Below, piece after piece: positions 1-64,000 of a DNA stretch of 64,000 nt (positions are counted from its first letter, which is position 1; each line of letters starts with the position of its first letter). Origin of the DNA: a phage. Made by a program: the position numbers and the translations under genes. The DNA lies in sequence record PZ357121.2; one strand, written 5' to 3'. The notes beneath the pieces are model-generated. The model saw nothing but the letters and a program-made list of their open reading frames with translations. It was not told the origin of the DNA and did no database searches.

Positions 1-72
1 ATAACAAAAGGCCATTGAGCAAAGTTACTTAATGCACATGACGGCCATTTGAAATTGCTTCTTATTTCTAAT

Positions 73-285
73 TCAGACATCTTTAACACTTATAATTTCA
101 ACATCGGCCCAATGACCGTAACTAGGCAGACGGTCTTCAATAGATAAACCACCGTCATTTTTAAGCATTTTAATTGTCTTGATAAACGGTTCATCCTGTG
201 GATGAATAGGCGAGCAGTCAGTCACACGATAAGTAACTTCAACCATTTCCGTGCCTAACAATTTCTGGATTAGTTTATTCAACAT
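73..285 (-). CDS. hypothetical protein (gene 30.x region)
   Basis: 70-aa ORF in the co-directional minus-strand early block; no recognisable domain. Confidence 0.45.
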   Translation of the reverse strand: MLNKLIQKLLGTEMVEVTYRVTDCSPIHPQDEPFIKTIKMLKNDGGLSIEDRLPSYGHWADVEIISVKDV

Positions 286-286
286 A

Positions 287-481
287 TTATCCTCGCTTTA
301 AACATTTGATTACAGACAGTTCACCACCCATGCGAACGTCTTCAGTTCCATCGACCCATAGGACGGTGTAGGCTTCTTTAATTTGAGTATTACCTAATTT
401 AAAAGCAGGTAGAACCTTTGAAATCATTCCAGGAATACCTATGCCTTTTAACTGGACCGTTTGCGATAAAAATAGTTGCAT
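287..481 (-). CDS. hypothetical protein
   Basis: 64-aa ORF tightly packed with neighbours on the same strand. Confidence 0.4.
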   Translation of the reverse strand: MQLFLSQTVQLKGIGIPGMISKVLPAFKLGNTQIKEAYTVLWVDGTEDVRMGGELSVIKCLKRG

Positions 482-801
482 TAGAACCTCATCTGGAAAC
501 CGTGTGATTTAACATTACCACCGTAGATGTCAGAGGTATTGACTTCACGGGCGACACTTGGGTCGATATTGACACCACGGTTGAGCTTAGTGATTGCCAG
601 GGTATCACGTCCATTAACAGTACGGAATTCTACCGGGCATACAACATCAGCATAAGCCTTAATAGATTCACGAGTAGGTTGTTTGTCAGCAGGAACATCT
701 TTACCCGCTTTAGAGAAAACAACTTCACAGAAATTTTTACGAGTATCAAAATAAGTGGTCATAAACATAATATTTTCCTCAAAGGAGGCCGAAGCCTCCA
801 T
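481..801 (-). CDS. hypothetical protein
   Basis: 106-aa ORF, stop/start junction with the upstream ORF; no domain recognised. Confidence 0.5.
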   Translation of the reverse strand: MEASASFEENIMFMTTYFDTRKNFCEVVFSKAGKDVPADKQPTRESIKAYADVVCPVEFRTVNGRDTLAITKLNRGVNIDPSVAREVNTSDIYGGNVKSHGFQMRF

Positions 802-809
802 TTTTAAGA

Positions 810-1175
810 TTAGATATCGAATTCGTTCAGAACTACATCAAAGATTGCTTCCAGGTGTTCAGGTTTAGCTCGATTGCTCAGGATGTGACGAATCCAAGTT
901 TTGACCAGAAGCTTACGATTAACACCGTTCCAGCAAGGATGGGTACCTAAATCACGTTGACGGAAATCGTCATCTAATGCAATTTTGAAGTTGGAACCTT
1001 CCATCGTGATTGAAACCGTGATGCCATTTTCAAATCGCATATAAACATAATTAGGAGCCATGCACTGCTCAATTTCACATACTGAACCATTTTTATGCTT
1101 CCACAAACAAACCATATCGATAGAACCAGCGATACCGTTAGAAACATATTTGCGTTCGAAGTTGGTGTAGTTCAT
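810..1175 (-). CDS. hypothetical protein
   Basis: 121-aa ORF immediately downstream of an early-type promoter (1204-1245). Confidence 0.55.
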   Translation of the reverse strand: MNYTNFERKYVSNGIAGSIDMVCLWKHKNGSVCEIEQCMAPNYVYMRFENGITVSITMEGSNFKIALDDDFRQRDLGTHPCWNGVNRKLLVKTWIRHILSNRAKPEHLEAIFDVVLNEFDI

Positions 1176-1203
1176 TTTATTCTCCAGATGTTTAAGTTGT
1201 TTG

Positions 1204-1245
1204 TTGGTACAGGTCTATAATAACAAAACCTGTACCAAAGTAAAC
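1204..1245 (-). promoter_or_regulatory. T4-type early promoter with flanking inverted repeat
   Basis: Minus strand reads GTTTAC (plus 1240-1245), 17-nt spacer, TATTAT (plus 1217-1222); inverted repeat ttggtacagg (1204-1213) / cctgtaccaa (1229-1238) brackets the -10. Confidence 0.5.
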
Positions 1246-1249
1246 ATTT

Positions 1250-1621
1250 TTATTTGATTTTTGTCCACTTAGCTGAATCAATAACACCTTTTGCTTTAAT
1301 CTTCTCGATTAATGACTCTGCACGATTTCTGGCATTTTCGTACCATACAACATCTTCAGAGTAACCAGTTTCTTCATCTTCGTAAGTTTTAGAACGAATA
1401 CAACCATAAACTGTAGAATTCAGACGGTAAATTTCACCAGTGAAAAAGTTTTCGATTTCGATATGATAACAAAAATCGTCTGAAGGGCCATCAGGAGTTG
1501 TACAATAAACTACATCACCTTGAACCGAACGAACCATCCACTGTAACTCGTTAACAACTTGAGATTTATATCCATCATGGTCACGGCATTTAATTGTAGC
1601 ATTTAAATTGATAGTGTTCAT
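1250..1621 (-). CDS. hypothetical protein
   Basis: 123-aa ORF; early-type promoter just upstream (1660-1691). Confidence 0.55.
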   Translation of the reverse strand: MNTINLNATIKCRDHDGYKSQVVNELQWMVRSVQGDVVYCTTPDGPSDDFCYHIEIENFFTGEIYRLNSTVYGCIRSKTYEDEETGYSEDVVWYENARNRAESLIEKIKAKGVIDSAKWTKIK

Positions 1622-1659
1622 TTTATTCTCCGGTTGTTTTATTGATTAGGTGGTACAAG

Positions 1660-1691
1660 TCTATAGTAACACATCCTACAGGAGAGTAAAC
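1660..1691 (-). promoter_or_regulatory. T4-type early promoter
   Basis: gtaaac at 1686-1691 (GTTTAC on minus), about 17 nt from a TACTAT-like -10 (plus tatagt 1663-1668). Confidence 0.4.
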
Positions 1692-1727
1692 ATCTTTTTA
1701 AACTTTTTCTGCCCTAAACGCACAAAA

Positions 1728-1745
1728 GGGAGACCGAAGTCTCCC
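1728..1745 (-). terminator. intrinsic terminator hairpin
   Basis: Perfect palindrome gggagaccgaagtctccc; on the minus strand it is followed by a T-run and lies just after the stop of the small gene 1751-1930. Confidence 0.6.
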
Positions 1746-1750
1746 TAAAA

Positions 1751-1930
1751 TTATGCAACAACCTTTCCAAAACGAGAAGCATCATCTCGAAGAACTGCAC
1801 GTGCTCTGCGCATGATCTTCTCAACGGTTTGATTAATACGAGAGTTCGACCCACGCTTGTATCCAGCGCGTTTAGAGGTACCATCAACTTTCTTTTCAAC
1901 TGCTTTCTTTGCTTTAGCTTGTTTTGCCAT
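1751..1930 (-). CDS. small highly basic protein (59 aa), absent from the ORF track
   Basis: ATG at 1930 with AAGAG upstream, 60 codons, stop at 1751-1753 directly followed by the terminator hairpin; translation MAKQAKAKKAVEKK...; the overlapping track ORF 1714-1899 is in another frame and probably spurious. Confidence 0.5.
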   Translation of the reverse strand: MAKQAKAKKAVEKKVDGTSKRAGYKRGSNSRINQTVEKIMRRARAVLRDDASRFGKVVA

Positions 1931-2295
1931 TATAAATTCTCTTTAAATGAAAATGCAGGACTTATTGACATTGCCTGCTCAAGCCCTCAAGGGGAACATA
2001 GGTTTTGGATATTTAACGACAGGATAACCATAAACCCGTCATCATACCTTATAGCTCTTATCTGTTGCACACCGTTAGCTTAAAGGTTCCGGGTTCGATT
2101 TCTCGAGGATAAGATATATACTGATGGATATATAGGCCTTGAGGCGTACTCCCGATTGGCCATCACCTCGGGGTAGCATGCACTTGCCGCTATAAGAATA
2201 ACATTCAAGAGGTACACCGTAAAACTGCCGGGGTCTTAAAACTATAATGATTCGCAAATCATTAATCAGACAGTTCGACGGCTCCTCGATTTAAC

Positions 2296-2544
2296 TTACT
2301 TCAGGGTAATAACAAAATGACGAACTGCTTTACGTGCGGCAGAAGCCAGAGGCTTAGCATATTTCAATTCATCTTTCTGGACCAGGATATCGCGAAGATC
2401 GGCTTGTGCTGGATTCAGATGTTTGAAATACTGTAAGATTTCAAGAGCTTCGGCTTCAACATCAATAGATGCACCGTAATTGTCATGGCCATTATTCCAT
2501 GCATGGCGTTGCAGTTCAAGAGCGTGTTGTAATTGTTTAATCAT
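2296..2544 (-). CDS. rIII: rIII lysis-inhibition accessory protein
   Basis: 82 aa, near-identical to T4 rIII as I recall it (MIKQLQHALELQR...VRHFVITLK); correct position upstream of gene 31. Confidence 0.9.
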   Translation of the reverse strand: MIKQLQHALELQRHAWNNGHDNYGASIDVEAEALEILQYFKHLNPAQADLRDILVQKDELKYAKPLASAARKAVRHFVITLK

Positions 2545-2668
2545 TTTAAATTCTCAATTCGAGATAATATTTAGTAGCCACGTTCTTCTGAATTTCACCT
2601 TCTTTCGACAAGTCTCTCAGTTGTAGGCTACCGCTTAGAAGAGTGTTCTCTTCATATAGTTATTTATA

Positions 2669-3001
2669 TCACTTATAAAGACACGGAATAGCTTTATAGT
2701 GGCATGTTACGAATTTCTGTTTAATTTCTTTAGGTTGTTTAAGACCTAAAGCCACAAATGGATGTGGAACATTTCGAATTTGTCCAACTGGTAGTGGAGT
2801 CAAATCACCGACTTCAACAAAACCTTCAGGAACATCAGGACCTACAGAATGAACTACACATAGTTCAGGAACTTCACCTTGAACACGTTTACCAATCACA
2901 AGTCCTGATTCTGTAACTTCTTCATCACCTGCTTGAGCGGGTTCAGAAACCAGAATGACATATTCACCAACAGCACGAATTGGGAGTTGTACTTCAGACA
3001 T
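2669..3001 (-). CDS. 31: gp31 co-chaperonin (GroES analogue for capsid folding)
   Basis: 110 aa, near-identical to T4 gp31 ([29 protein letters not shown]...). Confidence 0.95.
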
Positions 3002-3058
3002 CTTATTTCCTTGTTGTTTGACGATAGATTAATAATACCATACTATTCGTAAAGCATA

Positions 3059-3367
3059 TTACATAAGAAGCAAACGTTCTACAGGAGTACCATCAACCGA
3101 AATTACTTTATCAAGGCGGAAAGAACGCCACTGACCTAACTTGGTATCGAATGCTCGAACTGATTCACGAGGTTCATAACGAACTTCTGTTGCCGGATTG
3201 TTATTTTCATATTTGACTTCAAGTTCATCACGAGAAGCAAACATCGTGCGAACATCACCATTAGCCTTTTCAAATATAACACAATGAACGCCTACAGACA
3301 GAATAGTTTTAATACGTTCACGAAGAACCATAGTTTCTTGTTCAGTTAAAATCATATTATTCACCAC
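3059..3367 (-). CDS. hypothetical protein (31.1-like position)
   Basis: 102-aa ORF between gene 31 and cd, same strand. Confidence 0.55.
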   Translation of the reverse strand: MVNNMILTEQETMVLRERIKTILSVGVHCVIFEKANGDVRTMFASRDELEVKYENNNPATEVRYEPRESVRAFDTKLGQWRSFRLDKVISVDGTPVERLLLM

Positions 3368-3938
3368 AAAAGTTTCGGATTTGTTCCCAATTCAGAGAAC
3401 GAAGATTATTACGAGAGTACTGAATTACTTCAATACCGGCTTGTTTAAGAATGTCTGCCCAATTTTCAGGAGATCTGTCATATAACTCAGCGTATACAAC
3501 CTTTTTAATACCTGACTGCGTAATAGCTTTAGTGCAATCAGGACATGGAGAAAGCGTAGTATATAACGTAGCACCTTCAATAGAATTACCTTTACGAGCT
3601 GCAAATAAAATTGCATTCAATTCTGCATGGATTTCGTTATTAGCAGACCATGCACTATGAGCAGCCCGATGTTCTTTAGCCAAAACAAAATTATCTGCCC
3701 GTCCAAATGCTGTAGTACCTTCTTTATGACCAGCAACGATGACCGGGCTTGGTTTATTCTTCAACCAACCGTTTTCGGATGCATGTTCGCAACAGTTTGT
3801 ACCACCTGAAGGAGAGCCATTATAACCTGTAGAAATAATGCGTCCATCTTTTTCAATGACTGCGCCAACTTTCCATGAACAACATTTTGATTCTTGAGAA
3901 ATCAGATATGCAATCTGAAGGTATGTGCTAGCTTTCAT
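3357..3938 (-). CDS. cd: dCMP deaminase
   Basis: 193 aa with zinc-dependent cytidine/dCMP deaminase motifs HAE (HAELNAILFAARKG) and PCxxC (SPCPDCTKAI); T4 cd position. Confidence 0.9.
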   Translation of the reverse strand: MKASTYLQIAYLISQESKCCSWKVGAVIEKDGRIISTGYNGSPSGGTNCCEHASENGWLKNKPSPVIVAGHKEGTTAFGRADNFVLAKEHRAAHSAWSANNEIHAELNAILFAARKGNSIEGATLYTTLSPCPDCTKAITQSGIKKVVYAELYDRSPENWADILKQAGIEVIQYSRNNLRSLNWEQIRNFCGE

Positions 3939-4930
3939 TATTGAACCTTATTAATATAAGTTAACAGCTCTTTAGTTTGTTCCCAACTGATGCACGCATC
4001 GGTAATGGAAACGCCATAGGACATATTATCAGAAATTTTTTGATTTCCTTCATGTAGGAACGATTCTATCATAATTCCTTTGACCAAATCATTAGATGCT
4101 AAATTTTTACCAATACCAATTTGATTGCTATAATGCCCAGCAGCGTTTGCATGGCTACAGTCAACCATTACATAATGATTCAGACCTACTGCACTTGCTT
4201 TGTTAGAAGCTTCTTGAATATCAGAAGAATGATAGTTCGGGCCGTTAGTCCCACCACGCAATACGATATGCGTATTCTGATTACCTTCAGCTTCAACAAT
4301 GCCTACAGTACCATCGACGTCCATACCCATATACCGATGAGGCCAGGCGGCACTATACATCGCGTCTGTAGCTACTTTAATAGAACCATTGGTTGCGTTC
4401 TTGAAGCCTACGCACATCGGTAGACCTGAAGCAATTTCACGATGTGTCTGACTTTCAGTCGTACGGGCGCCAATAGCAACCCATGAGAAAATACCAGAAA
4501 GATACTTAATCGTGAATGGGTCTAATACTTCAGTTGCTAATGGAAGTCCCATACGTAGAAGTTTACGACACAATGTTCGTGCAACTATAAGACCGTGGTT
4601 CATATCAAAACTTCCGTCAAGATATGGATCATTTACAAGACCTTTCCAACCTACGGTAGTTCGAGGCTTTTCAAAATAAACGCGCATCACTAACAGAACA
4701 TTAGGAAGACGAGTTTGAAGTTCAGCCAGACGTTTGCCGTATTCAACAGCAGCAATAGGGTCATGAATTGAACAAGGACCTACAACAATAAGTTTGCGTG
4801 GGTCTTCACCATTCATAATCGAATTAACTTGTTCGCGATGAGAAGCCACTTGTGATGCGTAAGCTTCCGACAAAGGAATAATCTCAGCCAGTTCTTTTGG
4901 AGAAATAAGTTTTCCGACGACAGGTAACAT
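3938..4930 (-). CDS. 3-deoxy-D-arabino-heptulosonate-7-phosphate (DAHP) synthase, class I AroG/AroF-like
   Basis: 330 aa with strong AroG-like blocks: VVGPCSIHDP, MRVYFEKPRTTVGWKGLVNDP, WVAIGARTTESQTHRE, GFKN, IVLRGG; start has AAGGA RBS; not part of the T4 gene set. Confidence 0.85.
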   Translation of the reverse strand: MLPVVGKLISPKELAEIIPLSEAYASQVASHREQVNSIMNGEDPRKLIVVGPCSIHDPIAAVEYGKRLAELQTRLPNVLLVMRVYFEKPRTTVGWKGLVNDPYLDGSFDMNHGLIVARTLCRKLLRMGLPLATEVLDPFTIKYLSGIFSWVAIGARTTESQTHREIASGLPMCVGFKNATNGSIKVATDAMYSAAWPHRYMGMDVDGTVGIVEAEGNQNTHIVLRGGTNGPNYHSSDIQEASNKASAVGLNHYVMVDCSHANAAGHYSNQIGIGKNLASNDLVKGIMIESFLHEGNQKISDNMSYGVSITDACISWEQTKELLTYINKVQ

Positions 4931-5050
4931 AACAATCCTTAGGAGATATAAACAGATTCTGATTCAACAATACCTTTAACCGGATTAGACAGGCTAAGTT
5001 GGTAGTGCTCAGATTTATGACCATTCTCGATAGTAATGAGATAACTCTCA

Positions 5051-5287
5051 TTATAGTGTTCCGTATACTCGAGTTGCTTCAACAAGACCATCACTGCCTA
5101 ATTTAAGATTAGTAATTTGGTCACCATCTTTAGGATTAACGATTACGAGAAAAGAACGTGGAGATTCTTGAATAACTCGTAATGTTGCATCTTGGAAACG
5201 TTCAGACACTTTATTGATGAGTGCTTGAGCAAATTCTTTTACTTTAATCTGAAATTCGTGTACTGTAATTGGGTTTTCACTTAGCAT
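5051..5287 (-). CDS. hypothetical protein
   Basis: 78-aa ORF on the gene strand. Confidence 0.5.
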   Translation of the reverse strand: MLSENPITVHEFQIKVKEFAQALINKVSERFQDATLRVIQESPRSFLVIVNPKDGDQITNLKLGSDGLVEATRVYGTL

Positions 5288-5347
5288 TTCTATTTCCTCA
5301 TTTGTTGGTAGAGTTATAGTATCACAACTCCACCGTGTTGTAAACCA

Positions 5348-5623
5348 TTAAATTGCTTTGCATTCAATTTTTTGTGTACCGAAATTGATATCACATTGGA
5401 TAACTAAATCGCCGTCAAGATCAAATACCACTATGACGTGTGCAGACCCAGGGAGAAGAGTAATAGCAATAGAATCTACTTAGTCTGGGAGCAAAGCATT
5501 GAGTACATGAGTTAGTTGAGCATGAACTCTGAGTTCGGCTGCATTATCAAGCACTTCAAACATATTATTAGCAATAATCTGACTGAAGACTACCTTTACA
5601 ATTTCAGAATAAGTTGGGAACAT
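5348..5623 (-). pseudogene. small ORF interrupted by an in-frame TAA (possible pseudogene or read-through gene)
   Basis: ATG at 5623 with GAGGTAATT RBS, 46 codons to TAA at 5480-5482, then about 43 further sense codons in the same frame to a stop near 5348, ending right at an early-promoter gtaaac. Confidence 0.3.
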
Positions 5624-5630
5624 AATTACC

Positions 5631-5855
5631 TCAGTGTACAGTATTTACTTTAACTCGAACAACAAATCGCTCGGTCGGTTCACCTACAGGAACAAACTCT
5701 ACATGATATTCGCCTTTGTAACGAGTATTCAGATCATTACGAATTCCTGCGAGTTTGTTAATTAATGTAGGACTCATATTAAGTCCCACTAGTTTACGAA
5801 GCATTTTGTATGCTTCATCTTCGATTTCATGATGTTTATCGTACATAGTTTTCAT
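5631..5855 (-). CDS. hypothetical protein
   Basis: 74-aa ORF; its stop overlaps the RBS of the downstream small ORF. Confidence 0.5.
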   Translation of the reverse strand: MKTMYDKHHEIEDEAYKMLRKLVGLNMSPTLINKLAGIRNDLNTRYKGEYHVEFVPVGEPTERFVVRVKVNTVH

Positions 5856-6036
5856 TTAACCATTCAATTGCCTGGTCGACGTTATCAAATATACCGCCGT
5901 CTAAACGTTCTTCATGCTCATAGTCCAGCACATCAATACCGAACTGTCCATTTACTAAAGGCCGTACGCCGAAGAAAAAGCATTTACGTTTTTCAATTTC
6001 TTCGATTGTACGAAAAATCTTTTCGATATTATTCAT
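5836..6036 (-). CDS. hypothetical protein
   Basis: 66-aa ORF on the gene strand. Confidence 0.45.
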   Translation of the reverse strand: MNNIEKIFRTIEEIEKRKCFFFGVRPLVNGQFGIDVLDYEHEERLDGGIFDNVDQAIEWLNENYVR

Positions 6037-6763
6037 TAGTTTTCCATTTGCGGCCTAATTGCCAATCAGGATGGCTCAATCTAGGGTCGTTTTCATCTGT
6101 TGTAGAAGATTTCTTACCTGAAATATGGATAAGCCATTTTCTGGATTTAGCTGCTTTAGAATAGTTTTCTTTTGCCTCATCTGAACGAATCTTACCTTTA
6201 TTCGCTTTGGATATTTTATTACCCCATTCTATAATAGCTTCTTCGCTCATAAAATCTTTTACATTTTTACCGTACATAGGATTATTTTCGCCTTCAAATG
6301 AATTACCATTTTTAAGACGACTTTCTTTAGATTTAATCCCATGCCCTGGTAATTTCTTGCCTTTAATCCATGGCACGGCACCGTTTTTATATCTCTGTTT
6401 TTGTGTTTCTGAAATTTTTAATGAAGTTTCAGGACTGGAATTAACATTAATACGGTTTTCATTGATATAATCCCAGCCTCCTTCTCCGCCGGGTTTCAAA
6501 TTATAATTAGTATCCAATTTTATAAATTCTTTAGTTACTAATTCAGCTTCTAAATCATATGCTTCTTGTTTAGTTTCAAATATTTTTATGATTTCTTTAT
6601 TAAAAGAATCTTTACCATATTTTGATTCGGCATTTTTAAAAGCTGTACCGGAACCTAAATAAGAATCATTTTCTTTTAAGGTGGTCTTATGAACCCCTAT
6701 ATAAATTTTGTTGTTAACCAAACACGTGGTTTTATACACAGTGTATTTTTCCATTAGAATCAC
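6029..6763 (-). mobile_element. GIY-YIG homing endonuclease (Seg-like), free-standing
   Basis: N-terminal GIY-YIG module (KIYIGVHKT...YLGSG) followed by basic K/G-rich repeats typical of Seg DNA-binding tails; track start is GTG, probable true ATG at 6754 with GAGGTG RBS. Confidence 0.75.
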
Positions 6764-6772
6764 CTCTATAGA

Positions 6773-6780
6773 TATTTATA
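6773..6780 (-). promoter_or_regulatory. T4 late promoter (TATAAATA) for the GIY-YIG gene
   Basis: Plus tatttata = TATAAATA on minus, about 18 nt upstream of the ATG at 6754. Confidence 0.4.
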
Positions 6781-6801
6781 CTTAACTATGGAGATTTCTA
6801 A

Positions 6802-7888
<1,087 letters not shown>

Positions 7889-7889
<1 letters not shown>

Positions 7890-8191
7890 TATTTTATTCC
7901 TAAGAAAGCTTCAAGAATACGAATGTTGAGTTCGCGCCGGCCTTTATTAATTTCAGCAACGTTTTTATTAATTGACGTACTTCTAACGTTTGAAGAAATA
8001 AATTTAATCATATGACTTTTGAGTTGTTGCAAATCCAACCCTTTTTCTTTAGCAGCTTTACGAAGAGCTTTACCTGCTTCATCTAGTGCCTTTGCTGCAT
8101 CTTTGTCATAATTGACAAGTGACGACGTTCCACGGCAGATATCAATATACTCATCAGACCGTTTGATGTAATTCTCTAGTAATGTTTTCAT
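7889..8191 (-). CDS. hypothetical protein
   Basis: 100-aa ORF downstream of the promoter cassette at 8215-8249. Confidence 0.5.
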
Positions 8192-8214
8192 TTAGATTTC
8201 CTCAATTATCCATA

Positions 8215-8249
8215 GGAGCATTATACTCTGCTCCCGAGAGTTTGTAAAC
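8215..8249 (-). promoter_or_regulatory. early promoter with hairpin cassette
   Basis: Minus GTTTAC (plus 8244-8249), 18-nt spacer, TATAAT (plus 8220-8225); inverted repeat ggagca (8215-8220) / tgctcc (8229-8234) around the -10; near-identical copy at 37382-37417. Confidence 0.5.
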
Positions 8250-8473
8250 TATTTTACTAAAGATTCAATATACTCATGAAGAGCTTTAGTCGCTACTGCC
8301 CACTTATTCTGATATTCATTTTTCAGATTAGCACGAGACTGAACTAACAAGCGGTCATTAGTCGGAGGCAAAGATTCTAATCGTTGAATCTGGCGCCCAT
8401 AAATCATAGCCGCCATTTCAGATTCATAGATAAGCCCTTTAATGTATTCATGCTGTTCTTTAGTCATTGGCAT
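8249..8473 (-). CDS. hypothetical protein
   Basis: 74-aa ORF. Confidence 0.5.
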   Translation of the reverse strand: MPMTKEQHEYIKGLIYESEMAAMIYGRQIQRLESLPPTNDRLLVQSRANLKNEYQNKWAVATKALHEYIESLVK

Positions 8474-8754
8474 TTTTCCTCTTTTAAACCACTACGATAA
8501 TAACATAACATAGTCTTCTGGTCATGTATATATCTTTTTACGTCGTTTAACCAGATACGAAATTCTTGAGAGTCTTCAAATGGCATTCCAACCCACGGAT
8601 TACCATCAATAACCTTTACTTGCCATTTCTGGTTGTATTCTGAAATAGGCGTAGGCCATGAAGGATGTAAAGTTTCTTTAGGGCTTACTGGCACATCCTG
8701 AGTACATCCAACTAGGAGACCAATAGATAATACAGCCACAGTTAATTTAATCAT
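8464..8754 (-). CDS. putative lipoprotein
   Basis: N-terminal signal with lipobox-like LLVGC (MIKLTVAVLSIGLLVGCTQ). Confidence 0.5.
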   Translation of the reverse strand: MIKLTVAVLSIGLLVGCTQDVPVSPKETLHPSWPTPISEYNQKWQVKVIDGNPWVGMPFEDSQEFRIWLNDVKRYIHDQKTMLCYYRSGLKEEKCQ

Positions 8755-9107
8755 TCTGAGAGCTTCCTGAGGTCTTCTGCAAAGGAATCGAAGGACTTGT
8801 TGATTTGTTTTTCGACCAATCCTGGTTTACTTGCCACCACGTTCTTCTTCTTCGAATCCTTACGGAGCTTTTCATTTTCGGCCTTAAGTTGGTCAACTAA
8901 AACACGGTTCTTGTAAGTCATTTCTTCGATTGACCGATATTGAGCCTTGAAGTCGTCTAATACTTTAGCATTGTTTTTAGCGGTCTCTTTGACAGAAGCT
9001 AATTCAGTATTCAACGAATCAACTTTGTTGTTTAAGACAACTATTGTTACCGTAGAAACTAGAGCAAAAGCTGCTACTATAGCATAAATCGGATTTACTT
9101 TAAGCAT
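8751..9107 (-). CDS. membrane-anchored coiled-coil protein
   Basis: N-terminal hydrophobic helix (IYAIVAAFALVSTVTIVVL) followed by charged heptad-like sequence. Confidence 0.5.
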   Translation of the reverse strand: MLKVNPIYAIVAAFALVSTVTIVVLNNKVDSLNTELASVKETAKNNAKVLDDFKAQYRSIEEMTYKNRVLVDQLKAENEKLRKDSKKKNVVASKPGLVEKQINKSFDSFAEDLRKLSE

Positions 9108-9595
9108 GTTTTAATAATCTCAATGATTTCATCTCGGGATAATCTATTGATAAGAACGGTTTTCGGACCATCGCACTGGATTTTGTACGATTCAAACAAT
9201 ACACACAACTCTTCTGCTGTATGATACGGACTTGAGATTCCGAGACGGTTGAATTTGTCGGTAAGAGGATCGCAAATAATGTAGAATTTTATACCTGAGA
9301 TATGTACGTTTGGTTGACTAATATTAATGAACACATTGGCGTCATATTTAGTCAAATTGTTTTGAAGAAATTCTACCATGGCATTAACTGCTTCCGGCAT
9401 CGCTTCACGTTTCTCTTCGGTGTAACGTGTTGAATATTCCTTTTGCTTTAACTTCTTTTTAGCATTTTTCGCTAGAGTAACACGTAGGTCAGTAAGATAA
9501 CCAACTGCACGGCCTTTCTTAAAGACTCGGATTCCGTCTGTAGAATCACCAAATGCTGCCACAACCATATCGTTAGTAATCAATTGCATATTCAT
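9095..9595 (-). CDS. alc: Alc-like protein (host transcription elongation inhibitor), called by position and size
   Basis: Track ORF 9095-9658 overlaps an early promoter; ATG at 9595 (MNMQL...) with GAGGAG RBS gives 167 aa, the size and position of T4 alc between pseT and rnlA. Confidence 0.5.
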   Translation of the reverse strand: MNMQLITNDMVVAAFGDSTDGIRVFKKGRAVGYLTDLRVTLAKNAKKKLKQKEYSTRYTEEKREAMPEAVNAMVEFLQNNLTKYDANVFINISQPNVHISGIKFYIICDPLTDKFNRLGISSPYHTAEELCVLFESYKIQCDGPKTVLINRLSRDEIIEIIKTCLK

Positions 9596-9625
9596 AATTT
9601 TCTCCTCGTGTTGTTGATAAAAGCC

Positions 9626-9655
9626 ATAGTAACACCTTCCTTGGTGTTTGTAAAC
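9626..9655 (-). promoter_or_regulatory. T4-type early promoter
   Basis: Minus GTTTAC (plus 9650-9655), 18-nt spacer, TACTAT (plus 9626-9631). Confidence 0.45.
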
Positions 9656-9657
9656 CA

Positions 9658-10791
<1,134 letters not shown>

Positions 10792-10836
10792 TCAGTTAGT
10801 TTTTTAAATTGTACCACAATCCTTGTGGCATGTAAA

Positions 10837-11247
10837 CTACTTTTTCTTATGTTGGATATTCCAAGGCGGGTTGAACTTTTTGATAAAAAGCGGTTCTTCA
10901 AGGTCCATTGTTGCGATGGTCATTGAACCAAGTTCGTTGGTGACTGAAAGGTCAAAACATTGGCGGGCCCAGAATTCAACCTTTTTGCCTTGCATTAAGG
11001 CATCCAAAATCATAAGTGATTTTCTTGAATCTGAAGTCTGGTCTTTTCGATTTATGGCTGTTCGATAATAGTTAATGCGTTTCTTTAAATTCTTGGTTTT
11101 ACCAATATACACAAGTTCGTCATCTATAGCAATAGCGTATATGACATTTTTCTTATTAGGGACATCAACTGTTTTAATTGTTGCATCTTCTAATAGCTCC
11201 AATTCTGTATATTTAATAAAGGAATATTCGGCGGCAATATCTTTCAT
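10837..11247 (-). CDS. denA: endonuclease II (GIY-YIG family)
   Basis: 136 aa with GIY-YIG-like core (YAIAIDDELVYIGKTKNLKKRI); T4 denA size and position next to nrdB. Confidence 0.8.
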   Translation of the reverse strand: MKDIAAEYSFIKYTELELLEDATIKTVDVPNKKNVIYAIAIDDELVYIGKTKNLKKRINYYRTAINRKDQTSDSRKSLMILDALMQGKKVEFWARQCFDLSVTNELGSMTIATMDLEEPLFIKKFNPPWNIQHKKK

Positions 11248-11255
11248 AATAAAGT

Positions 11256-11269
11256 GGGACCGAAGTCCC
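11256..11269 (-). other. intergenic stem-loop between nrdB and denA
   Basis: gggaccgaagtccc palindrome with a CGAA/UUCG loop, 13 nt from the denA ATG region. Confidence 0.4.
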
Positions 11270-11273
11270 GTCC

Positions 11274-12413
11274 TTAGAAATATTTTTTGTATGAATTGAT
11301 TACATTTTGGTCTACATCATTATCAATTTGTGCGACAAGATAAGAACTGATTTCAACTTCCTGAGGAGCTGCTTGAACTAAATCAGAGTTCAGATATTCA
11401 CGAATCCAAGGATACGGATGCTTGGTCGGAGCATCAGTGATTGGGCATGGCAAACCACACTGTTTCATACGAGACACAGTCAAGTAATCAACAAAAGCAC
11501 ACATACTCTGCGTATTGATACCTGGGCATGTACCGTCTTTAAAGAGGTGTGCAGCCCATTCCTTCTCTTGTCTATTTACTTCCATAAAAATGTCAACTGC
11601 TTCTTGTTCACATTCTTTAGCAATTTGAACCCACTCATCACCATCAGTACCAGATTGAAGTTGACGGATAATGTACTGAGTACCCTTGAGGTGGAGTTGT
11701 TCGTCACGAGCAATGAACTTCATAATCTTTGCATTACCTTCCATAATTTCCATATTTTTATGGAAGTTGAAAGTACATGCAAATGATACGTAAAAACGAA
11801 TAGCTTCCAGAGCGTTGATTACATGCAGACAGAGGTAAAGAGAACGCATTAGTTCGTATTTAGCCTGTTTTACGCCTTCGCTAAACTCGTGATATTCTTC
11901 TAAAGCATTCTGGTAAAGGCGAGTCTTGACTAGAACATCATCGTAATATTTACCTATTGATTCAGCTCGTTTCATGATTGCTTCGTCTAATACAATTTCA
12001 TCAAATACCTTAGATGGATCCGTATAAAGATTTCGCATAATATGAGTATACGAACGAGAGTGAATAGTTTCACTGAATGTCCATGTTGCAACCCACGTAT
12101 CTAATGAAGGGTCGGAAATCAGTGCCATAAGTACCGCAGATGGGGCCCTGCCTTGGATAGAATCTAATAATGATTGATACTTAAGATTGTTTGTAAAGAT
12201 GTCCTGTTGGAACTGAGGAAGCTTATTGAACTGCGCAGAGTCCAACATCAAGTTTACCTCTTCGGGACGCCAGAAAAATGACAAGGATTTTTCTATAAGT
12301 TCTTCAAAAACTTTATGACGCTGAATATCATACCGTGCGAGGCCAAGACCAGAACCAAAGAACATTGGTTCATTCAAAACATCGACTTGTTGTGTGTTAA
12401 AAACTGTACTCAT
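11274..12413 (-). CDS. nrdB: ribonucleotide reductase small subunit
   Basis: 379 aa, uninterrupted; strong similarity to T4/E. coli NrdB. Confidence 0.95.
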   Translation of the reverse strand: MSTVFNTQQVDVLNEPMFFGSGLGLARYDIQRHKVFEELIEKSLSFFWRPEEVNLMLDSAQFNKLPQFQQDIFTNNLKYQSLLDSIQGRAPSAVLMALISDPSLDTWVATWTFSETIHSRSYTHIMRNLYTDPSKVFDEIVLDEAIMKRAESIGKYYDDVLVKTRLYQNALEEYHEFSEGVKQAKYELMRSLYLCLHVINALEAIRFYVSFACTFNFHKNMEIMEGNAKIMKFIARDEQLHLKGTQYIIRQLQSGTDGDEWVQIAKECEQEAVDIFMEVNRQEKEWAAHLFKDGTCPGINTQSMCAFVDYLTVSRMKQCGLPCPITDAPTKHPYPWIREYLNSDLVQAAPQEVEISSYLVAQIDNDVDQNVINSYKKYF

Positions 12414-12466
12414 TATATTTTCTCACTTAGTTTAACTCATCCATGAGTAAATTATAATCAAAAGTC

Positions 12467-13456
12467 TTAAAGCTTACAAGCAGAACAATCTTCAGCTTTA
12501 GGTGTTTCTAATTCATAGTCATCTGTACCTGACCCATCACGAGTGTTATGATAGTAGAGGTTTTTTCCGCCAAAGTACCAGAAGTAAAGTAGATCGTCAA
12601 GCATTACTGACATTGGTACTTTACCTTTCTCAAATACTGCAGGGTCATAGTAAGTATTAGCAGAAGCAGATTGGCACACCCATTTCAACATGATAGCAAC
12701 TTGGGTCAAATAAGGTTTATTACCTTTCTTAGCAAGTTTCCACGCATAGTCGTAAAGACTCATATTATGTTCGATATTAGGAACAACCTGTCGGAAGTTG
12801 CCTTCTTTAGATTCTTTAATACTTACTGGACCACGCGGGGGCTCAATCCCGTTTGTAGAGTTTGATACTTGGCTGCTTGACTCACAAGGCATGAGTGCAG
12901 ACAACGTTGAGTTACGAATTCCGTGTTCTTTGAGTTCAGCTCGAAGTTCTTCCCAGTCACAGACGTAGTTCGGGGCTGCGATTTGGTCAATCTTTTTATT
13001 GTACCAGTCGATAGGTAATTCGCCTCTAGACCATTTAGTGTCTGAATAATACTCGCAACATCCTTTTTCTTTGGCGAGTTTGATTGAAGCTTTGATAAGG
13101 CCATATTGCAATCTCTCAAACAATTCATGAGTCAAATCGTTAGCGTCTTCATACGAAGCAAAGTTAGAAGCTAACCATGCAGCATAGTTCGTAACACCAA
13201 TACCGAGGTTTCGACGCTTTTTAGCTTTTAAAGCTTCTGGAACCGGATAATCTTGATAGTCTAACAGGTTATCAAGTGCACGTACTTGTACTTCAGCAAG
13301 TTCATTAATTTTATCTTGGTCTTGCCAATCAAATTTATCAAGAACAAAGGCAGAAAGAGTGCAGAGGCCCACTTCACCTTTGTTTTCAATAACTTGTATT
13401 GTTGTATACTCATCATCTTCGTAAAATTCATCTACAAATTCATAATCAATATTCAT
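12467..13456 (-). CDS. nrdA: ribonucleotide reductase large subunit, C-terminal piece
   Basis: 329 aa aligning to the C-terminal third of NrdA (GLCTLSAF..., SALMPCESSSQVSNSTNGIEPPRG, C-terminal CSACKL); has its own ATG. Confidence 0.85.
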   Translation of the reverse strand: MNIDYEFVDEFYEDDEYTTIQVIENKGEVGLCTLSAFVLDKFDWQDQDKINELAEVQVRALDNLLDYQDYPVPEALKAKKRRNLGIGVTNYAAWLASNFASYEDANDLTHELFERLQYGLIKASIKLAKEKGCCEYYSDTKWSRGELPIDWYNKKIDQIAAPNYVCDWEELRAELKEHGIRNSTLSALMPCESSSQVSNSTNGIEPPRGPVSIKESKEGNFRQVVPNIEHNMSLYDYAWKLAKKGNKPYLTQVAIMLKWVCQSASANTYYDPAVFEKGKVPMSVMLDDLLYFWYFGGKNLYYHNTRDGSGTDDYELETPKAEDCSACKL

Positions 13457-14156
13457 TTAATTCTTCTACCTTTTTTCGAGATATTCCTAGAGCTTTAGAT
13501 GCTCGATGTATTGATTGATATTCTATACCGTTTATTTTTACAGCAATTAAGTTATGGGGTTTTAATCCCTTTGGATGAGGTTTACTGACGTATTCTTGAT
13601 TATCGTTTTCAGAGATATTATCAAGCTTTCGACACTTAAAGCCTTTATGTTGAGACCTTTTGCCTTTGCATACGGCCGACATTGCCGAAGCATTGAGTGA
13701 ATGTAGTTCGCAAAATTCTCTTAGGCCTTTATGGATTTCTTCATGACCGTCTGGGAAAGTAAATACCCAAGTTGTTTGAAGTTTTTCTCTATGCTCGTCA
13801 GTTACCGGAATACCTTTGTTCCAAGCTGGTTTGCCTTTATTATTTTCAGATACAGAAATAGCCAATTTTCTTCTAAGCCACCCATGGCGTTTATTGGTGT
13901 TCTTTCGTTCAATATTATCTTCAGAATAAACACACATCATATTAGCGGCAAATACCAATTTATAATTATCTGGATATATCTTTACTAATAATTGATGAGC
14001 TATGTAATGCTCTTCGGGTGTCAAATCTACCAGGTTTTCCTTTGTATCAGAACCACCAATACACAGAGGTATAATATGGTGTGATTCGGTATAGCAATCT
14101 AATTTTCTGTTCTTAGCTTTAGAAATAAGGTTATTGTAAATTTTAGAATAATCCAT
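13446..14156 (-). mobile_element. HNH homing endonuclease (MobE-like) inserted within nrdA
   Basis: 236 aa with HNH core (ESHHIIPLCIGGSDTKENLV...EEHYIAHQ) plus repeated NUMOD-like DNA-binding modules; ATG at 14156. Confidence 0.8.
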
Positions 14157-14201
14157 AACTTTTCCTCTTGTTATGGATTATTTATTAACGGTCTGTGTAC
14201 T

Positions 14202-15635
14202 TTATTTGCTTTGAATTATACCGCCAGGATTAGCTTCATAAAACTTAGCTACATCCGACTTCTTAATTTTGATTAAACGGGTTTGTTGGCTATTCACATC
14301 ATTAGTTGGAATAGCGATTTCACAACATAAGTTACTCTGACGAATTGGAGCTTTTTCACGAATAAATGGAGTGTAGTTATTCGTGTTATCAACGAATTGT
14401 GGATAAATTCGAGCAGTGCCAGAACGTTCAGTCATGAACAATTCAAAGAGTTCTAGTGCTTTGATTCTTTTCTTTCTGATTGTCGGGTCTTTTTCAGCTT
14501 TCTCATAAAGCTCACGGAATTTATCTTGATCTTCAAAGAACGAGTAGTATAGTTCGCCTGACATTTCGTGAGGGCTAAATAAAGTAATATAATCATTTTT
14601 ACCAAGGCGTTCCATCATAAGGTCATTAATCTGAATTCCGTAGTCCATATGTCGAATACGGTTTTCATCCACGCCTTTGTTATTTTTCAGAACTAATAGG
14701 TTCTCTACTTCTAAGTGCCACATCGGATAATACGCTGTAGCAGCACCACCACGAATACCACCTTGAGAACAAGATTTTACTGCAGTTTGGAAATGTTTCC
14801 AGAATGGAATAACACCTGTATGTCGAACTTCACCCATACCGATCTTAGAACCTTCTGCACGAAGCATACCAACGTTGATACCGATACCAGCTCGTTTAGA
14901 AATATATTCAATAATTGATGCTGAAGTTTTGTTAATAGATTTTAACGAATCACCGGCTTCAATAACTACACAACTAGAGAACTGGCGAGTTGGAGTACGA
15001 GCACCTGCCATAATTGGAGTAGGCAATGAAACTTGATGAGTAGAAACGGCATCATAAAAACGAATAATATGTTTCAAACGGTCATGAGTTTCGTTTTGGT
15101 GTAAGGCCATGCCAATAGCCATGATAGCAAACTGGGGAGTTTCATAAATCTTCCCAGTTGTTTTATCTTTAACTAGATATTTTTCTTTAAGCTGCATAGC
15201 ACCAGCATAAGTCAGGTCAAAGTCTCGTTCATGTTTAATCTGTGAATCGAGATAAATGATTTCTTCTGCTGAATATTGAGACAACAGCTCAGGGTCATAT
15301 TTGCCTTCATTAACACAATAAGAAATATGGTCGATAAAAGCAGGCGGTTCAAACTGCCCATATACATCTTTACGAAGTGCAAACATTAGCCCTTTGGCGG
15401 CGACATACTGATAATCAGGTTCTTCGACAGAAATCGAGTTAGCTGCAACTTTAATACAAATCTTCTGGATATCTTTGGTGCTCATCCCGTCGACAAGATG
15501 GGTCTTAATTTCTTCGTACAATTCATATGGGTCAATTTGTGTTCCTTCACACTGCCAAGTTAAGACTTGAATAATTTTCTGTGCATCAAAATTTTGGGAT
15601 ACACCTGAATTTTTCACTACTTTAAAATTATACAT
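14202..15635 (-). CDS. nrdA: ribonucleotide reductase large subunit, N-terminal piece
   Basis: 477 aa aligning to the NrdA N-terminus through the active-site block SNLCCEIAIPT, then ending in its own stop. Confidence 0.85.
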   Translation of the reverse strand: MYNFKVVKNSGVSQNFDAQKIIQVLTWQCEGTQIDPYELYEEIKTHLVDGMSTKDIQKICIKVAANSISVEEPDYQYVAAKGLMFALRKDVYGQFEPPAFIDHISYCVNEGKYDPELLSQYSAEEIIYLDSQIKHERDFDLTYAGAMQLKEKYLVKDKTTGKIYETPQFAIMAIGMALHQNETHDRLKHIIRFYDAVSTHQVSLPTPIMAGARTPTRQFSSCVVIEAGDSLKSINKTSASIIEYISKRAGIGINVGMLRAEGSKIGMGEVRHTGVIPFWKHFQTAVKSCSQGGIRGGAATAYYPMWHLEVENLLVLKNNKGVDENRIRHMDYGIQINDLMMERLGKNDYITLFSPHEMSGELYYSFFEDQDKFRELYEKAEKDPTIRKKRIKALELFELFMTERSGTARIYPQFVDNTNNYTPFIREKAPIRQSNLCCEIAIPTNDVNSQQTRLIKIKKSDVAKFYEANPGGIIQSK

Positions 15636-16275
15636 AATAATTCCATGTTGGATAATTTGATGATTTTAGACGGCGTCTAACCGTTTGGGTGCTCATAGAT
15701 AAAGCTATTGACGCTTCATTTAATGTATCATATATTACGTCGTTTATAATTACTTTCTTTGCAAATGGATTCTTAGCTCCTATCATAGCATTAGAAATAG
15801 CTTGCTTAGTTGATTCTTTTAATGGGACTCCTTTAGAAATTTTTGATTTAATTTTTATATTGTATTGTCCACGTTTTTTACCTAATAAAGAATTTCGTAT
15901 CTTTTCTTTAGTCTCTTCAGATTTAACATGTCCTAGTTTGGAACGAGATATTTTATCTTTTGTTTTTTGGTCTAATTTTCGCCCTTTAAGCAAATCAACC
16001 ATTTTTGCTCTAGCCCATCCAAATTCTTTATTATTTCTAGAACTCATTAAATTAACCGCGGTTGCTAAACCTAAATTGTTCGGATATATTTTTAATAAAA
16101 GAAGATGAGCCAAATAATGTTCTGAATATGTTAATTTAACTAGATTGTATGACTCATTGGTGCCACCTAAACATTTTGGGATTATATGATGCCATTCACC
16201 ATCTATATCTTCAAAATTTCTTTCTTTATTTACCAAGTTTTTATATATTTTTAAATAATCCATAATATAATCCAC
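15628..16275 (-). mobile_element. HNH homing endonuclease, free-standing, upstream of nrdA
   Basis: 215 aa with HNH core (WHHIIPKCLGGTNESYNLV...SEHYLAHL) and K-rich NUMOD-like repeats; track start is GTG, probable ATG at 16263. Confidence 0.75.
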
Positions 16276-16338
16276 TTTGTAGTATCAACGGGATAGTATT
16301 TATCCCGTTAATTTATTATACACTTTTAAACTGAAGCG

Positions 16339-16593
16339 TTAATTATTCTTAGCAATAATTTCTTTGTATTCTTTAGGAGTCAAAACTGTGATATCGAAAT
16401 AAACCAATGGTTCTTTTTCCATACCGTAACCACCACAAAATTCACGATATTCATAAATTCGTTCATGTGAATAACAAATGAATCGTTCACCTTTAACTGT
16501 GATTTCACTATTTGGTGAAGGGATATCTAGTTCGGTAGGATTTTTCATTTCAAAAATTGTGGTGCCATATGAATTAATAAAACGTAAAATCAT
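16339..16593 (-). CDS. hypothetical protein
   Basis: 84-aa ORF abutting td. Confidence 0.5.
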   Translation of the reverse strand: MILRFINSYGTTIFEMKNPTELDIPSPNSEITVKGERFICYSHERIYEYREFCGGYGMEKEPLVYFDITVLTPKEYKEIIAKNN

Positions 16594-18289
<1,696 letters not shown>

Positions 18290-18353
18290 TTTATTCTCCG
18301 CTTCACTTTTGATTTGATAGGGCTACTATAACATAGCCCTATCTTGTTATAAA

Positions 18354-18746
18354 CTACTTTTTAAAAGTTTTTTGCAAAAGTTTGATGATTTCGTCGACGT
18401 TGGTTTCATCTACGATACAATGGATTTTTGTTACACCTAAAGTTATACCTTCGTTAGTAGGTTGAGGCTTTACTAAATCTACCTCAGTAAAGTATTTGAA
18501 CTCGTCAGGATAAATCTCAAAATAAGTTTCAATTTCACCGCCGGCAGAGCATACAGTACCGTCTTCCATAGTTACACTTACTACATTTGGCGTATCGTCA
18601 TCATAATCAGGTTCCATTCCGTTTACAACAAAACTAGGCCCGTGGAGTTCAATCAATTTTAACATCTTAGCGTTATTGTGCGGCGCTTCTTGAACAAAGT
18701 CGTCTTTAAATAAAGGGTTAATGATATAAGATTTTCCGATTTCCAT
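18354..18746 (-). CDS. hypothetical protein
   Basis: 130-aa ORF with an early promoter upstream. Confidence 0.5.
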   Translation of the reverse strand: MEIGKSYIINPLFKDDFVQEAPHNNAKMLKLIELHGPSFVVNGMEPDYDDDTPNVVSVTMEDGTVCSAGGEIETYFEIYPDEFKYFTEVDLVKPQPTNEGITLGVTKIHCIVDETNVDEIIKLLQKTFKK

Positions 18747-18775
18747 TTTGATTTCCTCATGTTGTTGATAAGTCT

Positions 18776-18804
18776 ATATTAACACATCCAGGGAAGAAGT
18801 AAAC
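18776..18804 (-). promoter_or_regulatory. T4-type early promoter
   Basis: Minus GTTTAC (plus 18799-18804), 17-nt spacer, TAATAT (plus 18776-18781). Confidence 0.45.
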
Positions 18805-18829
18805 AGCTTTTTCGGCAATTTACAGATAC

Positions 18830-18853
18830 TCAAAAGGGAGACCGAAGTCTCCC
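18830..18853 (-). terminator. intrinsic terminator downstream of gene 32
   Basis: gggagaccgaagtctccc (18836-18853) followed on the minus strand by CTTTTG. Confidence 0.6.
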
Positions 18854-18859
18854 GATTTA

Positions 18860-19762
18860 TTATAGACCTGCTAACAGGTCATCGAGGTCACCATCATCAG
18901 AGGATGAGGTAGAGCTCATGAAGTCATCTTCAGTTTTTGCAGAACTAAAGGCTTCCATGTCTTTATCAAAATCGTCAAGGTCAGAAGCAACTTTATCTGC
19001 AACAGAAGCTGCTGCGGCTGCTGCACCACCAAGAGCGGCAGTACCAAGAACCTTAGCGAAAGATTCATTTAATTTTTCAAAGGATTTGAACTGGTCTTTA
19101 GCCGTCAAAGTGGTAAGGTCTACCATCTGGTCATATAGTTCTTTCTGGAATGCTTCATCATTAATACGAGGAATTTCAGATTGACCCAAGAATTTAGATT
19201 CGTCATAGTTGCTAAAACCAGAAACCTGCTTAGCTTTCAGAACGAAGTTAGCACCTTCAAACGGACAAGTAACATCAACTGGAGTTTCACCCATTTCGGT
19301 ATCAACTGCAATCATTGCATTGATTTTGTCCCAAATCTTTTTACCGAAACGATATTTAAATACTTTACCTTCGTTATCTGGAGCTTGAGGGTCTTTAACA
19401 ACCAGAATATTAGCCCAATAAGAAGTTTTACGTTTCAGTTGAGAATATTCAGCTTTGTTGGTATTGTACAGGTCATTTTTACTAATGTACTGACATACAG
19501 GACAAGAGTCGTAATCACCATGTGTAGAAGAGCAATTTTCAATATACCATTTACCATTTTTCTTGAAACCGTGGTTAACAAGAATTGCAAATGGTAGTGC
19601 ATCATCAGTTTTTGCTGGCAAGAAACGAATTACCGCTTGACCATTACCGGATGCATCTAGCTTCAGCTTCCATTCGCCTTTATCTTCTGAAGAGAAACCT
19701 TTGTTACCATTCAGTTTAGCCATTTGAGCAGCGAGGTCAGCAGTAGATTTACGTTTAAACAT
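18860..19762 (-). CDS. 32: single-stranded DNA-binding protein gp32
   Basis: 300 aa, strong similarity to T4 gp32 including the zinc-site residues (H...CPVCQY) and acidic C-terminus. Confidence 0.95.
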
Positions 19763-19879
19763 GGATTATTACCTTTTATTTAGATTATTTAATTATTTAC
19801 AGTTGGTTGCTACGACACTTATACCTCGTAGCTGGTATGATTTATTTATAAAGTAATTTTAACACACAAGAAATAAAGC

Positions 19880-20533
19880 TTAATACTTACATGATTTGAT
19901 TGTTTCTATGAACAATTTCTTAGCAGCATTTCCATCGATTTGAAGTATTTTTCGATATGCCTTTAATTTGGTAGAATAATTTTGCCAGACTAAGTTATCG
20001 GTGAGTTCGTCGTGCTTATCTATAATATTCAAAAATGAATCTAACAACAAGAAAGTCTCAAATGAAATTATATTGCTTTGTAGCAATTTGAATATGTAGC
20101 TTGACTGAACGTTGTTATTATAATCAAATATCTCTTGAAGCGCACTAACTTCAACTTTCTTACTGAAATAGTAGATGTTACGTACGTCTTCAGCAAACGA
20201 CTCTTTAGCTTGTTTGAGACGTCCAATATATTCCCTATAGAAAACTAATGCATCAGCGTCCGATATCTCACCAATCCATGCGTCTTGGTTAGCAACTAAG
20301 TTGCTTATGAATATCAAGGTGAGTTCCTTCAATTTATATTTCTCTGCTAGTTTTTCAAAGAAATATTTATCTCGGCGTTTTTGATACGCATTATCCGAAA
20401 CACGCATGCACCAGTTATATTTGATTACGTCATACCGACCATTAAAATGTTGTTTGCACATCAAGTATAGTTTGTATACCGATTTTCCGTTAATATAACG
20501 TTCTCCGTCAGGAGGCATGCGTATTTTAATCAT
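19880..20533 (-). CDS. 59: helicase loader gp59
   Basis: 217 aa, same length as T4 gp59 with high similarity (MIKIRMPPDGERYINGKSVYKLY...). Confidence 0.9.
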   Translation of the reverse strand: MIKIRMPPDGERYINGKSVYKLYLMCKQHFNGRYDVIKYNWCMRVSDNAYQKRRDKYFFEKLAEKYKLKELTLIFISNLVANQDAWIGEISDADALVFYREYIGRLKQAKESFAEDVRNIYYFSKKVEVSALQEIFDYNNNVQSSYIFKLLQSNIISFETFLLLDSFLNIIDKHDELTDNLVWQNYSTKLKAYRKILQIDGNAAKKLFIETIKSCKY

Positions 20534-20868
20534 AATAAGAAATCTAACGTATTAGTTTTTTCACCACGAGCAACTGATGGGCGAAGCATGTTTTCGTCAA
20601 TTGCTTCGCTTGTAATTTTTTCAACAATTCCTGTAGGAATAAATTTAGCAAATTGTGTTTCTGGAATAGAATTTTCTTCCAAGAAAGCAGTTGTTGCTTC
20701 TAAATAAGACATACCAAATTGTTCAACCATGGATTCGATAATGAATCCATTTTCTTGTCGGTCAAGCAATTTAGCGATATCATCTTTATCGTGTTTTACT
20801 GCTAATTCTTGTTCAGATAAACCGGCCTCATCAACCGGTTTAATATCACTTAGTGAAAACTGTGTCAT
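20530..20868 (-). CDS. 33: late transcription co-activator gp33
   Basis: 112 aa, T4 gp33 size and position, acidic protein. Confidence 0.8.
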   Translation of the reverse strand: MTQFSLSDIKPVDEAGLSEQELAVKHDKDDIAKLLDRQENGFIIESMVEQFGMSYLEATTAFLEENSIPETQFAKFIPTGIVEKITSEAIDENMLRPSVARGEKTNTLDFLL

Positions 20869-21133
20869 AAAGCTCGACTACCTCTTCGTTTTCAGCTTCA
20901 AATTGGTCACGTGCGTCTTTATGATAAAGAGCTAACAAACGATTAAACATTTTTCCATCGACGCCAAGCTCTTCTTTAGCACGAGTACGAATGTCTTTAA
21001 TCAGTTCATTATAACCAGAAATTTTAAGTTTGTTATCGGAAGCTTCCTTGACTAGTTTAGCCAGTTCTTCACCGTGCACATCTTGATTAAATTCAACTGC
21101 TTCTTTCTTAGCCATGTTTACCTCAGAATTCAT
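20846..21133 (-). CDS. dsbA: dsDNA-binding late transcription enhancer DsbA
   Basis: About 90 aa from MAKKEAVEF...; T4 dsbA position between 33 and rnh. Confidence 0.7.
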   Translation of the reverse strand: MNSEVNMAKKEAVEFNQDVHGEELAKLVKEASDNKLKISGYNELIKDIRTRAKEELGVDGKMFNRLLALYHKDARDQFEAENEEVVELYDTVFTK

Positions 21134-22040
21134 TAATTACACTTGTTAATTTAGAAAGACCAGATTTTACAAAATATGAATAAATCTTGCCTTTAGGTTG
21201 TTGTTTATATGAGTTATAATACTCTATAATGGTTGAAGCAATATTATCAGGGATATAATCAAAATCAATGAGAACCAAATTTTCTTGATACCGTTTATAT
21301 TCTTCTGCACTTAATAATACTTCAGCTTGAGAACGGTCATTGGCAATTGCTTCAATAATCGATGTTTTCATACTCGGAGTTCGTTCACCATCAACTCTGG
21401 TAAACCAGAAGTCGCCACGAACTCGAACAGATGCAACACCATCCTTACGGTCACCTTTAAGAATTTTAGTCATGCAATCAATTTCAGCAGAACCGTTCTT
21501 AATTTTAACCCATTTTTTCTGTGGTGGCGACCACTGTTTAACGTTAGGATATTTGTGTAATTGTGTAAAGTCGCCATCTGATGCAACAATACATACTTTA
21601 TGTCCAGCTAATGACAAATATTTAGTTAATACACCGATATGGTCATCCGCTTCATATTTGTCAATATCCATTACAACGTATGGCATGTATTTCTTAATCT
21701 CATCAACAACTTGATGGAGTGCAGTAAAATATCCTTCCCAATCCCACTTTGAAGCTTCACGATCGGTTTTACGATTTTTCTTGTAATAGTAAGCAAAGTC
21801 ACGACGCCAATAACCTGAAGTAGCATTATCCATACACAATACAAATTTTGTATAGCCTTGCTTACGGAACATCACTACGTTTTTACGAATTGAATTCAAG
21901 ATTACATGGCGAACCATTGGAACGGTAATTTTATCACCGTCTTCAAAGTTGTTTAATGCGGCTGCCAATGCAATGTTACTAAAGTCGGCAAGTGCAATAC
22001 CTTCTTTGTAATCTTCATCCAACATCATTTCTAAATCCAT
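21123..22040 (-). CDS. rnh: RNase H (5'-3' exonuclease, FEN-1 family)
   Basis: 305 aa, T4 rnh size and position. Confidence 0.85.
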   Translation of the reverse strand: MDLEMMLDEDYKEGIALADFSNIALAAALNNFEDGDKITVPMVRHVILNSIRKNVVMFRKQGYTKFVLCMDNATSGYWRRDFAYYYKKNRKTDREASKWDWEGYFTALHQVVDEIKKYMPYVVMDIDKYEADDHIGVLTKYLSLAGHKVCIVASDGDFTQLHKYPNVKQWSPPQKKWVKIKNGSAEIDCMTKILKGDRKDGVASVRVRGDFWFTRVDGERTPSMKTSIIEAIANDRSQAEVLLSAEEYKRYQENLVLIDFDYIPDNIASTIIEYYNSYKQQPKGKIYSYFVKSGLSKLTSVINEF

Positions 22041-22071
22041 ATGAACCTCTTGTTCAGTTAGTCAACTTGTC

Positions 22072-22102
22072 TATAGTAACACACTCATTTGAAAGCGTAA
22101 AC
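22072..22102 (-). promoter_or_regulatory. early promoter for rnh
   Basis: Minus GTTTAC (plus 22097-22102), 18-nt spacer, TACTAT; divergent from the late promoter of gene 34. Confidence 0.45.
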
Positions 22103-22105
22103 TGG

Positions 22106-22113
22106 TATAAATA
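22106..22113 (+). promoter_or_regulatory. T4 late promoter (TATAAATA) for gene 34
   Basis: tataaata about 30 nt upstream of the gene 34 ATG, with AAAGGAAAAA RBS between. Confidence 0.55.
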
Positions 22114-22143
22114 AGTATTATTGAAACAATAAAGGAAAAACGA

Positions 22144-25100
22144 ATGGCCGACATCAAACGTAAGTTCAGAGCCGAAGACGGTCTGGACGCCGGTGGCGAC
22201 AAGATTGTTAACGTAGCATTAGCCGACCGTACAGTAGGTACTGATGGCGTAAACGTTGACTTCCTGGTACAAGAAAACACCGTTCAAGTATATGATTCTA
22301 CGCGTGGATATAACAGAGGATTTGTTGTTCTTTATGACAATCGTTTATATCAAGCAATAAATGATATCGTGTCTCCTTCCGGGGCATTTAACCTTTTACA
22401 ATGGCGTGCAGTTCGTACCGATGCACAATGGATAACTGTCGCTTCTGGGACTTATCAACTTTCTTCAGGTGAATCGATTTCGGTTAACACTGGTGCCGGC
22501 AATGATATGGTTTTCACGTTGCCAAATACGCCGGTTGATGGTGATACTGTTGTTTTGGCTGATATTGGTGGAAGAACCGGGACAGTTAAAGTACAGATTA
22601 ACGCGTCTGTTCAGAGTATTTTAAACTTTAGAGGTGAACAAGTTCGTACAGTTTTAATGACGCGTCCGCGTTCACAACTATTGTTTGTGTTTAGTAATCG
22701 TTTGTGGCAGATGTATATTACCGATTATGGTAAAGAATCAATCACTGTTACACCTGCGTCACCATATCAAGCACAAGCAAATGATTTTATCGTTCGTCGT
22801 TTTACTAGTGCAGCACCAATCAACATTACACTTCCACGTAATGCTAACAATGGCGATATAATCAGCCTAGTCGATTTAGATGGATTAAACCCACTGTATC
22901 ATACAATTGTTAAAACATTTGATGATACAACGTCTATTGGTGAAGTCGGGACTCATATTGCCGAAGGCAGAAATGACTCTGACGCGTTTTTTGTTTTTGA
23001 TGCTGCAAGTAGTTTATGGCGTATATGGGAAGGCGACCAGAAATCGCGTCTTCGTATTATCCGTGCGGATTCAAATATTCGTCCAAATGAAGAAGTTCTT
23101 ATTTTTGGCACAAATAACGCTACAGCCGGAACTATTAATCTTACGCTGCCTTCCGGAATTTTGAGTGGTGACACTGTTAAAATTTCAATGAACTACATGC
23201 GTAAAGGCCAAACAGTAAAAATTAAAGCTGCCGAAGGTGATACAATTGCTTCTTCTGTTGCATTGCTTCAGTTCCCTAAACGTTCTGAATATCCACCTGA
23301 TGCTCAATGGGTCTCTGTTACTGAACTAGAATTCAATGGCACTACTTCATATGTTCCTGTATTAGAATTAGCGTATATCGAAGACACCGTTGCTGGTACA
23401 CGTTATTGGGTTGTTCAACAAAACGTCCCTACTGTAGAACGTGTTGATGCTGGAACTGATGCTACACGAGCTCGTTTAGGTGTTATTGCTCTTGCTACTC
23501 AAGCGCAAGCAAATGTTGATTTAGAGAATACTCCAGCTAAAGAAGTTGCTATTACTCCGGAAACATTGGCAAATCGTACAGCAACTGAAGCTCGACGTGG
23601 TATCGCTAAAATTGCCACAACAGCACAAGTTAACCAGAATTCCACAGCAACATTTGTAGATGATACTATTGTTACGCCTAAAAAACTAAATGAGCGTACA
23701 GCAACTGAAACTCGTCGTGGTCTTGCCGAAATTGCTACTCAGACCGAAACCGATGCTGGTCTTGATGACACAACGATTATTACACCTAAGAAATTGCAGA
23801 CACGTCAGGGCTCTGAAACACTATCTGGTATAGTTAAATATGTATCAACTACTTCTGCTACTCCTGCTGAAACTCGTGGTGCTGCAGGCACTAACGTTTA
23901 TAATAAAACCGTAAATAATTTAACTATTTCTCCTAAAGCCCTTGACCAATATAAAGCAACTTATGCTCAACAAGGTGCAGTAATTTTAGCTGTCGATAGT
24001 GAAGTAATTGCTGGTCAATCCCAAGCAGGTTATTCTCATGCTGTAGTAACTCCTGAAACACTACATAAGAAAACTTCTACTGATGGACGTATTGGTTTAA
24101 TTGAAATTGCTACGCAAGCAGAAACTAATGCTGGGACTGATTATACACGTGCAGTAACACCTAAGACGTTAAATGATAGGAAAGCTACGGAAGGATTATC
24201 CGGCATAGCCGAACTTGCTACGCAAGTCGAATTTGATACTGGAACTGATGATACTCGTATCTCGACTCCACTGAAAATTAAAACTCATTTTGATTCTTCT
24301 GACCGTACCAGTGTTAATTCTGATTCCGGACTTATTGAAGAAGGAACCTTGTGGAACCATTATACTCTTGATATTTCTAAAGCAAATGAAACACAACGTG
24401 GTACACTTCGCGTAGCGACTCAGGCAGAATCTAATGCAGGAACTTTAGATGATGTTCTTATTACTCCTAAAAAGCTTTTAGGGACTAAGTCCACTGAAAC
24501 GTCTGAAGGCGTAATTAAGGTTGCTACTCAGGCTGAAACTGTAACAGGAACTTCTGCTAATACCGCTGTATCGCCTAAGAATTTAAAATGGATTGTCCAG
24601 TCTGAACCAACATGGGCTGCTACTACAGCAATTCGTGGATTCGTTAAAACTTCATCTGGTTCTATTACATTCGTTGGTAATGATACAGTTGGTTCAACAC
24701 AACCTTTAGAATCATATGAAAAAAATAGCTATGCTATATCTCCATATGAATTAAACCGTGTACTTGCTAACTATTTGCCATTAAAAGCAAAAGCTGCTGA
24801 CGCAAATTTATTAGATGGCCTAGATTCATCTCAGTTCATTCGTAGGGACATTGCACAGACGGTTAATGGTTCACTAACCTTAACCCAACAAACGAATCTG
24901 AGTGCCCCTCTTGTATCATCTAGTACTGCTACGTTTGGTGGTTCGGTATCTGCTAATAGTACACTGACTATTTCTAACTCTGGAACAGCTACTCGTCTGA
25001 TTTTTGAGAAAGGACCTCAAACTGGAACTAATCCAGCACAGACGATGACTATCAGAGTTTGGGGAAATCAGTTTGGTGGCGGATCAGATACAACACGTTC

Positions 25101-26019
25101 TACTGTATTTGAAGTTGGTGATGAAACGTCTAATCATTTTTATTCTCAACGTAATAAAGATGGGAATATAGCGTTTAGCATTAATGGTACTGTGATGCCA
25201 ATAAACATTAATGCTTCCGGTTTGATGAATGTTAATGGCGTTGCAACATTCGGTCGTTCAGTTACTGCTAATGGCGAATTCATTAGTAAGTCTGCAAATG
25301 CTTTCAGAGCAATTAGTGGTGATTACGGATTCTTTATTCGTAATGACGCTGCTAATACCTATTTTATGCTCACTGCATCAGGCGATCAGACTGGCGGATT
25401 TAATGGATTACGTCCTTTAGCTATTAATAATGCATCCGGTCAAGTAACGATTGGTGAAGGCTTAATCATTGCCAAAGGTGCTACTATAAATTCAGATGGT
25501 TTGACTGTTAACTCTAGAATTCGTTCTCAGGGTACTAAAACATCTGACTTATATACTCGTGCGCCAACATCCGATACTGTAGGATTCTGGTCAATTGATA
25601 TTAATGATTCAGCCACTTATAACCAGTTCCCTGGTTATTTTAAAATGGTTGAAAAAACTAATGAAGTGTCTGGACTTCCATACTTAGAACGTGGCGAAGA
25701 AGTTAAATCTCCTGGTACATTGACTCAGTTTGGTAACACACTTGATTCGCTTTACCAAGATTGGATTACTTATCCAACAACTCCGGAAGCACGTACCACT
25801 CGCTGGACTCGTACATGGCAGAAAACTAAAAATTCTTGGTCAAGTTTTGTTCAAGTATTTGATGGGGGTAACCCTCCTCAGCCATCTGATATTGGTGCTT
25901 TACCTTCTGATAATGCAACAATCGGAAACTTGACAATAAGGGATTTCTTAAGGATTGGTAATGTCCGCGTTATTCCAGACCCTGTGAATAAATCTGTTAA
26001 ATTCGAGTGGATTGAATAA
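22144..26019 (+). CDS. 34: long tail fibre proximal subunit gp34
   Basis: 1291 aa (T4 gp34 about 1289 aa); internal reiterated fibre motif (IAxATQAET.AG.D) occurring about 8 times. Confidence 0.9.
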   Translation: MADIKRKFRAEDGLDAGGDKIVNVALADRTVGTDGVNVDFLVQENTVQVYDSTRGYNRGFVVLYDNRLYQAINDIVSPSGAFNLLQWRAVRTDAQWITVASGTYQLSSGESISVNTGAGNDMVFTLPNTPVDGDTVVLADIGGRTGTVKVQINASVQSILNFRGEQVRTVLMTRPRSQLLFVFSNRLWQMYITDYGKESITVTPASPYQAQANDFIVRRFTSAAPINITLPRNANNGDIISLVDLDGLNPLYHTIVKTFDDTTSIGEVGTHIAEGRNDSDAFFVFDAASSLWRIWEGDQKSRLRIIRADSNIRPNEEVLIFGTNNATAGTINLTLPSGILSGDTVKISMNYMRKGQTVKIKAAEGDTIASSVALLQFPKRSEYPPDAQWVSVTELEFNGTTSYVPVLELAYIEDTVAGTRYWVVQQNVPTVERVDAGTDATRARLGVIALATQAQANVDLENTPAKEVAITPETLANRTATEARRGIAKIATTAQVNQNSTATFVDDTIVTPKKLNERTATETRRGLAEIATQTETDAGLDDTTIITPKKLQTRQGSETLSGIVKYVSTTSATPAETRGAAGTNVYNKTVNNLTISPKALDQYKATYAQQGAVILAVDSEVIAGQSQAGYSHAVVTPETLHKKTSTDGRIGLIEIATQAETNAGTDYTRAVTPKTLNDRKATEGLSGIAELATQVEFDTGTDDTRISTPLKIKTHFDSSDRTSVNSDSGLIEEGTLWNHYTLDISKANETQRGTLRVATQAESNAGTLDDVLITPKKLLGTKSTETSEGVIKVATQAETVTGTSANTAVSPKNLKWIVQSEPTWAATTAIRGFVKTSSGSITFVGNDTVGSTQPLESYEKNSYAISPYELNRVLANYLPLKAKAADANLLDGLDSSQFIRRDIAQTVNGSLTLTQQTNLSAPLVSSSTATFGGSVSANSTLTISNSGTATRLIFEKGPQTGTNPAQTMTIRVWGNQFGGGSDTTRSTVFEVGDETSNHFYSQRNKDGNIAFSINGTVMPININASGLMNVNGVATFGRSVTANGEFISKSANAFRAISGDYGFFIRNDAANTYFMLTASGDQTGGFNGLRPLAINNASGQVTIGEGLIIAKGATINSDGLTVNSRIRSQGTKTSDLYTRAPTSDTVGFWSIDINDSATYNQFPGYFKMVEKTNEVSGLPYLERGEEVKSPGTLTQFGNTLDSLYQDWITYPTTPEARTTRWTRTWQKTKNSWSSFVQVFDGGNPPQPSDIGALPSDNATIGNLTIRDFLRIGNVRVIPDPVNKSVKFEWIE

Positions 26020-26027
26020 GAGGTATT

Positions 26028-27155
26028 ATGGAAAAATTTATGGCTAAGTTTGGACAAGGATATGTCCAAACGCCATTTTTATCGGAAAGCAATTCGGTAC
26101 GATTTAAATTAAGCATAGCGGGCTCTTGTCCGCTATCAACATCTCCTGCTTATATTAAGTTCCAAGATAATCCACTTGGGTCCCAGGTTTTTTCTGTTGG
26201 ATTAAACGTTCGTGTAATAAATCCTACAACAGGTGCAGTAGTTGAATCTAAGTCATATAATTTCTCTACTGAAAACGACGCCACGTCAAGTGCATTTGTT
26301 ACTTTCATGGACACATATGCTTCAAATTTTATATTTGCTCTTGTTACTAACGCTAAAACAAACTTTCCACCTGAAGTTCTTACATGGTTTAATAAAGCCG
26401 GAAGTTCTGCTATTCCATTAGCTCAACAAGTTTTAAATATAGTGGACATTTCTTATTCTGCGTTTTATATTTCTGGTAAGAATGCTATAGCACTAGAACA
26501 TATTAAGTATAGTAATAAGAAAACTTCAACCGACTATAGTACACCACTTGATGTTGTGTACGACACGATCGATGATATTGGTGCTACCGGCTTCCCTAGA
26601 CGTACGTACGAATCGACAGACACATTTTTATCTGCTGTTGGAGGTGCTAATAATGAAATTAAAAGGATGCCTACAACATCCATTATTACACCTCTCGCTG
26701 GGTATAAATTGAAGCCTGGAGATTTCCTTTATATGAAATTCCAACTAATGGCCGATGCCGATTTGTTAGCACAAGGGACGACACGACTTTCTATTCGTTT
26801 CTTTAAATCTCCTTCTACTTCACCTATTTCATTTAAGGATACAAACTTTGATGGGGCTGCAGGTGAATGGAAGATATATGAAGACTACATAGAAATTCCT
26901 GCTGGTGCTGACGGGTTCACGATTTATTGTTATCGTACAGCTCCAGTCGGGCAAGGTGGATTAAGAAACGTTATATTCACTGAAGTATCATGTAATGGAA
27001 GCGTTTCAAAACCTGCTGAGTTTGGTGTAAATGGTATTCGTGTAAATTATGTTTCAGAATCTTTAAGTGCTCCAGACATAATGACACTACCTACTCAATC
27101 TTCAACTGATACTGGTAAGGTATTTGGACAAGAATTTAAAGAAGCATCGGAATAA
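26028..27155 (+). CDS. 35: long tail fibre hinge protein gp35
   Basis: 375 aa, position and size as T4 gp35; start 8 nt after the gene 34 stop. Confidence 0.85.
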   Translation: MEKFMAKFGQGYVQTPFLSESNSVRFKLSIAGSCPLSTSPAYIKFQDNPLGSQVFSVGLNVRVINPTTGAVVESKSYNFSTENDATSSAFVTFMDTYASNFIFALVTNAKTNFPPEVLTWFNKAGSSAIPLAQQVLNIVDISYSAFYISGKNAIALEHIKYSNKKTSTDYSTPLDVVYDTIDDIGATGFPRRTYESTDTFLSAVGGANNEIKRMPTTSIITPLAGYKLKPGDFLYMKFQLMADADLLAQGTTRLSIRFFKSPSTSPISFKDTNFDGAAGEWKIYEDYIEIPAGADGFTIYCYRTAPVGQGGLRNVIFTEVSCNGSVSKPAEFGVNGIRVNYVSESLSAPDIMTLPTQSSTDTGKVFGQEFKEASE

Positions 27156-27160
27156 ATTTA

Positions 27161-27178
27161 GGGAGACTTCGGTCTCCC
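27161..27178 (+). terminator. intrinsic terminator after gene 35
   Basis: gggagacttcggtctccc followed by ATTTTTG on the plus strand. Confidence 0.6.
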
Positions 27179-27185
27179 ATTTTTG

Positions 27186-27193
27186 TATAAATA
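27186..27193 (+). promoter_or_regulatory. T4 late promoter (TATAAATA) for genes 36-37-38
   Basis: tataaata about 25 nt upstream of the gene 36 ATG. Confidence 0.55.
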
Positions 27194-27217
27194 TGGTATA
27201 CATATAAGGAGACAACT

Positions 27218-27883
27218 ATGGCCGATTTAAAAGCTGGTAGTACAACTGGCGGTGCTGTCATATGGCATCAAGGTAATTTCCCTTTAATGCCAGCAGGTGA
27301 TGACGTCCTGTATAAAACGTTTAAACTCTATTCAGAATATAATAAACCACAAGCGGCTGATAACGATTTCGTTTCTAAAGCTAATGGTGGTACGTATGCC
27401 GCTCGAGTAACATTTAATAATGGTGTGCAAGTACCTTATGCCGTAAATAACACAAATCAAAGTGGTATTTATCCTGGCAATGGCGATGCTGCTACTTTTG
27501 ATACAGCAAATATTGATATTGTTTCATGGTATGGCATTGGTTTTAAATCATCACAAGGATCTGCAGGTAGAACTGTTGTTGTTAACACTCGTACTGGTGA
27601 TATCAGCACTAAAGGTGGTATTTATGCAACTGGTCCTGTCCGTTCTAACGCTACTGCTCCGGTTGCAGCAAATGATCTCACAAGAAAAGATTATGTTGAT
27701 GGACGAATAAATATTGTTACGGATAACGCAAATTCCCGTGTATTGCGTAAAGGCGATACCATGACTGGTACTTTAACAGCACCAAACTTTTTCTCACAGA
27801 ATCCGGCGTCTGAGGCTAATCATGTTCCTCGTTTCGACCAGATTGTAATTAAAGATTCTGTTCAAGATTTCGGCTATTATTAA
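27218..27883 (+). CDS. 36: long tail fibre distal connector gp36
   Basis: 221 aa, same length as T4 gp36. Confidence 0.85.
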
Positions 27884-27891
27884 GAGGACTT

Positions 27892-30800
27892 ATGGCTACA
27901 TTAAAACAGATACAATTTAAAAGAAGCAAAGTAGCAGGAGTTAATCCTACTGCAGCACAATTAGCCGAAGGCGAATTAGCGATAAACTTAAAAGATCGAA
28001 CTCTTTTTACTAAAGATGACCTCGGTAATATTATTAGCCTAGGCTTTGCTAAGGGTGGGGATATTAACGGTAATGTAACTCAAACTGGTGATTATTTACA
28101 AAACGGCACGTATAATCTCAATGGAAATCAGTTTGTTTATGCAGGAAAATACATTGAATTTTTACCTAAAACCACTGGAAATGGCGCTTGGGCTAACCAA
28201 CATTCGAATAAAGCCCCTATCTTTACAGATTTAAGTTCAACTACTTCTGTTTCAGAATACCATCCGCTGATTAAACAACGCTATAAAGATGGAACTTTTT
28301 CTGCTGGTACATTAGTAAACGAAGGTAGTTTTAAATTCCATTATATTGATGAAACCGGGACTTCAAAATACTGGACTTTTAATCGAAACGGTAATTTTCA
28401 AGTTGATTCCGGAAGTTTATTAGTATCTAATGGATATTTAGTTACTCAAAGTAATATTGAAACTAAAGCTGGTTCTTTAATTGGTCCTAAAGTTATTACC
28501 AAAAATATCAATGTGAGCACTAAATCTTGGGACACTAATATTGATACTGCATATGATTTAGTTTCATTACCGACTTGGCAGTATACTCCAACCGAAACGG
28601 ATTTGGATACTAATGGTATAAACTACCTTCGTAAATTCCGCGGACATGTTTCTTCTGCTATTTTCCATGAAGTTGCTGATGCTCGTTCAGGTAAACCACA
28701 GAATATTTCGTATTGGACGGGACGTAATGCTGAAGTTTATCAATGGTCTTATACCACAGATGGGCGTATGTCTGTTGCTAATTCGATAGGTATAGGTCTT
28801 GCTGATGTTGGTGACCAAGGACGTTATCCATTGGTTTCGTTTGGTAAAGGTATTGCAATTGGTGACAATGATACTGGTATTAAATGGGTTCGTGACGGGG
28901 TTATCGATTTAGTTGCGAATGGTATTTCTGCCGGCACTATTCTTAATAACGGTATTAACAGTACTAAAAAATTGATGGTTGGTTATAGTCGAGATTCTGG
29001 TTCTACTTGGGATTACCCAAATAACAACCAAGCAATGTTTACTGCGCGTACCGATGTTGATGGTAATAATAACGGTGACGGTCAGACTCATATCGGTTAT
29101 AGCAGCAATTCTAAAATGTATCACTATTTCCGTGGTACAGGTCGTATGTCCGTTAGTATGGGCGATGGGCTTCTTGTTGAGCCGGGTATTTTAGATATTA
29201 AAACAGGTTCAAATACATTAAGTTTGCGTGCTGATGGTACCGTCGCTTCTGTTCAAACATTAAAGCTTAATAACGGATTATATTTTAATAGTGATGGAAC
29301 TAACGCTTCTCTAATTTTTAAAGCAGCTTCAGGTATTGATGGTACTAAGCAAATTTTGTGGGAAGGCGGTACCCGAGCGGGCCAGAATAAGAGTTATGTA
29401 ACTGTTAAAGCATGGGGTAATTCATTTAACGCCACCGGCGATAAAGCTCGCGAAACGGTTTTTGAAGTAGCTGATGGTCAAGGTTATTATTTTTATTCTC
29501 AACGCGTAGCTCCGAGCGGTTCCGAAACTACTGGTCCTGTTGTAACCCAGTTTGCGGGAGCTGTTAACGCTAGAGGAAGTATTATTACTGATGGAAGTTT
29601 TAAAGTTAATGGATTAAGCACTTTAGTCGGTAATGTTACTATGTCTAACGGTCTGTTTGTCCAAGGCGGTTCTTCTATTCTTGGACAAGCTAAATTTGGT
29701 GGAACGGCAGATGCATTAAGAATTTGGGATGCCGAATATGGTGCTATTTTCCGTCGTTCTGAAGATAAGCTTTATATTATTCCAACTCCGCGGAATGCTG
29801 GTGAAACAGGTGGCATTTCTAATTTACGTCCGTTCTATATTACATTAAGTAATGGTAAAGTTTCCATGGATCATGATGTAGATATCGGCGGCGGTAGATT
29901 TAAAGTAGATACAACCGGTACTACGGCTGGCCAACGTATTACAGTTAATACTGCCTCCGATGCTATTAGAATAAATGCCCCAACACAAGAATCTTCTAAC
30001 TTCATCCAAGGACGTAAAGCAGATGTTCCGAAATGGTATTTAGGTATTGGCGATGGCGGTAACATCGTTCGTATGCACAGTTACACCTACTCCCACGGTA
30101 TTGCATTAAACTCTGATACGGTTGATATAGCTAAACCTCTTAAAGTCGGTAATGCTCAATTCGGTACTGACGGTAATATCACTGGTGGTTCCGGTAATTT
30201 TGCTAACTTGAATACCACAATAAATAACCTTAAGACGGATATTGTCTCAAGTTATCCAATTGGTGCTCCGATTCCTTGGCCTACTGATACACCTCCTGAA
30301 GGTTATGCCATAATGGAAGGTCAAACATTTGATGCTGACTTGTATCCTAAGTTAGCTGCGGTGTATCCTTCTGGCGCTCTGCCTGATATGCGTGGTCAAA
30401 CTATCAAGGGTAAACCATCTGGTCGTGCTGTATTAAGTACAGAAGCAGACGGTGTTAAGTCACATAGCCATAGTGCAAGTGCATCAAACACAGATTTGGG
30501 TACTAAAAATACGTCAAGTTTTGATTACGGTAGCAAAACGACTTCAAGCTTTGATTATGGTACTAAGACCAGTAATACCACTGGTAACCATAACCATACA
30601 GTGAGCGGTAATACTAGTTCCGCCGGTGCGCACCAACACGCGCGTTCGGGTCCACAGGTCACTGCTGCATGGGCAGACGATTTGTTTAGAGACGGGGTTA
30701 CTACGATAGGTGCAAACTCATATGCTAAAATTAACTCAGGTATCACTGGTTCGACTTTAGCAACTAAGGTCGGTAAAACATCAAATGACGGTGCCCACAC

Positions 30801-31008
30801 CCATAGTTGGTCAGGAACTACTAGCTCTACGGGTAACCATGCTCATACGGTAGGTATTGGTGCTCATACCCATTCGGTAGGTATTGGTGCTCATTCTCAT
30901 ACTGTTGCAATTGGTTCCCATGGTCATACAATAACTGTAAATGCCACAGGAAATACAGAAAACACAGTTAAAAACGTTGCTTTTAACTATATCGTTCGTT
31001 TAGCATAA
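27892..31008 (+). CDS. 37: long tail fibre distal subunit / receptor-binding protein gp37
   Basis: 1038 aa; C-terminal His-x-His boxes (GNHNHTV, GAHTHS, GAHSHT, GSHGHT) like the iron-coordinating needle of T4 gp37. Confidence 0.9.
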
Positions 31009-31038
31009 GGAGAAGGGGCTTCGGTCCCTTTTTATAAT

Positions 31039-31590
31039 ATGAAACTCTATCACTATTATTTTGACACTAAAGAATTTTACAAAGAAGAAAATTATAAACC
31101 ATTAAAAGGCGTAGGATTTCCGGCTCATTCGTCACCAAAAAAACCTTTAGACCCTAAAGAAGGCTATGCTGTTATATTTGACGAACGCGAGCAAGAATGG
31201 GTATATGTTGAAGACCATCGTGGAAAAACAGTATGGACTTATGATAAGCAAAAAATTGTTATTGACACTCCAGGTACTCTTCAAAATGTTACTACAGAAG
31301 AACCTGGTGAATTTGACATTTGGACCGACGACGGGTGGAAGGAAGATGAAGCATATAAACGTGTAGTTCAACGTGATAAGAAAATTCATGAACTCTATAA
31401 ATTATTCAGTGTTTTAAGTTCTCTTATTGACGCAGAGGTTGCTAATAGAGAAGAAAAACGAAAATTTAAAGAGCTCAAAAAATTCTTTGCCCTTTTAGAA
31501 AAACATGAACATCTTGGCGGCGAATTCCCTAAATTCCCTGACCTTGAAAACAAATCTATTATCAAAGCGATTATAAATATCTTTAAGTAA
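31039..31590 (+). CDS. 38: tail fibre assembly chaperone gp38
   Basis: 183 aa, same length as T4 gp38 with a similar N-terminus (MKLYHYYFDTKEFYKEENYKP...). Confidence 0.85.
   Translation: MKLYHYYFDTKEFYKEENYKPLKGVGFPAHSSPKKPLDPKEGYAVIFDEREQEWVYVEDHRGKTVWTYDKQKIVIDTPGTLQNVTTEEPGEFDIWTDDGWKEDEAYKRVVQRDKKIHELYKLFSVLSSLIDAEVANREEKRKFKELKKFFALLEKHEHLGGEFPKFPDLENKSIIKAIINIFK
31572..31579 (+). promoter_or_regulatory. T4 late promoter (TATAAATA) for holin t
   Basis: tataaata inside the 3' end of gene 38, about 20 nt upstream of the t ATG with AAGGAGG RBS. Confidence 0.45.
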
Positions 31591-31599
31591 GGAGGTATT

Positions 31600-32259
31600 A
31601 TGGCAACACCAAAAGTATCATTTTCGCTTAGTGATATTCTATTTGGGTTGCTAGATCGTATTTTCAAAGATAACGCTACTGGAAAGGTTTTAATGTCCCG
31701 AGTAGCGGTAATTATTCTTTTGTTCCTAATGGCACTAATATGGTACAAAGGAAGTATTTTGCTGGATTATTATGTAAGAGCTAAGTATGATACTTATACT
31801 GAAATAATCCAAAAAGAACGAGCTTTACGTTTTGAATCTGCGGCTCTAGAACAACTGCAAATAGTTCATATCTCATCTGGTGCAGATTTTAGTGCTGTGT
31901 ATTCTTTCAGACCTAAAAACTTAAATTATTTCGTCGACCTTATAGCTTATGAAGGCAAACTACCTAGCACAATTTCTGAAAAGTCCCTTGGCGGATTCCC
32001 GGTGGATAAAACGGCCAATGAATATATAATTCATTTAAGTGGCCGTCATTTCTCATCTAAATCAGAATTTGCATTTTTGCCTACAAAATCTAAGACTGCT
32101 GAACTTTCTTATATGTATAGTTGTCCATACTTTAATTTGGATAACATCTATGCTGGAACTGTGACGATGTATTGGTATAAGGGGAGTAATATACTTGAGG
32201 AGGATCGCTTAGCGGCTATATGCAACCAAGCGGTCCGAATACTAGGAAGGGCTAAATAA
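31600..32259 (+). CDS. t: holin
   Basis: 219 aa, strong similarity to T4 holin T, single N-terminal TM segment. Confidence 0.95.
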   Translation: MATPKVSFSLSDILFGLLDRIFKDNATGKVLMSRVAVIILLFLMALIWYKGSILLDYYVRAKYDTYTEIIQKERALRFESAALEQLQIVHISSGADFSAVYSFRPKNLNYFVDLIAYEGKLPSTISEKSLGGFPVDKTANEYIIHLSGRHFSSKSEFAFLPTKSKTAELSYMYSCPYFNLDNIYAGTVTMYWYKGSNILEEDRLAAICNQAVRILGRAK

Positions 32260-32532
32260 TTAGTTGTTAGAATACATCGCTAAATGACGATAAATATTTT
32301 CAAAACCTTCATTGAATTCACTAATTAGTGTTTTCTTTTCTTCGGCAGTTAAATTTGTAATTAGTTTTCTAAACGAATTCTGATTTAGCTGCCGACCATC
32401 TTTTTTAATTCCAATCTCATTCAAGAATCCGATGAAACTTGCTCGGTCTTCAACAATATCTTCCCTAGAGAATTTAATCAAAATAGAAGCAATAGTAATA
32501 ATTTCACGTACGATTTCAATGTCTTTATTCAT
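32260..32532 (-). CDS. asiA: anti-sigma70 protein AsiA
   Basis: 90 aa, same length as and high similarity to T4 AsiA; convergent with t. Confidence 0.9.
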   Translation of the reverse strand: MNKDIEIVREIITIASILIKFSREDIVEDRASFIGFLNEIGIKKDGRQLNQNSFRKLITNLTAEEKKTLISEFNEGFENIYRHLAMYSNN

Positions 32533-32578
32533 AACGTTTTATTCATTCCATTTAGTTGATATGGATATAGTACCAATA

Positions 32579-32794
32579 TTAGTGTTGATTGTAAACGGCC
32601 TTTTCTACGCTTTTAACGTAATTGGTATAGTCTTCCTGTTCATACGAGTGTAAGGCCAAGAACGGAACTAATAGTTCATTATAGACTAAAGCCTCACGCT
32701 CACGTTCGGCCTCTACTACGTTCTGGAGATTATGACTCATATCGTTCCTTATAACTATCAATGTAGTCCTGTATGTCGAAGAATGACATTTCAT
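32579..32794 (-). CDS. hypothetical protein
   Basis: 71-aa ORF overlapping arn at its 5' end; true start may be the internal ATG near 32740. Confidence 0.4.
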   Translation of the reverse strand: MKCHSSTYRTTLIVIRNDMSHNLQNVVEAEREREALVYNELLVPFLALHSYEQEDYTNYVKSVEKAVYNQH

Positions 32795-33029
32795 ATTCTA
32801 GGGCATTAAGAGCCCGTTCTTCAGTATAGTCAGAACCAAAGACGATAGTGATTTCACCAGGCTTCATGTGATTGAAATCAACACTAAAAGGAATACGAGA
32901 ACATACTTCGTCTGCCATATCTGCAACAACACTACGATATACTTCTCGGTTAACCTGATAAAGCTCTGCAAGTTCTTCGCATCGAATAACAAGTTCAGTG
33001 GCAGGATTTTCTTTGATTTTAGTAAGCAT
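32730..33029 (-). CDS. arn: Arn-like acidic protein (anti-restriction DNA mimic), called by position
   Basis: 99 aa, strongly acidic, in the T4 arn position between asiA and motA. Confidence 0.5.
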   Translation of the reverse strand: MLTKIKENPATELVIRCEELAELYQVNREVYRSVVADMADEVCSRIPFSVDFNHMKPGEITIVFGSDYTEERALNALEYEMSFFDIQDYIDSYKERYES

Positions 33030-33103
33030 AGTCTTTACCCTTATGTTTTTGTTTACGTTTAGATTGAAGTTCTGATTTCTTCTTGTCCTTATGGACGGAA
33101 GCC

Positions 33104-33331
33104 TTATTGAAATCGTGTTTTGCTACAAGATTGTTCATAATGATTTATAACCTCATTTAAACATTTATCGGTAAAAGAAAACTTTTTAGCCACAGAACAT
33201 TCGATAATGTGCTCTTTCAAATCTTTAGAGTCGGTATATCCCATCTCAGTAATAAAGTGGCGAATTAAAGCTTTATTCTTATCATTAACAGAATTAAAAT
33301 AATCTACTTTAGAATCAATTATTCTCATCAT
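33104..33331 (-). CDS. hypothetical protein
   Basis: 75-aa ORF. Confidence 0.5.
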   Translation of the reverse strand: MMRIIDSKVDYFNSVNDKNKALIRHFITEMGYTDSKDLKEHIIECSVAKKFSFTDKCLNEVINHYEQSCSKTRFQ

Positions 33332-33596
33332 CTAATTTCCTTAATTGGTATTGCAACGAGCTAATAATTTCTTCGTTCATTTTAATATACATGTCACGCA
33401 AGAAAGGTTTTAACCCGTCACGAATAATTGCTAATGTATCACCTTTACATAAATTAACCAAATAAGGATGGTCTAAAGCGTCCCAACCAGGCTGGTTAGC
33501 ATACATACCATAGTTTTCTTCCATCATATGATTAAGACGTTTGATATCTTGGATACGTGATTCAATAGCATCTTTCTGGAGTTGTTTAATATTCAT
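33315..33596 (-). CDS. hypothetical protein
   Basis: 93-aa ORF. Confidence 0.5.
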   Translation of the reverse strand: MNIKQLQKDAIESRIQDIKRLNHMMEENYGMYANQPGWDALDHPYLVNLCKGDTLAIIRDGLKPFLRDMYIKMNEEIISSLQYQLRKLDDENN

Positions 33597-34057
33597 TAAT
33601 AAAGGTCCTCTGAATAAAGTTCTTTCTCACTTCCGCCACGTTCAATACGTACCTGTCCAGCATACGTTGCAATAATCATTGCTTCTTCGCGAGTCCAGTA
33701 ATTAGAGTATTGGTCGATAAAGCCTTGGTCGTCACCACAAACTTGTTGCGAGACTAATTGAGGACCAACTATATCAAGTACTTCAGCCATATCTTTAGAG
33801 TAATGACGAACTCCAGGAATAACCAGAGTTCCACCACTCTTCAATTTAAACCTATTAGCTGCACATACTATAACACGTTGAACTTTTTGGTCATTATTCC
33901 AATAGCACGTTTGCCAACAGATTTCAGGAACTTCATTCATTATATCATCAGCAGAATAATTATAACCGTAGGACTGGAATTTTTCTGCTAGACTTTCAGG
34001 GGTCTCACGAGACAAGGCCAAATCTAATAGCTCTAAACGTTCTTTAAATGATTTCAT
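33596..34057 (-). CDS. hypothetical protein
   Basis: 153-aa ORF, stop/start overlap with neighbours. Confidence 0.5.
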
Positions 34058-34398
34058 TTAAACCATTCCTTAATACGTTGCCAAATAGATTTTTGTGCTT
34101 GTTTATTTACACCAATCGAACGAATAACCGGTTGTGACTGCTGATATTCTTTATAATCTTCTTTATAGATTTCGTAAGCGGCATCAACAAATGAACTGAT
34201 CGCTGCCATAAAGTTTTTACGTATACCGCCAGGAGCTACTCCATTAGGGAATTCAGAATTTTCGCGAATAATTAAATATAACCCAGCTTTAACTTTAACT
34301 ATAGTTCCAAGATAAGCCCCGTGGTACCAAATATCCCATCCTTCCTGAGTAGGTTCTGCACATTTACGAAGTTCGTTAATAATATTCAGCTTATTCAT
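34054..34398 (-). CDS. hypothetical protein
   Basis: 114-aa ORF. Confidence 0.5.
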
Positions 34399-34408
34399 TA
34401 TGTATTCC

Positions 34409-35041
34409 TCACAGTACGTTAGTTACAAGGGTAATGATTTCTTTGGACACATTAGGGAAGTCAATGTAAGTATATTTACCACCGATCTTAATCTTAACAT
34501 CATTTTCAAGAGAAGTAAACAGCTTTGATTCAGTTTCTGACATGTTGTATGCAAAGATTCTAAGAGAACCATCTCGACGAATTTCGATCTGACGAATACC
34601 TAGAACTCGTTTTGCAAATCGAACTTCCAAGTTACTACGGTTTTCACCGATTTCTTTAACTTCAACTTTATCTTTAATATTTTCAAAAACAAAGTTTGCT
34701 AGTTCATGCATTTCAGGAGTAACTCCACGTGCTTTTCTGGTGTTACGTTTCTGAAGAAGTTCTGGAGCATTTTCTTGGGCAAAAAGGTCTGCAGCTTTTT
34801 GGATAATATCCATTGCTTCGCCTGTTGCTATAAGTCCATCACCAGATTTTTCGACTAAACCTTTCTTAATCAATACACCAATGTTAGAGTTAACAACCGA
34901 TGCATTGTATTCCGCTTCCAGAGCTTCACGGACATTGGCAGCAGTGGTGAAGTTGTTCTTAATGATATAAACCATTATTGCAGCAGTTTTTTCATTCAGA
35001 GCGTTTTCGGAAGCTTTGATGATGTAAGCAACTTTAGACAT
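34409..35041 (-). CDS. motA: middle-transcription activator MotA
   Basis: 210 aa (T4 MotA 211 aa), conserved N-terminus MSKVAYIIKAS... Confidence 0.8.
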   Translation of the reverse strand: MSKVAYIIKASENALNEKTAAIMVYIIKNNFTTAANVREALEAEYNASVVNSNIGVLIKKGLVEKSGDGLIATGEAMDIIQKAADLFAQENAPELLQKRNTRKARGVTPEMHELANFVFENIKDKVEVKEIGENRSNLEVRFAKRVLGIRQIEIRRDGSLRIFAYNMSETESKLFTSLENDVKIKIGGKYTYIDFPNVSKEIITLVTNVL

Positions 35042-35080
35042 TTTATTTCTCCAATTTGGTTGTTTTGTTTTGATAGGTCT

Positions 35081-35109
35081 ATAATATCATGTTTGAAGCA
35101 CATGTAAAC
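35081..35109 (-). promoter_or_regulatory. early promoter for motA
   Basis: Minus GTTTAC (plus 35104-35109), 17-nt spacer, TATTAT (plus 35081-35086). Confidence 0.45.
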
Positions 35110-35120
35110 TGTTTTGTGAG

Positions 35121-35152
35121 AAAAAAATGCACAAAAGGGAGCTTCGGCTCCC
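35121..35152 (-). terminator. intrinsic terminator downstream of gene 52
   Basis: gggagcttcggctccc (35137-35152) followed on the minus strand by TTTTGTGCATTTTTTT. Confidence 0.55.
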
Positions 35153-35228
35153 TAATCATGTTTGTCCAACCAATACAGCCAAATCACTAGTACAGCTATT
35201 GCACCGAGAAATCCTAAGGCTATGGCAC

Positions 35229-36554
35229 TCAAAGTGCCTCCAAGTCTTTAGTGTACTCTGTCACAACATCAGTAGACTTCCAATACTCATTTTCTTCTTT
35301 CTTAGCTTTAGCTTCTTCCGCTAGTTTACGTGCTTCGTCAGAAGTGATATGGAAGATGTTAAGGCCTACCAGTTTATCGACATGTTCTTTATACATTTCG
35401 ATTTGTGCTAGCTCTTCAGTCAAAGCTTTACGAGTCTTGCCCTGAATCACAATTTCGCCACTGATAACTTTTTTGATGAAGTGTGCCTTAGCAAAAGCCA
35501 GTTTAAATGCTTTTTCAGATTCAAGGATTTTGTTGTCAATACGTTTCTGAACGTAAGTCTTACGGACTTCAACAAAATCTTTGATTAAGTCCACTACATT
35601 ATCATAGACTGCTAATTTACCCTTTTCATTAATCACTGTGATGTTTTGTGAACGACGTTCGATGAGACTAAAATCTTTCATGATTTTTTCATGACGTAGC
35701 TCTTCATCATCAGGAAGCGAGTACTCTTTACGGAACTTCACCTTAAACCCAAAGCCGTGTTCACCGCAATCATCTTCCCATGAGATTAGACCTTTGTCTT
35801 CCAACGGGTCAAGAACCTTACTCACATACGTTTCACGGTCAAATTTATATGGGATTTCAGTTATCTGCATTTGAGTGCGAGATGTGAACTTATATGTTCC
35901 GTGAATCTCATAACGCCCATCAACTTCATGTACTTCACCACGGAATTCTGGGAATTCAACTTTTGGCTTAGTAACATTTTTACCTTGAAGAGCTTGTAAT
36001 ACAGCCTTTTTGACTGATTTAAAACTATGAGGCAGAATATTTGTTGCGTAACCGGTTGCAATACCAGAGACACCATTCAAAAGAACTGTCGGAATAATAG
36101 GAAGATAGAATTTTGGTGGAATGTGTTCTTTATCTTCATGAGCTGGAGCATATTCAGTATCTTTATATACGTTATAGAAATTTTTACTTACACGAGCAAA
36201 AATATAACGAGATGCTGCAGCTTTTTGGACTGTTCTAGAACCAAAGTTGCCTTGGCCATCTAACAGTGGATAGTTGTTGTTCCATGTGTTAGCCATCAAT
36301 GCACCTGCATCTTGTGCAGAGATTTCACCATGGTGATAACCTAAATCTGCAACACCGCCTGCAATTGACGCAAGTTTATGAAATTTTTCTTTATTACCAC
36401 GAGCCAAATCTAACGCACGATGAACCACAAAACGTTGAACCGGCTTAAATCCATCAATCATGTTTGGGATTGCACGGTTTTCAACGGTGTACATCGCATA
36501 TGCTAAGGCTTCGTTATCAATAATACTTTTTAGATTACGAGAATTCAATTGCAT
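35229..36554 (-). CDS. 52: DNA topoisomerase II medium subunit gp52
   Basis: 441 aa, GyrA-like N-terminus with active-site region (AMYTVENRAIPNMIDGFKPVQRF). Confidence 0.9.
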   Translation of the reverse strand: MQLNSRNLKSIIDNEALAYAMYTVENRAIPNMIDGFKPVQRFVVHRALDLARGNKEKFHKLASIAGGVADLGYHHGEISAQDAGALMANTWNNNYPLLDGQGNFGSRTVQKAAASRYIFARVSKNFYNVYKDTEYAPAHEDKEHIPPKFYLPIIPTVLLNGVSGIATGYATNILPHSFKSVKKAVLQALQGKNVTKPKVEFPEFRGEVHEVDGRYEIHGTYKFTSRTQMQITEIPYKFDRETYVSKVLDPLEDKGLISWEDDCGEHGFGFKVKFRKEYSLPDDEELRHEKIMKDFSLIERRSQNITVINEKGKLAVYDNVVDLIKDFVEVRKTYVQKRIDNKILESEKAFKLAFAKAHFIKKVISGEIVIQGKTRKALTEELAQIEMYKEHVDKLVGLNIFHITSDEARKLAEEAKAKKEENEYWKSTDVVTEYTKDLEAL

Positions 36555-36558
36555 ATTT

Positions 36559-36699
36559 TCACCATATTAATGAACGAATAACCATTATAACATCTGAAAT
36601 GAAAAGCACTACTTGGATTAGCCCAAACATCACACCGTAGTACAGAACCGTAAGCAAAAACAAGAGCCCGAAGGCTCCTGCTAAGATTTTCTTAATCAT
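36559..36699 (-). CDS. small hydrophobic peptide (46 aa), absent from the ORF track
   Basis: ATG at 36699 overlapping the stop of the upstream peptide (ATGA); single TM-like segment; stop 5 nt before the gene 52 ATG. Confidence 0.4.
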   Translation of the reverse strand: MIKKILAGAFGLLFLLTVLYYGVMFGLIQVVLFISDVIMVIRSLIW

Positions 36700-36845
36700 T
36701 GCTCGCCTTTTAATACGTTAAGAAGAGCTAAGACCGCTAAGGTACCTTGTGACACAGCCTGTTGAAATACTGTTGTTTCGCCTGTAACTAAAGTGTTAAC
36801 GAATAAAAACGACCAACACAGCAATGCAATAATCCATGCTACCAT
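36696..36845 (-). CDS. small hydrophobic peptide (49 aa), absent from the ORF track
   Basis: ATG at 36845 with GAGGTAATT RBS; predicted TM helix (MVAWIIALLCWSFLFVN); T4 has the 51-aa ac gene in this region. Confidence 0.4.
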   Translation of the reverse strand: MVAWIIALLCWSFLFVNTLVTGETTVFQQAVSQGTLAVLALLNVLKGEQ

Positions 36846-36897
36846 TTTAATTACCTCAAAAATAAATTAAAGGCCTAACTTAATAGGCCCGTATAAA

Positions 36898-37344
36898 TTA
36901 GTAACTCTGCAGAACGAATTTGAAATTATCTGCCAGAAGACGGTTCATTTCAGTGAGTGTTTGATATTCTGATGTATGATTGCGAGTGAATGCCAGAGCC
37001 AATTGTCCTTTACCATAACCAGTAGTCAGGGGTTTCATGTTCTTAGCTGCAACAAAGATTACATCATATTCAATATTGTTAGTGCCCATAGTACGGGCTA
37101 GTTGCGAACGGCCTTGACGAATGTGAGAAAGAATTGCATCCAACCCTTGTTTAGAACGTTGACGTCCTACAAAGAATCGTGCTGCTACTTGTCGCCAGTC
37201 AGATGAACCTTTAACAAAGAAGTAAAAACCTTCACGAGAACGAAACTCTTTAGAAACTTCAGAACCGTATTCGCCATTACGAACTACTGCAACAACTTCA
37301 CCGCCAACTGCCAGAAGGTCTTTACGAGTTAAATATTTGGACAT
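36898..37344 (-). CDS. ndd: nucleoid disruption protein Ndd
   Basis: 148 aa, high similarity to T4 Ndd as recalled (C-terminal ...[12 protein letters not shown]). Confidence 0.85.
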
Positions 37345-37381
37345 GCTAATTTCCTCAATTGATTAATGTTTTGTAATCCAT

Positions 37382-37417
37382 GAGAGCATTATACTCTGCT
37401 CTCAAGAGTTTGTACAA
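37382..37417 (-). promoter_or_regulatory. early promoter with hairpin cassette (second copy)
   Basis: gagagcattatactctgctctc; TATAAT on minus (plus 37388-37393) and TTGTAC -35; about 90 percent identical to the cassette at 8215-8249. Confidence 0.5.
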
Positions 37418-37419
37418 TT

Positions 37420-37620
37420 TTATTCGGTTATATCAGAACGTTCAAAAAGCTCTTCAACAGTTAAACATTCGGTGTCATCCTCAATAAAGAATCGGGTCCA
37501 ACACGTTGGGGCGATGCAGTTATGAGTTTGTCCGGCTATAGAAGCTACACGAATAAGCTGCTGACCATTATTCAGGACAAATTTTTCACCAATTTCAACA
37601 TCTTTAAAAAGCTTAGCCAT
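37420..37620 (-). CDS. hypothetical protein
   Basis: 66-aa ORF with two CxxC-like pairs. Confidence 0.5.
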   Translation of the reverse strand: MAKLFKDVEIGEKFVLNNGQQLIRVASIAGQTHNCIAPTCWTRFFIEDDTECLTVEELFERSDITE

Positions 37621-37680
37621 TTTGTATTCCTCGTGTTTTGATAGGACTACTATACCATAATCCTACCTTGATGTAAACAA

Positions 37681-37791
37681 TTAAATTACATTAAAATATG
37701 TCAAAGCCAACCATGTTCCAGTGAACGAACATGCGATGTAAAACCCCGTATCACAAATTGTTCTTAGTACAATAAGAAGTGCATTTTTCAT
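37681..37791 (-). CDS. small hydrophobic peptide (36 aa)
   Basis: ATG at 37791 with GAGGTA RBS, translationally coupled (ATGA) to the upstream 28-aa peptide. Confidence 0.35.
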   Translation of the reverse strand: MKNALLIVLRTICDTGFYIACSFTGTWLALTYFNVI

Positions 37792-37874
37792 AAGTACCTC
37801 AATACAATTGAAAATATTATACAAATCATAGGGATACTAAGCAACCATATTCCGATCCACATTTTAGAGCTCAT
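37788..37874 (-). CDS. small hydrophobic peptide (28 aa)
   Basis: ATG overlapping the stop of ORF 37871-38134; sequence MSSKMWIGIWLLSIPMICIIFSIVLRYL. Confidence 0.35.
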   Translation of the reverse strand: MSSKMWIGIWLLSIPMICIIFSIVLRYL

Positions 37875-38134
37875 ATCTCAACTTCCGCGAGTTCCATATA
37901 TCCTTTGTTGATAACCTCTTTAAGGTCTTTAGAAAGAATAACACTAAAATGGTCGTTCATATGTCCATTAACCAGACGAGTTATTTCGGCTTCAGATGAC
38001 ATATAAGGCACGTCTGAGTCCCAATGAGATAGACCCAAATGGGTATAAATCATCCCTTCGTCATCTGCAGTGTTGTACATTGAAACAAATTCGCCTGTTA
38101 CTTTATGTTTTGCGTAGAAAAATTTAAATTTCAT
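37871..38134 (-). CDS. hypothetical protein
   Basis: 87-aa ORF. Confidence 0.5.
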   Translation of the reverse strand: MKFKFFYAKHKVTGEFVSMYNTADDEGMIYTHLGLSHWDSDVPYMSSEAEITRLVNGHMNDHFSVILSKDLKEVINKGYMELAEVEI

Positions 38135-38202
38135 GATGTTATCCTCTTTTAGATAGGACTACTATATCATAGTCCTACTTAGTTGTAAACACTTTTATGA
38201 AA

Positions 38203-38823
38203 TTAAAGTTGAAGATACCACCCGTTGTAGTTGCTCTTGCGGACGATTTTCTTTAGGTCTTCATGGTCTCCCACGAACTTTATAGAATAAGAGAAGACGT
38301 CAGGTGAGGTTTCTTTGACATCTAATATAATAATGCAATCTGCGACTCGATGGTTCAAGAAGGGCCCTATGTTGATTCCGTTGCCGCCTGGATAATCACC
38401 ACTGTATCCTGTGGTAACAGAAATCCATTTAGAATCCATCTGATGTGTCTTGACTTCTACACGAATTCCACAATATTTGGGATGGGCCAACACGTCCCAT
38501 GCATACGTGTACGGGTCTTCTACGTCTTCAATACCTTTATTAACATATCCGTCTAGCCAATTTGCTACTACATACTCTGCAAAGACTGCAACCTTACAAC
38601 GTCGAACTACATCTTCTTTGTTTTGGTCTGGATTTTGGCTCAACGAATATCGAGCAGTGTCAGCAATCTTCACCTTCATTTCACTAGTCAAAAACTCATT
38701 CGACAGGATAAATGTCGGAAGACTCTTCAGTCTCAACAATCCCAAGTTCGTCTTTACCATAGATACCTCTGATGTGTAGTTCGCCAAAATAAATGCGGTC
38801 ACCTTCTTCAAGATATTCTGCAT
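38203..38823 (-). CDS. hypothetical protein in the denB position (possible nuclease)
   Basis: ORF in the position of T4 denB upstream of ndd; the track start is probably over-extended (internal ATG near 38679). Confidence 0.4.
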   Translation of the reverse strand: MQNILKKVTAFILANYTSEVSMVKTNLGLLRLKSLPTFILSNEFLTSEMKVKIADTARYSLSQNPDQNKEDVVRRCKVAVFAEYVVANWLDGYVNKGIEDVEDPYTYAWDVLAHPKYCGIRVEVKTHQMDSKWISVTTGYSGDYPGGNGINIGPFLNHRVADCIIILDVKETSPDVFSYSIKFVGDHEDLKKIVRKSNYNGWYLQL

Positions 38824-38983
38824 CTACCGGTGGGATTTCAATAACAACTTCGTCGCATTCTAACCAGCCGTAGTGTGCATCACCAGGATGTTTTACCAAT
38901 TTAGCACAATAAACTGATTTACACTTATGATGACCACGAAGATTAGCAATTTTGGATTCTGACACGTCAAATGGATGAATCAT
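38696..38983 (-). CDS. hypothetical protein
   Basis: Track ORF 38696-39022 runs into the rIIB terminator; ATG at 38983 with AGGGG RBS gives about 95 aa. Confidence 0.4.
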   Translation of the reverse strand: MIHPFDVSESKIANLRGHHKCKSVYCAKLVKHPGDAHYGWLECDEVVIEIPPVDAEYLEEGDRIYFGELHIRGIYGKDELGIVETEESSDIYPVE

Positions 38984-38994
38984 AATTACCCCTA

Positions 38995-39020
38995 AAGAAA
39001 AAAGGGGGACCGAAGTCCCC
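38995..39020 (-). terminator. intrinsic terminator downstream of rIIB
   Basis: ggggaccgaagtcccc followed on the minus strand by CTTTTTTTCTTT. Confidence 0.6.
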
Positions 39021-39025
39021 AATTA

Positions 39026-39973
39026 TTATTCTGCAAATAATTCAGTAACATCTGAAATTACTTCATAACGGCAAGTACGCATCTTAGCATCACCATAGTC
39101 AACTGGGATGGATACAACATCACGTGGATGAACTTTAACTTTCACAACTTTATCTGAGCTTGAACCAAAGTGGCGAATATAAGATTTAGCACAAACGTGG
39201 AGACCGCGAGAACAGGTTTGAGTATCATCGTCATTAACTCGAGTACGAGGCATTGAAACAACTTTACCTGGGGAGTTATCAAATGTACCACTATAGCAGT
39301 CTAAATAGTCCTTACGAACTACTTTCCATGCATAGAAATACCCATCTTCAGTGATTTCAATATCATTTGCAACCAAGAAGTCGAATAAACGTTGTACAGC
39401 TTTTTCGCTTGGGTTTTCTAACAGGTTTTCAAGGAACGGCAGATAGAATTTAAAGTCTTCACCTTTTTCCATGGAATCAATAATACGATTAACCAGTCCT
39501 GAACGAATTTCTATACCTTGATAAAATAAACTACCACCTTCAATAGTAACATTACCATCAACAAACTTACTAATAGCTTTCTTGATGTTAATAAGTTCGA
39601 CAGCTTTACTAAGGTTTCCTGCGACCAGATTAGCTTTAATTTCTTCAAAATTTGCATGACTTGATGGGGTCGCATTGTATGCTACGCGTCCTTCAATAAT
39701 TGAAATAAATTTAGATGACGCGTTCCATACGATTTCAGGACGATGTCCGCCGATAATAGGTTCATCATTTTCTGGAACTTCTTCGATTACATAAGAGGCA
39801 TCGTTTGCTTCAGGGACAACGCCTTCTGCTTTAAAATTCTTAACAATCTTACGAAGAGTATCTGTTGAAATGTCGAAGTAATCGGCAATTTCTTTACGAG
39901 TCCATTTGCCTGATTCAACCAGGCCGTAAGCTTCTAACTGTTCTTCTTGGGACAAGCATTTGATATTGTACAT
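39026..39973 (-). CDS. rIIB: rIIB
   Basis: 315 aa, high similarity to T4 rIIB (MYNIKCL..., C-terminal half nearly identical). Confidence 0.9.
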   Translation of the reverse strand: MYNIKCLSQEEQLEAYGLVESGKWTRKEIADYFDISTDTLRKIVKNFKAEGVVPEANDASYVIEEVPENDEPIIGGHRPEIVWNASSKFISIIEGRVAYNATPSSHANFEEIKANLVAGNLSKAVELINIKKAISKFVDGNVTIEGGSLFYQGIEIRSGLVNRIIDSMEKGEDFKFYLPFLENLLENPSEKAVQRLFDFLVANDIEITEDGYFYAWKVVRKDYLDCYSGTFDNSPGKVVSMPRTRVNDDDTQTCSRGLHVCAKSYIRHFGSSSDKVVKVKVHPRDVVSIPVDYGDAKMRTCRYEVISDVTELFAE

Positions 39974-39982
39974 AATGTTTCC

Positions 39983-42196
39983 TTATTTGGCCGCTTCCAC
40001 GGCCTTCATGAATTTAACGATTTGAGCGACCTGTTCTTTAGAAAGAGTACCACGTCGTCCCATGTATTCTGACACAATATGATAATTGGTTTCGAATTCA
40101 ATAACCATTTTATCATCATTATCGTAAGCATTATCTTTAAGCTTATCGAAAATTTTAGCACACAATTCTAACTTCCTGTTCAGGTCTCTGTTTTCAGCAC
40201 CTGCGAATCGATTCCATCCCCAACGATTATTTACTGTTGAGAGTTTTGCAAAATCTTTACTGATTTCTTTGTTTTTAGAGCTAAAATACTTACTAAGGAA
40301 GTTAAGCTCTTCATTACGAGTAATATGATTCAAATAAGGCTGTGCTCTACGACTTGGTGATACATACTCATCATAATCCACTTTATCGATTAGCGTAATA
40401 TAGTCATTAATTGATTTTTCGAACAAGCATTCTACTTCACCAAGTTTACGAACTTTCTTAGCAATCTGTGGACGAACTACAGTGAACTCTTTAATACCTG
40501 ACAAATCAGCAATACGAGTCAAGAAATTGGAGTCATAGTTCAACCAACCTTTATCTGCGTCAAGACATTCAGCGTTAGAACGATTACGAACTATAGCATA
40601 ACCTTGGATTTCATCTGCTTCACTTGCCGGAATAAAGAGGTCTTCTGATACCCAAACATCGTTTTCATTCTTAAAGAATCGATGAGCACTTGGCGATTTA
40701 GGACGAGGCTCATTAGTCCGTTTCCTGACTTCAATCCATGGCTTAACGATTTGTAAAAGCTCTGAAGTCTTGTACATGTTAATGTTGTCGCCATCAAAGA
40801 TAACTTTAAGGCGTTCCAGAAGTTTCATTGCATCTTCGTCTGTAGGGTCAACGAATAGTACGCTTTTACCAAAACCGCGTGGAACTTTACCAGTTAATTT
40901 AACCTCGTCTTTAGACATTTCAATTGAATTAAGAGCTCGCATTAATGGAACGCGTCCCTTAACGTCGTCAATAACGATTTCAACATTTTTAATGTTAATG
41001 CCAATCAGGCTGTTAATTGAAATGGTCGATGATGAGCTACCACTTTCACGAATACGACGAAGACGAGGGGATTCAACGATATCATATACGACGCCAAGAT
41101 TACACCACTCAGGCCCCATTTTAAAACGTTTGTACAACTCAGAATAAGTTAGTTGTTCTTTAGAGTATTTCAGTGATTCAATATTAGACCCGGCCTTTTC
41201 CATGTATTTACGAGCTGTATAGCCAAGAGAATCAATTTCACGGAACACATGACGTGGGTATTTACAATCAATCCATTTCTTAGAATCTTCAGCAAATAAT
41301 TTTGCATCGATTTCTGCAACACGTTTATGGATATTTGCTACTGTACGTTTATCAAATGACAATGCTTCACGAGACGGGGCGACATCTAGTTCACCCATAG
41401 GGAATTTAATATAAGCTGTAGTGCATCGCGTCATCATCCATGTTTGTTCTTTAATAACACTTCCGATTGGATATACAATACCACCGTAAACGGCCATGAT
41501 ATTACCACGTTCACCCCATGGAGCTTCCTTGGCCAAATATACATCGTCAAATTCAGGAAAGTATTTAATATCTTTAACACCACGAACTTCTGCAATATCA
41601 CCTAGAGGACGCATAACATATGCAATTTCAGATGCGAACTTTTCAAAATCTTCTGGGTTAACAGGCACAACTACTTCAACGCCAGTCCGGTCATCAGGAC
41701 CCATCTTATCTACGAAGGTCGGCTTAATCTGTGGACCACTGTCATCTTGATAAATTACATAACCACGAACTTCACCGTTGTGATAAGACGTAAGGTTAAA
41801 CGTATCGGTATATGCTAGTGGAGCTTTAGAGCCTAGTCCGAATCCACCAATGAAATCATTACTCGATGTTTTAGTTGAAGCAAAATATGAGTTATAGATT
41901 CCTGGCTCTTCGTCATTACCTCGAATGGTGAAATCACTCATACCAGGACCAAAGTCTCGAACTACAAAACGTGGGTCTAAACGACCTGGAGCCTGAACAA
42001 TAAACTTATCAGTGCAACCATTAAGAATTTGTCCATCGATACAGTTTGTGATTAATTCACGTACACAAGCCAATTCTTTGTTTGTATAAAGGTCATTAGA
42101 CAAAATCTTATAAACTTTACTATTGCCTTGAATAGTAAATGCTGTGCTCTTACCGCCTGAACCAATAATCGTTTCTTTAGCCGTTTCAATAATCAT
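39983..42196 (-). CDS. rIIA: rIIA
   Basis: 737 aa, N-terminus MIIETAKETIIGSGGKSTAF as in T4 rIIA. Confidence 0.9.
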   Translation of the reverse strand: MIIETAKETIIGSGGKSTAFTIQGNSKVYKILSNDLYTNKELACVRELITNCIDGQILNGCTDKFIVQAPGRLDPRFVVRDFGPGMSDFTIRGNDEEPGIYNSYFASTKTSSNDFIGGFGLGSKAPLAYTDTFNLTSYHNGEVRGYVIYQDDSGPQIKPTFVDKMGPDDRTGVEVVVPVNPEDFEKFASEIAYVMRPLGDIAEVRGVKDIKYFPEFDDVYLAKEAPWGERGNIMAVYGGIVYPIGSVIKEQTWMMTRCTTAYIKFPMGELDVAPSREALSFDKRTVANIHKRVAEIDAKLFAEDSKKWIDCKYPRHVFREIDSLGYTARKYMEKAGSNIESLKYSKEQLTYSELYKRFKMGPEWCNLGVVYDIVESPRLRRIRESGSSSSTISINSLIGINIKNVEIVIDDVKGRVPLMRALNSIEMSKDEVKLTGKVPRGFGKSVLFVDPTDEDAMKLLERLKVIFDGDNINMYKTSELLQIVKPWIEVRKRTNEPRPKSPSAHRFFKNENDVWVSEDLFIPASEADEIQGYAIVRNRSNAECLDADKGWLNYDSNFLTRIADLSGIKEFTVVRPQIAKKVRKLGEVECLFEKSINDYITLIDKVDYDEYVSPSRRAQPYLNHITRNEELNFLSKYFSSKNKEISKDFAKLSTVNNRWGWNRFAGAENRDLNRKLELCAKIFDKLKDNAYDNDDKMVIEFETNYHIVSEYMGRRGTLSKEQVAQIVKFMKAVEAAK

Positions 42197-42208
42197 ATTT
42201 TTCTCTCA

Positions 42209-42409
42209 TCACAAGTTACGTTTAAAAATTTCTGCTACTTCAAGAAGTTCTTCTTTAGTAGCTGTATCGGTTTGTATTTTATATCGAATTTCCTTAAAGC
42301 GTTCTTTAAAGGCTTCGGCTGATTCGATATCAAAAAATCTTTGGATAAGCCGGAATTCCCGGAGCACTGCTTTATCAAAAAGTTCCAAGTCCACGTTATA
42401 TGTTCTCAT
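42209..42409 (-). CDS. hypothetical protein (rIIA.1 position)
   Basis: 66-aa ORF immediately upstream of rIIA. Confidence 0.55.
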   Translation of the reverse strand: MRTYNVDLELFDKAVLREFRLIQRFFDIESAEAFKERFKEIRYKIQTDTATKEELLEVAEIFKRNL

Positions 42410-42501
42410 AATATTCTCTTCAGTAGATTCCTAGGGCACTATTACTAAAGACCATATAATCTATCATCTTATGTGTAATAGTGCCTCAGGCGATTCAGGA
42501 T

Positions 42502-43602
42502 TTACGCTGTGAAGATTTTATCCCACATCGCAACAACTGCATCTCGATTATACTTCTTCCATACTGCTTCAGCACGTTTAACTCGAGCTTCGTATGTGTC
42601 AGTGAATTCTAATACAGCTTTTGTGTAAAGCGCAACTACTTCTTTCTTAGGAGTAGAGGAATCAATTTCTACACGCACAGTATCTGGGTCGTATTCGAAT
42701 GTCGCATGAGGATAATCCTTAAAAACTAACTGGATTACAGGGACACCTTTAGAGATGGCTTCAATAGAACTATTCTCTACCGTACCTGTGTCAGGACACG
42801 TATTAATAAGTGCTTTAGCTGTTTTAAGACGTTCCATGATTTCACTGTGTGGAGCATCAATAATAACAGGATACTTAGCCGGTGGTGCCCATTTGCTTGG
42901 ACAGTATCCTGCACCATTTTCGCCTAGTGCTTTAATAGCTTCAAGAGCAACATCAGTACGACGCATTTTAGTGTCATAACGTTGTGCACTAATAATCAGA
43001 TCAGTCGCCGGGAGAACTTCTGGCTTTTCAGTCAAACAAATAACCGGATAATCTTCGGCTTCAAACAACGGATTTGCTCGCCAATAATCATAATCAATTT
43101 TGTCAGTCAGACCTGAAGTCATATAACAATATTTGCGTTCAAATTCACGGAAGGCTTTAGTAGGAGCATAACTCTTACCACCATTCTTATGAATTTGAAT
43201 AGTTTGGTCCCAAATTTGAACAATGCCACGAGATACCGGTTCAAATGGTGTTGCCATAAAATTCTTATGAACTTTAGAGAGACCTACGTCTTTAATTGCC
43301 TGAACGGTTAGTTTAGTCGGTTCCATAGTAACAACAAAATCGTATTCATGGATGCCGGCTAGTTCAACAATCTTACGAGCCATAGTATAACTCATACCTA
43401 GACTGAATTTAGTCAGATGACCAACAGGATGGTGTGTAACTTTCCAGTCACCAAACGTGTCATTATCAAAGCCGATATAATCAATATCAGCACCGATGGA
43501 CACAAGATATTTCAACACATTTAAATGTACTGCTTCAAGGCCACCTTGTACACGGTCAGGATTAAATGGGACTGCACGAGATGGGATAAACATAACTTTC
43601 AT
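42502..43602 (-). CDS. GT-B fold glycosyltransferase, candidate DNA sugar-modification enzyme
   Basis: 366 aa; C-terminal nucleotide-sugar-binding block resembling the GT4 E-x7-E motif (TGTVENSSIEAISKGVPVIQ); not a T4 alpha-gt or beta-gt homologue by eye; lies between rIIA.1 and gene 39. Confidence 0.65.
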   Translation of the reverse strand: MKVMFIPSRAVPFNPDRVQGGLEAVHLNVLKYLVSIGADIDYIGFDNDTFGDWKVTHHPVGHLTKFSLGMSYTMARKIVELAGIHEYDFVVTMEPTKLTVQAIKDVGLSKVHKNFMATPFEPVSRGIVQIWDQTIQIHKNGGKSYAPTKAFREFERKYCYMTSGLTDKIDYDYWRANPLFEAEDYPVICLTEKPEVLPATDLIISAQRYDTKMRRTDVALEAIKALGENGAGYCPSKWAPPAKYPVIIDAPHSEIMERLKTAKALINTCPDTGTVENSSIEAISKGVPVIQLVFKDYPHATFEYDPDTVRVEIDSSTPKKEVVALYTKAVLEFTDTYEARVKRAEAVWKKYNRDAVVAMWDKIFTA

Positions 43603-43644
43603 AATTAAGCCTTATTAAAATTAAAATGAAGCTCCCGAAGGAGC

Positions 43645-45462
43645 TTAGGACATCCATTCTTTACGAAGTTCTGAATCATCACCCAACAACATTTCAAAGA
43701 GTTCTTTCCAATTTTCAGGAAGTTTAACTACGTCGTACACAGGATTCTGAATCATTTCACGATATTCTGACTTTTCAAGGGAGCCCAATCCCTTGATGTA
43801 TCGAATACTATGCTTAGGCAGTGTATCTTTAACTTCTTCATACTCAGCTACAGTATAAAACCATTTTTGAGTTTTGCCAATTTGTGCAATAATTACAGGC
43901 GTTTTAACAAAGCGAATACGTCCTTGTTCGAACAATTCGGGCCAATTACTAAAGAAAGCAAGCAAAGCCGGATAAATACTTCCAAGACCATCATGATCGG
44001 CATCGGTCATAATTGCAATATTACGATAGTTCGTATTCTCTGCCTTTTCACCAAGAATAAGACCTGTGATAGCACAGATATCAAAGAGCTCTTTGTTCTT
44101 CATCATATCAGCATATGACATACCCCAGCTATTCATCACCTTACCACGTAATGGGAATCCACCGTGTAGTTCACGGTCACGAACATCAATGAGATAACCA
44201 ATTGCCGAATCACCTTCTGTTAAAAACAATGTCGTATCTGCATCTTTACCACATTGGTTAGCTTTAATATGCTTATGAACCTTAGCTTTAGTTGCCTTTT
44301 TAGCTGCTTTAGTTTCTGCAGCCTTTTCTGCTGCCAATTTACGAGCTAATGCTGCTTCAACAATAGGCATAATCAAGGCTTCGTTTTTAAGAAGTGCCTG
44401 AGCAATTTTCTTAGCATCTAATTGGATATGATTACGAATATCGCCATACGTTGACGTTAAACGTTCTTTAGTCTGAGAATCAAAACGCATGTTGCTCATG
44501 TCTCTAATAAACATCAACATTGTGAGACATTCTTTAACACGAGCTTTAGTGACTTCAATACCCTTATATTTCTTTTTAATGCCGGGCAAAAGATGTTCGC
44601 AGATATCATCCATTACACATTCAACATGATGACCACCATTTTTAGTATGGATGTTATTCACATAAGTTAAATGACGGAAGCCATCTGGTGATGTTGTGAA
44701 TGCTATAGAGACTTTATCATTTTCTTGAATGATGTTATCTTCGCCAAATTGTTTAGCAAATCGTTTAAAATTACCATCAACCTTTTTACCATTAAATGTG
44801 AACTTGATATCAGGATAAACGACTGCCAATGTTTGAAGACGGTCTAAAGTAATATCTAAATAAATTTGAGATAAATTATGCTCTTCAAATGAAGAGAAAT
44901 CAGGAGTGAAGATTACTTTAGTGCCTTTACCTTTAGATTTCTTAGAAGACCACGATTTGTTTTCCATTCCGTTTGAACAGTTAACAGTGATTTCATTTTC
45001 GCCATCTGACGTTATGCCTGTAAACAACGTAGAGAAGATATTAGTTAAACTACTCCCGACGCCGTTCATACCACCAGTCTTGCGTTCAGAGTCATCACCA
45101 AAGTTACCGCCGGCCTTTGGAATAGTCCAGGCTGCTACAGGCCCAGGAATTTGTTCACCTGTTTGGTCGGTAACTAAACCTTGAGGAATACCACGTCCGT
45201 TATCTTCCACCGAAACTTGATTATTTTTAATTTGCACATCAATTTTATTTGCAAACTTAAATGATGTACGAATAGCTTCATCAACCGAGTTGTCAATAAT
45301 CTCATCGATTAATTTAACCAGACCAGGAACATATTCAACTTGTTGATATTTACCAAACAAAAAACGCTCGTGGGCTTCTTTGGCCGAAGAACCAATATAC
45401 ATGCCACTACGTTTCTTAATATGTTCTACATCTGACAATACCTTAATTTCATTTTTAATCAT
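43645..45462 (-). CDS. 39: DNA topoisomerase II large subunit, fused gp39 + gp60 equivalent
   Basis: 605 aa continuous ORF with GyrB-like ATPase and Toprim regions; the length corresponds to T4 gp39 plus gp60 in one polypeptide. Confidence 0.9.
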   Translation of the reverse strand: MIKNEIKVLSDVEHIKKRSGMYIGSSAKEAHERFLFGKYQQVEYVPGLVKLIDEIIDNSVDEAIRTSFKFANKIDVQIKNNQVSVEDNGRGIPQGLVTDQTGEQIPGPVAAWTIPKAGGNFGDDSERKTGGMNGVGSSLTNIFSTLFTGITSDGENEITVNCSNGMENKSWSSKKSKGKGTKVIFTPDFSSFEEHNLSQIYLDITLDRLQTLAVVYPDIKFTFNGKKVDGNFKRFAKQFGEDNIIQENDKVSIAFTTSPDGFRHLTYVNNIHTKNGGHHVECVMDDICEHLLPGIKKKYKGIEVTKARVKECLTMLMFIRDMSNMRFDSQTKERLTSTYGDIRNHIQLDAKKIAQALLKNEALIMPIVEAALARKLAAEKAAETKAAKKATKAKVHKHIKANQCGKDADTTLFLTEGDSAIGYLIDVRDRELHGGFPLRGKVMNSWGMSYADMMKNKELFDICAITGLILGEKAENTNYRNIAIMTDADHDGLGSIYPALLAFFSNWPELFEQGRIRFVKTPVIIAQIGKTQKWFYTVAEYEEVKDTLPKHSIRYIKGLGSLEKSEYREMIQNPVYDVVKLPENWKELFEMLLGDDSELRKEWMS

Positions 45463-45505
45463 GTTGTCTCCTCGTTATGAAGGTATTCTATCATCCGAAA
45501 TCTAA

Positions 45506-45527
45506 AGCAAAAAGGGCCGAAGCCCTT
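45506..45527 (-). terminator. terminator-like hairpin upstream of gene 39
   Basis: aagggccgaagccctt followed on the minus strand by a short T-run; overlaps the stop of ORF 45526-45948. Confidence 0.45.
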
Positions 45528-45948
45528 ATTTAAATTTAATTTTCTGAAGTGCATCAATTGCAGCCAAACGCCCTTGTTCACTTTTAACTGTAATGACCAC
45601 ATCGCCTGATACGATCACCGAACCATCAACAAATTCTATAGAGCCTTTTTTGAAATCGACAGCTGTATCTGGTTCCGGAACTTCTTCAAAGAATTTAAAT
45701 TCTGCACCATAAAGCAGAATATCACCTTGCATACTAATGATTGTACGCCCAGGTCCATCGGTTTCAGCGGCAATCATTGAAACACCGTAACCAATCATCT
45801 CTTCTACAATAAAATCTCTTGATAATAAAACTGTATGCAGAGTAGTGTTAAGACGTTTACCAGTTGTATTAAGAATTCTCAAGAAATTATCTTCTTGACC
45901 TTTGATAATACGATATTTCTTACCAACTTCAAAACCTTTAAAAGCCAT
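45526..45948 (-). CDS. hypothetical protein
   Basis: 140-aa ORF. Confidence 0.5.
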   Translation of the reverse strand: MAFKGFEVGKKYRIIKGQEDNFLRILNTTGKRLNTTLHTVLLSRDFIVEEMIGYGVSMIAAETDGPGRTIISMQGDILLYGAEFKFFEEVPEPDTAVDFKKGSIEFVDGSVIVSGDVVITVKSEQGRLAAIDALQKIKFK

Positions 45949-45950
45949 AA

Positions 45951-46130
45951 TTAACCCTTCTTAAGTAAGTCGTAAAAACCACCGTTCACATGTTTAGGAG
46001 CAGAAACCCGACGAGTAGACAGACGATGACATTCAGGGCAAACATCGTTTTCTCGTTCAGAAATTCTTTTAATTTTTTCATATTCATGACCACAATCTTC
46101 AGATTGGCATTTATAGTCGTATAACGGCAT
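45951..46130 (-). CDS. zinc-ribbon protein (FmdB-like CxxC...CxxC), 59 aa, absent from the ORF track
   Basis: Minus ORF MPLYDYKCQSEDCGHEYEKIKRISERENDVCPECHRLSTRRVSAP...; two CxxC pairs about 22 residues apart. Confidence 0.5.
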   Translation of the reverse strand: MPLYDYKCQSEDCGHEYEKIKRISERENDVCPECHRLSTRRVSAPKHVNGGFYDLLKKG

Positions 46131-46132
46131 TA

Positions 46133-46561
46133 TTATTCCTTAAAATGTGCTTTCAACATTTGATACAAAGACCATGCCTGGTCATTATTTTCGATAGTAA
46201 TCGTCATCACAGGAAATTCAGACAATTCGCCAAGTTCACCAGAATCTTGCTCTTCAGACGCTTGATATGGATTTTCCACTTCATCAAAAAACTCTGCTTC
46301 GTTCGTGGAGAGCCAGATAAAGTTTTCATCAAGGATATCACCGCCTGTGGCGTATCCAACAGTGCCAGTAGATGTCACAATTTTAGTAGGACGTCCAAGA
46401 TGGTCAACATCTAATACTTTAAACGGTTCCATGCCAAGACGTCGTGCATAAATCCCATTATCAGTGTGGTCTTTAATAAACTCTTCTTGGGCACGTTTAT
46501 CTATAAATTGATACCATGAGTTAACGCGGAATTTATTAGCCATTAGTAAGTTTCCTTCCAA
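46133..46561 (-). CDS. hypothetical protein
   Basis: 142-aa ORF; likely true start at the ATG overlapping the upstream stop (46543). Confidence 0.5.
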
Positions 46562-46815
46562 TAAGTTGTACCATTTTCAGTGATTTCACGGAAGATACCA
46601 TAGATAGGCATTTTGTCACCGAGTTTTTCATAAACGTAAACCACTTCGGTGTAGCATAAAAATTCAGTCCAGTTTTTCTGTACAACAACTAAATCAGGAT
46701 TAAACAGAACATCTTCAAACTCATCGATGTTTGAATCAGTGGTTACGTTTTTAATGATTTGACGTTTCATAATATTCTCCTCTTGTTTTGATAGGTCTAT
46801 AGTATCATAGGCCAT
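46543..46815 (-). CDS. hypothetical protein
   Basis: 90-aa ORF downstream of an early promoter. Confidence 0.5.
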
Positions 46816-46827
46816 AGTTGTTGTACA

Positions 46828-47409
46828 TCATTTTAGCAAAATAAAATCAACTTGTTCTGCCAATGAACGTCTAAACATTAATTGACAACTTCCGAGGATG
46901 AAATCAGGTGCTTCATAGACCGCGATGTAGTATCCTTTAGCTTTCAAAAGTTCAACATCCACCTGGTCATCAAACCATGCATAAACCGCGTCAACACTTT
47001 CAAATCCAAAATAGAACCCTTGGGCCCAATCTTCACTCAATTCAAATGTGTGCTCAATTCTATAGTATCTTAAGATATTTTGTTCAAGGAGTTTGTCTTC
47101 ATTTACTGTAGGACGATTAGGGACATTATAGTTGTCACCGTGATGGTAGAAGTTACCTGAGATTATTCCATGTTTATCAAGGAACTCCCATGTTTCTTCA
47201 GAGTTGTCGGTGCCCGACCAACCGTATGGCGAACGAGGTTCTTTATTCCAAGAGGTTTCCCAAATTCTGACGGCTTTACCATCTTCGATAGCAATTCCTG
47301 GTAATGATTCACGTTGAGTACAAAAACTACGTTCTACGCGGTAAACTAACATATTATTCTCCTCTGGTTGATATGGGTATAATATCAAAACCAGAGGAGA
47401 AGTAAACAA
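46828..47409 (-). CDS. hypothetical protein
   Basis: Track ORF overlaps an early promoter; probable ATG at 47352 (MLVYRVERS...) with GAGGAG RBS gives about 174 aa. Confidence 0.5.
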   Translation of the reverse strand: MFTSPLVLILYPYQPEENNMLVYRVERSFCTQRESLPGIAIEDGKAVRIWETSWNKEPRSPYGWSGTDNSEETWEFLDKHGIISGNFYHHGDNYNVPNRPTVNEDKLLEQNILRYYRIEHTFELSEDWAQGFYFGFESVDAVYAWFDDQVDVELLKAKGYYIAVYEAPDFILGSCQLMFRRSLAEQVDFILLK

Positions 47410-47411
47410 CT

Positions 47412-47831
47412 TTATGCGAAAGCAGCTGGGGTATATTTTTTAATTTGGAATTCAGGAACTACCATGAACTGACCAGCGAAAACGATGTTATAAAGCTTAA
47501 CACCATCTTCTACCCAACGGTCGCTGATAAATCCGGCGATTTGCTTAGTTTTCCACGGTGTTCCATCAGTTGCCGCAGCAATAGTGAATTCATGGTCTTT
47601 TTCAACAGAAACTGATCTGCATAGTCCCCATTTGAACGCTTTTTCTTCTGGTTCAATGAACTGGCTTGAGACGTAGCCAATATTACCATTAGCATCACGA
47701 ACTTTAACTTGGTTACGACCAAAAACCGGATCACTCACAGAAATAACTTCAACCAACTTCCCGGCAACTTTAGAGCGAGAAGCAACAGATACATATACGT
47801 AATCACCTGTAGAGAGATTTACAATATTCAT
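47412..47831 (-). CDS. MotB-like protein, paralogue of the adjacent gene
   Basis: 139 aa; shares motifs with ORF 47841-48338 (VSxASRSKxAGKLVEV, KLYNIVFxGxFxVV). Confidence 0.55.
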   Translation of the reverse strand: MNIVNLSTGDYVYVSVASRSKVAGKLVEVISVSDPVFGRNQVKVRDANGNIGYVSSQFIEPEEKAFKWGLCRSVSVEKDHEFTIAAATDGTPWKTKQIAGFISDRWVEDGVKLYNIVFAGQFMVVPEFQIKKYTPAAFA

Positions 47832-47840
47832 AATAATTCC

Positions 47841-48338
47841 TTAAGCTTTATGAGGAGACACATAGCGAGTGATTTCAGATTCTTTAACAACTCGGAAGTC
47901 ACCTAAGAATACGATATTGTATAACTTTTCACCATCTTCAACCCATTGGTCACTAATGAAGCCACACATAGTATCAGTTTTGCTTGGATAACCGTATTCG
48001 TCGATGTAATCAAATTCTTTATCGGTTATAAATTCAACGCCTTTGCAAAGAGCCCATTTGAACTGTGTAGTAGGCTCAACGATATCGCTTGAAGCAAAGT
48101 GTGCAGGTGCAACTTCTTCGCTTGAAGCAAATTGGACTCGTATATGTTTTTCCAGGAATTTAGGACTTACGTAAGCATACTGGGCATCTTGTCCGCCAAA
48201 ACTGGGCATGATTCGAACTTTAACTTCTTTAATACGTCCCATGCCATTTGTGCGAAGTCCGACAACTTCAACCAGACGACCTGCGGCTTTAGACCGGGAT
48301 GCAGTTGATACACGCTTAATTTCACCAATAGTAATCAT
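47841..48338 (-). CDS. motB: MotB (modifier of transcription)
   Basis: 165 aa (T4 MotB 162 aa), N-terminus MITIGEIKRVS...; directly upstream of dexA as in T4. Confidence 0.65.
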   Translation of the reverse strand: MITIGEIKRVSTASRSKAAGRLVEVVGLRTNGMGRIKEVKVRIMPSFGGQDAQYAYVSPKFLEKHIRVQFASSEEVAPAHFASSDIVEPTTQFKWALCKGVEFITDKEFDYIDEYGYPSKTDTMCGFISDQWVEDGEKLYNIVFLGDFRVVKESEITRYVSPHKA

Positions 48339-48404
48339 AATTTTTTCTCTCTTTGTTTAAGTTGAATTCATTATACTCCATCCATCCTTGGATGTAAACT
48401 GATT

Positions 48405-49082
48405 TTATCGCTGTTTTACACTTAACGGGTCAGGATTCTCAGGGACATCTTCAAGGCCAAGCGCATAACGCTGAGCATATTTTAACATCAAAATATCTTT
48501 AGCACAATCATGAATACTATCATGGGCAACGAATCCTTTTAGCGTACCCATCGGTAATGGACACATACTTAATCCTCGTGTCAACGAGTAAGCTTCGATT
48601 GCCGTACGAATATCGCGTTGAGCCCAGAATTTAACCGGTTCTAATTTATCAGTATCAATCTCTGGTTCAAGAACACCTTCATCACGATAGAGGTCACGAA
48701 TCAAATCGACCAAGATCGGGAAGTCAAAGCTCATACCACGGCACCACATCTGTGATTTCCATTGGTCAACTTTATTAGCTCGGCAATAGTCTAAAAAGAT
48801 TTTAATGCCTTCAAGCGTAGTGACGTCGTCTTCAGACGGAGCCAAGTTTTTACGTGCTTCAGCCGATTGTTCTTTCCACCATTTCATAGTGGATTTAGCG
48901 AAAACTCGCTTCCCTTTCTGAGAAGCTAAATTAAATTTAATTCGCTTACCTCGTTGAACAAGTTCTTCAAATGATTCAACAACTTCAGGGTCGGAATTAT
49001 ATGCAATAACCGCAAGGTCAATAACAGCCGCTTTTGATGTATTGCCGAATGTTTCAAAATCTATAATAACATCAGTGCTCAT
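48405..49082 (-). CDS. dexA: exonuclease A
   Basis: 225 aa (T4 DexA 227 aa), DnaQ-like exonuclease in the T4 position. Confidence 0.8.
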   Translation of the reverse strand: MSTDVIIDFETFGNTSKAAVIDLAVIAYNSDPEVVESFEELVQRGKRIKFNLASQKGKRVFAKSTMKWWKEQSAEARKNLAPSEDDVTTLEGIKIFLDYCRANKVDQWKSQMWCRGMSFDFPILVDLIRDLYRDEGVLEPEIDTDKLEPVKFWAQRDIRTAIEAYSLTRGLSMCPLPMGTLKGFVAHDSIHDCAKDILMLKYAQRYALGLEDVPENPDPLSVKQR

Positions 49083-49091
49083 AATTTTCTC

Positions 49092-50405
49092 TCAAATAAA
49101 ATGGACGTCAAACCGACCACGAGTTGTGCCGACATACAATAACTGTTTAGCTAATTCTGAATCGGCGTAATGGATACACGGTGTATAAACAAAGGCCGTG
49201 TCAACAGACATACCCTGGGCCTTATGGAAGGTCGATACTGGTAGTGCCTTCACCTTAGTGAACATACGTTTAGCATCCCAGAATTCGCTCCATGGGGCTT
49301 TACCACCTTTATTCCAAAATTTGTATGTTTCTGCGGTCTTAGCCAAAAACAAATTGAATTTATAAAGCTCTTCTTCAGAAGAAATAACCTTTATATCTTC
49401 GCGGATGTATTCTTCATCATCCCCATATGTTTCTACTGTAAGATTCCAGTATCGTATCATATATTCGCCTGAAACACCACGTGCTTTAACGAATGTAGAC
49501 GTTTCTACAGCATCTCGAATACGAACGAATTGACCGTTATTGAAAAGCATTTCGGTCATATTTTTACCATCTAGCTTATATGTCTTAGTAAATGGCTCTT
49601 GTAGAACAATGACTTCGTCTTTAATAAATGGTTTTTCTGTTTCAAGAAGTTTTCGGCGAATAATTGAATTTAACTTGTTCACCGACTTATTTGTGAATGC
49701 CATCATTCGATTTTCGAAAAGGTCTTCAGGAGTTTTAACGACGTTAAAATAGTTCATCATATACGATTTAAGGTCTGTATATCCGTGAACACCATGTCCA
49801 TCAACTACTTTATCATAAATCCATTTGCCATTACGAATATCAGTCGCAACATCAATAATCGGTGCATTGCTACGTTTAACTTCTGTAAGGTTGCATTGCA
49901 CGAAGTCTTTGTGGGTGAAGAAAGGACTTAGATACGCAGTTGATTCACCTGGGTCTACCGGACGAATCTGACATCGGTCGCCGATTCCAATTACTGTACA
50001 CCATTTAGGGATACTAGCTAACATTATTTTAAACAGAGAACGGTCGCACATTGACGCTTCATCAAATAACAGTACACGGCACAAGGCTAAGTCAGGAACC
50101 TTTTTCTGTTCAAACAATACGTTTTCTTCGTATGTAGTTGGGTTGATTTTAAGAATGCTATGAATAGTCGATGCTTCTTGACCCGCAAGTTTGCTTAGAA
50201 CCTTTTTAGCAGCATGTGTAGGGGCTGCTAAAATAATACCTGATTCTCCGGAAGAAATAAGGGCTTCAACGATGAATCTAGTAAGGGTTGTTTTACCTGT
50301 ACCAGCAGGCCCATTAATAGTTACGTGATGTTTCTTTTCTTTAATAGCGTTCATAACAACGTTGAAGGCGTTTTTCTGACCTTCAGTCAAATCATCAAAT
50401 GTCAT
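49092..50405 (-). CDS. dda: Dda DNA helicase (SF1B)
   Basis: 437 aa, Walker A GPAGTGKTT, high similarity to T4 Dda over full length. Confidence 0.95.
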   Translation of the reverse strand: MTFDDLTEGQKNAFNVVMNAIKEKKHHVTINGPAGTGKTTLTRFIVEALISSGESGIILAAPTHAAKKVLSKLAGQEASTIHSILKINPTTYEENVLFEQKKVPDLALCRVLLFDEASMCDRSLFKIMLASIPKWCTVIGIGDRCQIRPVDPGESTAYLSPFFTHKDFVQCNLTEVKRSNAPIIDVATDIRNGKWIYDKVVDGHGVHGYTDLKSYMMNYFNVVKTPEDLFENRMMAFTNKSVNKLNSIIRRKLLETEKPFIKDEVIVLQEPFTKTYKLDGKNMTEMLFNNGQFVRIRDAVETSTFVKARGVSGEYMIRYWNLTVETYGDDEEYIREDIKVISSEEELYKFNLFLAKTAETYKFWNKGGKAPWSEFWDAKRMFTKVKALPVSTFHKAQGMSVDTAFVYTPCIHYADSELAKQLLYVGTTRGRFDVHFI

Positions 50406-50713
50406 CGTAAAGTCCCTGCAATTGGAATACTAACAATACGGCCTGTATCCAGGATTCGTTGATACAATTTTTGCGTCTCCGCATCTAGTTTAATGTGTTT
50501 CATTTCAAGCTTATTAAACCAGAACTTACGCGGAGTTTCGACCATTCTTAGAACTCCCATTTTTAAATCTGTTTTATACTGTGTTTTCAAAGTATCGAAA
50601 ACTTTATCTGCAATATCCTTTCTAAAAAATACTGCAGGACGATGCTCATCAAGTGGAACCGGGACAGTAAATCCTTCCATATCTCGATAAACTATTGCAT
50701 ATACATAAACCAT
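50402..50713 (-). CDS. hypothetical protein (dda.1 position)
   Basis: 103-aa ORF with 4-nt overlap onto dda. Confidence 0.5.
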   Translation of the reverse strand: MVYVYAIVYRDMEGFTVPVPLDEHRPAVFFRKDIADKVFDTLKTQYKTDLKMGVLRMVETPRKFWFNKLEMKHIKLDAETQKLYQRILDTGRIVSIPIAGTLR

Positions 50714-50715
50714 AA

Positions 50716-51462
50716 TTAACCTTTAATCAGTTGGAATAATGATGCGCTAAGTGGTAAGCCACGTTTCAATTTTAATTTACCAATGAAACCAATCTTTTCA
50801 AAACGTTGCAGACCTTGGATAACTTTATCATATGTATCGAAAAGCGATTCAGCGTCAGTTAATTTAGTTTTAGTTTTCCAGTCAGAGCCTTTAAGAAGAA
50901 CGTTGAGTTTAGTAAGTTCATGGCCTTCTGCTTGATGTGAGCCATTAATGCGTGCTTTCAAAGCAACAATTCTAAGTTTAGATTCGTTAGATAAAGGTTG
51001 ATTTTTCATCATGTTCGCCATATGCTTAACACGATTTTCACGTTTTGCTCGGATTTTTAAAATAGTGCCATAAACCTTTTTAATTTGGGCCCATTTCTTC
51101 TCGTCGAGATTAAGTTTCTCTACTTTACGGACAGAAGGATTAGCGATACGTCTTGCAATGGCATCACGTTTCTCAATAAGTTCTTCTAATGTTAAATCAG
51201 AACGAGCCGTGTTATATTTTTTCTTAACTGGGATAACATTACCTTTAATGTAGCCGATATCGTTATTAAAACGTTCTAAGGATAATTTCTCACCTTCAAC
51301 AGAGTTATTGAAAGATTCACCTGAGTAAGCGCAGACCTTTTGATCAAGAATGTTTTTAAGGTAATTAAAGTCTAAGTTAAAATCCTTAGAGCGTCTCTTC
51401 GCAGAAGCTCTGGTGTGGTCAAGACGACGATTGATTTTGTTAATTTTATTATTTGATAACAT
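50716..51462 (-). CDS. srd: Srd-like protein, called by position and size
   Basis: 248-aa basic protein between dda.1 and mod, matching the T4 srd locus. Confidence 0.5.
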   Translation of the reverse strand: MLSNNKINKINRRLDHTRASAKRRSKDFNLDFNYLKNILDQKVCAYSGESFNNSVEGEKLSLERFNNDIGYIKGNVIPVKKKYNTARSDLTLEELIEKRDAIARRIANPSVRKVEKLNLDEKKWAQIKKVYGTILKIRAKRENRVKHMANMMKNQPLSNESKLRIVALKARINGSHQAEGHELTKLNVLLKGSDWKTKTKLTDAESLFDTYDKVIQGLQRFEKIGFIGKLKLKRGLPLSASLFQLIKG

Positions 51463-51615
51463 AATATTTTCCTCTGTCTTACGGACGTTAAGGTCATTTA
51501 GCTGATAAGCTTATAATATCATGCCCTCAGGTAGTGTACACTCTTTTTTCATAAAATGCTTTAATTTTTTATGTGTTATAATGGTTCTGAATTCCATCCG
51601 GTTATTCCAATCCAG

Positions 51616-52224
51616 TCAGTAACCAACAATAGACAGATTCCAGATTGTATAACGTCCATCTTGAATAATAGAATCTACACGCAGTGTAGTCCCTATAGGG
51701 AGCATAAATTCACATTCGTCAGATATAAGTCTAGCATTAGACCGTCTTGTCGCTTCAGGGAAAGCTCCATTGAACTCACAAGATGGCGCAGCCAGAATCA
51801 TGTTAAGCATATGTTCACGGAAGTTGAAAGCAAATGGTGCATCTTTGATGCAGAACATAGTAAATGTTCCGTAAAAATTATACGAAGCAAAGTTACGTGC
51901 TACACCGAACACTGGGCTGAAGCTCATTACTCTGTCAAATTTAATAATACTACCAATGCCTTTATCATCGAGTGTGGCCATAGTTTTCTTAGAGATTCCA
52001 CGATACATTGTCTCAGGAACAGAAGACGTCCAATTTCTACGAACGATTGAACTTAACTCCTGTTGAATACAGTCTGGCTTGTTTTCCATACATTGCCATA
52101 GTACACTTTGTTCAATGTCGCTGAATTGACTATCAATTTCGTACTGCAATACATCTTGATATTCGGGGTTTTGAGCACGACGAACCATTTCTTCAATTTC
52201 ACACTCATTATACGGCATAAACAT
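51616..52224 (-). CDS. ADP-ribosyltransferase ModA/ModB family
   Basis: 202 aa with R-S-E-type elements (YRGIS, SFSP, ECEF) in the T4 modA/modB position; only one copy seen here. Confidence 0.6.
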   Translation of the reverse strand: MFMPYNECEIEEMVRRAQNPEYQDVLQYEIDSQFSDIEQSVLWQCMENKPDCIQQELSSIVRRNWTSSVPETMYRGISKKTMATLDDKGIGSIIKFDRVMSFSPVFGVARNFASYNFYGTFTMFCIKDAPFAFNFREHMLNMILAAPSCEFNGAFPEATRRSNARLISDECEFMLPIGTTLRVDSIIQDGRYTIWNLSIVGY

Positions 52225-52571
52225 TTAGGTTTCTCCTCTGGTTGATAAAAGTATAGTATCATCGTCGGTAGAGTTTGTACACTAAAAATTCAATATTTTC
52301 AAATGAATGATTTTGTTAGGTATTCGCGTTCTTGAAGTTCAGATTGACATGTCATGATAGACCTCCATTTAAAGATAAGCCTATCATAACACGAGAGGAG
52401 GGAATGTAAACTACTTTTTAAGCTTTCCTACTAAAGGTCCTGATGGACCTGGTTGTTCTAACATGAATAATGATGCTTTAAAAAGCAATGCCAACCCTTT
52501 CACCATTCGATACCATGCCTCAAAGTCTTTTTCCTTGATTTCTAGTAAGAATTTCTCTTTAAATTTCTCTT

Positions 52572-52760
52572 TCATTTCCAAGGACTCCATGGTGGAGGGT
52601 CGTCATAATAAGAGGCAAGGTCTTTCAGGGCTTCAACAGGTAAACTAAAGCCGTGACGTTGTATAATACTATCTAGTTCATCAACAAGTTCACTACGATG
52701 CACTTTAGGAGCCTCAACTTCGGGCTCATCAAACATACTCATCAAGTCCATATTATTCAC
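52572..52760 (-). CDS. hypothetical protein
   Basis: 62-aa acidic ORF. Confidence 0.4.
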   Translation of the reverse strand: MNNMDLMSMFDEPEVEAPKVHRSELVDELDSIIQRHGFSLPVEALKDLASYYDDPPPWSPWK

Positions 52761-53217
52761 CGAGATAAAAACTAGCAGGTTCAGAGAATGTTTCTAGTGC
52801 TACACCTTTTGTCTTAAAAAATTTCCAAATAGCCCGTTGCAAGTGGATTAAATCTGCTAATGATGTAATAAAGTATTTTTTGGCAAAATACTTATGGTCT
52901 CGCTTTTCAAACAAGTCTAAACGCTTTTCAGGATTCACATAAACTGCATTTTCCGTGGATTCATAACCTAAGTCCTTTATGCCTTCTTCAAGACTAAACG
53001 GAGAATTTTTAGAATGAGTAATAGCTCCAACTCGCTCTACACGAATTTTGTAACCTTTAGGAATCTGCAATTTACAGAATTCTTCTACGATATATTGCGG
53101 ATTATTTAGACTTTTGTTAATGAGAATAGCTATTTCTAGTGGAGTCTTATCTTCTACTGGTATATGTTTAAACGACTTGGCTTCAAGCAAATACATTTTA
53201 AATAACATAGCATCCAT
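52753..53217 (-). CDS. hypothetical protein (mrh-region)
   Basis: 154-aa ORF. Confidence 0.5.
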   Translation of the reverse strand: MDAMLFKMYLLEAKSFKHIPVEDKTPLEIAILINKSLNNPQYIVEEFCKLQIPKGYKIRVERVGAITHSKNSPFSLEEGIKDLGYESTENAVYVNPEKRLDLFEKRDHKYFAKKYFITSLADLIHLQRAIWKFFKTKGVALETFSEPASFYLGE

Positions 53218-53392
53218 TATAATTTCCTCGATGGTTCACCCATATAAAGTTTTACAATACGTTCGCCTTCATCTTCGATGAGCTTCTCTTCGTGTTTCTG
53301 GAATTCTTTAGCCATATTCTCTTCAAGAACATCCAGCCAATCTTCTGGTTCGACTCCATCATTCCAGCTTTTAAACCATTTTACTATTTTGT

Positions 53393-53716
53393 TCATTCAC
53401 AGCTTCCTGAGCTTGAACCACAATCAGAATAACTTGACCCAGAATCACCAGGCCAAGACGATACATATGAATGATTATAATCGGAAGAGCTTGAAGCATT
53501 AACCTGTTTTGTTTTTGGACGAACAACTTCTTCCATCATTCCGTCACCGTTATATTCCCAACTTTTTTCATGTGTATCAGGAATAGGCATCATACCTTCG
53601 CCTGGATTAACAGCAAACAACTTCTTCAGCATCGTAAGCATTAATTGTTCCTCGAACAAAACGAACACCACCATCATCCCAACGAATTTCGGCATTAAAT
53701 TTGACGTCTTCACCAT
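53393..53716 (-). CDS. hypothetical Ser-rich protein
   Basis: ORF with a C-terminal S/G/C-rich tail; track start probably over-extended (internal ATG near 53641). Confidence 0.4.
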   Translation of the reverse strand: MVKTSNLMPKFVGMMVVFVLFEEQLMLTMLKKLFAVNPGEGMMPIPDTHEKSWEYNGDGMMEEVVRPKTKQVNASSSSDYNHSYVSSWPGDSGSSYSDCGSSSGSCE

Positions 53717-53834
53717 CCATCATGAATGAGTGTACGACTACATCATCATAGTATCCAAGACCGTATTTCAACGAAACTTCTTGAGCAATCAAAGCCCCTA
53801 ATGTGTTATTAGGTTTAATCCAACGATTTAACAT
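53607..53834 (-). CDS. hypothetical protein
   Basis: Track ORF 53607-53903 begins with TTG; ATG at 53834 (MLNRWIKP...) with GAGGAG RBS gives 75 aa. Confidence 0.45.
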   Translation of the reverse strand: MLNRWIKPNNTLGALIAQEVSLKYGLGYYDDVVVHSFMMDGEDVKFNAEIRWDDGGVRFVRGTINAYDAEEVVCC

Positions 53835-53901
53835 ATTGTTCTCCTCTTGAGTAAGTAAGAATATCTTAACACAGTTTTTAGTGGTTGTAAACTGTAGAAA
53901 C

Positions 53902-53932
53902 AAAAAAAAAAAGGAATCCCGAAGGATTCCTT
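53902..53932 (-). terminator. intrinsic terminator downstream of soc
   Basis: aaggaatcccgaaggattcctt followed on the minus strand by a run of about 10 T. Confidence 0.65.
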
Positions 53933-53939
53933 AAATTAT

Positions 53940-54176
53940 TTAACCACTTACTGGTGTAGGGGTAAACATTGCAGCGTTCTTAGTTTTCCAGGCAGCCGCA
54001 TCAGAAACTACAGTAGAATAAGCTGCCTTTTCTGATGGAAAGATTTGGTAATGAGAATCTGCAATCCGATGTTCGTTTGAATAAATCTCAAACGGCACAG
54101 AAACTTCCATACCTTTAACTTCTTTGCCTTCACCAGCAGGATGCGTAAAGGTTTTGATGTTTACATAACCACCCAT
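53940..54176 (-). CDS. soc: small outer capsid protein Soc
   Basis: 78 aa, similar to T4 Soc (GYVNIKTF..., HYQIFPSEKAAYSTV). Confidence 0.85.
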   Translation of the reverse strand: MGGYVNIKTFTHPAGEGKEVKGMEVSVPFEIYSNEHRIADSHYQIFPSEKAAYSTVVSDAAAWKTKNAAMFTPTPVSG

Positions 54177-54207
54177 AATTAACTCCTTTGTTGTTTAATT
54201 ACAGGTG

Positions 54208-54215
54208 TATTTATA
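54208..54215 (-). promoter_or_regulatory. T4 late promoter (TATAAATA) for soc
   Basis: TATAAATA on minus about 30 nt upstream of the soc ATG. Confidence 0.5.
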
Positions 54216-54221
54216 ACTTAA

Positions 54222-54743
54222 TCAGTAACCATTATCCTGGCGTTCAAAGTTGTGTTGGTTTTTCAAGTAGTAAAGTTTAAAGATTTCTTCAGCGGAAAGA
54301 CCCAGACCTTGGAACATGTTCAGGACAAAGTGCAGAATATCAATCATCTCGAATTTAATTTCAAGCTGGTCTTCAGGAGACAGTTCATCGATACGACGAT
54401 TTCGATATTCAGCATGTTGAGCTTTCCACGGCTTCCATACAGAGCTAGCGGCTTTTTCACCATTGCTCATACCACCAAGTGAAGTCAACAGTTCACGGAA
54501 TTCATCATCAATATAATCTTTCTGATTACGCAGCCAATCAACAACATCACCAGCAGTGGCTAATTCATCGGGATGTTTGTTATGTTCAGGCTTGTCATTT
54601 GCCAGACGAACCTGTAAAGATTTCTGCATATCAAGCATTACCTGCAGAGGGTCTTTATCTTCGTGAATCAGAGCATTAAAATAAGCTTCTTCTGCTTTAT
54701 CAACACCAGAAATAAGTTGTGAACATTCGTTAAAGTGCGCCAT
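54222..54743 (-). CDS. 56: dCTPase / dUTPase gp56
   Basis: ATG at 54743 (MAHFNE... as in T4 gp56) with AAGGAAAAA RBS; the track ORF extends 5 codons further to 54758. Confidence 0.9.
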   Translation of the reverse strand: MAHFNECSQLISGVDKAEEAYFNALIHEDKDPLQVMLDMQKSLQVRLANDKPEHNKHPDELATAGDVVDWLRNQKDYIDDEFRELLTSLGGMSNGEKAASSVWKPWKAQHAEYRNRRIDELSPEDQLEIKFEMIDILHFVLNMFQGLGLSAEEIFKLYYLKNQHNFERQDNGY

Positions 54744-54833
54744 TATTTTTCCTTTCAATTCAGTATAAGAGAGTTTAATTCTAACATTAATTTTATAAAG
54801 CGTAATAAATAATAAGGTAACTAAGGAGATATT

Positions 54834-55031
54834 ATGTTTAAACTTCCATCGTTAATCAACGCTATTAAAGGCAATAAAAAGAAAACTGCTATCGCTGCAA
54901 TAGTTGTAGGTGGCATTATTTCGTGGAACTTCGGGATTGCGCCATTGTTAGTTGCCCATGGTGTTATGGTTCCTTCTGTTCCATTGGATACTGTAGTTGA
55001 TTTGGCCTTTGCTATTATAGGGCTTGTTTAA
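54834..55031 (+). CDS. small membrane protein on the opposite strand
   Basis: 65 aa with strong AAGGAG RBS and two hydrophobic segments; convergent with gene 61. Confidence 0.4.
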   Translation: MFKLPSLINAIKGNKKKTAIAAIVVGGIISWNFGIAPLLVAHGVMVPSVPLDTVVDLAFAIIGLV

Positions 55032-56050
55032 ATCTTAGAATAACGAGATAATCTCATTTTAGCATGCAACCCACTTGAAATATTCTGTTTCATATATTCT
55101 AAAATTTCTTGTGGTGTTGCATTTTCTTTCATTACCATATCATTCACATCCTTTGATCTCCACGGAGCTCGGTCCCAGAACATGACACGTTCGCCTGCAT
55201 CAACTAATCGCTTCATGCGAGCTATAGTATCTGGATGCCTAGGTTCATTATCCATTACCCATACCCTACGTTCTTTAAATGGTACCACATCTAAATCTAT
55301 TGAGCCGCCTGTAATAGCGATTGCATTGGGTATGAATAAACTATCAATAGGGCCTTCCATTACCCAGACGTCTCCTTCCTTAACACGTTCAACACCATAA
55401 ATTTTTGTTGCAGACTCAAACGCTTTAATAGTGATATATTTCTGAGGAGCATCTTTACGAAGTGCACGTCCTTGGAATGACTCAGCCTTCCCATCTTTAT
55501 TAAAAATAGGAATCACTAAACGTGGTTCGGGAATCTCTTTCTTATACGTACCAGGTTGAATCTTGTTGACCAATTTAGGCCATTCTAATGTGAACCATAG
55601 TCTATTCCATGATTCTTTAGGAATACACCGAGACTTAACATATTTCACAATAGGATGCTCTTCTGGCAGTTTGTCCAGGCGAGAACAAGACGGCAAAGAA
55701 TTTATAGTCTTTTTCTCTGGCTCCGGCTTAGCTTCAGGAACCTTTTCAATCTTTGGTTCCATTCTAGCTTTTTCTTTACGAACTTCCATTAGATATTCGC
55801 GATAAAGCTCTTCATCATATTCTTTTAAGTATCCGGAAATTGTATTGTGGTATTGGCAGTTATAGCAATGTACATTACCAGGAGTACCGCCATAATACCA
55901 ACCGCGAGCTTTCATTGCATCTGTCTGGGAGTCGCCACAAACTGGACATCGAAATGTTAATTTAAATGTGCTTGAATTATTGATTTGTCTAAAACGAGGT
56001 AGGTGAGAAAACGCACGATAAGCAAATTCATTATCTATCCATTCAGCCAT
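55028..56050 (-). CDS. 61: DNA primase gp61
   Basis: 340 aa (T4 gp61 342 aa), N-terminal zinc ribbon CPVCGDS...CYNC and Toprim region. Confidence 0.9.
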   Translation of the reverse strand: MAEWIDNEFAYRAFSHLPRFRQINNSSTFKLTFRCPVCGDSQTDAMKARGWYYGGTPGNVHCYNCQYHNTISGYLKEYDEELYREYLMEVRKEKARMEPKIEKVPEAKPEPEKKTINSLPSCSRLDKLPEEHPIVKYVKSRCIPKESWNRLWFTLEWPKLVNKIQPGTYKKEIPEPRLVIPIFNKDGKAESFQGRALRKDAPQKYITIKAFESATKIYGVERVKEGDVWVMEGPIDSLFIPNAIAITGGSIDLDVVPFKERRVWVMDNEPRHPDTIARMKRLVDAGERVMFWDRAPWRSKDVNDMVMKENATPQEILEYMKQNISSGLHAKMRLSRYSKI

Positions 56051-56089
56051 AGTATTCTCCAGAGGCCTTAAATTAATAAGGCCATCATA

Positions 56090-56584
56090 TCACAACTTAT
56101 TAATATTTACTTTAATTCGCTTTCTTTTCTTGGAAGGAATTTGTTCTGGACCTTTATTTACTACTGCACCTGTAGTTGTTCCTGATGCAATAGCTTGAGG
56201 GTTGCCACCTGAATCACCAGCAACCATATCCTCAAATAAAGGGAGTTCTTTAAATATTTCTTTCTGCTGTTCTTCCGTAATGTTATAGCGTGAAGCTACA
56301 GCACTCCAGGCAGACATCATTGAGGCCATTCCATTAAGACCTGGAACAGTGCTCATCATTCGCTTCATTGAACGAACTGAAGCATGAAAAGGTGTATAAG
56401 CCGCTTTCTCTTCAGGAGTGGAAGGGCGTTTAAGAACACTTCCACGTTCATCGATGATTTTGGCTTCGTATGCTTTCCATTCGGTAAAAGGTTTTTGCAT
56501 TAGTCGAATAAACTTATATGCATAAACAGAATCTATTGCAGTGTTAATAATACCCATAGGTACCTCCTGAGTATATTTAATCAA
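56090..56584 (-). CDS. hypothetical protein
   Basis: 164-aa ORF upstream of primase. Confidence 0.5.
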   Translation of the reverse strand: MIKYTQEVPMGIINTAIDSVYAYKFIRLMQKPFTEWKAYEAKIIDERGSVLKRPSTPEEKAAYTPFHASVRSMKRMMSTVPGLNGMASMMSAWSAVASRYNITEEQQKEIFKELPLFEDMVAGDSGGNPQAIASGTTTGAVVNKGPEQIPSKKRKRIKVNINKL

Positions 56585-56774
56585 TTACAAAGATTGCTTT
56601 GTCACCATTTATATCTGTGACTTCATACGTAGTGCCTTCATACTGTGGAATATTCCAAATTACACCATCATTAGCTTTTACGCTAATATGGCATTGGTGT
56701 TTTGAAACAACTTCATAATCTTCAAAACTTGTAAAAACACTAATTTTAGAACCCGTGCAAATTGCAGTAGTCAT
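56577..56774 (-). CDS. hypothetical protein
   Basis: 65-aa ORF. Confidence 0.45.
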   Translation of the reverse strand: MTTAICTGSKISVFTSFEDYEVVSKHQCHISVKANDGVIWNIPQYEGTTYEVTDINGDKAIFVID

Positions 56775-56775
56775 T

Positions 56776-57435
56776 TTAACCTCGATTCATAAATGCATTA
56801 AATATTTGGTCATCAACAGAAATTTCTAATTCGACTTCAATTGCTTCAGCCTTTTCTTCAGGTGGTAATTCGTATCCACACACTACAATTTTTTCATCGA
56901 TATCAAAATATACAGAAGCAATATGATTAATGTTATTTTCGGTTAAGTCTAAATCAACATCAACATCTTTTTGACCTACACTTAAAGGATAACTAATACG
57001 GGTTATTTTATTATCTTTAACAAAGAGTCCGCCAACATACTCTGTACTACGTTTGAAGTTTACACGTTTCCGAAATGAAAGATATGATGCATCTTTACCG
57101 TGAGCTCGGCTCATAGGACATAATGAATAGCTAGAATAAGAGATGTCAAATCCTACGCCTTCAATATGAGCCAACGTGTCATGAGTAAACCAATTATAAT
57201 CATATGCCAAATCCATTATATTGTAATATGTGAAAGGCACAGGATTAACATCATATGTTGTACCTTTAAAATCTGCCCAGGCAACGATTTCATTATCTTT
57301 AACAATTACAAAAATTACACCAATATGGTATCCGTTATTATTTTCATTCGGCGTTATATTATAACATTGTGCATTAGGAAATTTACCATATTTAAATGGT
57401 GCGTTTTTGTGCATGTAATAAATCATATTATTCAC
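56776..57435 (-). CDS. hypothetical protein
   Basis: 219-aa ORF (61.2-like position next to sp). Confidence 0.5.
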   Translation of the reverse strand: MNNMIYYMHKNAPFKYGKFPNAQCYNITPNENNNGYHIGVIFVIVKDNEIVAWADFKGTTYDVNPVPFTYYNIMDLAYDYNWFTHDTLAHIEGVGFDISYSSYSLCPMSRAHGKDASYLSFRKRVNFKRSTEYVGGLFVKDNKITRISYPLSVGQKDVDVDLDLTENNINHIASVYFDIDEKIVVCGYELPPEEKAEAIEVELEISVDDQIFNAFMNRG

Positions 57436-57721
57436 CTGTGATTTCGGTTACGATATCTTTGTTATCGAAATTAGGGTCACAATACAAAACATAGTTGTAC
57501 TGCATGATACCGCCAGACTTAAGTTGTTCAACAACTTTATTAACCATATTAGGACGGTCTCGTTTAGTGATGTTCATGATATCAGAGAAGATTTGTTGTT
57601 CAACATCTTCTTGATTTGCAGTCATTGACCACTCACAGAGGTCTTTATCATAACCTGCTGTAACTGGAGCCGGTGCACATGATACTGCAAGTAAGATTGC
57701 TGCCAATGATAACTTTTTCAT
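57428..57721 (-). CDS. sp: Spackle periplasmic protein
   Basis: 97 aa with signal peptide and strong similarity to T4 Sp (GYDKDLCEWSMTA...QYNYVLYCD). Confidence 0.85.
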   Translation of the reverse strand: MKKLSLAAILLAVSCAPAPVTAGYDKDLCEWSMTANQEDVEQQIFSDIMNITKRDRPNMVNKVVEQLKSGGIMQYNYVLYCDPNFDNKDIVTEITGE

Positions 57722-57784
57722 TTTAACTCCTTAGTTGATTTGATAGGACTACTATACTATAGTCCATTTATAATGTAAACAACT

Positions 57785-58033
57785 TTATTCTTTTTCGCGA
57801 ATAATAATTACTTGTTGAGGCTGCTGAGCAGATTTCTTTTCGGCAACGATAGACCAAATTAAAGTTCCAATCCAACCAATCATCGTCCAGTTAAAGAGTA
57901 AAGATACAAAGAAGATTGCCGTTGTGCTTTTTGTGCCACGAATAAGTGCGATTACCCAAGGCAACATGTAAATGATGATTGAACCAATACCTGCGATTAA
58001 AACTGCTACTGAACTAGCCACGAATAATTCCAT
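57785..58033 (-). CDS. small membrane protein
   Basis: 82 aa with two or three hydrophobic helices. Confidence 0.5.
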   Translation of the reverse strand: MELFVASSVAVLIAGIGSIIIYMLPWVIALIRGTKSTTAIFFVSLLFNWTMIGWIGTLIWSIVAEKKSAQQPQQVIIIREKE

Positions 58034-58094
58034 GTTAATTTCCTCTTGATTTGTTATGTTTATAGTATCTTATTTTAACTTTGGTGTAAACCAA

Positions 58095-58463
58095 TTAATT
58101 AAATTTGTTTAAACGTTCAATACACTGGACGTAGTTATTTGCGATTTGTTTCTGGGTAGGCTCTTTACCAGTTGTTTCAACATAGCGAATGAATGCGATT
58201 TCAGTAGCCTGTAAGCAATGTTCTTTAACGCGCTGTTCTTTTGACATAGCTACAGTATCGGAATCACGATAACGTTGAGCATGAGCATCAGCTTGAATCA
58301 TTCGATTACCTACAGTAACCGGGTCTTCCACTTCAACTTTAGGTTGTTCATACTGTTTAACATTCGGATTGTAAATCAGTTGGCCGACGTTATTAGGAAT
58401 AAAGCCATGGGCACCACATCCGGTTAATCCAAATACCATTGCTAAAGCGATTAATTTTTTCAT
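58095..58463 (-). CDS. putative lipoprotein
   Basis: Signal peptide with lipobox LTGC (MKKLIALAMVFGLTGCG). Confidence 0.5.
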   Translation of the reverse strand: MKKLIALAMVFGLTGCGAHGFIPNNVGQLIYNPNVKQYEQPKVEVEDPVTVGNRMIQADAHAQRYRDSDTVAMSKEQRVKEHCLQATEIAFIRYVETTGKEPTQKQIANNYVQCIERLNKFN

Positions 58464-58523
58464 TTCAATTTCCTCTGTAGTTGATAGAAAGATAGTAACA
58501 CAGTATGTGGGGCTTGTAAACAG

Positions 58524-58781
58524 TTATTTTAAACTTTTGCGAAATTTGCGTTTTTCTTGACGAATCTGTCGTTTAGTCGGACGTACAGCAAATTTAACGA
58601 AGTCCACTTTGCCGTGTGGAAACTTTTCAGATGCTTCACAGTCCATCATTAGTTCCCATCCTTCCAGAATAAGAGCTTTCCATTGTGTAGTTGATGCAAA
58701 TTCGTATGTTGATGGTTTAAACACAGTTGAATACATATTATCCTCTGAAATCAGCTTCGAAAACTTTCTCGTCATTAACAA
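58524..58781 (-). CDS. hypothetical protein
   Basis: 85-aa ORF overlapping the 3' end of dmd; start uncertain. Confidence 0.4.
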   Translation of the reverse strand: MLMTRKFSKLISEDNMYSTVFKPSTYEFASTTQWKALILEGWELMMDCEASEKFPHGKVDFVKFAVRPTKRQIRQEKRKFRKSLK

Positions 58782-58929
58782 ATGCTTTAACTAATGCGTT
58801 GTTCACTTCAGCAAGTTGTACCGCAACCCACTCGATTTCTTCACGGTCGCCTGATAACATGATATCTTTAGTGAACGTATTATCATTTTTAAACCAGCCA
58901 ATAAAAGTAACTTTAGTTAATTTGCTCAT
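58738..58929 (-). CDS. dmd: Dmd antitoxin (inhibitor of host RnlA/LsoA toxins)
   Basis: ATG at 58929 with GAGGAAAT RBS gives 63 aa (MSKLTKVTFIGWFKNDNTFTKDI...ALVKAFVNDEKV), resembling T4 Dmd as I recall it. Confidence 0.7.
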   Translation of the reverse strand: MSKLTKVTFIGWFKNDNTFTKDIMLSGDREEIEWVAVQLAEVNNALVKAFVNDEKVFEADFRG

Positions 58930-59243
58930 ATTTCCTCGCAAAATGCCCATTCAGCGTGATAAACTGTAGCACCTTTAGTATTATTCATTTGAACTACATC
59001 TACCGGAGAAATTACTCGATAGAGACGTGGTTCACCTCCATAAGAGCGTGCTGCTCGTCCTGCATAAATCTTTGCTAAACCGATATCTTCGGTAAAGAAT
59101 ACACGATCCAAGTTTTTCTTACGTCCTGTTTCAGACAGAACTCCTGTTTCTTCAGGAGGACAAAGCATGTTTTCGATGTTAGCTGAACTACTTGAACCGT
59201 GATAAAAAATCTTAAATTCTGCTTTACAATCGATGGTTTTCAT
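58926..59243 (-). CDS. hypothetical protein translationally coupled to dmd
   Basis: 105 aa; its stop overlaps the dmd ATG (ATGA); contains FYHGSS and a downstream E-rich segment. Confidence 0.5.
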   Translation of the reverse strand: MKTIDCKAEFKIFYHGSSSSANIENMLCPPEETGVLSETGRKKNLDRVFFTEDIGLAKIYAGRAARSYGGEPRLYRVISPVDVVQMNNTKGATVYHAEWAFCEEI

Positions 59244-59298
59244 TTTGTTCTCCAGTAGTTGATAGGTCTATAATAACACAACTACTGGAGAAGTAAAC

Positions 59299-59673
59299 TT
59301 AAAAACGTAATTTAGATATATCTGCGTTGATTTCGTTTTGGTTTGCGTCGTATGCAATTAAACGAACCGCTTTAGATGGGTCATTCAATGCATAGAAATG
59401 ATGGAACATTGCTCGAACGATATCACCATTTACGAGTTCTACCTGGACAGGAGAACCTTTTTCGAGTTGGAAATGTTCATAAGCTTTGATGGTTCGCAGA
59501 TAATCAAGTTTTTGATTTCCGGCTCCAACAATTTGTACGATACGTTTGCCCATGTTTTCCATACGAGATACAATAGTTTTAGGAGCAAGAATAACGTAGG
59601 TTGCCAGCGGAGAAACTACTTCAACAGTTGTGTTTTCGGTGATTGCAGTAAAAATTGCTTGAGACATATTCAT
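59299..59673 (-). CDS. hypothetical protein
   Basis: 124-aa ORF downstream of gene 41. Confidence 0.5.
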   Translation of the reverse strand: MNMSQAIFTAITENTTVEVVSPLATYVILAPKTIVSRMENMGKRIVQIVGAGNQKLDYLRTIKAYEHFQLEKGSPVQVELVNGDIVRAMFHHFYALNDPSKAVRLIAYDANQNEINADISKLRF

Positions 59674-59738
59674 AATGTTTTCCTCTTGGTTTGTGTAAGT
59701 ACATCATATCATGCCTAGAGGAAGATGTAAACCCCGAA

Positions 59739-59757
59739 AGGAGACCGAAGGTCTCCT
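59739..59757. terminator. GC-rich hairpin (possible bidirectional terminator) after gene 41
   Basis: aggagaccgaaggtctcct; T-run on the plus side and U-rich tract on the minus side. Confidence 0.45.
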
Positions 59758-59762
59758 TTTTA

Positions 59763-61205
59763 TTAAAATTTTAACTCATTGGCTAAGCTATCTAGGTCAG
59801 CACGTGTTGCTTTGGCTTTACCTACGCGTTCCGTACGATTCACCTCTGCCTGACGCATCTGAGCACCTGCGTTTTCATTTACTGTGTTAGGTGTGTTCAT
59901 GCCTTCTTGCTCAATCTCAATCCATTTCTGGTTGCCTTTGCGTACACCCATAAGGAATTTATTCCACTTATTTTTATCACCATATCGTGATTTGATTTGT
60001 TTGATAAGTTGTTGTTCAGCTTGTGCAAGTTCTTCGGTTTCAATTACAGCCAACATGAAATCTGCCGTTGCTGGTAAACCTGCTGATTCTGCAATATCAC
60101 TCATGTTCATATCCGAAGCATCCCATGCTGCACGTCCTACTTGAGCTGCAGTCCATAGAACTGTTTCAGATTCTACTGCTAATGCACGAAGTTCTTCTGC
60201 GATAGCTTTAACTAATGTGTAGCTATTTTCAGTGTAAACTCTGATACGACAAGACCCACAAATACCTAAGTAATCAACCATGATTACAGACGGCACAAAG
60301 TTCTTCTTAAGTTTTAACTCATTAAGCAATGCACGGAATGTATTAGCATTAGCTCCACCAGTAGGATACTGCTTAACTACTAAACGTCCTAATGTGGATT
60401 TTGAACGCCATTTTTCCATCTTGGCTTTATATTCAGCATAAGATACGTTACCATCATCGATATCGTCGAGCGATACGTCAAGCATGTTTGCATCTATACG
60501 CTTAGCACAAACTTCTTCAGCCATTTCCATAGAAATATAAAGAACATTATGACCTGTTTGAAGATAATCTGCAGCAAGTGAACAAAGGCCTAAAGATTTA
60601 CCAACGTTAACGCCTGCCATTAAAACGTTTAGTGTACCGGTTTCAGCACCACCTTTAGTGATTTTATTCAGAATGTTTAATTTGAACGGGACCTTACGTG
60701 CTTTGTTCAGATAAGAAAGCCAGCGTGCTTCATAGTCTTCCATCCAGTCGTGTCCAACATAACTATCAAACGAAATTGAAAGTGCTTGACGCATAATATC
60801 AGGAATAGCTCCTACGTCAGGCATTTTCTTGTTACGTTGTTCTGGAGGTAGTTCAGCATTAGACTGAATCTCAATGATTTTGGACGTAGCGTTATACATC
60901 GCTTTTTGCTGGACATATTTCTCAGTTTCTTTAACCAACCATTCGTGGTCTTCAGGAGTATCAGCCAATTTTTCAATTAGGTCTGAAGTTCCTTTATATT
61001 CGGCTTCAGTTAAAGAACTGTTATCTAAAGCCACCTTTAACGCATTGATAGATGGCATTGCATTATATTCGTTAACGTGGCTCTTTATAATTTTAAAGAC
61101 GTTTTTTGCCGGTCCACGCTCAAAATACTCAGAATCCATATAAGGCCAGACCTTAGAAAAATAAGCCTGGTCATATACTAGATGAGACAAAATAATTTCT
61201 ACCAC
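59763..61205 (-). CDS. 41: replicative DNA helicase gp41 (DnaB family)
   Basis: 480 aa, high similarity to T4 gp41 over full length, Walker A GVNVGKS. Confidence 0.95.
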   Translation of the reverse strand: MVEIILSHLVYDQAYFSKVWPYMDSEYFERGPAKNVFKIIKSHVNEYNAMPSINALKVALDNSSLTEAEYKGTSDLIEKLADTPEDHEWLVKETEKYVQQKAMYNATSKIIEIQSNAELPPEQRNKKMPDVGAIPDIMRQALSISFDSYVGHDWMEDYEARWLSYLNKARKVPFKLNILNKITKGGAETGTLNVLMAGVNVGKSLGLCSLAADYLQTGHNVLYISMEMAEEVCAKRIDANMLDVSLDDIDDGNVSYAEYKAKMEKWRSKSTLGRLVVKQYPTGGANANTFRALLNELKLKKNFVPSVIMVDYLGICGSCRIRVYTENSYTLVKAIAEELRALAVESETVLWTAAQVGRAAWDASDMNMSDIAESAGLPATADFMLAVIETEELAQAEQQLIKQIKSRYGDKNKWNKFLMGVRKGNQKWIEIEQEGMNTPNTVNENAGAQMRQAEVNRTERVGKAKATRADLDSLANELKF

Positions 61206-61214
61206 GATAACTCC

Positions 61215-61577
61215 TTAAAAGAATTTAAATTTTTTCTTGGTCCGTTCATTAAAAGCTTGTTGTACTTGCATTGTAACACATTTTTCAACATGTGGTGCAA
61301 GTTCTGCTTTTCTGTCCTGGTCAAGAACTGCAAAGTCCATTACGATTTTACCATCAACCCAGTCTAGTTTTGTAATATAGACTATATGATGAGAACCATC
61401 TTCAAGTGTAATCAGAATCTCTTGAATGACATTTTCCATTGCTGAACGGATAATTTTAAGAGATTCATTAAACACTCGTTCTTTGCGAATGTCTTCCCCT
61501 TCCGAAGAAGGGGATTCATCAACGATTTCTAGATTTAAATCATCGAGATTATTCATCGAAATCTTCCATTTCGTCAA
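61215..61577 (-). CDS. 40: gp40 head assembly protein
   Basis: T4 gp40-like from MNNLDDLNLEI...; true start probably the internal ATG near 61556. Confidence 0.65.
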   Translation of the reverse strand: MTKWKISMNNLDDLNLEIVDESPSSEGEDIRKERVFNESLKIIRSAMENVIQEILITLEDGSHHIVYITKLDWVDGKIVMDFAVLDQDRKAELAPHVEKCVTMQVQQAFNERTKKKFKFF

Positions 61578-62721
61578 GGTCGTTTTCTATATCTGCTGCA
61601 GACGGAGCATCAGAAGTTTTAACCGGAACTTTAGTTGTTGCTTTGCAATTAATAAGGTCGTTAACAGCGTCATCAACTTCTTTAATAGAAGAGATAGCAC
61701 CTAGTTTATATTTAGTTTCAATTGCATCTCGGAAAGGTTTGTGTTTAAACAACGGTCCCCAGAATTCTACACAATCAGTAGCTTTAGCACGCCATGATTT
61801 TTCTTCACGAATCATTTCGCCTGTTTCTTCGTCAAGGAATTCTCGAGCATACCACCCGGCTTTAGGCTTAACTACAAAACCAATTTCAGTTGCCATTTCT
61901 AACAAGCCACTGAATGGGTCAATACCACCATCGAAATTAACCGTGATTGGGAAAGTAGATTTTTCTTTAACGGTGCGAGATTTTTCTGCTTTCAACGTGA
62001 AGTCATAACCGGTCAATTCTGTACCTTCTTTAACCTGACGTTTAGAGATAAAGAATACAGTGTTAGCAGAGTAAAGAATACCTGTACCACCACCCATAAT
62101 CTCTTTAGGATACAATCCGCCGATTTCCATTGCTGTATGGTTGATTGCAACACATGGAATATCTTTAATAGTCAGATAAGGAGTCACAATGCGGAACAGA
62201 GATTTAAGTGCCTTAGCACGAGACATATCACCTACAACTTTCTCGTTCAATGCATCTTCAGTTTCTTTCTTAGATGCAGTATTACCGATTGAATCGATAA
62301 AGATAATAACTTTATCACCGCGTTCAATCGCGTCAAGCTGATTAGTCATATCAACTTTAAGTTGTTCGACAGATTGAATCGGAGTATGAACTACACGGTC
62401 TAAATCAACACCCATTGAACGAAAATAAGATTCTGAAGCACCAAATTCCGAATCATAGAACAAACAAATTGCATCTTTATATTTCTTCATATATGCTGCA
62501 ACCATGGTCAGTCCAAACAACGTTTTAAAGTGTTTAGAAGGAGCAGCAAAAATAGTTAAGCCTGATTGCAACCCAGCATTCAGTGCACCACCTAATGCAA
62601 TATTCAACATCGGAATACGAGTAGGGACTTCATCACGATTATTAAACAGCTTAGACTTAGTCAAGTCTGCAGTCATTTTAGAAGTAGAAGCTTTAATCAG
62701 ACGAGATTTTAAATCAGACAT
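61549..62721 (-). CDS. uvsX: UvsX recombinase (RecA family)
   Basis: 390 aa (T4 UvsX 391 aa), near-identical blocks (MSDLKSRLIKASTSK..., FDGGIDPFSGLL...). Confidence 0.95.
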   Translation of the reverse strand: MSDLKSRLIKASTSKMTADLTKSKLFNNRDEVPTRIPMLNIALGGALNAGLQSGLTIFAAPSKHFKTLFGLTMVAAYMKKYKDAICLFYDSEFGASESYFRSMGVDLDRVVHTPIQSVEQLKVDMTNQLDAIERGDKVIIFIDSIGNTASKKETEDALNEKVVGDMSRAKALKSLFRIVTPYLTIKDIPCVAINHTAMEIGGLYPKEIMGGGTGILYSANTVFFISKRQVKEGTELTGYDFTLKAEKSRTVKEKSTFPITVNFDGGIDPFSGLLEMATEIGFVVKPKAGWYAREFLDEETGEMIREEKSWRAKATDCVEFWGPLFKHKPFRDAIETKYKLGAISSIKEVDDAVNDLINCKATTKVPVKTSDAPSAADIENDLDEMEDFDE

Positions 62722-62820
62722 TGTATTTTTCCATAGGCATCATTATATTTTACTCATGTTTAAAAGATAAGACGATTATATACTAAGGGTTATACAGCAT
62801 TTAAAACTTTAAACAGGCTC

Positions 62821-63369
62821 TTAACGAGCCCATTTGATAATTTCTGTAATCAAATTATTACGTTCGCTTGCATTAAATCCTATAACTTTGTTAGCACCAT
62901 CATGATTAAGTAATTGATACGTTTGGATTTCGTTATGAATTGCAAACTCTTCAAAATACGAAATGACTGTATTAAACCTGAATGAAGACAAAGTAATAAG
63001 GTCGTCTTCAAAACTTTCAGTCATTTCGTTACGTGTTAAAATAATTGTGAACACATCATGGTTTTGGCAAAGACGAACATAATCCTGTTCATAAACGTCA
63101 AGAACCGAGTCCGCATCTTGTCGAATACGTCCATAAACCCAGTTACTAATATATCCACGGTCTAACAGATAAATCTTAGTAGGGTCTAAATAATTCAACA
63201 TCGTTTCGAAACAGCCAACTTCATTTCGAGACTTAACATCGAAACGTCCATCAACTGTTCGTTTAGGGAAATCAATCTTTACATATCTTTCACTAATTTC
63301 CATTATGTCATTAATGAAAGTTGTTTTACCAGCATTATCCGGGCCATCTACTAAAATAATTTTAGCCAT
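62821..63369 (-). CDS. P-loop kinase-like protein (unknown substrate)
   Basis: 182 aa with Walker A at the N-terminus (IILVDGPDNAGKTTF) and a downstream LLDRGY block reminiscent of small nucleotide/sugar kinases; sits where T4 carries beta-gt. Confidence 0.55.
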   Translation of the reverse strand: MAKIILVDGPDNAGKTTFINDIMEISERYVKIDFPKRTVDGRFDVKSRNEVGCFETMLNYLDPTKIYLLDRGYISNWVYGRIRQDADSVLDVYEQDYVRLCQNHDVFTIILTRNEMTESFEDDLITLSSFRFNTVISYFEEFAIHNEIQTYQLLNHDGANKVIGFNASERNNLITEIIKWAR

Positions 63370-63370
63370 T

Positions 63371-64000
63371 TTATTCCTCGATTACGACATCTTCATATTT
63401 AGGTATATTATACGGCGAAGAAATTAAAGCATTAAAGTAGATGAACTCGCCAAGACCTGGATGGAATACTTCTTCAGGATTTTCGAAGTATTGAATCTTC
63501 GGACGTCCTTTAAGAATTTGATAGTACTCAGTTTTAGTTGGTTTAAAAATTCGAATCAGCGCTTCTTCAGGATACTTATTTCTGTCGAAGCTATTATTTG
63601 GATCGGTTATATAAAGCGGTTGACCTAATTGAATTGCACATTCAACCACTTGTTCAAAACGATAGCACGGGTCACTAATTCGAAATGGATGAAAAATACC
63701 ATCTAGATGAATAGGAGCCAAATCACCTACAAGACGCTGCATGATGGAAGGACGTATAACTTTCTGCGTTACGATAATCTTATTACCATCTGCACCTGCG
63801 TTAACCAGCACTTCTTTTTGACGTTCATTCAACACAGTAGTTTGAAGTGAACGATTAACAGACAACATGTCGGTTTTTAAGAATTCGTCAATATAAAAAC
63901 GTGGTTTATTAGGGTCTGCAGTGATATTGAAATTGAATTCTACGTCAAAATTGCCGTCATATCCAGTGATATCTGTGATTAGAAAATCACAATCATAATA
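63371..64000 (-). CDS. partial CDS of unknown function, 5' end beyond the window
   Basis: The reading frame stays open upstream of the track ATG (63868) to the window edge, so at least 209 codons; not recognisably beta-gt or dCMP hydroxymethylase by eye. Confidence 0.45.
   Translation of the reverse strand, partial: YYDCDFLITDITGYDGNFDVEFNFNITADPNKPRFYIDEFLKTDMLSVNRSLQTTVLNERQKEVLVNAGADGNKIIVTQKVIRPSIMQRLVGDLAPIHLDGIFHPFRISDPCYRFEQVVECAIQLGQPLYITDPNNSFDRNKYPEEALIRIFKPTKTEYYQILKGRPKIQYFENPEEVFHPGLGEFIYFNALISSPYNIPKYEDVVIEE

Follow-up and report, generated by a model that had tools for sequence, protein, structure and literature searches.

A phage-encoded class I-alpha DAHP synthase with a probably dismantled feedback site and a possible part in prephenate-dependent cytosine hydroxylation

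The phage gene analyzed here encodes a class I-alpha DAHP synthase (DAHPS, EC 2.5.1.54) with its catalytic set intact. Its ancestral tyrosine-type allosteric site has probably been dismantled, leaving an enzyme predicted to be insensitive to feedback by Phe, Tyr and Trp. The presence of DAHPS in T4-like phages is already known, and an 'aromatic amino acid AMG' is in print (PMC11845039); what is new is the apparent loss of the regulatory site across the whole phage DAHPS clade, as judged by alignment. The best explanation of the evidence as a whole, and a tentative one, is that the phage, through a DAHPS freed from regulation, raises prephenate for the oxygen-independent hydroxylation of cytosine.

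The gene, its neighbors and its product

The stretch of DNA analyzed (the window) is 64,000 nucleotides long and comes from a lytic, T4-like gut phage, a Mosigvirus with 96-98% nucleotide identity to PNJ-9, APCEc01 and JK45. The following features were placed in and around the DAHPS gene:

3357..3938, minus strand: cd (dCMP deaminase), the start ATG of which shares TAATG with the DAHPS stop
3938..4930, minus strand: DAHP synthase gene, 330 amino acids, ATG start, reading frame without interruption
4936..4940, minus strand: Shine-Dalgarno AAGGA, read off the sequence, 5 nt 5' of the ATG at 4930
5051..5287, minus strand: cd.2-like ORF (DUF7320), 5' of DAHPS and in one transcription unit with it (compare the RB69 annotation)
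5316..5344, minus strand: weak candidate early promoter, sigma-70-like TTTACA-17-TACTAT, upstream of cd.2, DAHPS and cd
6802..7701, minus strand: pseT (polynucleotide kinase/phosphatase), which marks the far end of the conserved insertion interval

An earlier note on this DNA had placed the ORF between cd and pseT, inside a T4-like nucleotide-metabolism block, and both the reading frame and the family profile matches bore this out; rnlA, nrdB, nrdA and td are found in the same block. The order pseT-DAHPS-cd is kept in Mosig-, Kanagawa-, Marfa-, Winkler- and Bragavirus. The TAATG overlap between the DAHPS stop and the cd start implies that the two genes are translationally coupled. No dedicated DAHPS promoter was found: sigma-70-like matches in 2600..8300 were no commoner than in shuffled sequence (17 vs. 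18.7), and neither a MotA box nor a late-promoter motif was seen upstream of the gene.

Profile searches matched the ORF to Pfam DAHP_synth_1 (PF00793; E = 1e-74, 251 bits), to the NCBIfam aroFGH equivalog TIGR00034 (427.1 bits, cut-off 173.2) and to NF009395 (455 bits, cut-off 343). The metal ligands C53, H260, E289 and D311 (AroG Cys61, His268, Glu302 and Asp326) were present and were invariant across all phage homologues compared. All seven PEP ligands were present (R83, K88, G154, A155, R156, K177 and R225; in AroG numbering R92, K97, G163, A164, R165, K186 and R234), the E4P motif K88-P-R-T-T92 (KPRT) was unbroken, and the four metal, seven PEP and KPRT residues were likewise conserved in homologues from five other phage genera. 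The TIGR00034 match and this full catalytic set uphold the description of the product as a full-length class I enzyme, and the alignment that had been suggested as a check for lost catalytic or metal-binding residues was run, with none found lost.

The AlphaFold model (pLDDT 91.5) matched solved DAHPS structures (1QR7, 8E0U and 4HSN; AroG and NmeDAH7PS) at TM 0.94-0.96, and its (beta/alpha)8 barrel carried the I-alpha-specific beta6a/beta6b hairpin (strands 198-203 and 209-214). A dN/dS of 0.13-0.25 indicated purifying selection, and the GC3 of the gene, at 29%, was phage-like. The enzyme is predicted to be catalytically competent, converting PEP and erythrose-4-phosphate to DAHP.

Isozyme class and the feedback-inhibition site

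The label 'AroG-type' in the earlier note did not survive. The score against the AroG equivalog NF006723 was 364 bits, below the cut-off of 568, the Tyr-type Gly202 stands at AroG S211 in place of the Phe-type serine, and the phage sequences formed a monophyletic clade of their own (bootstrap 95/100). The best solved relative was the Tyr-sensitive AroF (352 vs. 310 bits), and identity to the E. coli isozymes was 51% for AroF, 47% for AroG and 44% for AroH. Assignment to AroF was rejected as well: counterparts of AroF Pro148 (here Pro138) and Gly212 are kept, and Gln152 is replaced by Lys142, Ser181 by Pro171, and Asn8 has no equivalent. The protein is AroF-derived in appearance, yet not an AroF. 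No cellular lineage could be named as the donor: the best matches from cells are 52-54% identical and taxonomically scattered.

Aligning the feedback-inhibition sites, also proposed in the earlier note, proved the most informative test, and the sites were found to be systematically remodelled. Ahead of the position of AroG P19 the window's DAHPS has 10 residues and all 26 phage-clade sequences have 8-12, vs. at least 16 in cellular homologues; residues 1-10 were coil in the AlphaFold model, and the beta0 strand was absent. At AroG P150/Q151/S180 the phage enzyme carries I141, K142 and P171. The same I/K/P was found in 24 of the 26 clade sequences (IRP and PKP accounting for one each), and the ~95 nearest cellular homologues retain P(V)/Q/S(T). 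In characterized enzymes Q151/Q152 and S180/S181 touch the main chain of the inhibitor, AroG P150L is fully Phe-resistant and S180F is resistant (PMC9529685). Of the features that belong to class I-alpha, the beta0 extension was missing and the aromatic-amino-acid allosteric site was changed at P150, Q151 and S180, and the phage DAHPS is for this reason a regulatory variant of the family and not a typical member. Feedback insensitivity is the reading these changes suggest, and the fixed I/K/P might instead signal a site re-tuned to another effector, not lost.

U32, chorismate mutase and the distribution of DAHPS

The window also contains parts of a DNA-hypermodification system, two of them at the start of the 5-hydroxycytosine/arabinosyl cluster:

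42502..43602, minus strand: RB69 gp3-like DNA arabinosyltransferase 2, flanked by rIIA and topoisomerase gp39 (listed as context)
62821..63369, minus strand: thymidylate-kinase-like ORF, start of the 5-hydroxycytosine/arabinosyl cluster
63371..63868, minus strand: arabinosyltransferase 1 of the same cluster, start only

By synteny with RB69, a gene for a U32 protein (the RB69 gp50 homologue) is expected ~2.5 kb past the end of the window, and both DAHPS and U32 were found in Mosigvirus SQ17, G53, ESCO47, EP32a, JS09 and ST0, which have near-identical genomes. The gp50 homologue matched Pfam U32 at 42.2 bits (cut-off 22.4), was aligned with UbiU/UbiV/RlhA/TrhP by hhalign (88% probability, E = 3e-6), and was also detected by an HMM made from E. 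coli U32 proteins alone; the phage and cellular proteins are very divergent, and pairwise BLAST between them gave no similarity. Its C206, C212 and C236 aligned to the Cys-motif region of UbiU (hhalign, 88% probability), and a C-terminal CX4CX3CX2C was invariant in the phage U32 homologues. The RB69 authors' guess for gp50 was a 'sugar or heterocycle reductase'; we infer that it acts as a cytosine hydroxylase.

A chorismate mutase was recognized beside U32 (Pfam CM_2, 40.9 and 39.5 bits, cut-off 27; best solved match 1ybz, E = 3.5e-8). With U32 on one side and the ThyA-type 5hodCMP synthase on the other, it was found in Kanagawa-, Marfa-, Winkler-, Braga-, Teguna- and Mosugukvirus, in EcS1, and in Erwinia, Providencia, Morganella and Shewanella phages. 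It is co-encoded in at least eight lineages other than Mosigvirus, and the reading frames of chorismate mutase, U32 and the cytosine hydroxylase homologue overlap. No Mosigvirus record matched a chorismate mutase, so a co-encoded prephenate-forming enzyme was not detected in that genus. RB69 gp49 was considered as a hidden chorismate mutase and was rejected, with no Pfam, PDB or custom-HMM signal.

Genera listed for phages with U32 were Escherichia (137), Klebsiella (26), Shigella (14), Serratia (7), Proteus (7), Enterobacter (4) and Edwardsiella (3), and the corresponding numbers for DAHPS were 125, 25, 12, 6, 7, 4 and 3; no Acinetobacter phages were among the host genera listed for the U32 gene. 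Among T4-like phages DAHPS was found only in lineages with U32 and the 5-hydroxycytosine cluster, and no Tequatrovirus was among the DAHPS matches listed. U32 was found without DAHPS in RB69, Tegunavirus phiR1-RT and Mosugukvirus (Pectobacterium) PM2. DAHPS is accessory, since it is missing from RB69, Tegunavirus and Mosugukvirus, and RB69 DNA is fully modified aerobically although DAHPS is absent. A distance of ~100 kb separates the gene from the U32 cluster, and its coupling partner is cd and not U32. As few independent events are available, the co-occurrence of DAHPS and U32 could be shared ancestry in one Tevenvirinae super-clade. Two independent phage acquisitions of DAHPS were found, in the gut contig MT835504 and in Aeromonas HJ05, with neither U32 nor chorismate mutase in MT835504 DNA or in 11 kb of HJ05. 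As a test of the U32 link they were uninformative, given the 11 kb of HJ05 and the doubtful status of MT835504, which may not be phage.

Possible roles of the enzyme and comparison with known systems

The end-product-controlled steps toward prephenate are DAHPS and chorismate mutase. The U32 proteins RlhA, TrhP and UbiU/V need prephenate, as oxygen donor under anoxia, and the product of RlhA is 5-hydroxycytidine in rRNA (ho5C2501) (PMC5727448, PMC6599085, PMC10990095); hydroxylation in vitro has been demonstrated for no U32 protein (PMC10990095). The known phage 5hodCMP synthase is O2- and flavin-dependent (PMC13326640). In the proposed mechanism, DAHPS would be transcribed along with the prereplicative nucleotide-metabolism genes. 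Host DAHPS isozymes are repressed and inhibited when amino acids are abundant, and the unregulated phage enzyme would bypass them and force the host's shikimate entry valve open, even in amino-acid-rich conditions. Raised chorismate, leading to raised prephenate, would be its likeliest purpose, and prephenate may be the reason that these phages carry DAHPS. Prephenate could then serve as an organic oxygen donor for gp50 in the 5-hydroxycytosine/arabinosyl cluster, and the monofunctional chorismate mutase adjoining U32 in most lineages would be a second deregulated step. With the three proteins together, C5-hydroxylated cytosine would be reached without oxygen, along a route that may replace or supplement the O2/flavin-dependent 5hodCMP synthase in anoxic gut hosts. 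That DAHPS, chorismate mutase and gp50 do make up such a phage-encoded anaerobic route to 5-hydroxycytosine, with prephenate as the oxygen donor, is conceivable and is put forward with reserve.

It is possible, though doubtful, that DAHPS, whether deregulated or not, is a generic auxiliary gene that sustains Phe, Tyr and Trp for the large phage protein burst following the shut-off of host transcription, with its association with U32 and chorismate mutase due to common descent. Such a role has already been proposed for Kanagawavirus KLB31 (PMC11845039), and it is in keeping with the position of DAHPS as the enzyme that sets carbon entry into the shikimate pathway, with the location of the gene outside the modification cluster, with the success of RB69, Tegunavirus and Mosugukvirus without it, and with the gain of DAHPS by the unrelated Aeromonas HJ05 and gut contigs with no U32 or chorismate mutase nearby. 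It sits less well with the confinement of DAHPS among T4-like phages to U32/5-hydroxycytosine lineages: Tequatrovirus has the same hosts and an equal demand for protein synthesis, yet is not among the DAHPS matches listed. Aromatic amino acids, moreover, are usually on hand in gut hosts, and the chorismate mutase is hemmed in by U32 and the cytosine hydroxylase homologue, not by amino-acid genes. Chorismate might instead be wanted for other products, either folate (through pABA) for thymidylate-synthase-family enzymes and the baseplate, or quinones. T4-type phages are folate-hungry, and the gene shares the nucleotide-metabolism block with td, which is close by, and with cd, its coupling partner. 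Anaerobic ubiquinone synthesis via UbiU/V likewise requires prephenate (PMC10990095). However, DAHPS was not seen in the folate-dependent hmC phages (Tequatrovirus), the ThyA homologue that modifies cytosine in the DAHPS-bearing clade has exchanged folate chemistry for flavin chemistry (PMC13326640), and a co-encoded chorismate mutase draws chorismate off from pABA, and supply of folate or quinones is considered unlikely.

Two further explanations turn on sugar phosphates. DAHPS could serve mainly to drain E4P and PEP irreversibly, drawing flux in the non-oxidative pentose-phosphate pathway to pentose phosphates, for nucleotides and arabinose-5-phosphate (A5P), or it could relieve an E4P shortage arising from the phage's drain on ribulose-5-phosphate (Ru5P). 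The phage does divert Ru5P to A5P, in large amounts (PMC13326640), DAHPS accompanies the arabinosyl pathway in most lineages, and the pentose demand is substantial (~64,000 cytosines per genome with 1-2 arabinoses each, an estimate from the 37.6% GC of the window). Flux redirection is nevertheless quite improbable, as PEP would be wasted, the loss of the allosteric site and the presence of chorismate mutase would be left unexplained, and Acinetobacter phages have tri-arabinosylated DNA yet no DAHPS. The other explanation, raised in the earlier note, is that the enzyme uses A5P in the manner of KDO8P synthase and supplies the DNA glycosyltransferases with a sugar acid. In work by Sheflyan et al. 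of 1998, A5P is reported to be a poor alternative substrate of E. coli DAHPS(Phe). The A5P-type motif of KDO8P synthase (KdsA) is KANRS where DAHPS has KPRT. Here KPRTT and all DAHPS-specific residues are kept, no KDO8P synthase model was among the NCBIfam matches at E ≤ 0.01, and a PDB fold search with the model returned DAHPS in all 50 matches listed; membership of the KDO8P synthase family was rejected on these results. A5P is plentiful in phage-infected cells (PMC13326640), but the arabinosyl pathway is complete without DAHPS, running from A5P isomerase through AfhE and AfhF to the glycosyltransferases with no DAHPS-like enzyme required (PMC13326640). Arabinose is the only DNA sugar found (PMC13390438, PMC13326640), and the assignment of the RB69 gp3-like DNA arabinosyltransferase 2 draws on the same papers. 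The sugar-acid route is accordingly very improbable. The A5P-based tie to the glycosyltransferase fell with it: A5P isomerase was found in 57 Acinetobacter phage records, all without DAHPS, and Marfavirus has DAHPS without A5P isomerase, so a strict linkage between DAHPS and the arabinose-precursor pathway was rejected. The broader suggestion of a link to DNA hypermodification seems right in itself; the link probably runs via the hydroxylation step (U32, chorismate mutase and prephenate) and not via the sugar.

Feedback-free DAHPS is normally made by metabolic engineers through mutagenesis. If the phage findings are confirmed, evolution would have supplied a class I-alpha DAHPS free of the allosteric site, ready-made for engineering and a case study of viruses stripping regulation off host enzymes. 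The prephenate route, if true, would mark the first time that a virus is seen to encode the use of prephenate as oxygen donor; it would also give gp50 its first assigned role, and gut phages could build arabinosyl-5-hydroxycytosine DNA in anoxia, where 5hodCMP synthase fails. If confirmed, it would give a testable answer to two questions from the 2025-2026 work on arabinosyl-5-hydroxycytosine phages, namely what the cluster's conserved U32 'peptidase' does and the means by which gut phages make 5-hydroxycytosine without O2, since the characterized synthase uses it; the question of prephenate supply in the phage CmoA/CmoX system is also touched. Mosigvirus and Marfavirus phages go into therapeutic cocktails directed at E. 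coli and Klebsiella, so that oxygen or aromatic amino acid conditions that alter DNA protection could affect efficacy.

The phage DAHPS family is annotated in ~200 deposited genomes; the protein matched phrog_5045 (PHROG 5045) at E = 1e-181 and was 97-99.7% identical to proteins in ~140 Mosigvirus records. Earlier annotations include an auxiliary gene of Klebsiella phage KLB31 (PMC11845039) and ORF64 of phiC120. In the accessible literature, earlier papers on phage DAHPS mention neither loss of the regulatory site nor association with U32 or chorismate mutase. No paper in the literature searched ties phage DAHPS to U32 or prephenate; prior publication of the idea is possible.

Among characterized enzymes the closest comparison is with E. 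coli AroF (PDB 6AGM), AroG and AroH, which have the same fold, length class and predicted chemistry and share the metal, PEP and E4P residues and the beta6a/6b hairpin with the phage enzyme, as AroF does its Pro148 and Gly212. Relative to AroF and AroG, the phage DAHPS is shorter by ~9 N-terminal residues, AroG D6/D7 are without an equivalent, P150(P151)/Q151(Q152)/S180(S181) have become I/K/P, and two loops are shortened by small deletions. AroF N8, a Tyr-site residue like the N-terminal Ile11, has no counterpart. The feedback-resistant alleles AroG P150L, D146N and S180F and C. glutamicum AroF P155L/I and E154N/S are altered at positions of the same pocket, and pocket substitutions in engineered or selected alleles abolish feedback inhibition with activity kept (PMC9529685). 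The phage substitutions differ from those alleles in that they arose naturally, are several at once, go together with an N-terminal truncation and are fixed clade-wide; their resistance is predicted from sequence.

RlhA (ho5C2501), TrhP (ho5U34) and UbiU/UbiV are U32 proteins of prephenate-dependent hydroxylation systems. DAHPS-bearing phages encode a U32-family protein with conserved Cys clusters, which are candidate ligands, and the product of RlhA and the phage base 5-hydroxycytosine represent the same chemistry. Cellular U32 systems use housekeeping shikimate enzymes, and none is known to have a DAHPS or chorismate mutase of its own; the phage U32, a putative hydroxylase, is very divergent from them. 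The nearest phage system is CmoA-CmoX of Synechococcus phage S-B43, which makes 5-carboxymethylcytosine DNA and consumes prephenate stoichiometrically; its supply was flagged as an open issue in a paper that mentions neither chorismate nor DAHP (PMC12783734). Its chemistry is Cx-SAM carboxymethyl transfer, unlike the proposed hydroxylation, and as a phage cytosine modification that consumes prephenate it is a precedent for the role proposed here (PMC12783734).

Locus and family assignment

At 3938..4930 (minus strand) an unbroken ORF of 330 aa, preceded by a good Shine-Dalgarno sequence (AAGGA, 4940..4936), encodes a predicted DAHP synthase (DAHPS), and its placement between cd and pseT in the earlier note was confirmed. 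The window is from a Mosigvirus (96-98% nucleotide identity to phages PNJ-9, APCEc01 and JK45).

Genes around DAHPS
3357..3938, minus strand, cd (dCMP deaminase), neighbour
5051..5287, minus strand, cd.2-like ORF, neighbour
6029..6763, minus strand, GIY-YIG homing-endonuclease-like gene, neighbourhood
6802..7701, minus strand, pseT, neighbourhood

The family assignment was strong in profile searches, with matches to Pfam DAHP_synth_1 (E=1e-74), the NCBIfam aroFGH equivalog TIGR00034 (427 bits, cut-off 173) and PHROG phrog_5045, 'phospho-2-dehydro-3-deoxyheptonate aldolase' (E=1e-181). The stop codon shares bases with the ATG of the downstream gene cd (TAATG), an overlap implying that the two are probably translationally coupled. 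The order pseT-DAHPS-cd was kept in five genera, and the gene is under purifying selection (dN/dS among genera 0.13-0.25; least saturated pair, 0.145). Given this low dN/dS and a phage-like GC3 of 29%, DAHPS was taken to be an old, maintained resident.

A tblastn search with the protein returned 213 phage records, the majority annotated as DAHP synthase. About 140 were Mosigvirus (97-99.7% amino-acid identity), and matches at 58-78% identity came from Kanagawavirus, Marfavirus, Winklervirus, Bragavirus, EcS1 and Erwinia, Providencia and Morganella phages. The DAHPS gene between cd and pseT does exist, but databases and publications had recorded it before: its domain appears in the genome paper on phiC120 (PMC8022965), and in 2025 the Kanagawavirus KLB31 copy was described as an auxiliary gene of aromatic-amino-acid metabolism (PMC11845039). 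No experimental study of a phage DAHPS was found in the literature search.

The GIY-YIG/NUMOD3 seg-like gene, between the cd.x genes and pseT, was present in the window phage, PNJ-9 and WFbE185 and missing from most Mosigvirus genomes, whose matches span just 83% of the 3000..8000 query. The 120 nt between the cd.2-like gene and DAHPS (4931..5050) held no convincing ORF and no recognised promoter or terminator motif; the equivalent Kanagawavirus gap is about 10 nt. Elsewhere in the window, nrdA (ribonucleotide reductase large subunit; 12467..15635, minus strand) is split, apparently by a homing endonuclease, and the ORF at 56776..57435 (minus strand) is a putative anti-defence gene because it matches Pfam AdfA (anti-DarT factor A, E=1e-120).

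Parts of the nrdA region
14202..15635, minus strand, nrdA part: ATP-cone, all-alpha domain, barrel positions 1-221
13446..14156, minus strand, ORF with I-HmuI NUMOD-like endonuclease domain, between the two nrdA parts
12467..13456, minus strand, nrdA part: barrel positions 219-523

Active site and regulatory site

The protein was aligned to AroG, AroF and AroH of E. coli MG1655. No metal-binding or catalytic residue was lost: all four metal ligands (C53, H260, E289, D311), all PEP ligands (R83, K88, G154, A155, R156, K177, R225) and the erythrose-4-phosphate (E4P) motif K88-P-R-T-T92 were retained, and these residues were equally conserved in five other phage genera. The AlphaFold model (pLDDT 91.5, pTM 0.92) superposed on E. 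coli AroG and N. meningitidis DAH7PS with TM 0.94-0.96. Judged by sequence, the phage protein is shown to be a DAHPS with an intact active site. The label 'AroG-type' did not hold: the protein scored 364 bits against the AroG equivalog (cut-off 568), likewise failed the AroH model, had Tyr-sensitive AroF as its best solved relative, and carries the AroF-type Pro and Gly at AroG M147 and S211. Neighbour joining of 129 sequences placed the phage proteins in one clade (bootstrap 95/100), to which no cellular donor was close.

At the level of sequence, the chief novelty is a dismantled regulatory site; feedback-inhibition sites, which the earlier note proposed to check, were systematically changed across the phage clade. 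Only 8-12 residues precede the AroG Pro19 position in 26/26 phage proteins, against at least 16 in cellular homologues, so the N-terminal segment, which helps to form the inhibitor site, is missing from the phage proteins; the beta0 strand was absent from the model and the beta6a/6b hairpin present. At AroG P150/Q151/S180 the clade has I/K/P (24/26), IRP (1/26) or PKP (1/26), whereas P(V)/Q/S(T) is kept in all ~95 nearest cellular homologues. In AroG, P150L gives complete Phe resistance and S180F is resistant, and Q151 (AroF Q152) and S180 (AroF S181) bind the inhibitor main chain (PMC9529685). The phage enzyme is a class I-alpha DAHPS with altered regulation and is thus probably insensitive to aromatic-amino-acid feedback, although I/K/P is so strictly conserved that the effector site may have been re-tuned rather than lost.

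Arabinosylation, U32 and chorismate mutase

Mosigvirus DNA bears arabosylated 5-hydroxycytosine, and the earlier note had raised, as one possibility, a link of DAHPS to arabinose-5-phosphate (A5P) or a sugar acid. The published route runs from ribulose-5-phosphate to A5P (gp55 isomerase), then through an AfhE-like kinase/uridylyltransferase and an AfhF-like phosphatase to two DNA arabinosyltransferases (PMC13390438, PMC13326640), one of them encoded at 42502..43602 in the window; it needs no DAHPS. The tblastn search with the RB69 A5P isomerase gave 276 records, 57 of them from Acinetobacter phages, whose arabinosylating members lack DAHPS; Marfavirus F48 has DAHPS and no isomerase. With the E4P motif intact and no KDO8PS signal in the protein, pathway and distributions leave the A5P link unsupported.

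In F48 (L011, record positions 39741-45408) an AfhF-like phosphatase, thymidylate kinase, U32, chorismate mutase, ThyA homologue and glycosyltransferase are kept; gp091 is an AfhE-like candidate by position alone. Marfavirus may rely on host KdsD/GutQ or use another sugar.

The otherwise retained Marfavirus modification cluster includes a 'peptidase' homologous to RB69 gp50. This homologue matched Pfam U32 (42.2 bits, threshold 22.4) and the E. coli UbiU/UbiV/RlhA/TrhP profile (88% probability, E=3e-6), and was also detected by an HMM from the E. coli U32 proteins alone. Across phage records it is distributed almost as DAHPS is.

Records by host genus in the record name (U32 homologue; DAHPS)
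Escherichia: 137; 125
Klebsiella: 26; 25
Shigella: 14; 12
Serratia: 7; 6
Proteus: 7; 7
Enterobacter: 4; 4
Edwardsiella: 3; 3
Acinetobacter: none among matches listed; 4 (about 47% identity, different lineage)

In most lineages U32 directly adjoins a chorismate mutase of 79-124 aa (Pfam CM_2, 39.5-40.9 bits, cut-off 27; PDB 1ybz, E=3.5e-8), whose gene overlaps both U32 and the ThyA-type 5hodCMP synthase gene. DAHPS is nested within U32-bearing phages, and the shikimate-pathway genes track U32, not arabinosylation.

Gene content by lineage (U32; DAHPS; chorismate mutase)
Kanagawa-, Marfa-, Winkler- and Bragavirus, EcS1, Erwinia and Providencia/Morganella phages: present; present; present
Mosigvirus (most): present; present; absent
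RB69: present; absent; absent
Tegunavirus phiR1-RT, Mosugukvirus PM2: present; absent; present
Acinetobacter arabinosylating phages: absent; absent; absent

Between genera (RB69, L010; F48, L011; L012; phiP4-3, L015) the U32-like protein kept 83-89% amino-acid identity, against 58-78% for DAHPS, and an invariant C-terminal CX4CX3CX2C; conservation this far above DAHPS implies very strong constraint. Just past the window end, where other genera have chorismate mutase between U32 and the 5hodCMP synthase gene, Mosigvirus has gp49 (RB69, L010:6257-6496; 79 aa); gp49 is unrelated to that enzyme, has no Pfam or PDB similarity, and may be its functional analogue or replacement. The Bragavirus phiP4-3 chorismate mutase (L015:5030-5404), extended at its N-terminus by about 45 aa, was too diverged for tblastn with the Kanagawavirus protein and was found only by a custom HMM.

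The prephenate hypothesis and its rival

In E. coli, the steps en route to prephenate that aromatic amino acids repress or inhibit by feedback are DAHPS and the chorismate-mutase step of PheA/TyrA, and the common-pathway steps aroB/D/E/A/C are constitutive; the two controlled steps are exactly those that these phages encode. RlhA (5-hydroxycytidine 2501, 23S rRNA), TrhP and UbiU/UbiV are U32 proteins requiring prephenate (PMC5727448, PMC6599085, PMC10990095); for UbiU/V, prephenate was demonstrated to donate the oxygen in anoxic conditions (PMC10990095). The phage 5hodCMP synthase that has been characterised depends on flavin and O2; the same paper gives gp50 only as a 'sugar or heterocycle reductase' and contains none of the words prephenate, U32 or DAHP (PMC13326640). 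A feedback-insensitive DAHPS, expressed early, would raise chorismate and prephenate, and U32 would hydroxylate a cytosine nucleotide at C5 without O2, with the gain chiefly in anoxic, amino-acid-rich gut conditions. By rough estimate, 37.6% GC in a genome of some 170 kb corresponds to about 64,000 cytosines, so a burst would need millions of hydroxylations and equal oxygen donor.

This prephenate reading is tentative, and a generic auxiliary role of DAHPS in aromatic-amino-acid supply is nearly as likely. The former is weakened by the roughly 100 kb separating DAHPS from the modification cluster, by three U32-bearing lineages without DAHPS, among them RB69, which modifies its DNA fully in air, and by the absence of a detectable chorismate mutase in Mosigvirus. 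The DAHPS-positive T4-like phages may all descend from one ancestor, in which case only a few independent events underlie the co-occurrence. In vitro, no U32 enzyme has so far been reconstituted (PMC10990095). Neither U32 nor chorismate mutase was found near two unrelated DAHPS copies in the DNA examined, 11 kb of Aeromonas phage HJ05 and gut contig MT835504, which may not be a phage. The distant HJ05 enzyme (L009, locus 4899-6546; 387 aa, 38% identity, long N-terminus) adjoins an Acb2/Tad1-family anti-CBASS/Thoeris sponge gene and a methyltransferase, and is an independent phage acquisition in a different context.

The association of DAHPS with U32 and chorismate mutase makes the prephenate reading a specific, testable hypothesis, unpublished as far as the literature search reached. 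Phage DNA modification by CmoA/CmoX consumes prephenate, the availability of which its authors flagged as unresolved (PMC12783734).

Follow-up and report, generated by a model that had tools for sequence, protein, structure and literature searches.

Results

Predicted promoter cassettes in the gaps between early genes

The gap between pseT.1 and ORF231c (8192-8249, minus strand) holds a compact cassette composed of a GTTTAC -35 box (8249-8244), a TATAAT -10 box (8225-8220), a GAGG Shine-Dalgarno (SD) sequence and an ATG at 8191. An inverted repeat, GGGAGCA/TGCTCCT, is embedded in it, with its 5' arm at about 8235-8229 and its 3' arm at 8220-8214 (-12.2 kcal/mol). The window, i.e. the whole 64,000-nt stretch of phage DNA that was analysed (PZ357121.2), belongs to a Mosigvirus, an RB69-like T-even phage, and shares 94-97% identity with the genomes of RB69 and other Mosigvirus phages. 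On its minus strand, which is the gene strand, we counted 27 such intergenic cassettes, and 26 of them are orthologous to RB69 early promoters that were predicted in 2006 by HMM (Nolan et al. 2006, PMC1524935). The genes downstream of the cassettes are orthologues of T4 early genes, and the cassettes make up the leading families of dispersed direct repeats (D1-D3, D7-D9) in the window. A stable inverted repeat around the -10 box or inside the spacer was found in about 10-13 of the 27; the remaining half or so have the promoter and no significant hairpin. Five have a terminator hairpin upstream, separate from the embedded stems, and roughly a third have neither kind. The earlier note had placed a promoter with a hairpin at many junctions, which is true of the promoters at all 27 and of the hairpin at no more than 10-13. 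An Rfam scan of the whole window at the gathering threshold gave no matches, and a tRNA scan found nothing. An element at 42480 (11-bp stem, 29-nt loop) was excluded from the set; it is not among the predicted RB69 promoters.

The elements of a cassette follow a common order: A-rich upstream tract, GTTTAC -35, TGn, TAnnnT -10, TATCAA start region, SD and ATG. We found the pattern GTTTAC[AT]-N16/17-TAnnnT at 21 places on the minus strand and at none on the plus strand, compared to 0.55 +/- 0.73 in 200 dinucleotide shuffles. TG stands at -15/-14 in 21 of the 27 cassettes, an SD with a start codon follows 20-44 nt past the -10 box in 24, and the 25 nt upstream have an A+T content of 0.74 (A 0.40) versus 0.62 (A 0.32) in the window. 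With GTTTAC, TGn, TAnnnT, an UP-like A tract and a position 5' of early genes, the cassettes have the same consensus elements as the T4 early promoters (Liebig & Ruger 1989; Miller et al. 2003; Hinton 2010, PMC2988021), and they share the consensus of the early promoters predicted for RB69. A scan with a generic sigma-70 consensus returned 57 sites versus 65 expected and failed to discriminate in this AT-rich genome; only the T4-specific pattern discriminates. The T4 RefSeq record has no promoter features. The spacer, given earlier as 17-18 nt, measures 16-17 nt by the sigma-70 convention, in which TTTACA is aligned to TTGACA. The consensus and the RB69 orthology suggest that the cassettes are active promoters. 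We therefore regard the repeats as the predicted strong early promoters of a T-even phage related to RB69; a selected hairpin accompanies about half of them.

Cassettes with embedded stems

All cassettes described here and below lie on the minus strand, and the Pe numbers are those of the RB69 promoters. The 8249 cassette (Pe:136687; 8249-8209, GTTTACAaactctcGGGAGCAgagTATAATGCTCCTatgg) is one of two nearly identical copies of family 1. The other occupies the ndd.1/ndd gap (37345-37417; -13.9 kcal/mol; Pe:165022; 37417-37377, TTGTACAaactctTGAGAGCAgagTATAATGCTCTCAtgg), with its -10 TATAAT at 37393-37388 and an 8-bp stem, TGAGAGCA/TGCTCTCA; its covariation was followed in alignment A1. The two copies differ at four positions, every one of them paired, and pairing is kept or improved. 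All repeat copies cited in the earlier note are present, at the positions given there, on the minus strand; the GTTTAC -35 that it had read in both family-1 copies is correct for 8249 and not for 37417, where the -35 is TTGTAC.

Family 2 has the layout TAGGACTA-tgatatag-TAGTCCTA. The three copies that had been recognized before were confirmed, and a fourth had been overlooked. The copy 5' of ndd.1 (37621-37678; -13.7 kcal/mol; Pe:165283; alignment A2 for covariation) has GTTTACA, a -10 TATAGT at 37654-37649 and the stem TAGGATTA/TAGTCCTA with one U.G pair. In the denB/ORF270c gap (38135-38190; -13.2 kcal/mol) the stem is TAGGACTA/TAGTCCTA and the -10 TATAGT lies at 38166-38161; the orthologue of this cassette, Pe:165795, is the highest-scoring early promoter of RB69. 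The copy in the imm/sp gap (57722-57780; -9.0 kcal/mol; Pe:19020) has a stem of 6-7 bp, GGACTA/TAGTCC, and a -10 TATAGT at 57756-57751. The overlooked copy, in the frd.2/frd.1 gap (18290-18354; -18.7 kcal/mol; Pe:145300), has GTTTATA and a 10-bp stem, GATAGGGCTA/TAGCCCTATC, in which GGGCT/AGCCC represents a compensatory A-U to G-C change relative to the other family-2 copies.

Other stems have other sequences. A third type, reported before at 1245, was verified in the 30.8/30.7 gap (1176-1245; -18.3 kcal/mol; Pe:131670), where a stem of 11-13 bp, TTGGTACAGGT/ACCTGTACCAA, has the -10 TATTAT in its loop. The cd.3/cd.2 gap (5288-5345; -16.0 kcal/mol; Pe:134561) contains a 9-bp stem with one G.U pair, GGTGGAGTT/AACTCTACC, and the -10 TACTAT in the loop. 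Two stems of 11 bp reach the SD: CTCCTCTGGTT/AACCAGAGGAG in the ORF010c/motB.2 gap (47353-47407; -20.4 kcal/mol; Pe:7443) surrounds the -10 box and the start site, its 3' arm being the motB.2 SD, and CTCCAGTAGTT/AACTACTGGAG in the ORF041c/ORF040c gap (59244-59298; -17.7 kcal/mol; Pe:20537) has the SD GGAG inside its 3' arm. Hairpins in the spacer were found in the dexA/motB gap (48339-48399; CATCCA/TGGATG; -7.6 kcal/mol), the rnlA/alc gap (9590-9655; AACACC/GGTGTT; -7.3 kcal/mol; Pe:138093) and the denA/rnlA gap (10783-10837; -8.3 kcal/mol; Pe:139277). In the last of these, CCACAA-gga-TTGTGG has both arms within the spacer, immediately 5' of the -10 TACAAT.

Terminator composites and cassettes without a stem

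In five gaps an intrinsic terminator precedes the promoter. The gene 52/motA composite (35042-35153) has GGGAGC-cgaa-GCTCCC followed by TTTTG at 35153-35136, and the cassette that follows, with its -35 at 35109, has no significant embedded hairpin. UUCG-loop terminators (D5) lie at about 18856-18834 in the gene 32/frd.2 gap (18747-18862) and at about 1750-1726 in the 30.9/30.8 gap (1622-1754). The first is followed by a cassette with the -35 at 18804, an absent embedded hairpin and the leader TATCAACAA..GAGG; the second by a cassette with the -35 at 1691 and a degenerate embedded stem (-5.8 kcal/mol), which is paralogous to the 1245 cassette (repeat family D8). The soc/mrh.2 composite (53835-53930) has GGAATCC-ttcg-GGATTCC, then a T-run, and a promoter with its -35 at 53892 and no embedded hairpin (-3.0 kcal/mol). 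In the gene 41/ORF041c composite (59674-59765) the terminator is GGAGACC-ttc-GGTCTCC (D5), and the promoter, with its -35 at 59732, again has no embedded hairpin (-3.7 kcal/mol).

No significant hairpin was found in the cassettes 5' of rnh (22041-22102; Pe:149309), asiA (32533-32596; Pe:160217; overlapping the end of ORF258c), srd (51463-51541; -35 GTGTACA; Pe:12088) and modA (52219-52282; -35 GTGTACA; Pe:12829), or in the 61.4/imm.1 gap (58464-58521; Pe:19761); the imm.1/imm gap (58034-58091; Pe:19331) has no hairpin at all (0 kcal/mol). The cassette 5' of the modB remnant (52356-52411; Pe:13466) now drives only this 18-codon remnant, and a CCTCC/GGAGG pairs weakly with its SD. In the motB.2/cef gap (46771-46828; -35 ATGTACA; -4.4 kcal/mol) a 7-bp stem has a C.A mismatch in the window and is perfect in RB69 (-9.5 kcal/mol).

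Stem stability and selection on pairing

The mean folding energy near the -10 box of the cassettes has a z of -11.7 versus flank shuffles. An energy of -8 kcal/mol or lower was obtained for 41% of the cassettes versus 20.6% of 807 coding TAnnnT controls, and 10 of 27 reached -9 kcal/mol or lower. The proportion in RB69 was 28 of 50 predicted early promoters at -8 kcal/mol or lower. T4 shows the same structures at motB, dmd and motB.2, and we also found copies of families 1 and 2 in it. Among 103 distinct sequences with the promoter pattern from public contigs, about 25-30, mostly family-2-like, folded at -11 kcal/mol or lower, and the rest folded at background level.

For covariation, the families were collected from public viral contigs by DNA-pattern scans, without an arm constraint for family 1; an IMG/VR protein-seeded locus search with Ndd yielded only three loci, and Mosigvirus records from GenBank were used in addition. 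In the 23 distinct variants of family 1, 87.5% of the cells were paired, compared to 35-50% with the partner slid, six of eight pairs covaried, and 25 double-sided changes were counted against 9.1 +/- 2.3 in shuffles (0/500). In family 2 (33 variants) all nine pairs covaried, with 42 double-sided changes against 14.7 +/- 4.0 in shuffles (0/500). The covariation supports selection for pairing in the stems. The mismatches were asymmetric: G.T/T.G exceeded A.C/C.A by 17 to 3 in family 1 and by 24 to 7 in family 2, a pooled 41 versus 10, in counts that ignore phylogeny and also fit a hairpin in one DNA strand. Because the sense-strand mismatches are mostly G.U, it is suggested that pairing in read-through RNA is what is selected. 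The idea that GGAG in the family-1 5' arm is a RegB target was rejected; the T4 copy has GGGACC, and the motif is not conserved.

Position of the stems relative to the transcript

The predicted start lies at about +12/13, counted from the first base of the -10 hexamer, and the 5' arm lies upstream of it in every case. A transcript that starts at the cassette's own promoter therefore cannot fold into the hairpin. Eight stems bracket the -10 and stop short of the SD; their 3' arms end 10-18 nt past the first base of the -10 hexamer. In families 1 and 2 the 3' arm ends near +1, and the SD is left free. SD-masking stems were found at 47407 (motB.2) and 59298 (ORF040c), at RB69 Pe:61376 (regB) and at T4 motB.2. 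The motB.2 stem differs in sequence between T4 and this phage.

None of the 11 strong stems is followed by a U-tract (their tails are such as TATGGATA and TCAAAACA), and a terminator scan of the gene strand flagged the canonical UUCG-loop sites and none of the promoter-embedded stems. Thus the separate UUCG-loop terminators (D5) have the form of intrinsic terminators and the embedded stems do not; as U-tracts are missing despite canonical terminators in the same genome, efficient intrinsic termination at the stems is unlikely. Embedded hairpins were found in none of four RB69 promoters that follow a canonical terminator versus 28 of 46 others (p = 0.03), and in the window in none of five versus 11 of 22 others (p = 0.054). 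As half of the promoters lack a hairpin, neither promoter function nor insulation in general requires one.

Recombinant junctions and gene content

Among five genomes, three of 13 indel events had breakpoints inside cassettes and four were homing-endonuclease insertions. As an enrichment test, three of 13 compared with a cassette share of about 30% of intergenic DNA (a rough estimate) gave nothing significant; what supports recombination is therefore the homology of the repeats found at the junctions. The cassette at 48399 is chimeric and combines the two cassettes that lie on either side of ORF012c and motB.1 in RB69; the overlap at this recombination junction is 65 bp (versus RB69, AV112, HX01 and mar005P1). 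In HX01 an extra 71-aa ORF lies between two 86-bp copies of the 35109 cassette, and the ORF245c indel relative to RB69 has its breakpoint in the 18804 leader. Cassettes, one of them chimeric, thus stand at indel boundaries, as PeSLs do, and the link to variable gene content that the earlier note had proposed is supported by these three Mosigvirus indels. In the family-1 cassettes one conserved flank, the upstream cluster U0, is joined to several different ones, the downstream clusters D3, D4, D7 and D12. The hairpins of the three recombinant cassettes are weak or missing, so the stem as such is not implicated in recombination.

Discussion

Relation to known elements

The earlier note had likened the repeats to the promoter-early stem-loops (PeSLs) of T4-type phages, and we agree, since they have the parts of PeSLs as Arbiol et al. 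define them. Such cassettes are therefore known in kind from Arbiol 2010 (PMC2839356) and Comeau et al. 2014 (PMC4122927), and we add the Mosigvirus case. PeSLs had been described before in the branches of RB49 and KVP40; in RB49/phi1, lacZ fusions showed them to act as promoters and terminators, and mini-circles were also detected (Arbiol 2010). As in RB49/phi1, an AT-rich tract precedes sigma-70-like boxes about 17 bp apart, which face the downstream ORF in all 27 cassettes, with the SD and ATG at the 3' end; a stem-loop with G-T pairs lies between the boxes or over the -10 (here as a stable embedded stem in 10-13 of 27), and the elements are intergenic among small early ORFs and occur at indel junctions as chimeric cassettes. 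In contrast to RB49/phi1, the -35 is of the T-even type GTTTAC instead of TTGACA, the stems are of mixed sequence (AGGA/TCCT, AGCA/TGCT and others) instead of polyG/polyC, only about half of the promoters have one, and our cassettes are known from sequence alone.

Comeau et al. (2014) extended PeSLs to T4/PST, with a stem of the form 'AGNA-loop-TCNT'. Our cassettes share with these the T-even subgroup, the promoter consensus TTTACW-N17-TAYWAT, the stem form and the ndd-denB locus, which is the exchange site in their Fig. 6A. AGGA/TCCT fits their stem form; AGCA/TGCT does so on condition that TCNT, as printed, is meant as the reverse complement TNCT. Their figure legend places the stems 'just upstream of the promoter', whereas ours surround the -10 or are located within the spacer; hairpins 5' of the -35 do occur here, as separate canonical terminators. 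In our reading of the two PeSL papers we found no analysis of Mosigvirus or RB69, and a text search of Arbiol 2010 for RB69 gave no mention. Nolan 2006 does not contain the terms 'stem-loop', 'hairpin' or 'inverted repeat', and the sole 'stem-loop' in Hinton 2010 concerns intrinsic terminators in general. For T4 transcript-end maps and other accounts of promoter-embedded stems, our literature searches gave nothing usable beyond the PeSL papers and reviews.

Two other systems are comparable. Leader hairpins that sequester the SD and have an internal promoter are known for T4 e, soc, 49 and I-TevI (Uzan & Miller 2010, PMC3014915). There, too, the 5' arm lies upstream of the proximal start, so that only read-through RNA masks the SD and the proximal transcript is translatable; the geometry is the same at motB.2, ORF040c and RB69 regB. 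The internal promoter of e, soc, 49 and I-TevI is late and delays expression, whereas here it is early and would thereby confine translation to the early transcript of the gene itself. The extra ORF of HX01 resembles the lambdoid morons (Juhala/Hendrix) in being a single gene with its own promoter and a terminator-like element. Unlike in morons, the PeSL regulatory repeats themselves give the homology for insertion and deletion, and the base composition is not foreign (Nolan 2006).

A possible role of the cassettes

On balance, we consider it probable that the repeats of this T-even (Mosigvirus) phage are composite regulatory cassettes of the PeSL type, each combining a promoter, in part of them an insulating hairpin, and a recombination substrate. 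Each would contain a strong T4-type early promoter read by the host sigma-70 RNA polymerase. A short leader connects it to the SD and start codon of the small early gene that comes next, and the whole is packed in a gap of 55-75 nt that starts at the stop codon of the previous gene. In about half of them an inverted repeat occupies the sequence-free positions, with the 5' arm in the spacer and the 3' arm in the discriminator or leader, or with both in the spacer, which puts the -10 in the loop or beside it. The hairpin would form solely in RNA that reads through from an upstream promoter, and it may insulate the transcription units by attenuating read-through, by structuring the 3' end of the upstream message, or both. 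Where the 3' arm is the SD (motB.2, ORF040c and, in RB69, regB), translation from read-through RNA would be blocked. As the main dispersed repeats (25-110 bp of similarity), the cassettes may serve as substrates for homologous recombination, which would delete, insert or swap the small genes lying between them.

Several other explanations of the stems have to be weighed. They might act in DNA, as a cruciform or single-strand hairpin with the -10 in the loop that tunes open-complex formation or the shut-off of early promoters, or as a structure cut by endonuclease VII that makes a recombination hot spot. In most cases the -10 is indeed in or beside the loop, but this is expected when a stem is fitted into the free positions of a 55-75-nt gap, and some stems lie wholly in the spacer (48399, 10837, 9655) or reach the SD (47407, 59298). 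G.T pairs are tolerated somewhat in DNA hairpins, but 41 G.T versus 10 A.C rules out a requirement for a symmetric duplex or cruciform. The cassettes do act as recombination junctions, but the stems of the recombinant ones are weak. The shut-off of T4 early promoters is 'not completely understood' (PMC3014915). The stems are absent from half of the promoters. We therefore regard an action in DNA as unlikely, and we give the same low weight to the original PeSL reading, in which the stems serve the upstream gene as ordinary Rho-independent terminators and overlap the next promoter by coincidence. In RB49, the PeSL211/210 stem-loop lowered lacZ read-through to an extent similar to rrnB T1 (PMC2839356), and in RB69 embedded hairpins do not occur together with canonical terminators upstream. 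However, all 11 strong stems are without a U-tract and the terminator scan passed over them; they are short (6-11 bp) and contain AU, unlike the polyG/polyC of RB49, and the SD-masking stems point to a translational role in at least a subset.

An operator function of the palindromes, with a dimeric DNA-binding protein of the phage or the host repressing the early promoters, is very improbable. Dyad symmetry over the -10 is the classic position of a repressor operator, but at least eight arm sequences with no relation to one another occur in the window alone, the loops differ in length and the register is not fixed, and within families the arms change by compensatory substitutions, with a G.U-type asymmetry, instead of being conserved. 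Slighter still is the chance that the hairpins are functionless by-products, produced by chance complementarity in AT-rich promoters or spread by gene conversion among paralogues. The cassettes are paralogous repeats, and half of the promoters manage without a stem; however, the z against shuffles, the split of the public-contig sequences into a strongly folding group and a background, the excess of compensatory changes over shuffled and slid controls and the SD-masking stems of differing sequence at motB.2 in T4 and this phage all speak against it.

A more specific form of the RNA-level reading is possible, and we put it forward tentatively: the embedded stems may be 'origin-of-transcript discriminators', not terminators, kept by covariation across T-even genera. 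If so, each hairpin-bearing early gene would have two mRNA species. The promoter-proximal one would be fully open; the read-through one would have a structured junction, which would serve the upstream cistron as a 3'-end or processing barrier and block the downstream cistron in a graded series up to full SD masking. The late-promoter mechanism of e, soc and 49 would then become a genome-wide rule for early genes, and the replacement of canonical terminators by stems in short gaps would be explained. The covariation, the G.U bias, the exclusion from the own transcript, the exclusion by terminators and the SD masking make stem function something that can be tested, not assumed.

PeSLs are proposed vehicles for the shuffling of small host-adaptation genes in T4-type phages, and with the cassettes and recombinant junctions of the RB69 group, Mosigvirus joins the T4/PST pair in the T-even subgroup. 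In annotation, such sites should be marked as early promoters with an embedded RNA structure, and never as terminators. Two pairs of cassettes in the window are candidates for the formation of mini-circles: 37678/38190, which are 512 bp apart, and 1245/1691, which are 446 bp apart.

Probable early promoters and their copies

By megablast the window was assigned to Mosigvirus, the RB69-like T-even coliphages, with 96-99% identity to many Mosigvirus isolates and about 94-97% to RB69. The gene order was obtained by mapping RB69 proteins onto the DNA. The minus strand carries 30.4 to rnh (73-22040) and, further on, asiA, motA, 52, ndd, denB, rIIB, rIIA, 60+39, motB, dexA, dda, modA, soc, 61, imm, 41 and uvsX; between these two blocks, the plus strand carries tail-fibre genes 34-38 and t (22144-32259). 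Every cassette element reads on the minus strand.

Reading all intergenic gaps and aligning them on GTTTAC gave 27 cassettes, named here by the coordinate of the -35. They share an A-rich upstream tract and the consensus aaaAa..gtTTAcaa...TG.TAttATA..C.TATcaA, with TG at -15/-14 in 21 of the 27 and an SD plus start motif 20-44 nt past the -10 in 24. These consensus elements are those of T4 early promoters (Hinton 2010, PMC2988021). An HMM predicted 58 early promoters in RB69 (Nolan et al. 2006, PMC1524935, Additional file 3); 28 fall within the region matching the window, 27 of these map onto cassettes, and 26 of the 27 cassettes are covered. The terms 'stem-loop', 'hairpin' and 'inverted repeat' gave no match when that paper was searched for them. 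Judged by consensus and orthology, from which their activity is also predicted, the cassettes are very probably T4-type early promoters. There were 21 minus-strand matches to GTTTAC[AT]-N16/17-TAnnnT, none in the plus strand and 0.55 +/- 0.73 in dinucleotide shuffles. A generic sigma-70 scan of the window was uninformative in such AT-rich DNA (57 sites, 65 expected).

The earlier note had described repeated promoter-plus-hairpin cassettes at many intergenic junctions, and all the copies it cited were found at their coordinates. The family 1 copies at 8249-8209 (GTTTACAaactctcGGGAGCAgagTATAATGCTCCTatgg) and 37417-37377 (TTGTACAaactctTGAGAGCAgagTATAATGCTCTCAtgg), both minus strand, differ at four positions, each of them paired, and pairing is kept or bettered. 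Family 2, TAGGACTA-tgatatag-TAGTCCTA, occurs on the minus strand at 37678, 38190 and 57780; a fourth, overlooked copy at 18354 carries the compensatory change GGGCT/AGCCC for GGACT/AGTCC. The stem of the 1245 element has 11-13 bp. In an independent repeat search, the largest dispersed direct-repeat families were the cassettes (D1-D3, D7-D9), and UUCG-loop terminators formed D5. The word 'many' holds for roughly a third to half of the 27 cassettes; the remainder are promoters without a significant stem. When 46 nt around each -10 were folded, 10 of the 27 reached -9 kcal/mol or lower and 13 had p < 0.05 against flank shuffles, with a set-level z of -11.7. At <= -8 kcal/mol were 41% of the promoters, compared to 20.6% of 807 coding TAnnnT sites.

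Selection on the stems

Homologues were taken from public viral contigs with search patterns that left the arms free. For family 1 (ACAAACTCT-N8-GAGTATAAT), the stem formed in 19 of 23 distinct variants, all 19 with a T-even-type -35, and did not form in the other four, which were unrelated matches of TTGACA/TTAACA type. The arms vary as GGGAGCA/TGCTCCC, GGGACCA/TGGTCCC (T4 motB), GGGGTCA/TGACCCC, GAGAGCA/TGCTCTC and GAGAGA/TCTCTC. In the 8-pair helix 87.5% of cells were paired, compared to 35-50% with the partner slid; double-sided changes numbered 25 against 9.1 +/- 2.3 in shuffled sets (0/500), and six of the eight pairs covaried.

For family 2, GTTTACA-N17-TATAGTAG returned 103 distinct public-contig sequences, about 25-30 of which reached -11 kcal/mol or lower, mostly family-2-like. 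Because the remaining matches fold at background level, the family 2 stem is not a result of the promoter consensus. The covariation set comprised 33 sequences, chosen solely by three pattern-fixed pairs; the nine free pairs showed 42 double-sided changes against 14.7 +/- 4.0 shuffled (0/500), and all nine covaried. T4 has its own versions: family 1 at motB, family 2 at dmd (12-bp stem, -21.7 kcal/mol) and an SD-masking stem at motB.2 (-23.1 kcal/mol). In RB69, 28 of 50 analysable predicted early promoters were at <= -8 kcal/mol around the -10. It thus appears highly likely from these comparisons that the stems are under selection.

Possible function of the stems

What molecule folds has to be judged from the mismatches and the geometry. 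Among non-Watson-Crick cells on the gene strand of stem-bearing sequences, G.T/T.G exceeded A.C/C.A by 17 to 3 in family 1 and by 24 to 7 in family 2, in counts that ignore kinship; gene-strand G.T/T.G cells are A.C mismatches on the opposite strand. Selection on the sense-strand RNA or on one DNA strand would be expected to produce such a bias; a feature that is symmetric in the duplex, for instance an operator palindrome or cruciform, would not. The 5' arm lies upstream of the predicted start in every case, and therefore the hairpin could form only in RNA begun at a promoter further upstream and not in RNA begun at the cassette itself. Eight stems bracket the -10 but stop short of the SD; their 3' arms end 10-18 nt past the first -10 base, near the expected start (about 12-13), and at 10837 (denA|rnlA) both arms lie within the spacer. 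The gaps are 55-75 nt, the upstream stop codon adjoins or overlaps the -35, and only the spacer and the discriminator/leader are free; the layout with the -10 in the loop is also what packing permits. We consider it reasonably likely that the stems act at the RNA level.

The stems cannot be classed as canonical terminators: no T-run follows any of them, and a terminator scan of the gene strand flagged separate UUCG/GNRA-loop terminators and none of the promoter-embedded stems. The two structures are mutually exclusive. An embedded stem was found in 0 of 5 window promoters behind a canonical terminator versus 11 of 22 others (p = 0.054), and in RB69 in 0 of 4 versus 28 of 46 (p = 0.03). This suggests that in short gaps the embedded stem serves a related purpose where the upstream message ends, providing attenuation and/or a protective 3' structure. 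An insulating function of this kind is a tentative reading that may or may not hold.

At 47407 (motB.2), 59298 (ORF040c) and RB69 regB (RB69 61327-61376), the -10 and start site are enclosed by an 11-bp stem whose 3' arm is the SD. The T4 motB.2 early promoter (T4 about 8218) has the layout of the window's motB.2 with a different sequence; the SD-masking layout thus reappears at particular genes in different genera, each time with another sequence. The mechanism would be the one that T4 genes e, soc, 49 and I-TevI are known to use (Uzan & Miller 2010, PMC3014915), but there the internal promoter is late and here it is early.

Recombination and variable gene content

We compared indels among the window, RB69, AV112, HX01 and mar005P1, leaving out the gene 37/38 tail-fibre mosaic. 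An association of cassettes with variable gene content, as had been proposed, was borne out in that three of 13 distinct events in the five genomes have their junctions in cassettes, a proportion without enrichment relative to intergenic DNA overall. The case for recombination rests on junction homology, not on the event count. ORF012c+motB.1 is missing from the window, and the single dexA|motB cassette (48399) aligns to both RB69 cassettes as a visible chimera with a 65-bp overlap; the spacer stems of those two, CAACCA/TGGTTG and CATCCA/TGGATG, differ from each other by a compensatory pair. In HX01 the gene 52|motA cassette is present in two 86-bp copies, each running from the -35 through codon three, with an additional 71-aa ORF between them. 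At cassette 18804 (gene 32|frd.2), leader homology of about 25 bp bounds RB69 ORF245c. Across genera, family 1 joins one conserved upstream flank (cluster U0) to several downstream neighbours (D3, D4, D7, D12), and among its homologues additional 153- and 160-aa ORFs lie directly downstream of the pseT.1 cassette. We suggest that cassettes probably serve, occasionally, as recombination substrates. The stems of the recombinant cassettes are weak, so exchange seems to be driven by sequence similarity rather than by the hairpin.

Of the other events, four were insertions of homing endonucleases, three of them in the window and one in HX01; the rest were a gene of the DAHP-synthase family, an in-frame deletion inside modB, and a few spacers or small ORFs. 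The DAHP synthetase I family ORF (3938-4930, minus strand, 330 aa; PF00793, E 1e-74), between cd and cd.2, is a 1.1-kb insertion relative to RB69, a metabolic-type gene in the T-even early region, and its junctions have no cassette boundary. Relative to the other four genomes, modB (52219-52410) has lost 504 bp in frame (breakpoint 52312-52316) and is left as an 18-codon remnant, still preceded by its intact early promoter (-35 at 52411). The 250-nt gap at 37621-37870, from ORF270c to ndd.1, has family 2 cassettes 38190 and 37678 at its sides and only tiny ORFs, annotated in AV112 and HX01 as 28-36-aa proteins; it may be the remnant of an exchanged gene cassette.

Relation to described PeSLs

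The PeSL-type interpretation (promoter-early stem-loop) is supported. The cassettes share with the T4/PST PeSLs both the promoter consensus and the stem motif AGNA-loop-TCNT (PMC4122927). They differ from described PeSLs in that the -35 is T-even, the stems are of mixed sequence and not polyG/polyC, only about half of the promoters have a stem, and canonical terminators are a separate element. RB69 was unmentioned in a text search of Arbiol 2010 (PMC2839356), and the parts of PMC2839356 and PMC4122927 consulted here contained no analysis of RB69-type phages. Relative to the literature consulted, what is added here is quantitative evidence of compensatory stem evolution, the sense-strand G.U mismatch bias, the finding that RNA begun at the cassette's promoter would lack the hairpin, the mutual exclusion of embedded stems and canonical terminators, and the SD-masking subset.

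Other features of the window

The nrdA gene is split in two (12467-15635, minus strand). One piece (14202-15635) holds RB69 NrdA residues 1-445 and a 29-aa tail, the other (12467-13456) 26 new residues and residues 449-751; between them lies a 236-aa HNH/I-HmuI-like endonuclease ORF (13446-14156). Rfam gave no group I intron. The layout resembles that of the ribonucleotide reductase of phage Aeh1, which is reported to be a case of 'genes-in-pieces'. Two free-standing homing-endonuclease-like ORFs on the minus strand are missing from RB69: a GIY-YIG/Seg-like one between cd.4 and pseT (6029-6763) and, between nrdA and nrdA.2 (15628-16275), one whose DNA-binding domain is of I-TevI type.

The 365-nt spacer from rIII to 30.9 (1931-2295) is ORF-free, apparently higher in GC than its surroundings, and gave no tRNA or Rfam match; RB69 has unrelated sequence in place of the segment 2048-2201. 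The spacer may encode a small RNA or represent a decayed gene. Upstream of rIIA.1 (42410-42501) lies an inverted repeat of 11 bp, GGCACTATTAC...GTAATAGTGCC, with a loop of 29 nt; the element matches a promoter only weakly (TATTACA-N17-TATGGT) and has no counterpart among the predicted RB69 early promoters. From orf215 to nrdA.2 (16276-16338), a TGTATAAT(AAAT) box precedes a 9-bp hairpin, AACGGGATA-aatac-TATCCCGTT; together they may form a promoter of middle or late type with an associated structure, different in kind from the early cassettes.

Follow-up and report, generated by a model that had tools for sequence, protein, structure and literature searches.

In a T4-like coliphage, nrdA, which encodes the large ribonucleotide reductase (RNR) subunit, is present as two separately translated genes with an HNH endonuclease gene between them. 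This organization is very probably the work of a mobile MobE-type cassette, an orthologue of the mobE insertion in Aeromonas phage Aeh1, that homed into nrdA and left two genes whose products would assemble without splicing. The split nrdA in the window (the whole stretch of 64,000 nucleotides analyzed here) is a further example of an arrangement already worked out in Aeh1, where the trio nrdA-a, mobE, nrdA-b constitutes a genes-in-pieces RNR (Crona et al. 2011 NAR, PMC3045599). The Aeh1 polypeptides are translated independently and stay separate with no involvement of RNA or protein splicing, the split enzyme is fully active with the separate polypeptides forming an (aa/ab)2b2 holoenzyme, and the tails on the two pieces, which show a basic/acidic pattern, are essential for activity (PMC3045599). 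For the coliphage, an active split enzyme, an absence of splicing and a role for the tails would follow by extrapolation from this Aeh1 biochemistry.

The domain content of the two nrdA genes (Table 1) establishes how they relate to each other. nrdA-N matches the Pfam ATP-cone and RNR all-alpha families and positions 1-221 of the 523-position barrel family (E = 2.7e-64), and nrdA-C matches the same family at positions 219-523 (E = 2e-64); the genes therefore encode complementary halves of one NrdA, beyond chance by far. Alignment to E. coli R1 places nrdA-N over residues 4-455 (E = 2.6e-161) and nrdA-C over residues 453-751 (E = 1.8e-93). The active-site cysteines are partitioned between the pieces, with equivalents of C225, N437, C439 and E441 (FSSCVVIE and SNLCCEIA) in nrdA-N together with the first half of the barrel. 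Besides the second half, nrdA-C holds GLCTLSAF with the equivalent of C462, the YY dyad within NLYYHNTRDG and, at its C-terminus, the CSAC redox pair. A gap of 45 nt runs from the nrdA-N stop to the ATG of the HNH gene, the 3' end of which shares 11 nt with the start of nrdA-C. The three-ORF anatomy put forward by the sequence-only reading (a 477-codon N piece, 45 nt, an HNH ORF, an overlap and a 329-codon C piece) agrees in all of its numbers with the ORF list. A scan for sigma-70 promoters and terminators returned nothing informative over shuffled sequences.

Table 1. Features of the split nrdA locus, with positions numbered along the window.
Feature	Position	Strand	Description
nrdA-N (NrdA-a equivalent)	14202..15635	-	477 aa, ends ...SNLCCEIAIPTNDVNSQQTRLIKIKKSDVAKFYEANPGGIIQSK and stop (ORF list)
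HNH endonuclease gene	13446..14156	-	236 aa (ORF list)
nrdA-C (NrdA-b equivalent)	12467..13456	-	329 aa, starts MNIDYEFVDEFYEDDEYTTIQVIENKGEVGLCTLSAF... (ORF list)
Whole cassette	13377..14292	-	916 nt: sequence for the N-tail with its stop, 45-nt spacer, HNH gene, sequence for the C-tail
C-terminal tail of N piece, cassette-derived	14205..14292	-	SQQTRLIKIKKSDVAKFYEANPGGIIQSK; basic
N-terminal tail of C piece, cassette-derived	13377..13456	-	MNIDYEFVDEFYEDDEYTTIQVIENKG; acidic
Recoded tract directly 3' of insert	13340..13372	-	12 substitutions vs intact a20, 11 synonymous
Late-promoter-like AATAAATA	14179..14186	-	one mismatch to T4 late-promoter consensus TATAAATA
Predicted RNA hairpin	14147..14182	-	perfect 13-bp stem, AAUAAUCCAUAAC / GUUAUGGAUUAUU

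Alignment with an intact relative, the route to the insertion site that had been proposed from the sequence alone, defines the borders of the insert. Relative to the intact allele of phage a20, whose flanks are 99% identical, the 916 nt of the cassette stand in place of 12 nt encoding GPDA, within the region of nrdA that codes for the loop between the C439/E441 strand and the C462 strand. The extra unmatched tails that had been noticed on both pieces are absent from intact a20 NrdA and are homologous to the Aeh1 tails, with that of the N piece corresponding to the Aeh1 NrdA-a tail. Each tail contains a core, conserved in the N piece (L[IV]K[IV][KR]K.D[IV]..F) and invariant in the C piece (YED[DE]EYTT). 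As delimited in the window, the N-piece tail (33 aa, including NDVN) has a charge of +3 and a pI of 9.7, and the C-piece tail (30 aa, up to the LCTL motif) a charge of -9 and a pI of about 4. The same polarity is seen in 11 of 11 lineages, where N-tails range from +3 to +7 (pI 9.5-10.3) and C-tails from -7 to -14 (pI about 4). In the tails, as in the endonuclease gene, pN lies far below pS and the tails appear to be under purifying selection, with dN/dS values that are rough because saturation affects the synonymous sites of most pairs of lineages. Ahead of the nrdA-C ATG, inside the endonuclease ORF, lies an SD-like element (AAGGT/GAAG) that is kept before every nrdA-C start compared.

These features bear on the possibility that the insertion inactivated nrdA, leaving ORFs that are decaying remnants and tails that are incidental read-through peptides in a phage that uses the host reductase. 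T4 nrdA is dispensable in laboratory hosts, and viable phage isolates therefore do not prove that a split enzyme works; furthermore, at 99-100% identity, the cassette shared by the window with its close relatives is so young that decay might still be invisible. However, both ORFs are intact with every catalytic residue present, and they are also intact in about 35 phage records and in eight lineages with endonucleases at 51-67% identity. The invariance of the tail cores, the low pN of the tails and the conservation of the SD-like element likewise speak against decay, as does the full activity of the homologous Aeh1 enzyme (PMC3045599), and we consider inactivation quite improbable.

The gene lying between the two pieces is best classified as a free-standing MobE-type HNH homing endonuclease gene. 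Its product carries an HNH motif at the N-terminus (HHIIPLCIGGSDTKENLVDLTPEEHYIAH), contains DNA-binding regions of the I-HmuI NUMOD-like and I-TevI-like types and falls in PHROG 655 'homing endonuclease' (E = 4e-60). The Pfam HNH match, at 17.9 bits, lies below the cut-off of 21.4, and the I-HmuI NUMOD-like match lies above its cut-off. Alignment to the McrA HNH domain (E = 0.0035) follows the pattern HHIIPL..GG.DT..N.V.L.P..H...H, and the HNH residues are invariant across the full-length alignment with Aeh1 MobE and the other homologues. Outside the coliphage group the closest full-length relative is Aeh1 MobE (47.6% identity, query coverage 96%, E = 6e-50), while the best T4 match, mobD, covers only the N-terminal 60% (41% identity).

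An endonuclease ORF within an interrupted gene could also signify a group I intron that is spliced from the mRNA, given that td, nrdB and nrdD of T-even phages contain endonuclease-bearing introns of group I (PMC2988022) and that related endonucleases go under the name 'group I intron endonuclease' in some database records. Against an intron, Rfam gave no match to a group I ribozyme core (P3-P9), or to any other intron or family, at E <= 1 across the 8 kb scanned (10500-18500), non-coding DNA is limited to the 45 nt upstream of the endonuclease gene with none downstream, and the flanks of this gene are translated, conserved and apparently under purifying selection. Aeh1 transcripts are also reportedly unspliced. 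The chance that the intervening sequence is an intron is thus negligible, and the sequence-only reading is supported in its dismissal of both an intron and an intein.

As regards the latter, a contiguous cis-intein is excluded because of two in-frame stops and a frame change, which leaves the idea that the tails are split-intein halves or a degenerate remnant and that the NrdA pieces are joined by protein trans-splicing. RNR genes often host inteins, there are known fractured genes in which a free-standing endonuclease sits between split-intein halves (PMC2677866), and a degenerate-intein origin was raised as a possibility by Crona et al. (PMC3045599). In addition, lineage L087 carries a real mini-intein about 15 codons upstream, the ends of which are superficially similar to the tails. 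This likeness (SLVDIKINDKF versus TLIKIKKSDVAKF; YDITVED versus YTTIQVIE) was rejected as shuffled controls do as well (p 0.08-0.99). The tails, at about 28 aa each, are far below the size of any Hint domain half, and across lineages the N junction is devoid of a conserved Cys/Ser and the C junction of HN+Cys/Ser/Thr. At E <= 10, Pfam produced scattered noise and no intein or Hint family for the window tails and all 10 members of the tail alignment, and the sole match of a tail profile among PDB sequences was the native R1 loop DVNDENGEIALCTLSAF. The Aeh1 polypeptides, moreover, stay separate (PMC3045599), and we regard trans-splicing as very improbable.

The resemblance to the mobE-split nrdA of an Aeromonas phage, suggested at the outset, extends to the endonuclease, the site and the tails, each of which is homologous to its Aeh1 counterpart. 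The window and Aeh1 have their inserts at one and the same point, between the strand of C439/E441 and that of C462, in an identical codon register that is free of gaps, with 14-15 residues from PT to the KK of the N-tail and 13 residues from YTT to the Cys. The endonucleases measure 236 aa in the window and 237 aa in Aeh1, the spacers 45 nt and 46 nt, and the overlaps of the endonuclease gene with nrdA-b 11 nt and 14 nt, respectively. The tails are basic on NrdA-a and acidic on NrdA-b in both phages, with divergence to 27-38% identity outside the cores, and the NrdA regions flanking the split are just about 54-72% identical. Evidently, the window cassette is orthologous to the Aeh1 mobE insertion, the resemblance being homology of the whole cassette and not analogy. 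The host phages differ, as the window type is found in enterobacterial phages of the Mosigvirus or Tequatrovirus type and Aeh1 is a Cinqassovirus. Aeh1 is also the sole carrier in its own clade, with intact nrdA in its close relatives PX29, phiAS5 and Ah1, whereas the cassette of coliphages is polymorphic and its spread evidently ongoing, with 35 records and 99-100% identity among phages that are classified differently.

The intact nrdA of these Aeh1 relatives would fit a coliphage split that is independent of Aeh1, with a separate transposition of a Mob-type endonuclease and a likeness that is convergent. A 2022 preprint, which mentions such copies as unpublished in 'several other Myoviridae', indeed terms them 'independent but similar MobE insertions' (bioRxiv 10.1101/2022.08.31.505936). 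Convergence is nonetheless quite improbable in the face of a codon register that is identical on both sides, homologous tails with invariant YED[DE]EYTT and L.K..K...F cores, endonucleases homologous over their full length, a spacer length and overlap design common to the coliphage copies and Aeh1, and the existence of graded intermediates at 51-67% identity. On the simplest view, the cassette arose once and has since homed repeatedly into this one site, in which case 'independent' would refer to acquisitions and not to inventions.

The distribution of the cassette was assessed in phage records and metagenomes. Cassette and tails together occupy the same nrdA codon in T4-like phages of no fewer than 11 diverged lineages, and all eight of the divergent metagenomic endonuclease homologues looked up (51-67% identity) sit in a split nrdA with conserved tails. 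Among the 80 loci returned by an IMG/VR scan with the endonuclease alignment, the tailed split occurred in Aeh1 only, most of the loci being N-terminal HNH-domain relatives downstream of an intact nrdA. Motif scans of IMG/VR and JGI metagenomes with YED[DE]EYTT recovered Aeh1 and one more contig (L099), the 17 other matches being unrelated proteins. A tblastn search with the N-terminus of Aeh1 NrdA-b gave complete coverage in Aeh1 alone, the low-complexity filter having probably hidden the acidic tail in coliphage matches.

Among close relatives, the cassette is present or absent at a fixed site and the identity of the element exceeds that of the flanks, which is the pattern of a homing gene. 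Between the window and REP2, an annotated Tequatrovirus, the cassette is 99-100% identical and the nrdA flanks just 65-85%, indicating that the cassette has spread laterally in recent time; the cassettes of the window and ZQ3 are 100% identical. Of about 830 matching records, about 35 from phages contain the cassette at 90% identity or more, and the split arrangement is already annotated in those that carry it. The recoded tract next to the insert spans the codons for E[I/V]GLCTLSAFVL. On this 3' side there are 12 mismatches to a20 in 60 nt against a background of 2% (binomial P about 2e-9), all of them within 37 nt, and on the 5' side there are none in 60 nt. The tract is a candidate for either a co-conversion tract or a cleavage-resistant version of the homing site.

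The sequence around the endonuclease start suggests how its expression may be controlled. The late-promoter-like AATAAATA overlaps the first 4 nt of the 5' arm of the hairpin, and each of the 11 lineages compared has a TATAAATA-like motif in the corresponding position, with a perfect copy in L087, L088 and L092. The hairpin loop contains the Shine-Dalgarno sequence GAGG, the 3' arm includes the AUG of the endonuclease gene, and the predicted folding has a z of -2.6, equalled by 1 of 200 shuffles. Analogous predicted hairpins, with compensatory changes, occur at the translation start of the endonuclease gene in Aeh1 and every other lineage. Both the motif and the hairpin are thus common to the window and Aeh1, but the hairpin buries the AUG in the window (SD in the loop) and the SD in Aeh1. 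Their combination appears to agree with the regulation described for Aeh1 mobE, which involves a hairpin at the translation start and a late promoter (PMC2988022), and AATAAATA may well act as a promoter. On read-through nrdA transcripts the endonuclease start codon would be hidden in the hairpin, and it would probably be exposed only on transcripts begun at AATAAATA, such that endonuclease synthesis would be limited to late infection.

Comparison with other known systems places the split nrdA among Mob-type insertions. Canonical T4 mobE is a free-standing HNH endonuclease between nrdA and nrdB (PMC2790892; PMC2988022), and the window gene is similarly a Mob-family HNH homing endonuclease at the aerobic RNR operon that is free-standing and outside any intron or intein; in contrast to T4, the window has no endonuclease gene between nrdA-C and nrdB. 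Another precedent is T4 mobA, by which the topoisomerase is split into genes 39 and 60 (discussed by Crona et al., PMC3045599; bioRxiv 10.1101/2022.08.31.505936). There too, the gene of an essential enzyme is interrupted at a functional site by a Mob-type HNH cassette, which provides the two products with C- and N-terminal extensions, and these products reassemble without splicing, but the target gene is another one, the tails are unrelated, and the 50-nt translational bypass cassette that the mobA element also carries is without counterpart in the window. Finally, in fractured genes with split inteins a free-standing endonuclease lies between the halves (Dassa et al. 2009, PMC2677866), which parallels an nrdA-type gene organized as two ORFs around an endonuclease gene, and oppositely charged terminal segments were proposed to drive association (PMC2677866). 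Those genes have recognizable split Hint domains and trans-splicing is expected, whereas the window is without Hint similarity, junction nucleophiles or sufficient length.

Taken as a mechanism, a 916-nt cassette composed of an HNH gene bracketed by two coding tails would have homed between the C439/E441 and C462 strands, turning nrdA into two independently translated genes, with NrdA-b produced from its own SD-like element and an ATG within the endonuclease gene's 3' end. On the model of Aeh1, NrdA-a and NrdA-b would associate non-covalently, with neither RNA nor protein splicing, and the tails would promote assembly of (NrdA-a/NrdA-b)2, which with NrdB2 would form an active class Ia reductase. 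The cassette would spread by cutting the intact nrdA of co-infecting phages and being copied in by recombination, and the short recoded stretch of the C462 region would travel with it.

For the window, the annotation is settled in that the two nrdA ORFs and the endonuclease gene are to be read as one functional unit and neither as a pseudogene or intron nor as an error of assembly. Until now the split reductase of Aeh1 has been regarded as a near-unique curiosity, and its cassette is evidently passing at present between coliphages of different classification (annotated as Mosigvirus and as Tequatrovirus). This movement, and the recurrence of cassette and tails at the same codon in at least 11 lineages, supports the tails being an integral 'antidote' part of the mobile element and not an accident of one insertion. 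E. coli phages with natural cassette-free partners such as a20 offer tractable systems for homing, tail function and endonuclease regulation. We lean slightly toward the broader proposal that tails and endonuclease gene make up one discrete, laterally mobile gene-splitting cassette with its own protein-reassembly adaptors, and that the conservation of the tail cores, strict across lineages with endonucleases as far apart as about 45-50% identity, reflects a specific folded basic/acidic module. The cassette idea was proposed earlier from Aeh1 alone, and the 11-lineage comparison, the selection on the tails and the contrast of cassette with flank identity would be its first systematic support. 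If the proposal is true, the basic/acidic module might be portable to other split proteins, and gene splitting would represent a third route, beside introns and inteins, by which a homing endonuclease can sit in an important gene, at its most conserved part, without destroying it.

The nrdA gene of the window is read as two separate ORFs with an HNH endonuclease gene between them, as the sequence-only reading had it, and every number in that description was borne out by the ORF list, Pfam and alignment to E. coli NrdA (R1). The N-terminal piece (nrdA-N) encodes the ATP-cone, the all-alpha domain and barrel positions 1-221 of 523, and the C-terminal piece (nrdA-C) barrel positions 219-523 (Pfam, E ~1e-64 for each piece). 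Because the ORFs align to R1 residues 4-455 and 453-751, respectively, the active-site residues are divided between two polypeptides, with C225, N437, C439 and E441 (R1 numbering) on the first and C462, the YY dyad and the C-terminal CxxC on the second. The product of the intervening gene, a member of PHROG 655 ('homing endonuclease'), combines an I-HmuI NUMOD-like domain with an HNH motif alignable to the McrA HNH domain.

Features of the split nrdA locus, with counterparts in Aeromonas phage Aeh1 (nrdA pieces and internal endonuclease from the ORF list of 11000-17500)
Feature	Position	Strand	Window	Aeh1
nrdA-N	14202..15635	minus	477 aa, C-terminal end ...SNLCCEIAIPTNDVNSQQTRLIKIKKSDVAKFYEANPGGIIQSK, stop	473 aa
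Spacer, nrdA-N stop to endonuclease ATG			45 nt	46 nt
HNH endonuclease ORF	13446..14156	minus	236 aa	237 aa
Overlap, endonuclease ORF and nrdA-C			11 nt	14 nt
nrdA-C	12467..13456	minus	329 aa, N-terminal start MNIDYEFVDEFYEDDEYTTIQVIENKGEVGLCTLSAF	323 aa
Insert relative to phage a20	13377..14292		916 nt	
Hairpin	14147..14182		perfect, 13 bp	
Late-promoter-like motif	14179..14186		AATAAATA	
GTGTACAYA motif	14192-14200	minus	AGTACACAG	
Second Mob-like HNH ORF	15628-16275	minus	215 aa	
GIY-YIG protein	10837-11247	minus	136 aa	

Matches to the window nrdA region are T4-like coliphages, among them ZQ3 (classified as Mosigvirus JS09), which is 98.7% identical to the window with nrdA likewise split, and a20, which is 98-99% identical and has a single 754-codon nrdA. 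In the alignment with a20, the insert stands in place of 12 nt coding for GPDA within ...NDVN-GPDA-EIGLC..., so both the extra C-terminal segment of nrdA-N (N-tail) and the extra N-terminal segment of nrdA-C (C-tail) belong to the inserted DNA and not to nrdA. Elsewhere the two phages differ by ~2% in scattered positions, whereas 12 substitutions cluster in the 37 nt directly 3' of the insert (binomial P ~2e-9), with none in the 60 nt on its 5' side. All but one of the 12 are synonymous, and the recoded strand, E[I/V]GLCTLSAFVL, holds the C462 equivalent. Such a tract would be expected if donor sequence had entered by co-conversion with a homing element, or else if this were a cleavage-resistant form of the target site; a choice between the two would go by inference.

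Aeh1, whose reductase is split as nrdA-a / mobE / nrdA-b, offers the closest parallel to this cassette of N-tail coding sequence, stop, spacer, endonuclease gene and C-tail coding sequence. With the endonuclease as tblastn query, the best full-length match beyond the coliphage copies is Aeh1 MobE (47.6% identity over 96%, E 6e-50), and the tails of the two phages align without gaps in identical register relative to nrdA (N-tails, window RLIKIKKSDVAKF and Aeh1 MLFKVKKSEVDKF; C-tails, window EFYEDDEYTTIQV and Aeh1 EVYEDEEYTTVEI). The Aeh1 tails, basic in NrdA-a and acidic in NrdA-b, are essential for activity and help the (NrdA-a/NrdA-b)2 large subunit to form, with neither RNA nor protein splicing involved (Crona et al., PMC3045599). 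MobE homology, tails and register thus support the earlier proposal of a gene in pieces like that of the mobE-split Aeromonas phage, and by this analogy the window very probably carries an Aeh1-type cassette whose two NrdA polypeptide products associate non-covalently. The chief remaining rival, an inactive split enzyme in the window phage, we consider highly improbable.

The same proposal had set aside an intron or intein, and this too held. No Rfam match was obtained at E<=1 on either strand of 10500-18500 and the non-coding sequence amounts to only 45 nt, arguing against a group I intron. A contiguous intein is impossible because two stops separate nrdA-N from the endonuclease ORF, which shares its frame, and nrdA-C lies in another frame. 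Intein/Hint families gave no match at E<=10 to the tails (~28 aa each) of the window or to any of 10 aligned tail pairs, the native R1 loop was the sole PDB match of the tail profile, and intein-type junction residues are not conserved across lineages.

A true intein does occur nearby in one relative. In this divergent lineage (L087 607-2451, also L099), the nrdA N piece is interrupted at its C439 codon by a 141-aa mini-intein (CLSGD...NDILVHN/C), ~15 codons upstream of a MobE-type cassette, and one active-site loop region therefore hosts two different mobile elements. The likeness of the tails to the termini of this mini-intein is superficial, being no better than in shuffled controls. In the IMG/VR viral contigs L027-L032 (about 298-1660), ~1.2 kb separates the nrdA motifs NLCC and LCTL, pointing to a possible intein at the C439 codon, and the canonical mobE position downstream of nrdA is taken by a Mob-like HNH gene.

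The full cassette is present at >=90% identity in 35 records of a curated phage collection (14 at >=99%, 2 at 95-99% and 19 at 90-95%), compared with ~830 records in total for the nrdA region; host genera are Escherichia, Shigella, Yersinia and Salmonella. A large protein database added full-length endonuclease homologues at 51-67% identity, and all eight that were looked up sit between nrdA N and C pieces with td-nrdA-nrdB synteny. Where not cut by a contig end (one N piece and one C piece), these pieces measure 474-485 aa and 324-329 aa, respectively, apart from a 614-aa N piece that includes the mini-intein. Across lineages and Aeh1, the N-tail core L[IV]K[IV][KR]K.D[IV]..F and the C-tail core YED[DE]EYTT are (near-)invariant, and net charge is +3 to +7 for N-tails and -7 to -14 for C-tails. 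Averaged over pairs, identity is 42% in the N-tails, 55% in the C-tails and 55.5% in the endonuclease, beside 60% and 65% in the neighbouring NrdA cores. Since non-synonymous differences in tails and endonuclease are far below synonymous ones (ratio roughly 0.05-0.35 where synonymous sites are unsaturated), both are preserved as coding sequence. In IMG/VR, Aeh1 alone has the invariant C-tail motif with LCTL after it, and the JGI metagenome collection added a single contig; beyond coliphages and the homologue lineages looked up, the cassette is rare. Unlike Aeh1, its close relatives have an intact nrdA.

Relative to REP2, an annotated Tequatrovirus, the cassette is 99-100% identical against 65-85% for flanking nrdA, with the 3' identity boundary at most ~14 nt from the insert. 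This excess of cassette over flank identity, together with presence/absence polymorphism among 98-99% identical phages, is the mark of an element that has recently spread laterally by homing, with cleavage as the presumed step. The PTE-Eco15 type (L005 2501-3211) is a second, mosaic allele, 91% identical overall, near-identical in the tails and the 5' (HNH) half of the endonuclease gene and 71-82% identical in the part coding for the C-terminal DNA-binding region, which suggests recombination between cassette variants or target-recognition diversification.

Mobile-element content near nucleotide-metabolism genes is itself mosaic among these 98-99% identical phages. In a20, td and nrdB are annotated as fragments with endonuclease genes in between; in the window, the nrdB and td (286 aa) ORFs are unbroken (11274-12413 and 16594-17454 compared with a20) and nrdA is split. 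Directly upstream of nrdA-N, overlapping its start by 8 nt, is the second Mob-like HNH ORF, whose product shares PHROG 655 with the internal endonuclease (47% identity over the N-terminal 99 aa) and differs in its C-terminal part (NUMOD3 and I-TevI DNA-binding domain). This gene is found in a20 but not in ZQ3, and no single phage-collection record holds both endonuclease genes (best coverage 83%). The GIY-YIG protein just downstream of nrdB matches phrog_1111 'endonuclease' over the full length (E 1e-63); by size and position we take it to resemble T4 denA (endonuclease II) more than a homing endonuclease.

In the predicted hairpin, the endonuclease AUG falls within the 3' arm and the Shine-Dalgarno GAGG within the loop (z -2.6; 1 of 200 shuffles folds equally well), whereas the analogous Aeh1 hairpin buries the Shine-Dalgarno. 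It is predicted in 11 of 11 lineages, with compensatory changes that track the endonuclease second codon (AAUAAUCCAU/AUGGAUUAUU versus AAUAGUUCAU/AUGAACUAUU), and a TATAAATA-like motif, perfect in three lineages, lies within or just before the 5' arm. This is the arrangement of I-TevI and Aeh1 mobE, in which the start site is sequestered on read-through transcripts and exposed on late ones begun inside the hairpin (PMC2988022); by analogy, the window would use a late promoter here. Each nrdA-C start codon is preceded at 8-17 nt, within the endonuclease ORF, by an SD-like GAGG/AGGT, consistent with independent initiation. Directly 3' of the nrdA-N stop is the motif GTGTACAYA, conserved at the equivalent place in most cassette lineages (L086-L093).

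Both mechanism and phenomenon are already published for Aeh1, and GenBank records had annotated two nrdA CDSs with a homing endonuclease in between; our literature search found no paper analysing the coliphage copies. The split nrdA is a tidy and instructive case, readily open to experiment in E. coli phages, and would not surprise a specialist. The comparative points, namely whole-cassette homology including the tails, the selection acting on these tails, the contrast in identity between cassette and flanks, the recoding 3' of the insert and the conserved hairpin/late-promoter design, extend the Aeh1 story and leave it unchanged.

Follow-up and report, generated by a model that had tools for sequence, protein, structure and literature searches.

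Directly upstream of nrdA in a Mosigvirus genome, we found a gene, HNH1, that in our judgment is likely to encode a free-standing HNH homing endonuclease of the MobE family and to have spread by homing on a promoter-less cassette of 681 bp. The protein is probably an active endonuclease, and we infer its nuclease activity, the position of its target, the coupling of nrdA to its translation, and its use of the nrdA promoter from sequence. The window analyzed here is a stretch of 64,000 nucleotides (record PZ357121.2) from an RB69-like T-even coliphage of the Mosigvirus group, for which Megablast returned many records at 96 to 98% identity. HNH1 is one more Mob-family homing endonuclease gene, at a previously uncharacterized site in the T-even nucleotide-metabolism block, and its predicted target is the start region of nrdA in RB69-type phages. 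The gene already carries generic annotations in its GenBank relatives, and our understanding of homing is unchanged by it; what it adds are two modest and specific points, a rewritten nrdA start and a putative stop/start coupling.

HNH1 and the genes around it

The T-even nucleotide-metabolism cluster, as delimited by ORFs and domain searches, occupies 10.8 to 22 kb of the window on the minus strand. Its order is rnh, dsbA/33/59-like genes, gp32, frd, td, nrdA.2, HNH1, the N-terminal part of nrdA, HNH2, the C-terminal part of nrdA, nrdB, and denA. The last of these (10837-11247) is the GIY-YIG gene for EndoII and not a homing gene. HNH1 (15628..16263, minus strand, 211 aa), recognized from its ORF, domains, family alignment, and structural model, is intergenic, lying between nrdA.2 and nrdA, each neighbor being a complete ORF, and not inside an intron or intein. 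The conserved upstream neighbor nrdA.2 (16339..16593, minus strand, 84 aa) was assigned to DUF5496 by domain and PHROG matches and by comparison with relatives.

The initial annotation had placed an HNH endonuclease immediately upstream of nrdA, in an ORF at 15628-16275, and this ORF is indeed present on the minus strand with an intact H-N-H core. Taken mechanically, it opens with a GTG at 16275 and codes for 215 aa. The ATG at 16263 is the most probable start, and the GTG is an unlikely one, because the homologs in a family alignment of 52 sequences begin with a nearly invariant M-x-Y-x-x-x-Y, the gene is annotated as 636 nt in all GenBank relatives, and a GGA is found 7 nt 5' of the ATG, with nothing similar before the GTG.

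The layout of the protein comprises an HNH domain (aa 1 to ~75), NUMOD3-type K/S-rich repeats (~95 to 135), and an I-TevI-like DNA-binding domain (~150 to 211), with domain matches to NUMOD3 and I-TevI_DNA-bd and a Foldseek match of the model to 1i3j. Mob-family proteins are marked by an HNH domain at the N-terminus, a linker of the NUMOD3 type, and a DNA-binding module at the C-terminus that varies, and all of these were found in HNH1. The protein matches phrog_655, "homing endonuclease," with an E value of 1.8e-45, and is 33% identical to T4 MobE over 178 aa (E 6e-27). None of the Pfam HNH models hit HNH1 at E <= 0.01, its membership being recovered by the family profile and PHROG alone, while HNH2 matches PF01844 at E 0.0035, under the gathering score. 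Residues H25, H26, P29, G34, N40, E48, H49, and H53 (numbered on the 211-aa protein) are invariant throughout the 52-sequence alignment, which includes HNH1 and HNH2; the metal-coordinating HNH residues are therefore invariant in both proteins of the window, and the loss of them that would have refuted the initial annotation is not seen. The H-N-H block of the family profile aligns with the HNH motifs of McrA (the best match, E 5e-4), Cas8f-HNH, and a group II intron maturase. In the AlphaFold model of HNH1 (pLDDT 87.8), the core residues are located on a beta-beta-alpha unit (strands 23-26 and 41-44, helix 46-59), so that both the conserved H-N-H motif of the HNH superfamily and, as predicted by the model, its beta-hairpin and alpha-helix fold are present.

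The second gene, HNH2 (13446..14156, minus strand; ORF, domains, and PHROG), codes for a 236-aa Mob-family HNH endonuclease and splits nrdA. The alignment delimits an N-terminal nrdA fragment of 477 aa (14202..15635, minus strand), ending in a 29-aa basic tail, and a C-terminal fragment of 329 aa (12467..13456, minus strand), opening with a 27-aa acidic head; the start of the latter is overlapped by HNH2 over 11 nt. Aligned to the intact RB69 NrdA, the split comes after CEIAIPTNDVN and before GLCTLSAF, which correspond to C439 and C462 of the E. coli enzyme. The ORF map and the domains confirm the earlier statement that two different HNH genes bracket the 477-aa NrdA N-terminal ORF. The two proteins had also been said to share a catalytic core and to differ elsewhere, and the pairwise alignment agrees, with 47% identity over the first ~99 aa (E 5e-26) and no relationship beyond. 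The HNH2 cassette was found in 35 records, among them both Mosigvirus and T4-like phages (Tequatrovirus), some at 99 to 100% identity. No record of the phage collection carries HNH1 and HNH2 together; both are present on one metagenome contig (L021).

The cassette and the rewritten start of nrdA

The junctions of the window were aligned with those of RB69 and ZQ3, which have the empty site, and of NRG-P0074, which has the filled one. The junction alignment and the boundaries in relatives give a cassette of 681 bp (15606..16286, minus strand), which is AT-rich (GC 0.288 vs 0.376 for the window) and contains a short leader, the HNH1 ORF, and ten new nrdA codons. It substitutes for 56 bp of RB69-type sequence that runs in empty sites as TGGAGTAATG...AAGAGCAGT and contains the GAGG Shine-Dalgarno and nrdA codons 1 to 7 (MQVTKSS). 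Identity between filled and empty sites restarts exactly at GGTGTATCCC, 3' of the cassette. The cassette-borne nrdA start (15606..15635, minus strand, from the alignment) has the codons 1 to 10 MYNFKVVKNS in place of the seven of RB69, and carriers therefore code for a NrdA of 754 aa, against 751 aa for RB69. Relative to RB69, this recoded start shows a 9-nt insertion and 8 substitutions in 18 nt, whereas the adjoining nrdA sequence differs by ~3%. The HNH1 stop (15630-15628) and the new nrdA ATG (15635-15633) overlap in ATGTATAA; this overlap and the loss of the strong Shine-Dalgarno suggest that nrdA may be translationally coupled to HNH1.

The end of nrdA.2, a promoter, and a stem-loop are common to the window, RB69, ZQ3, and NRG-P0074. 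The promoter, found by alignment and a promoter scan (16315..16342, minus strand), is sigma-70-like, TTAACG-16 nt-TATAAT, with 10 of 12 matches, and overlaps a MotA-box-like CGCTTCA, its likeness judged by eye against the published consensus; both elements are kept in cassette-free phages. The conserved stem-loop AACGGGATAAATACTATCCCGTT (16287..16309, minus strand; alignment and fold) stands where the transcript is predicted to begin, in a region of 98 nt that folds at -20.5 kcal/mol (z = -4.6), and the cassette starts at the base directly 3' of it. An RNA structure hiding the HNH1 start was also considered, and was unconvincing, with weak AU-rich pairing at most.

The late-promoter box TATAAATA does not occur within the cassette, nor are there sigma-70-like sites on the minus strand inside the HNH1 ORF. 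Since the cassette has no promoter, HNH1 is most likely transcribed from the captured nrdA promoter and by read-through from td, and the conserved promoter, presumed to be that of nrdA, would now drive both HNH1 and nrdA. The mob and seg cassettes of T4 have been described as promoter-less and dependent on upstream read-through (PMC2988022), and T4 mobE itself relies on upstream transcription (PMC2790892; PMC2988022).

Distribution and spread of the cassette

The cassette is present in 12 of the 154 matching phage records, always at the same site and with 97.7 to 99.1% nucleotide identity, while RB69 and most of the others are empty. The same 12 records code for HNH1 proteins that are at least 99% identical, with one more record in the band of 60 to 80% identity, and the NrdA N-terminus MYNFKVVKNS is confined to these 12 and found in no other phage searched. 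The exact HNH1 protein is also coded by 13 additional contigs from metagenome assemblies. The boundaries of the 681 bp are identical in eight genomes and in five of the six metagenome contigs checked; the pattern of the right junction was unmatched in the sixth. Both states can be found inside one species, Mosigvirus JS09, in which SSE1 has the cassette and ZQ3 does not. Such sporadic presence among close relatives, at one site and with sharp boundaries, is a further mark of the Mob family. A search of the phage records and of 5.8 billion clustered proteins found no donor lineage, and just one cluster among these proteins is at least 90% identical to HNH1. In T4 the slot of HNH1 is taken by the unrelated nrdA.1, which was rejected as an HNH1 relic since it occupies the same slot without any similarity.

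We compared the diversity of eight carriers and ten non-carriers. Within the carriers, the cassette has a pi of 0.0066, vs 0.024 to 0.039 in most of the flanking intervals of the same genomes (4 to 6 times lower), the exception among the flanks being one 300-nt interval of nrdA with a pi of 0.011. Several of the flank haplotypes of carriers are also found in cassette-free phages. Between these 8 and 10 genomes there are no fixed differences in 1760 nt upstream or in 1380 nt downstream, and no extended co-conversion tracts were detected, with no fixed differences beyond the cassette; the replaced block is the sole sequence that differs consistently between the two groups. All eight HNH1 copies examined have an intact ORF, and with 6 synonymous and 4 non-synonymous variable codons among them, there is too little change to demonstrate purifying selection. 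The overall pattern looks like that of a recently spreading element on recombining backgrounds. Alone, it cannot separate homing from plain recombination, as a neutral insertion could also reach many backgrounds by ordinary homologous recombination between coinfecting phages.

The mechanism that we propose is intronless homing. The cassette would be transcribed together with nrdA from the pre-existing upstream promoter, with the hairpin at the 5' end of the message. During coinfection with a cassette-free Mosigvirus, HNH1 would nick or cut the other genome at or near the RB69-type nrdA translation start, and T4-type recombination-dependent repair would copy the cassette from the donor genome. 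The donor would be self-immune, since the 56-bp stretch has been replaced in it, and NrdA would still be produced from the recoded start, possibly via translational coupling. In T4, mobE is inherited at high frequency in a manner dependent on its HNH motif (PMC2790892; PMC2988022), and MobE nicks the 5' end of the downstream nrdB in T2, which lacks mobE, sparing its own genome through local polymorphisms (PMC2790892). Because the replaced 56 bp are the sole constant difference between the 8 carriers and 10 non-carriers compared, the target is predicted to lie over the RB69-type nrdA translation-initiation region, with the recoded nrdA start as the predicted determinant of immunity. However, the target may also lie outside the replaced block, since the cuts made by free-standing endonucleases of T4 are often hundreds of bases away from the gene of the enzyme (PMC2988022).

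A stronger version of this mechanism can be put forward only tentatively, and we regard it as doubtful. The cassette would then be a self-immunizing unit, in which the 30-nt recoded nrdA start destroys the element's own target in the ribosome-binding site and first codons of nrdA, and the overlap, together with the lost Shine-Dalgarno, ties NrdA synthesis to the translation of HNH1. If this were true, silencing or deleting the cassette would be difficult without severe damage to ribonucleotide reductase, an addiction-like twist. To our knowledge, such dependence of a neighbor gene is undocumented for the mob genes of T4, where the endonuclease gene is repressed and lies downstream of its partner.

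Homing by an active HNH1 has to be weighed against the possibility that the gene is defunct or hitch-hiking, kept because its deletion would remove the ribosome-binding context of nrdA and spread by general recombination or by homing in trans. There is a precedent in T4, where I-TevIII is a defunct enzyme mobilized in trans by mobE (PMC2790892). The HNH1 stop overlapping the nrdA ATG and the missing RB69 GAGG Shine-Dalgarno would fit such retention, active elements (I-TevI-like, HNH2) are close by in several carriers, and the substitution pattern among the HNH1 copies is uninformative. However, no copy has lost any of the catalytic residues or of the three modules, there are carriers such as SSE1 without any other element in the block, and the very low diversity of the cassette points to recent spread rather than long decay, all of which makes a defunct gene unlikely. 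It is still less probable that HNH1 serves mainly in competition or regulation, through marker exclusion of coinfecting phages or by binding an operator and so tuning nrdA. The I-TevI-like DNA-binding domain and the position of HNH1, which separates nrdA from its promoter and has a stop that overlaps the nrdA start, are compatible with such a role, and endonuclease genes are known to bracket essential genes at the boundaries of genetic exchange (Barth et al., PMC10448857). Yet HNH1 is dispensable, being missing from about 90% of related phages, and no evidence supports an operator. Competition is, moreover, hardly a separate mechanism, because one and the same cut leads to both exclusion and homing.

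The initial annotation had offered another origin, in which the endonucleases of the T4 td and nrdB introns had moved to positions around nrdA. Its premise stands, as td (16594..17454, minus strand, 286 aa; ORF and Pfam) and nrdB (11274..12413, minus strand, 379 aa; Pfam and alignment to the RB69 and ZQ3 NrdB) are uninterrupted: the td product covers its Pfam model at 1-266/266, and NrdB is colinear from end to end with that of RB69 and ZQ3 apart from a variable internal loop. The call of "intron-less" rests on these intact ORFs, since the Rfam search gave no match in the window and was equally blank on the control L002, where the annotation shows both td and nrdB in pieces around endonuclease ORFs. 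With two HNH genes around nrdA, this surface pattern suits relocation when the window is taken alone, but we find the idea scarcely credible. The enzyme families differ, HNH1 and HNH2 both being of the Mob family (phrog_655). The td intron enzyme of T4, I-TevI, is a GIY-YIG protein. HNH1 has no significant similarity to the I-TevIII-like enzyme found in the nrdB intron of a relative (E 0.028 over 19 aa). Comparison with intron-less and intron-containing relatives, which the initial annotation had suggested, shows HNH1 and the td and nrdB introns in every combination, so they are not alternatives to one another: HNH1 occurs alongside split td and split nrdB in NRG-P0074, a20, and AV114, with intact td and nrdB and no other element of the block in SSE1, and with a td intron and the nrdA-splitting HNH on contig L021. 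T4 also has a Mob gene, mobE, beside nrdA in addition to its introns. The chance that HNH1 is itself an intron-encoded endonuclease is practically nil. GenBank records WFL6982 and WFK label it as "group I intron endonuclease," and intron enzymes, too, often have NUMOD3 and I-TevI-type modules, but HNH1 lies between two genes and interrupts neither, and nrdA reads straight on from the overlapping ATG; the absence of Rfam matches in the window is uninformative in view of L002.

We therefore retain homing of a free-standing HNH1 as the preferred explanation. As read from these genomes, the td intron, the nrdB intron, HNH1, and HNH2 are separate elements that assort independently, and the locus is a natural example of such selfish elements around the ribonucleotide reductase genes. 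For annotation, the start codon of HNH1 and the occasional label of group I intron endonuclease are corrected.

Comparison with known systems

The system most similar to HNH1 is T4 MobE (Wilson and Edgell 2009, PMC2790892). Both belong to phrog_655, open with an HNH domain, continue with NUMOD3 repeats, and close with a distinct tail; both are promoter-less within the ribonucleotide reductase operon and adjoin a neighbor through overlapping stop and start codons, and both are polymorphic for presence or absence among T-even phages (PMC2790892; PMC2988022). However, mobE sits between nrdA and nrdB whereas HNH1 is upstream of nrdA, and the C-terminal DNA-binding domain of HNH1 is a different one, I-TevI-like. 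HNH1 is also the upstream partner of its overlap, and its cassette gives the gene downstream a new start. With another insertion site and only 33% identity, HNH1 was rejected as an ortholog of T4 mobE.

The split of nrdA by HNH2 reproduces the "genes-in-pieces" layout of Aeromonas phage Aeh1, where MobE also splits nrdA between the C439/C462 equivalents (Friedrich 2007; Crona 2010, PMC3045599). The tails of Aeh1 NrdA-a and NrdA-b have pI values of 10.4 and 3.8, vs 10.0 for the 29-aa basic tail and 4.05 for the 27-aa acidic one here, and in both phages the endonuclease overlaps the second fragment; this likeness is drawn from the published layout and the tail charges. In Aeh1, the tails are essential for the assembly of the ribonucleotide reductase (PMC3045599). 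Unlike Aeh1 MobE, HNH1 replaces the start of a gene and splits nothing.

The closest relatives of HNH1 among those examined, at 41 to 44% identity, are HNH genes at another locus, the gp53/gp4 junction of Yersinia phage TG1/phiR1-RT, Klebsiella phage R3_1, and Aeromonas phage Aes012. They are likewise free-standing and directly upstream of a conserved gene, which they overlap in R3_1. Their different locus, different genera, and low identity mean that they cannot be the donor of HNH1. Finally, the window shares with the "HEG islands" (Barth et al. 2023, PMC10448857) two endonuclease genes that flank an essential-gene segment and coincide with mosaic boundaries, although that concept comes mainly from ICP1-like phages and from the T5orf172 and IPA-HNH families.

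The slot upstream of nrdA

A promoter-like element (TTAACG-16-TATAAT with a MotA-box-like CGCTTCA), followed by a strong 5' stem-loop, lies at 16287-16342 of the window. Both are conserved and common to carriers and non-carriers of the cassette holding HNH1, the free-standing HNH endonuclease gene upstream of nrdA, and the first base after the stem-loop is the start of this cassette. In T4 the nrdA.2/nrdA slot is occupied by an unrelated gene, nrdA.1 (5186-5512 of the T4T locus), which, like HNH1, overlaps the start of nrdA (in T4, by 10 nt). NrdA is 754 aa long in both T4 and the HNH1 carriers and 751 aa in RB69.

The nearest relatives of HNH1 (loci L026, L027 and L028; 41-44% identity) are found in T4-like phages of Yersinia, Klebsiella and Aeromonas, at the gp53/gp4 junction. 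Like HNH1, each immediately precedes a conserved gene, and the two genes overlap in Klebsiella phage R3_1.

Other variable sites and the count of mobile elements

The frd/td junction is a further variable slot of the block. Some Mosigvirus genomes (L010, L011, L020 and the metagenome contig L021) contain in this gap a 115-aa ORF of unassigned function. The window lacks this ORF, and its frd and td genes overlap (17451-17454). Variation is also found within NrdB, in which residues ~166-190 (window ~11843-11918) form a hypervariable loop with many indels, for which the window, RB69 and ZQ3 have wholly different sequences and lengths; the remaining protein is near-identical. The GenBank NrdB protein of RB69 has an apparent frame-shift over about 40 aa downstream of this loop.

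The GIY-YIG ORF downstream of nrdB (10837-11247, 136 aa) is denA (endonuclease II) and no homing endonuclease, although a count of mobile elements could include it in error. As for introns, an Rfam search at gathering thresholds reported no group I intron in 1-2256 and 5535-7411 of the locus of the carrier NRG-P0074, although the annotation shows its td interrupted by an I-TevI-like ORF of 245 aa and its nrdB by an I-TevIII-like ORF of 269 aa; therefore, Rfam negatives are unreliable for ORF-containing T-even introns.

The split nrdA gene

In the window, nrdA (12467-15635) is interrupted by HNH2 (13446-14156) and encoded as ORFs of 477 and 329 aa, with the break point between the equivalents of C439 and C462. 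The first fragment has an extra basic tail (29 aa, pI 10.0) and the second an extra acidic head (27 aa, pI 4.05). The HNH2 cassette is present in 35 records in all and, since some Mosigvirus and some T4-like (Tequatrovirus) copies are 99-100% identical, sequence comparison suggests that it spread recently between the two genera. The layout of nrdA and HNH2 is the same as that of NrdA-a/MobE/NrdA-b in Aeromonas phage Aeh1.
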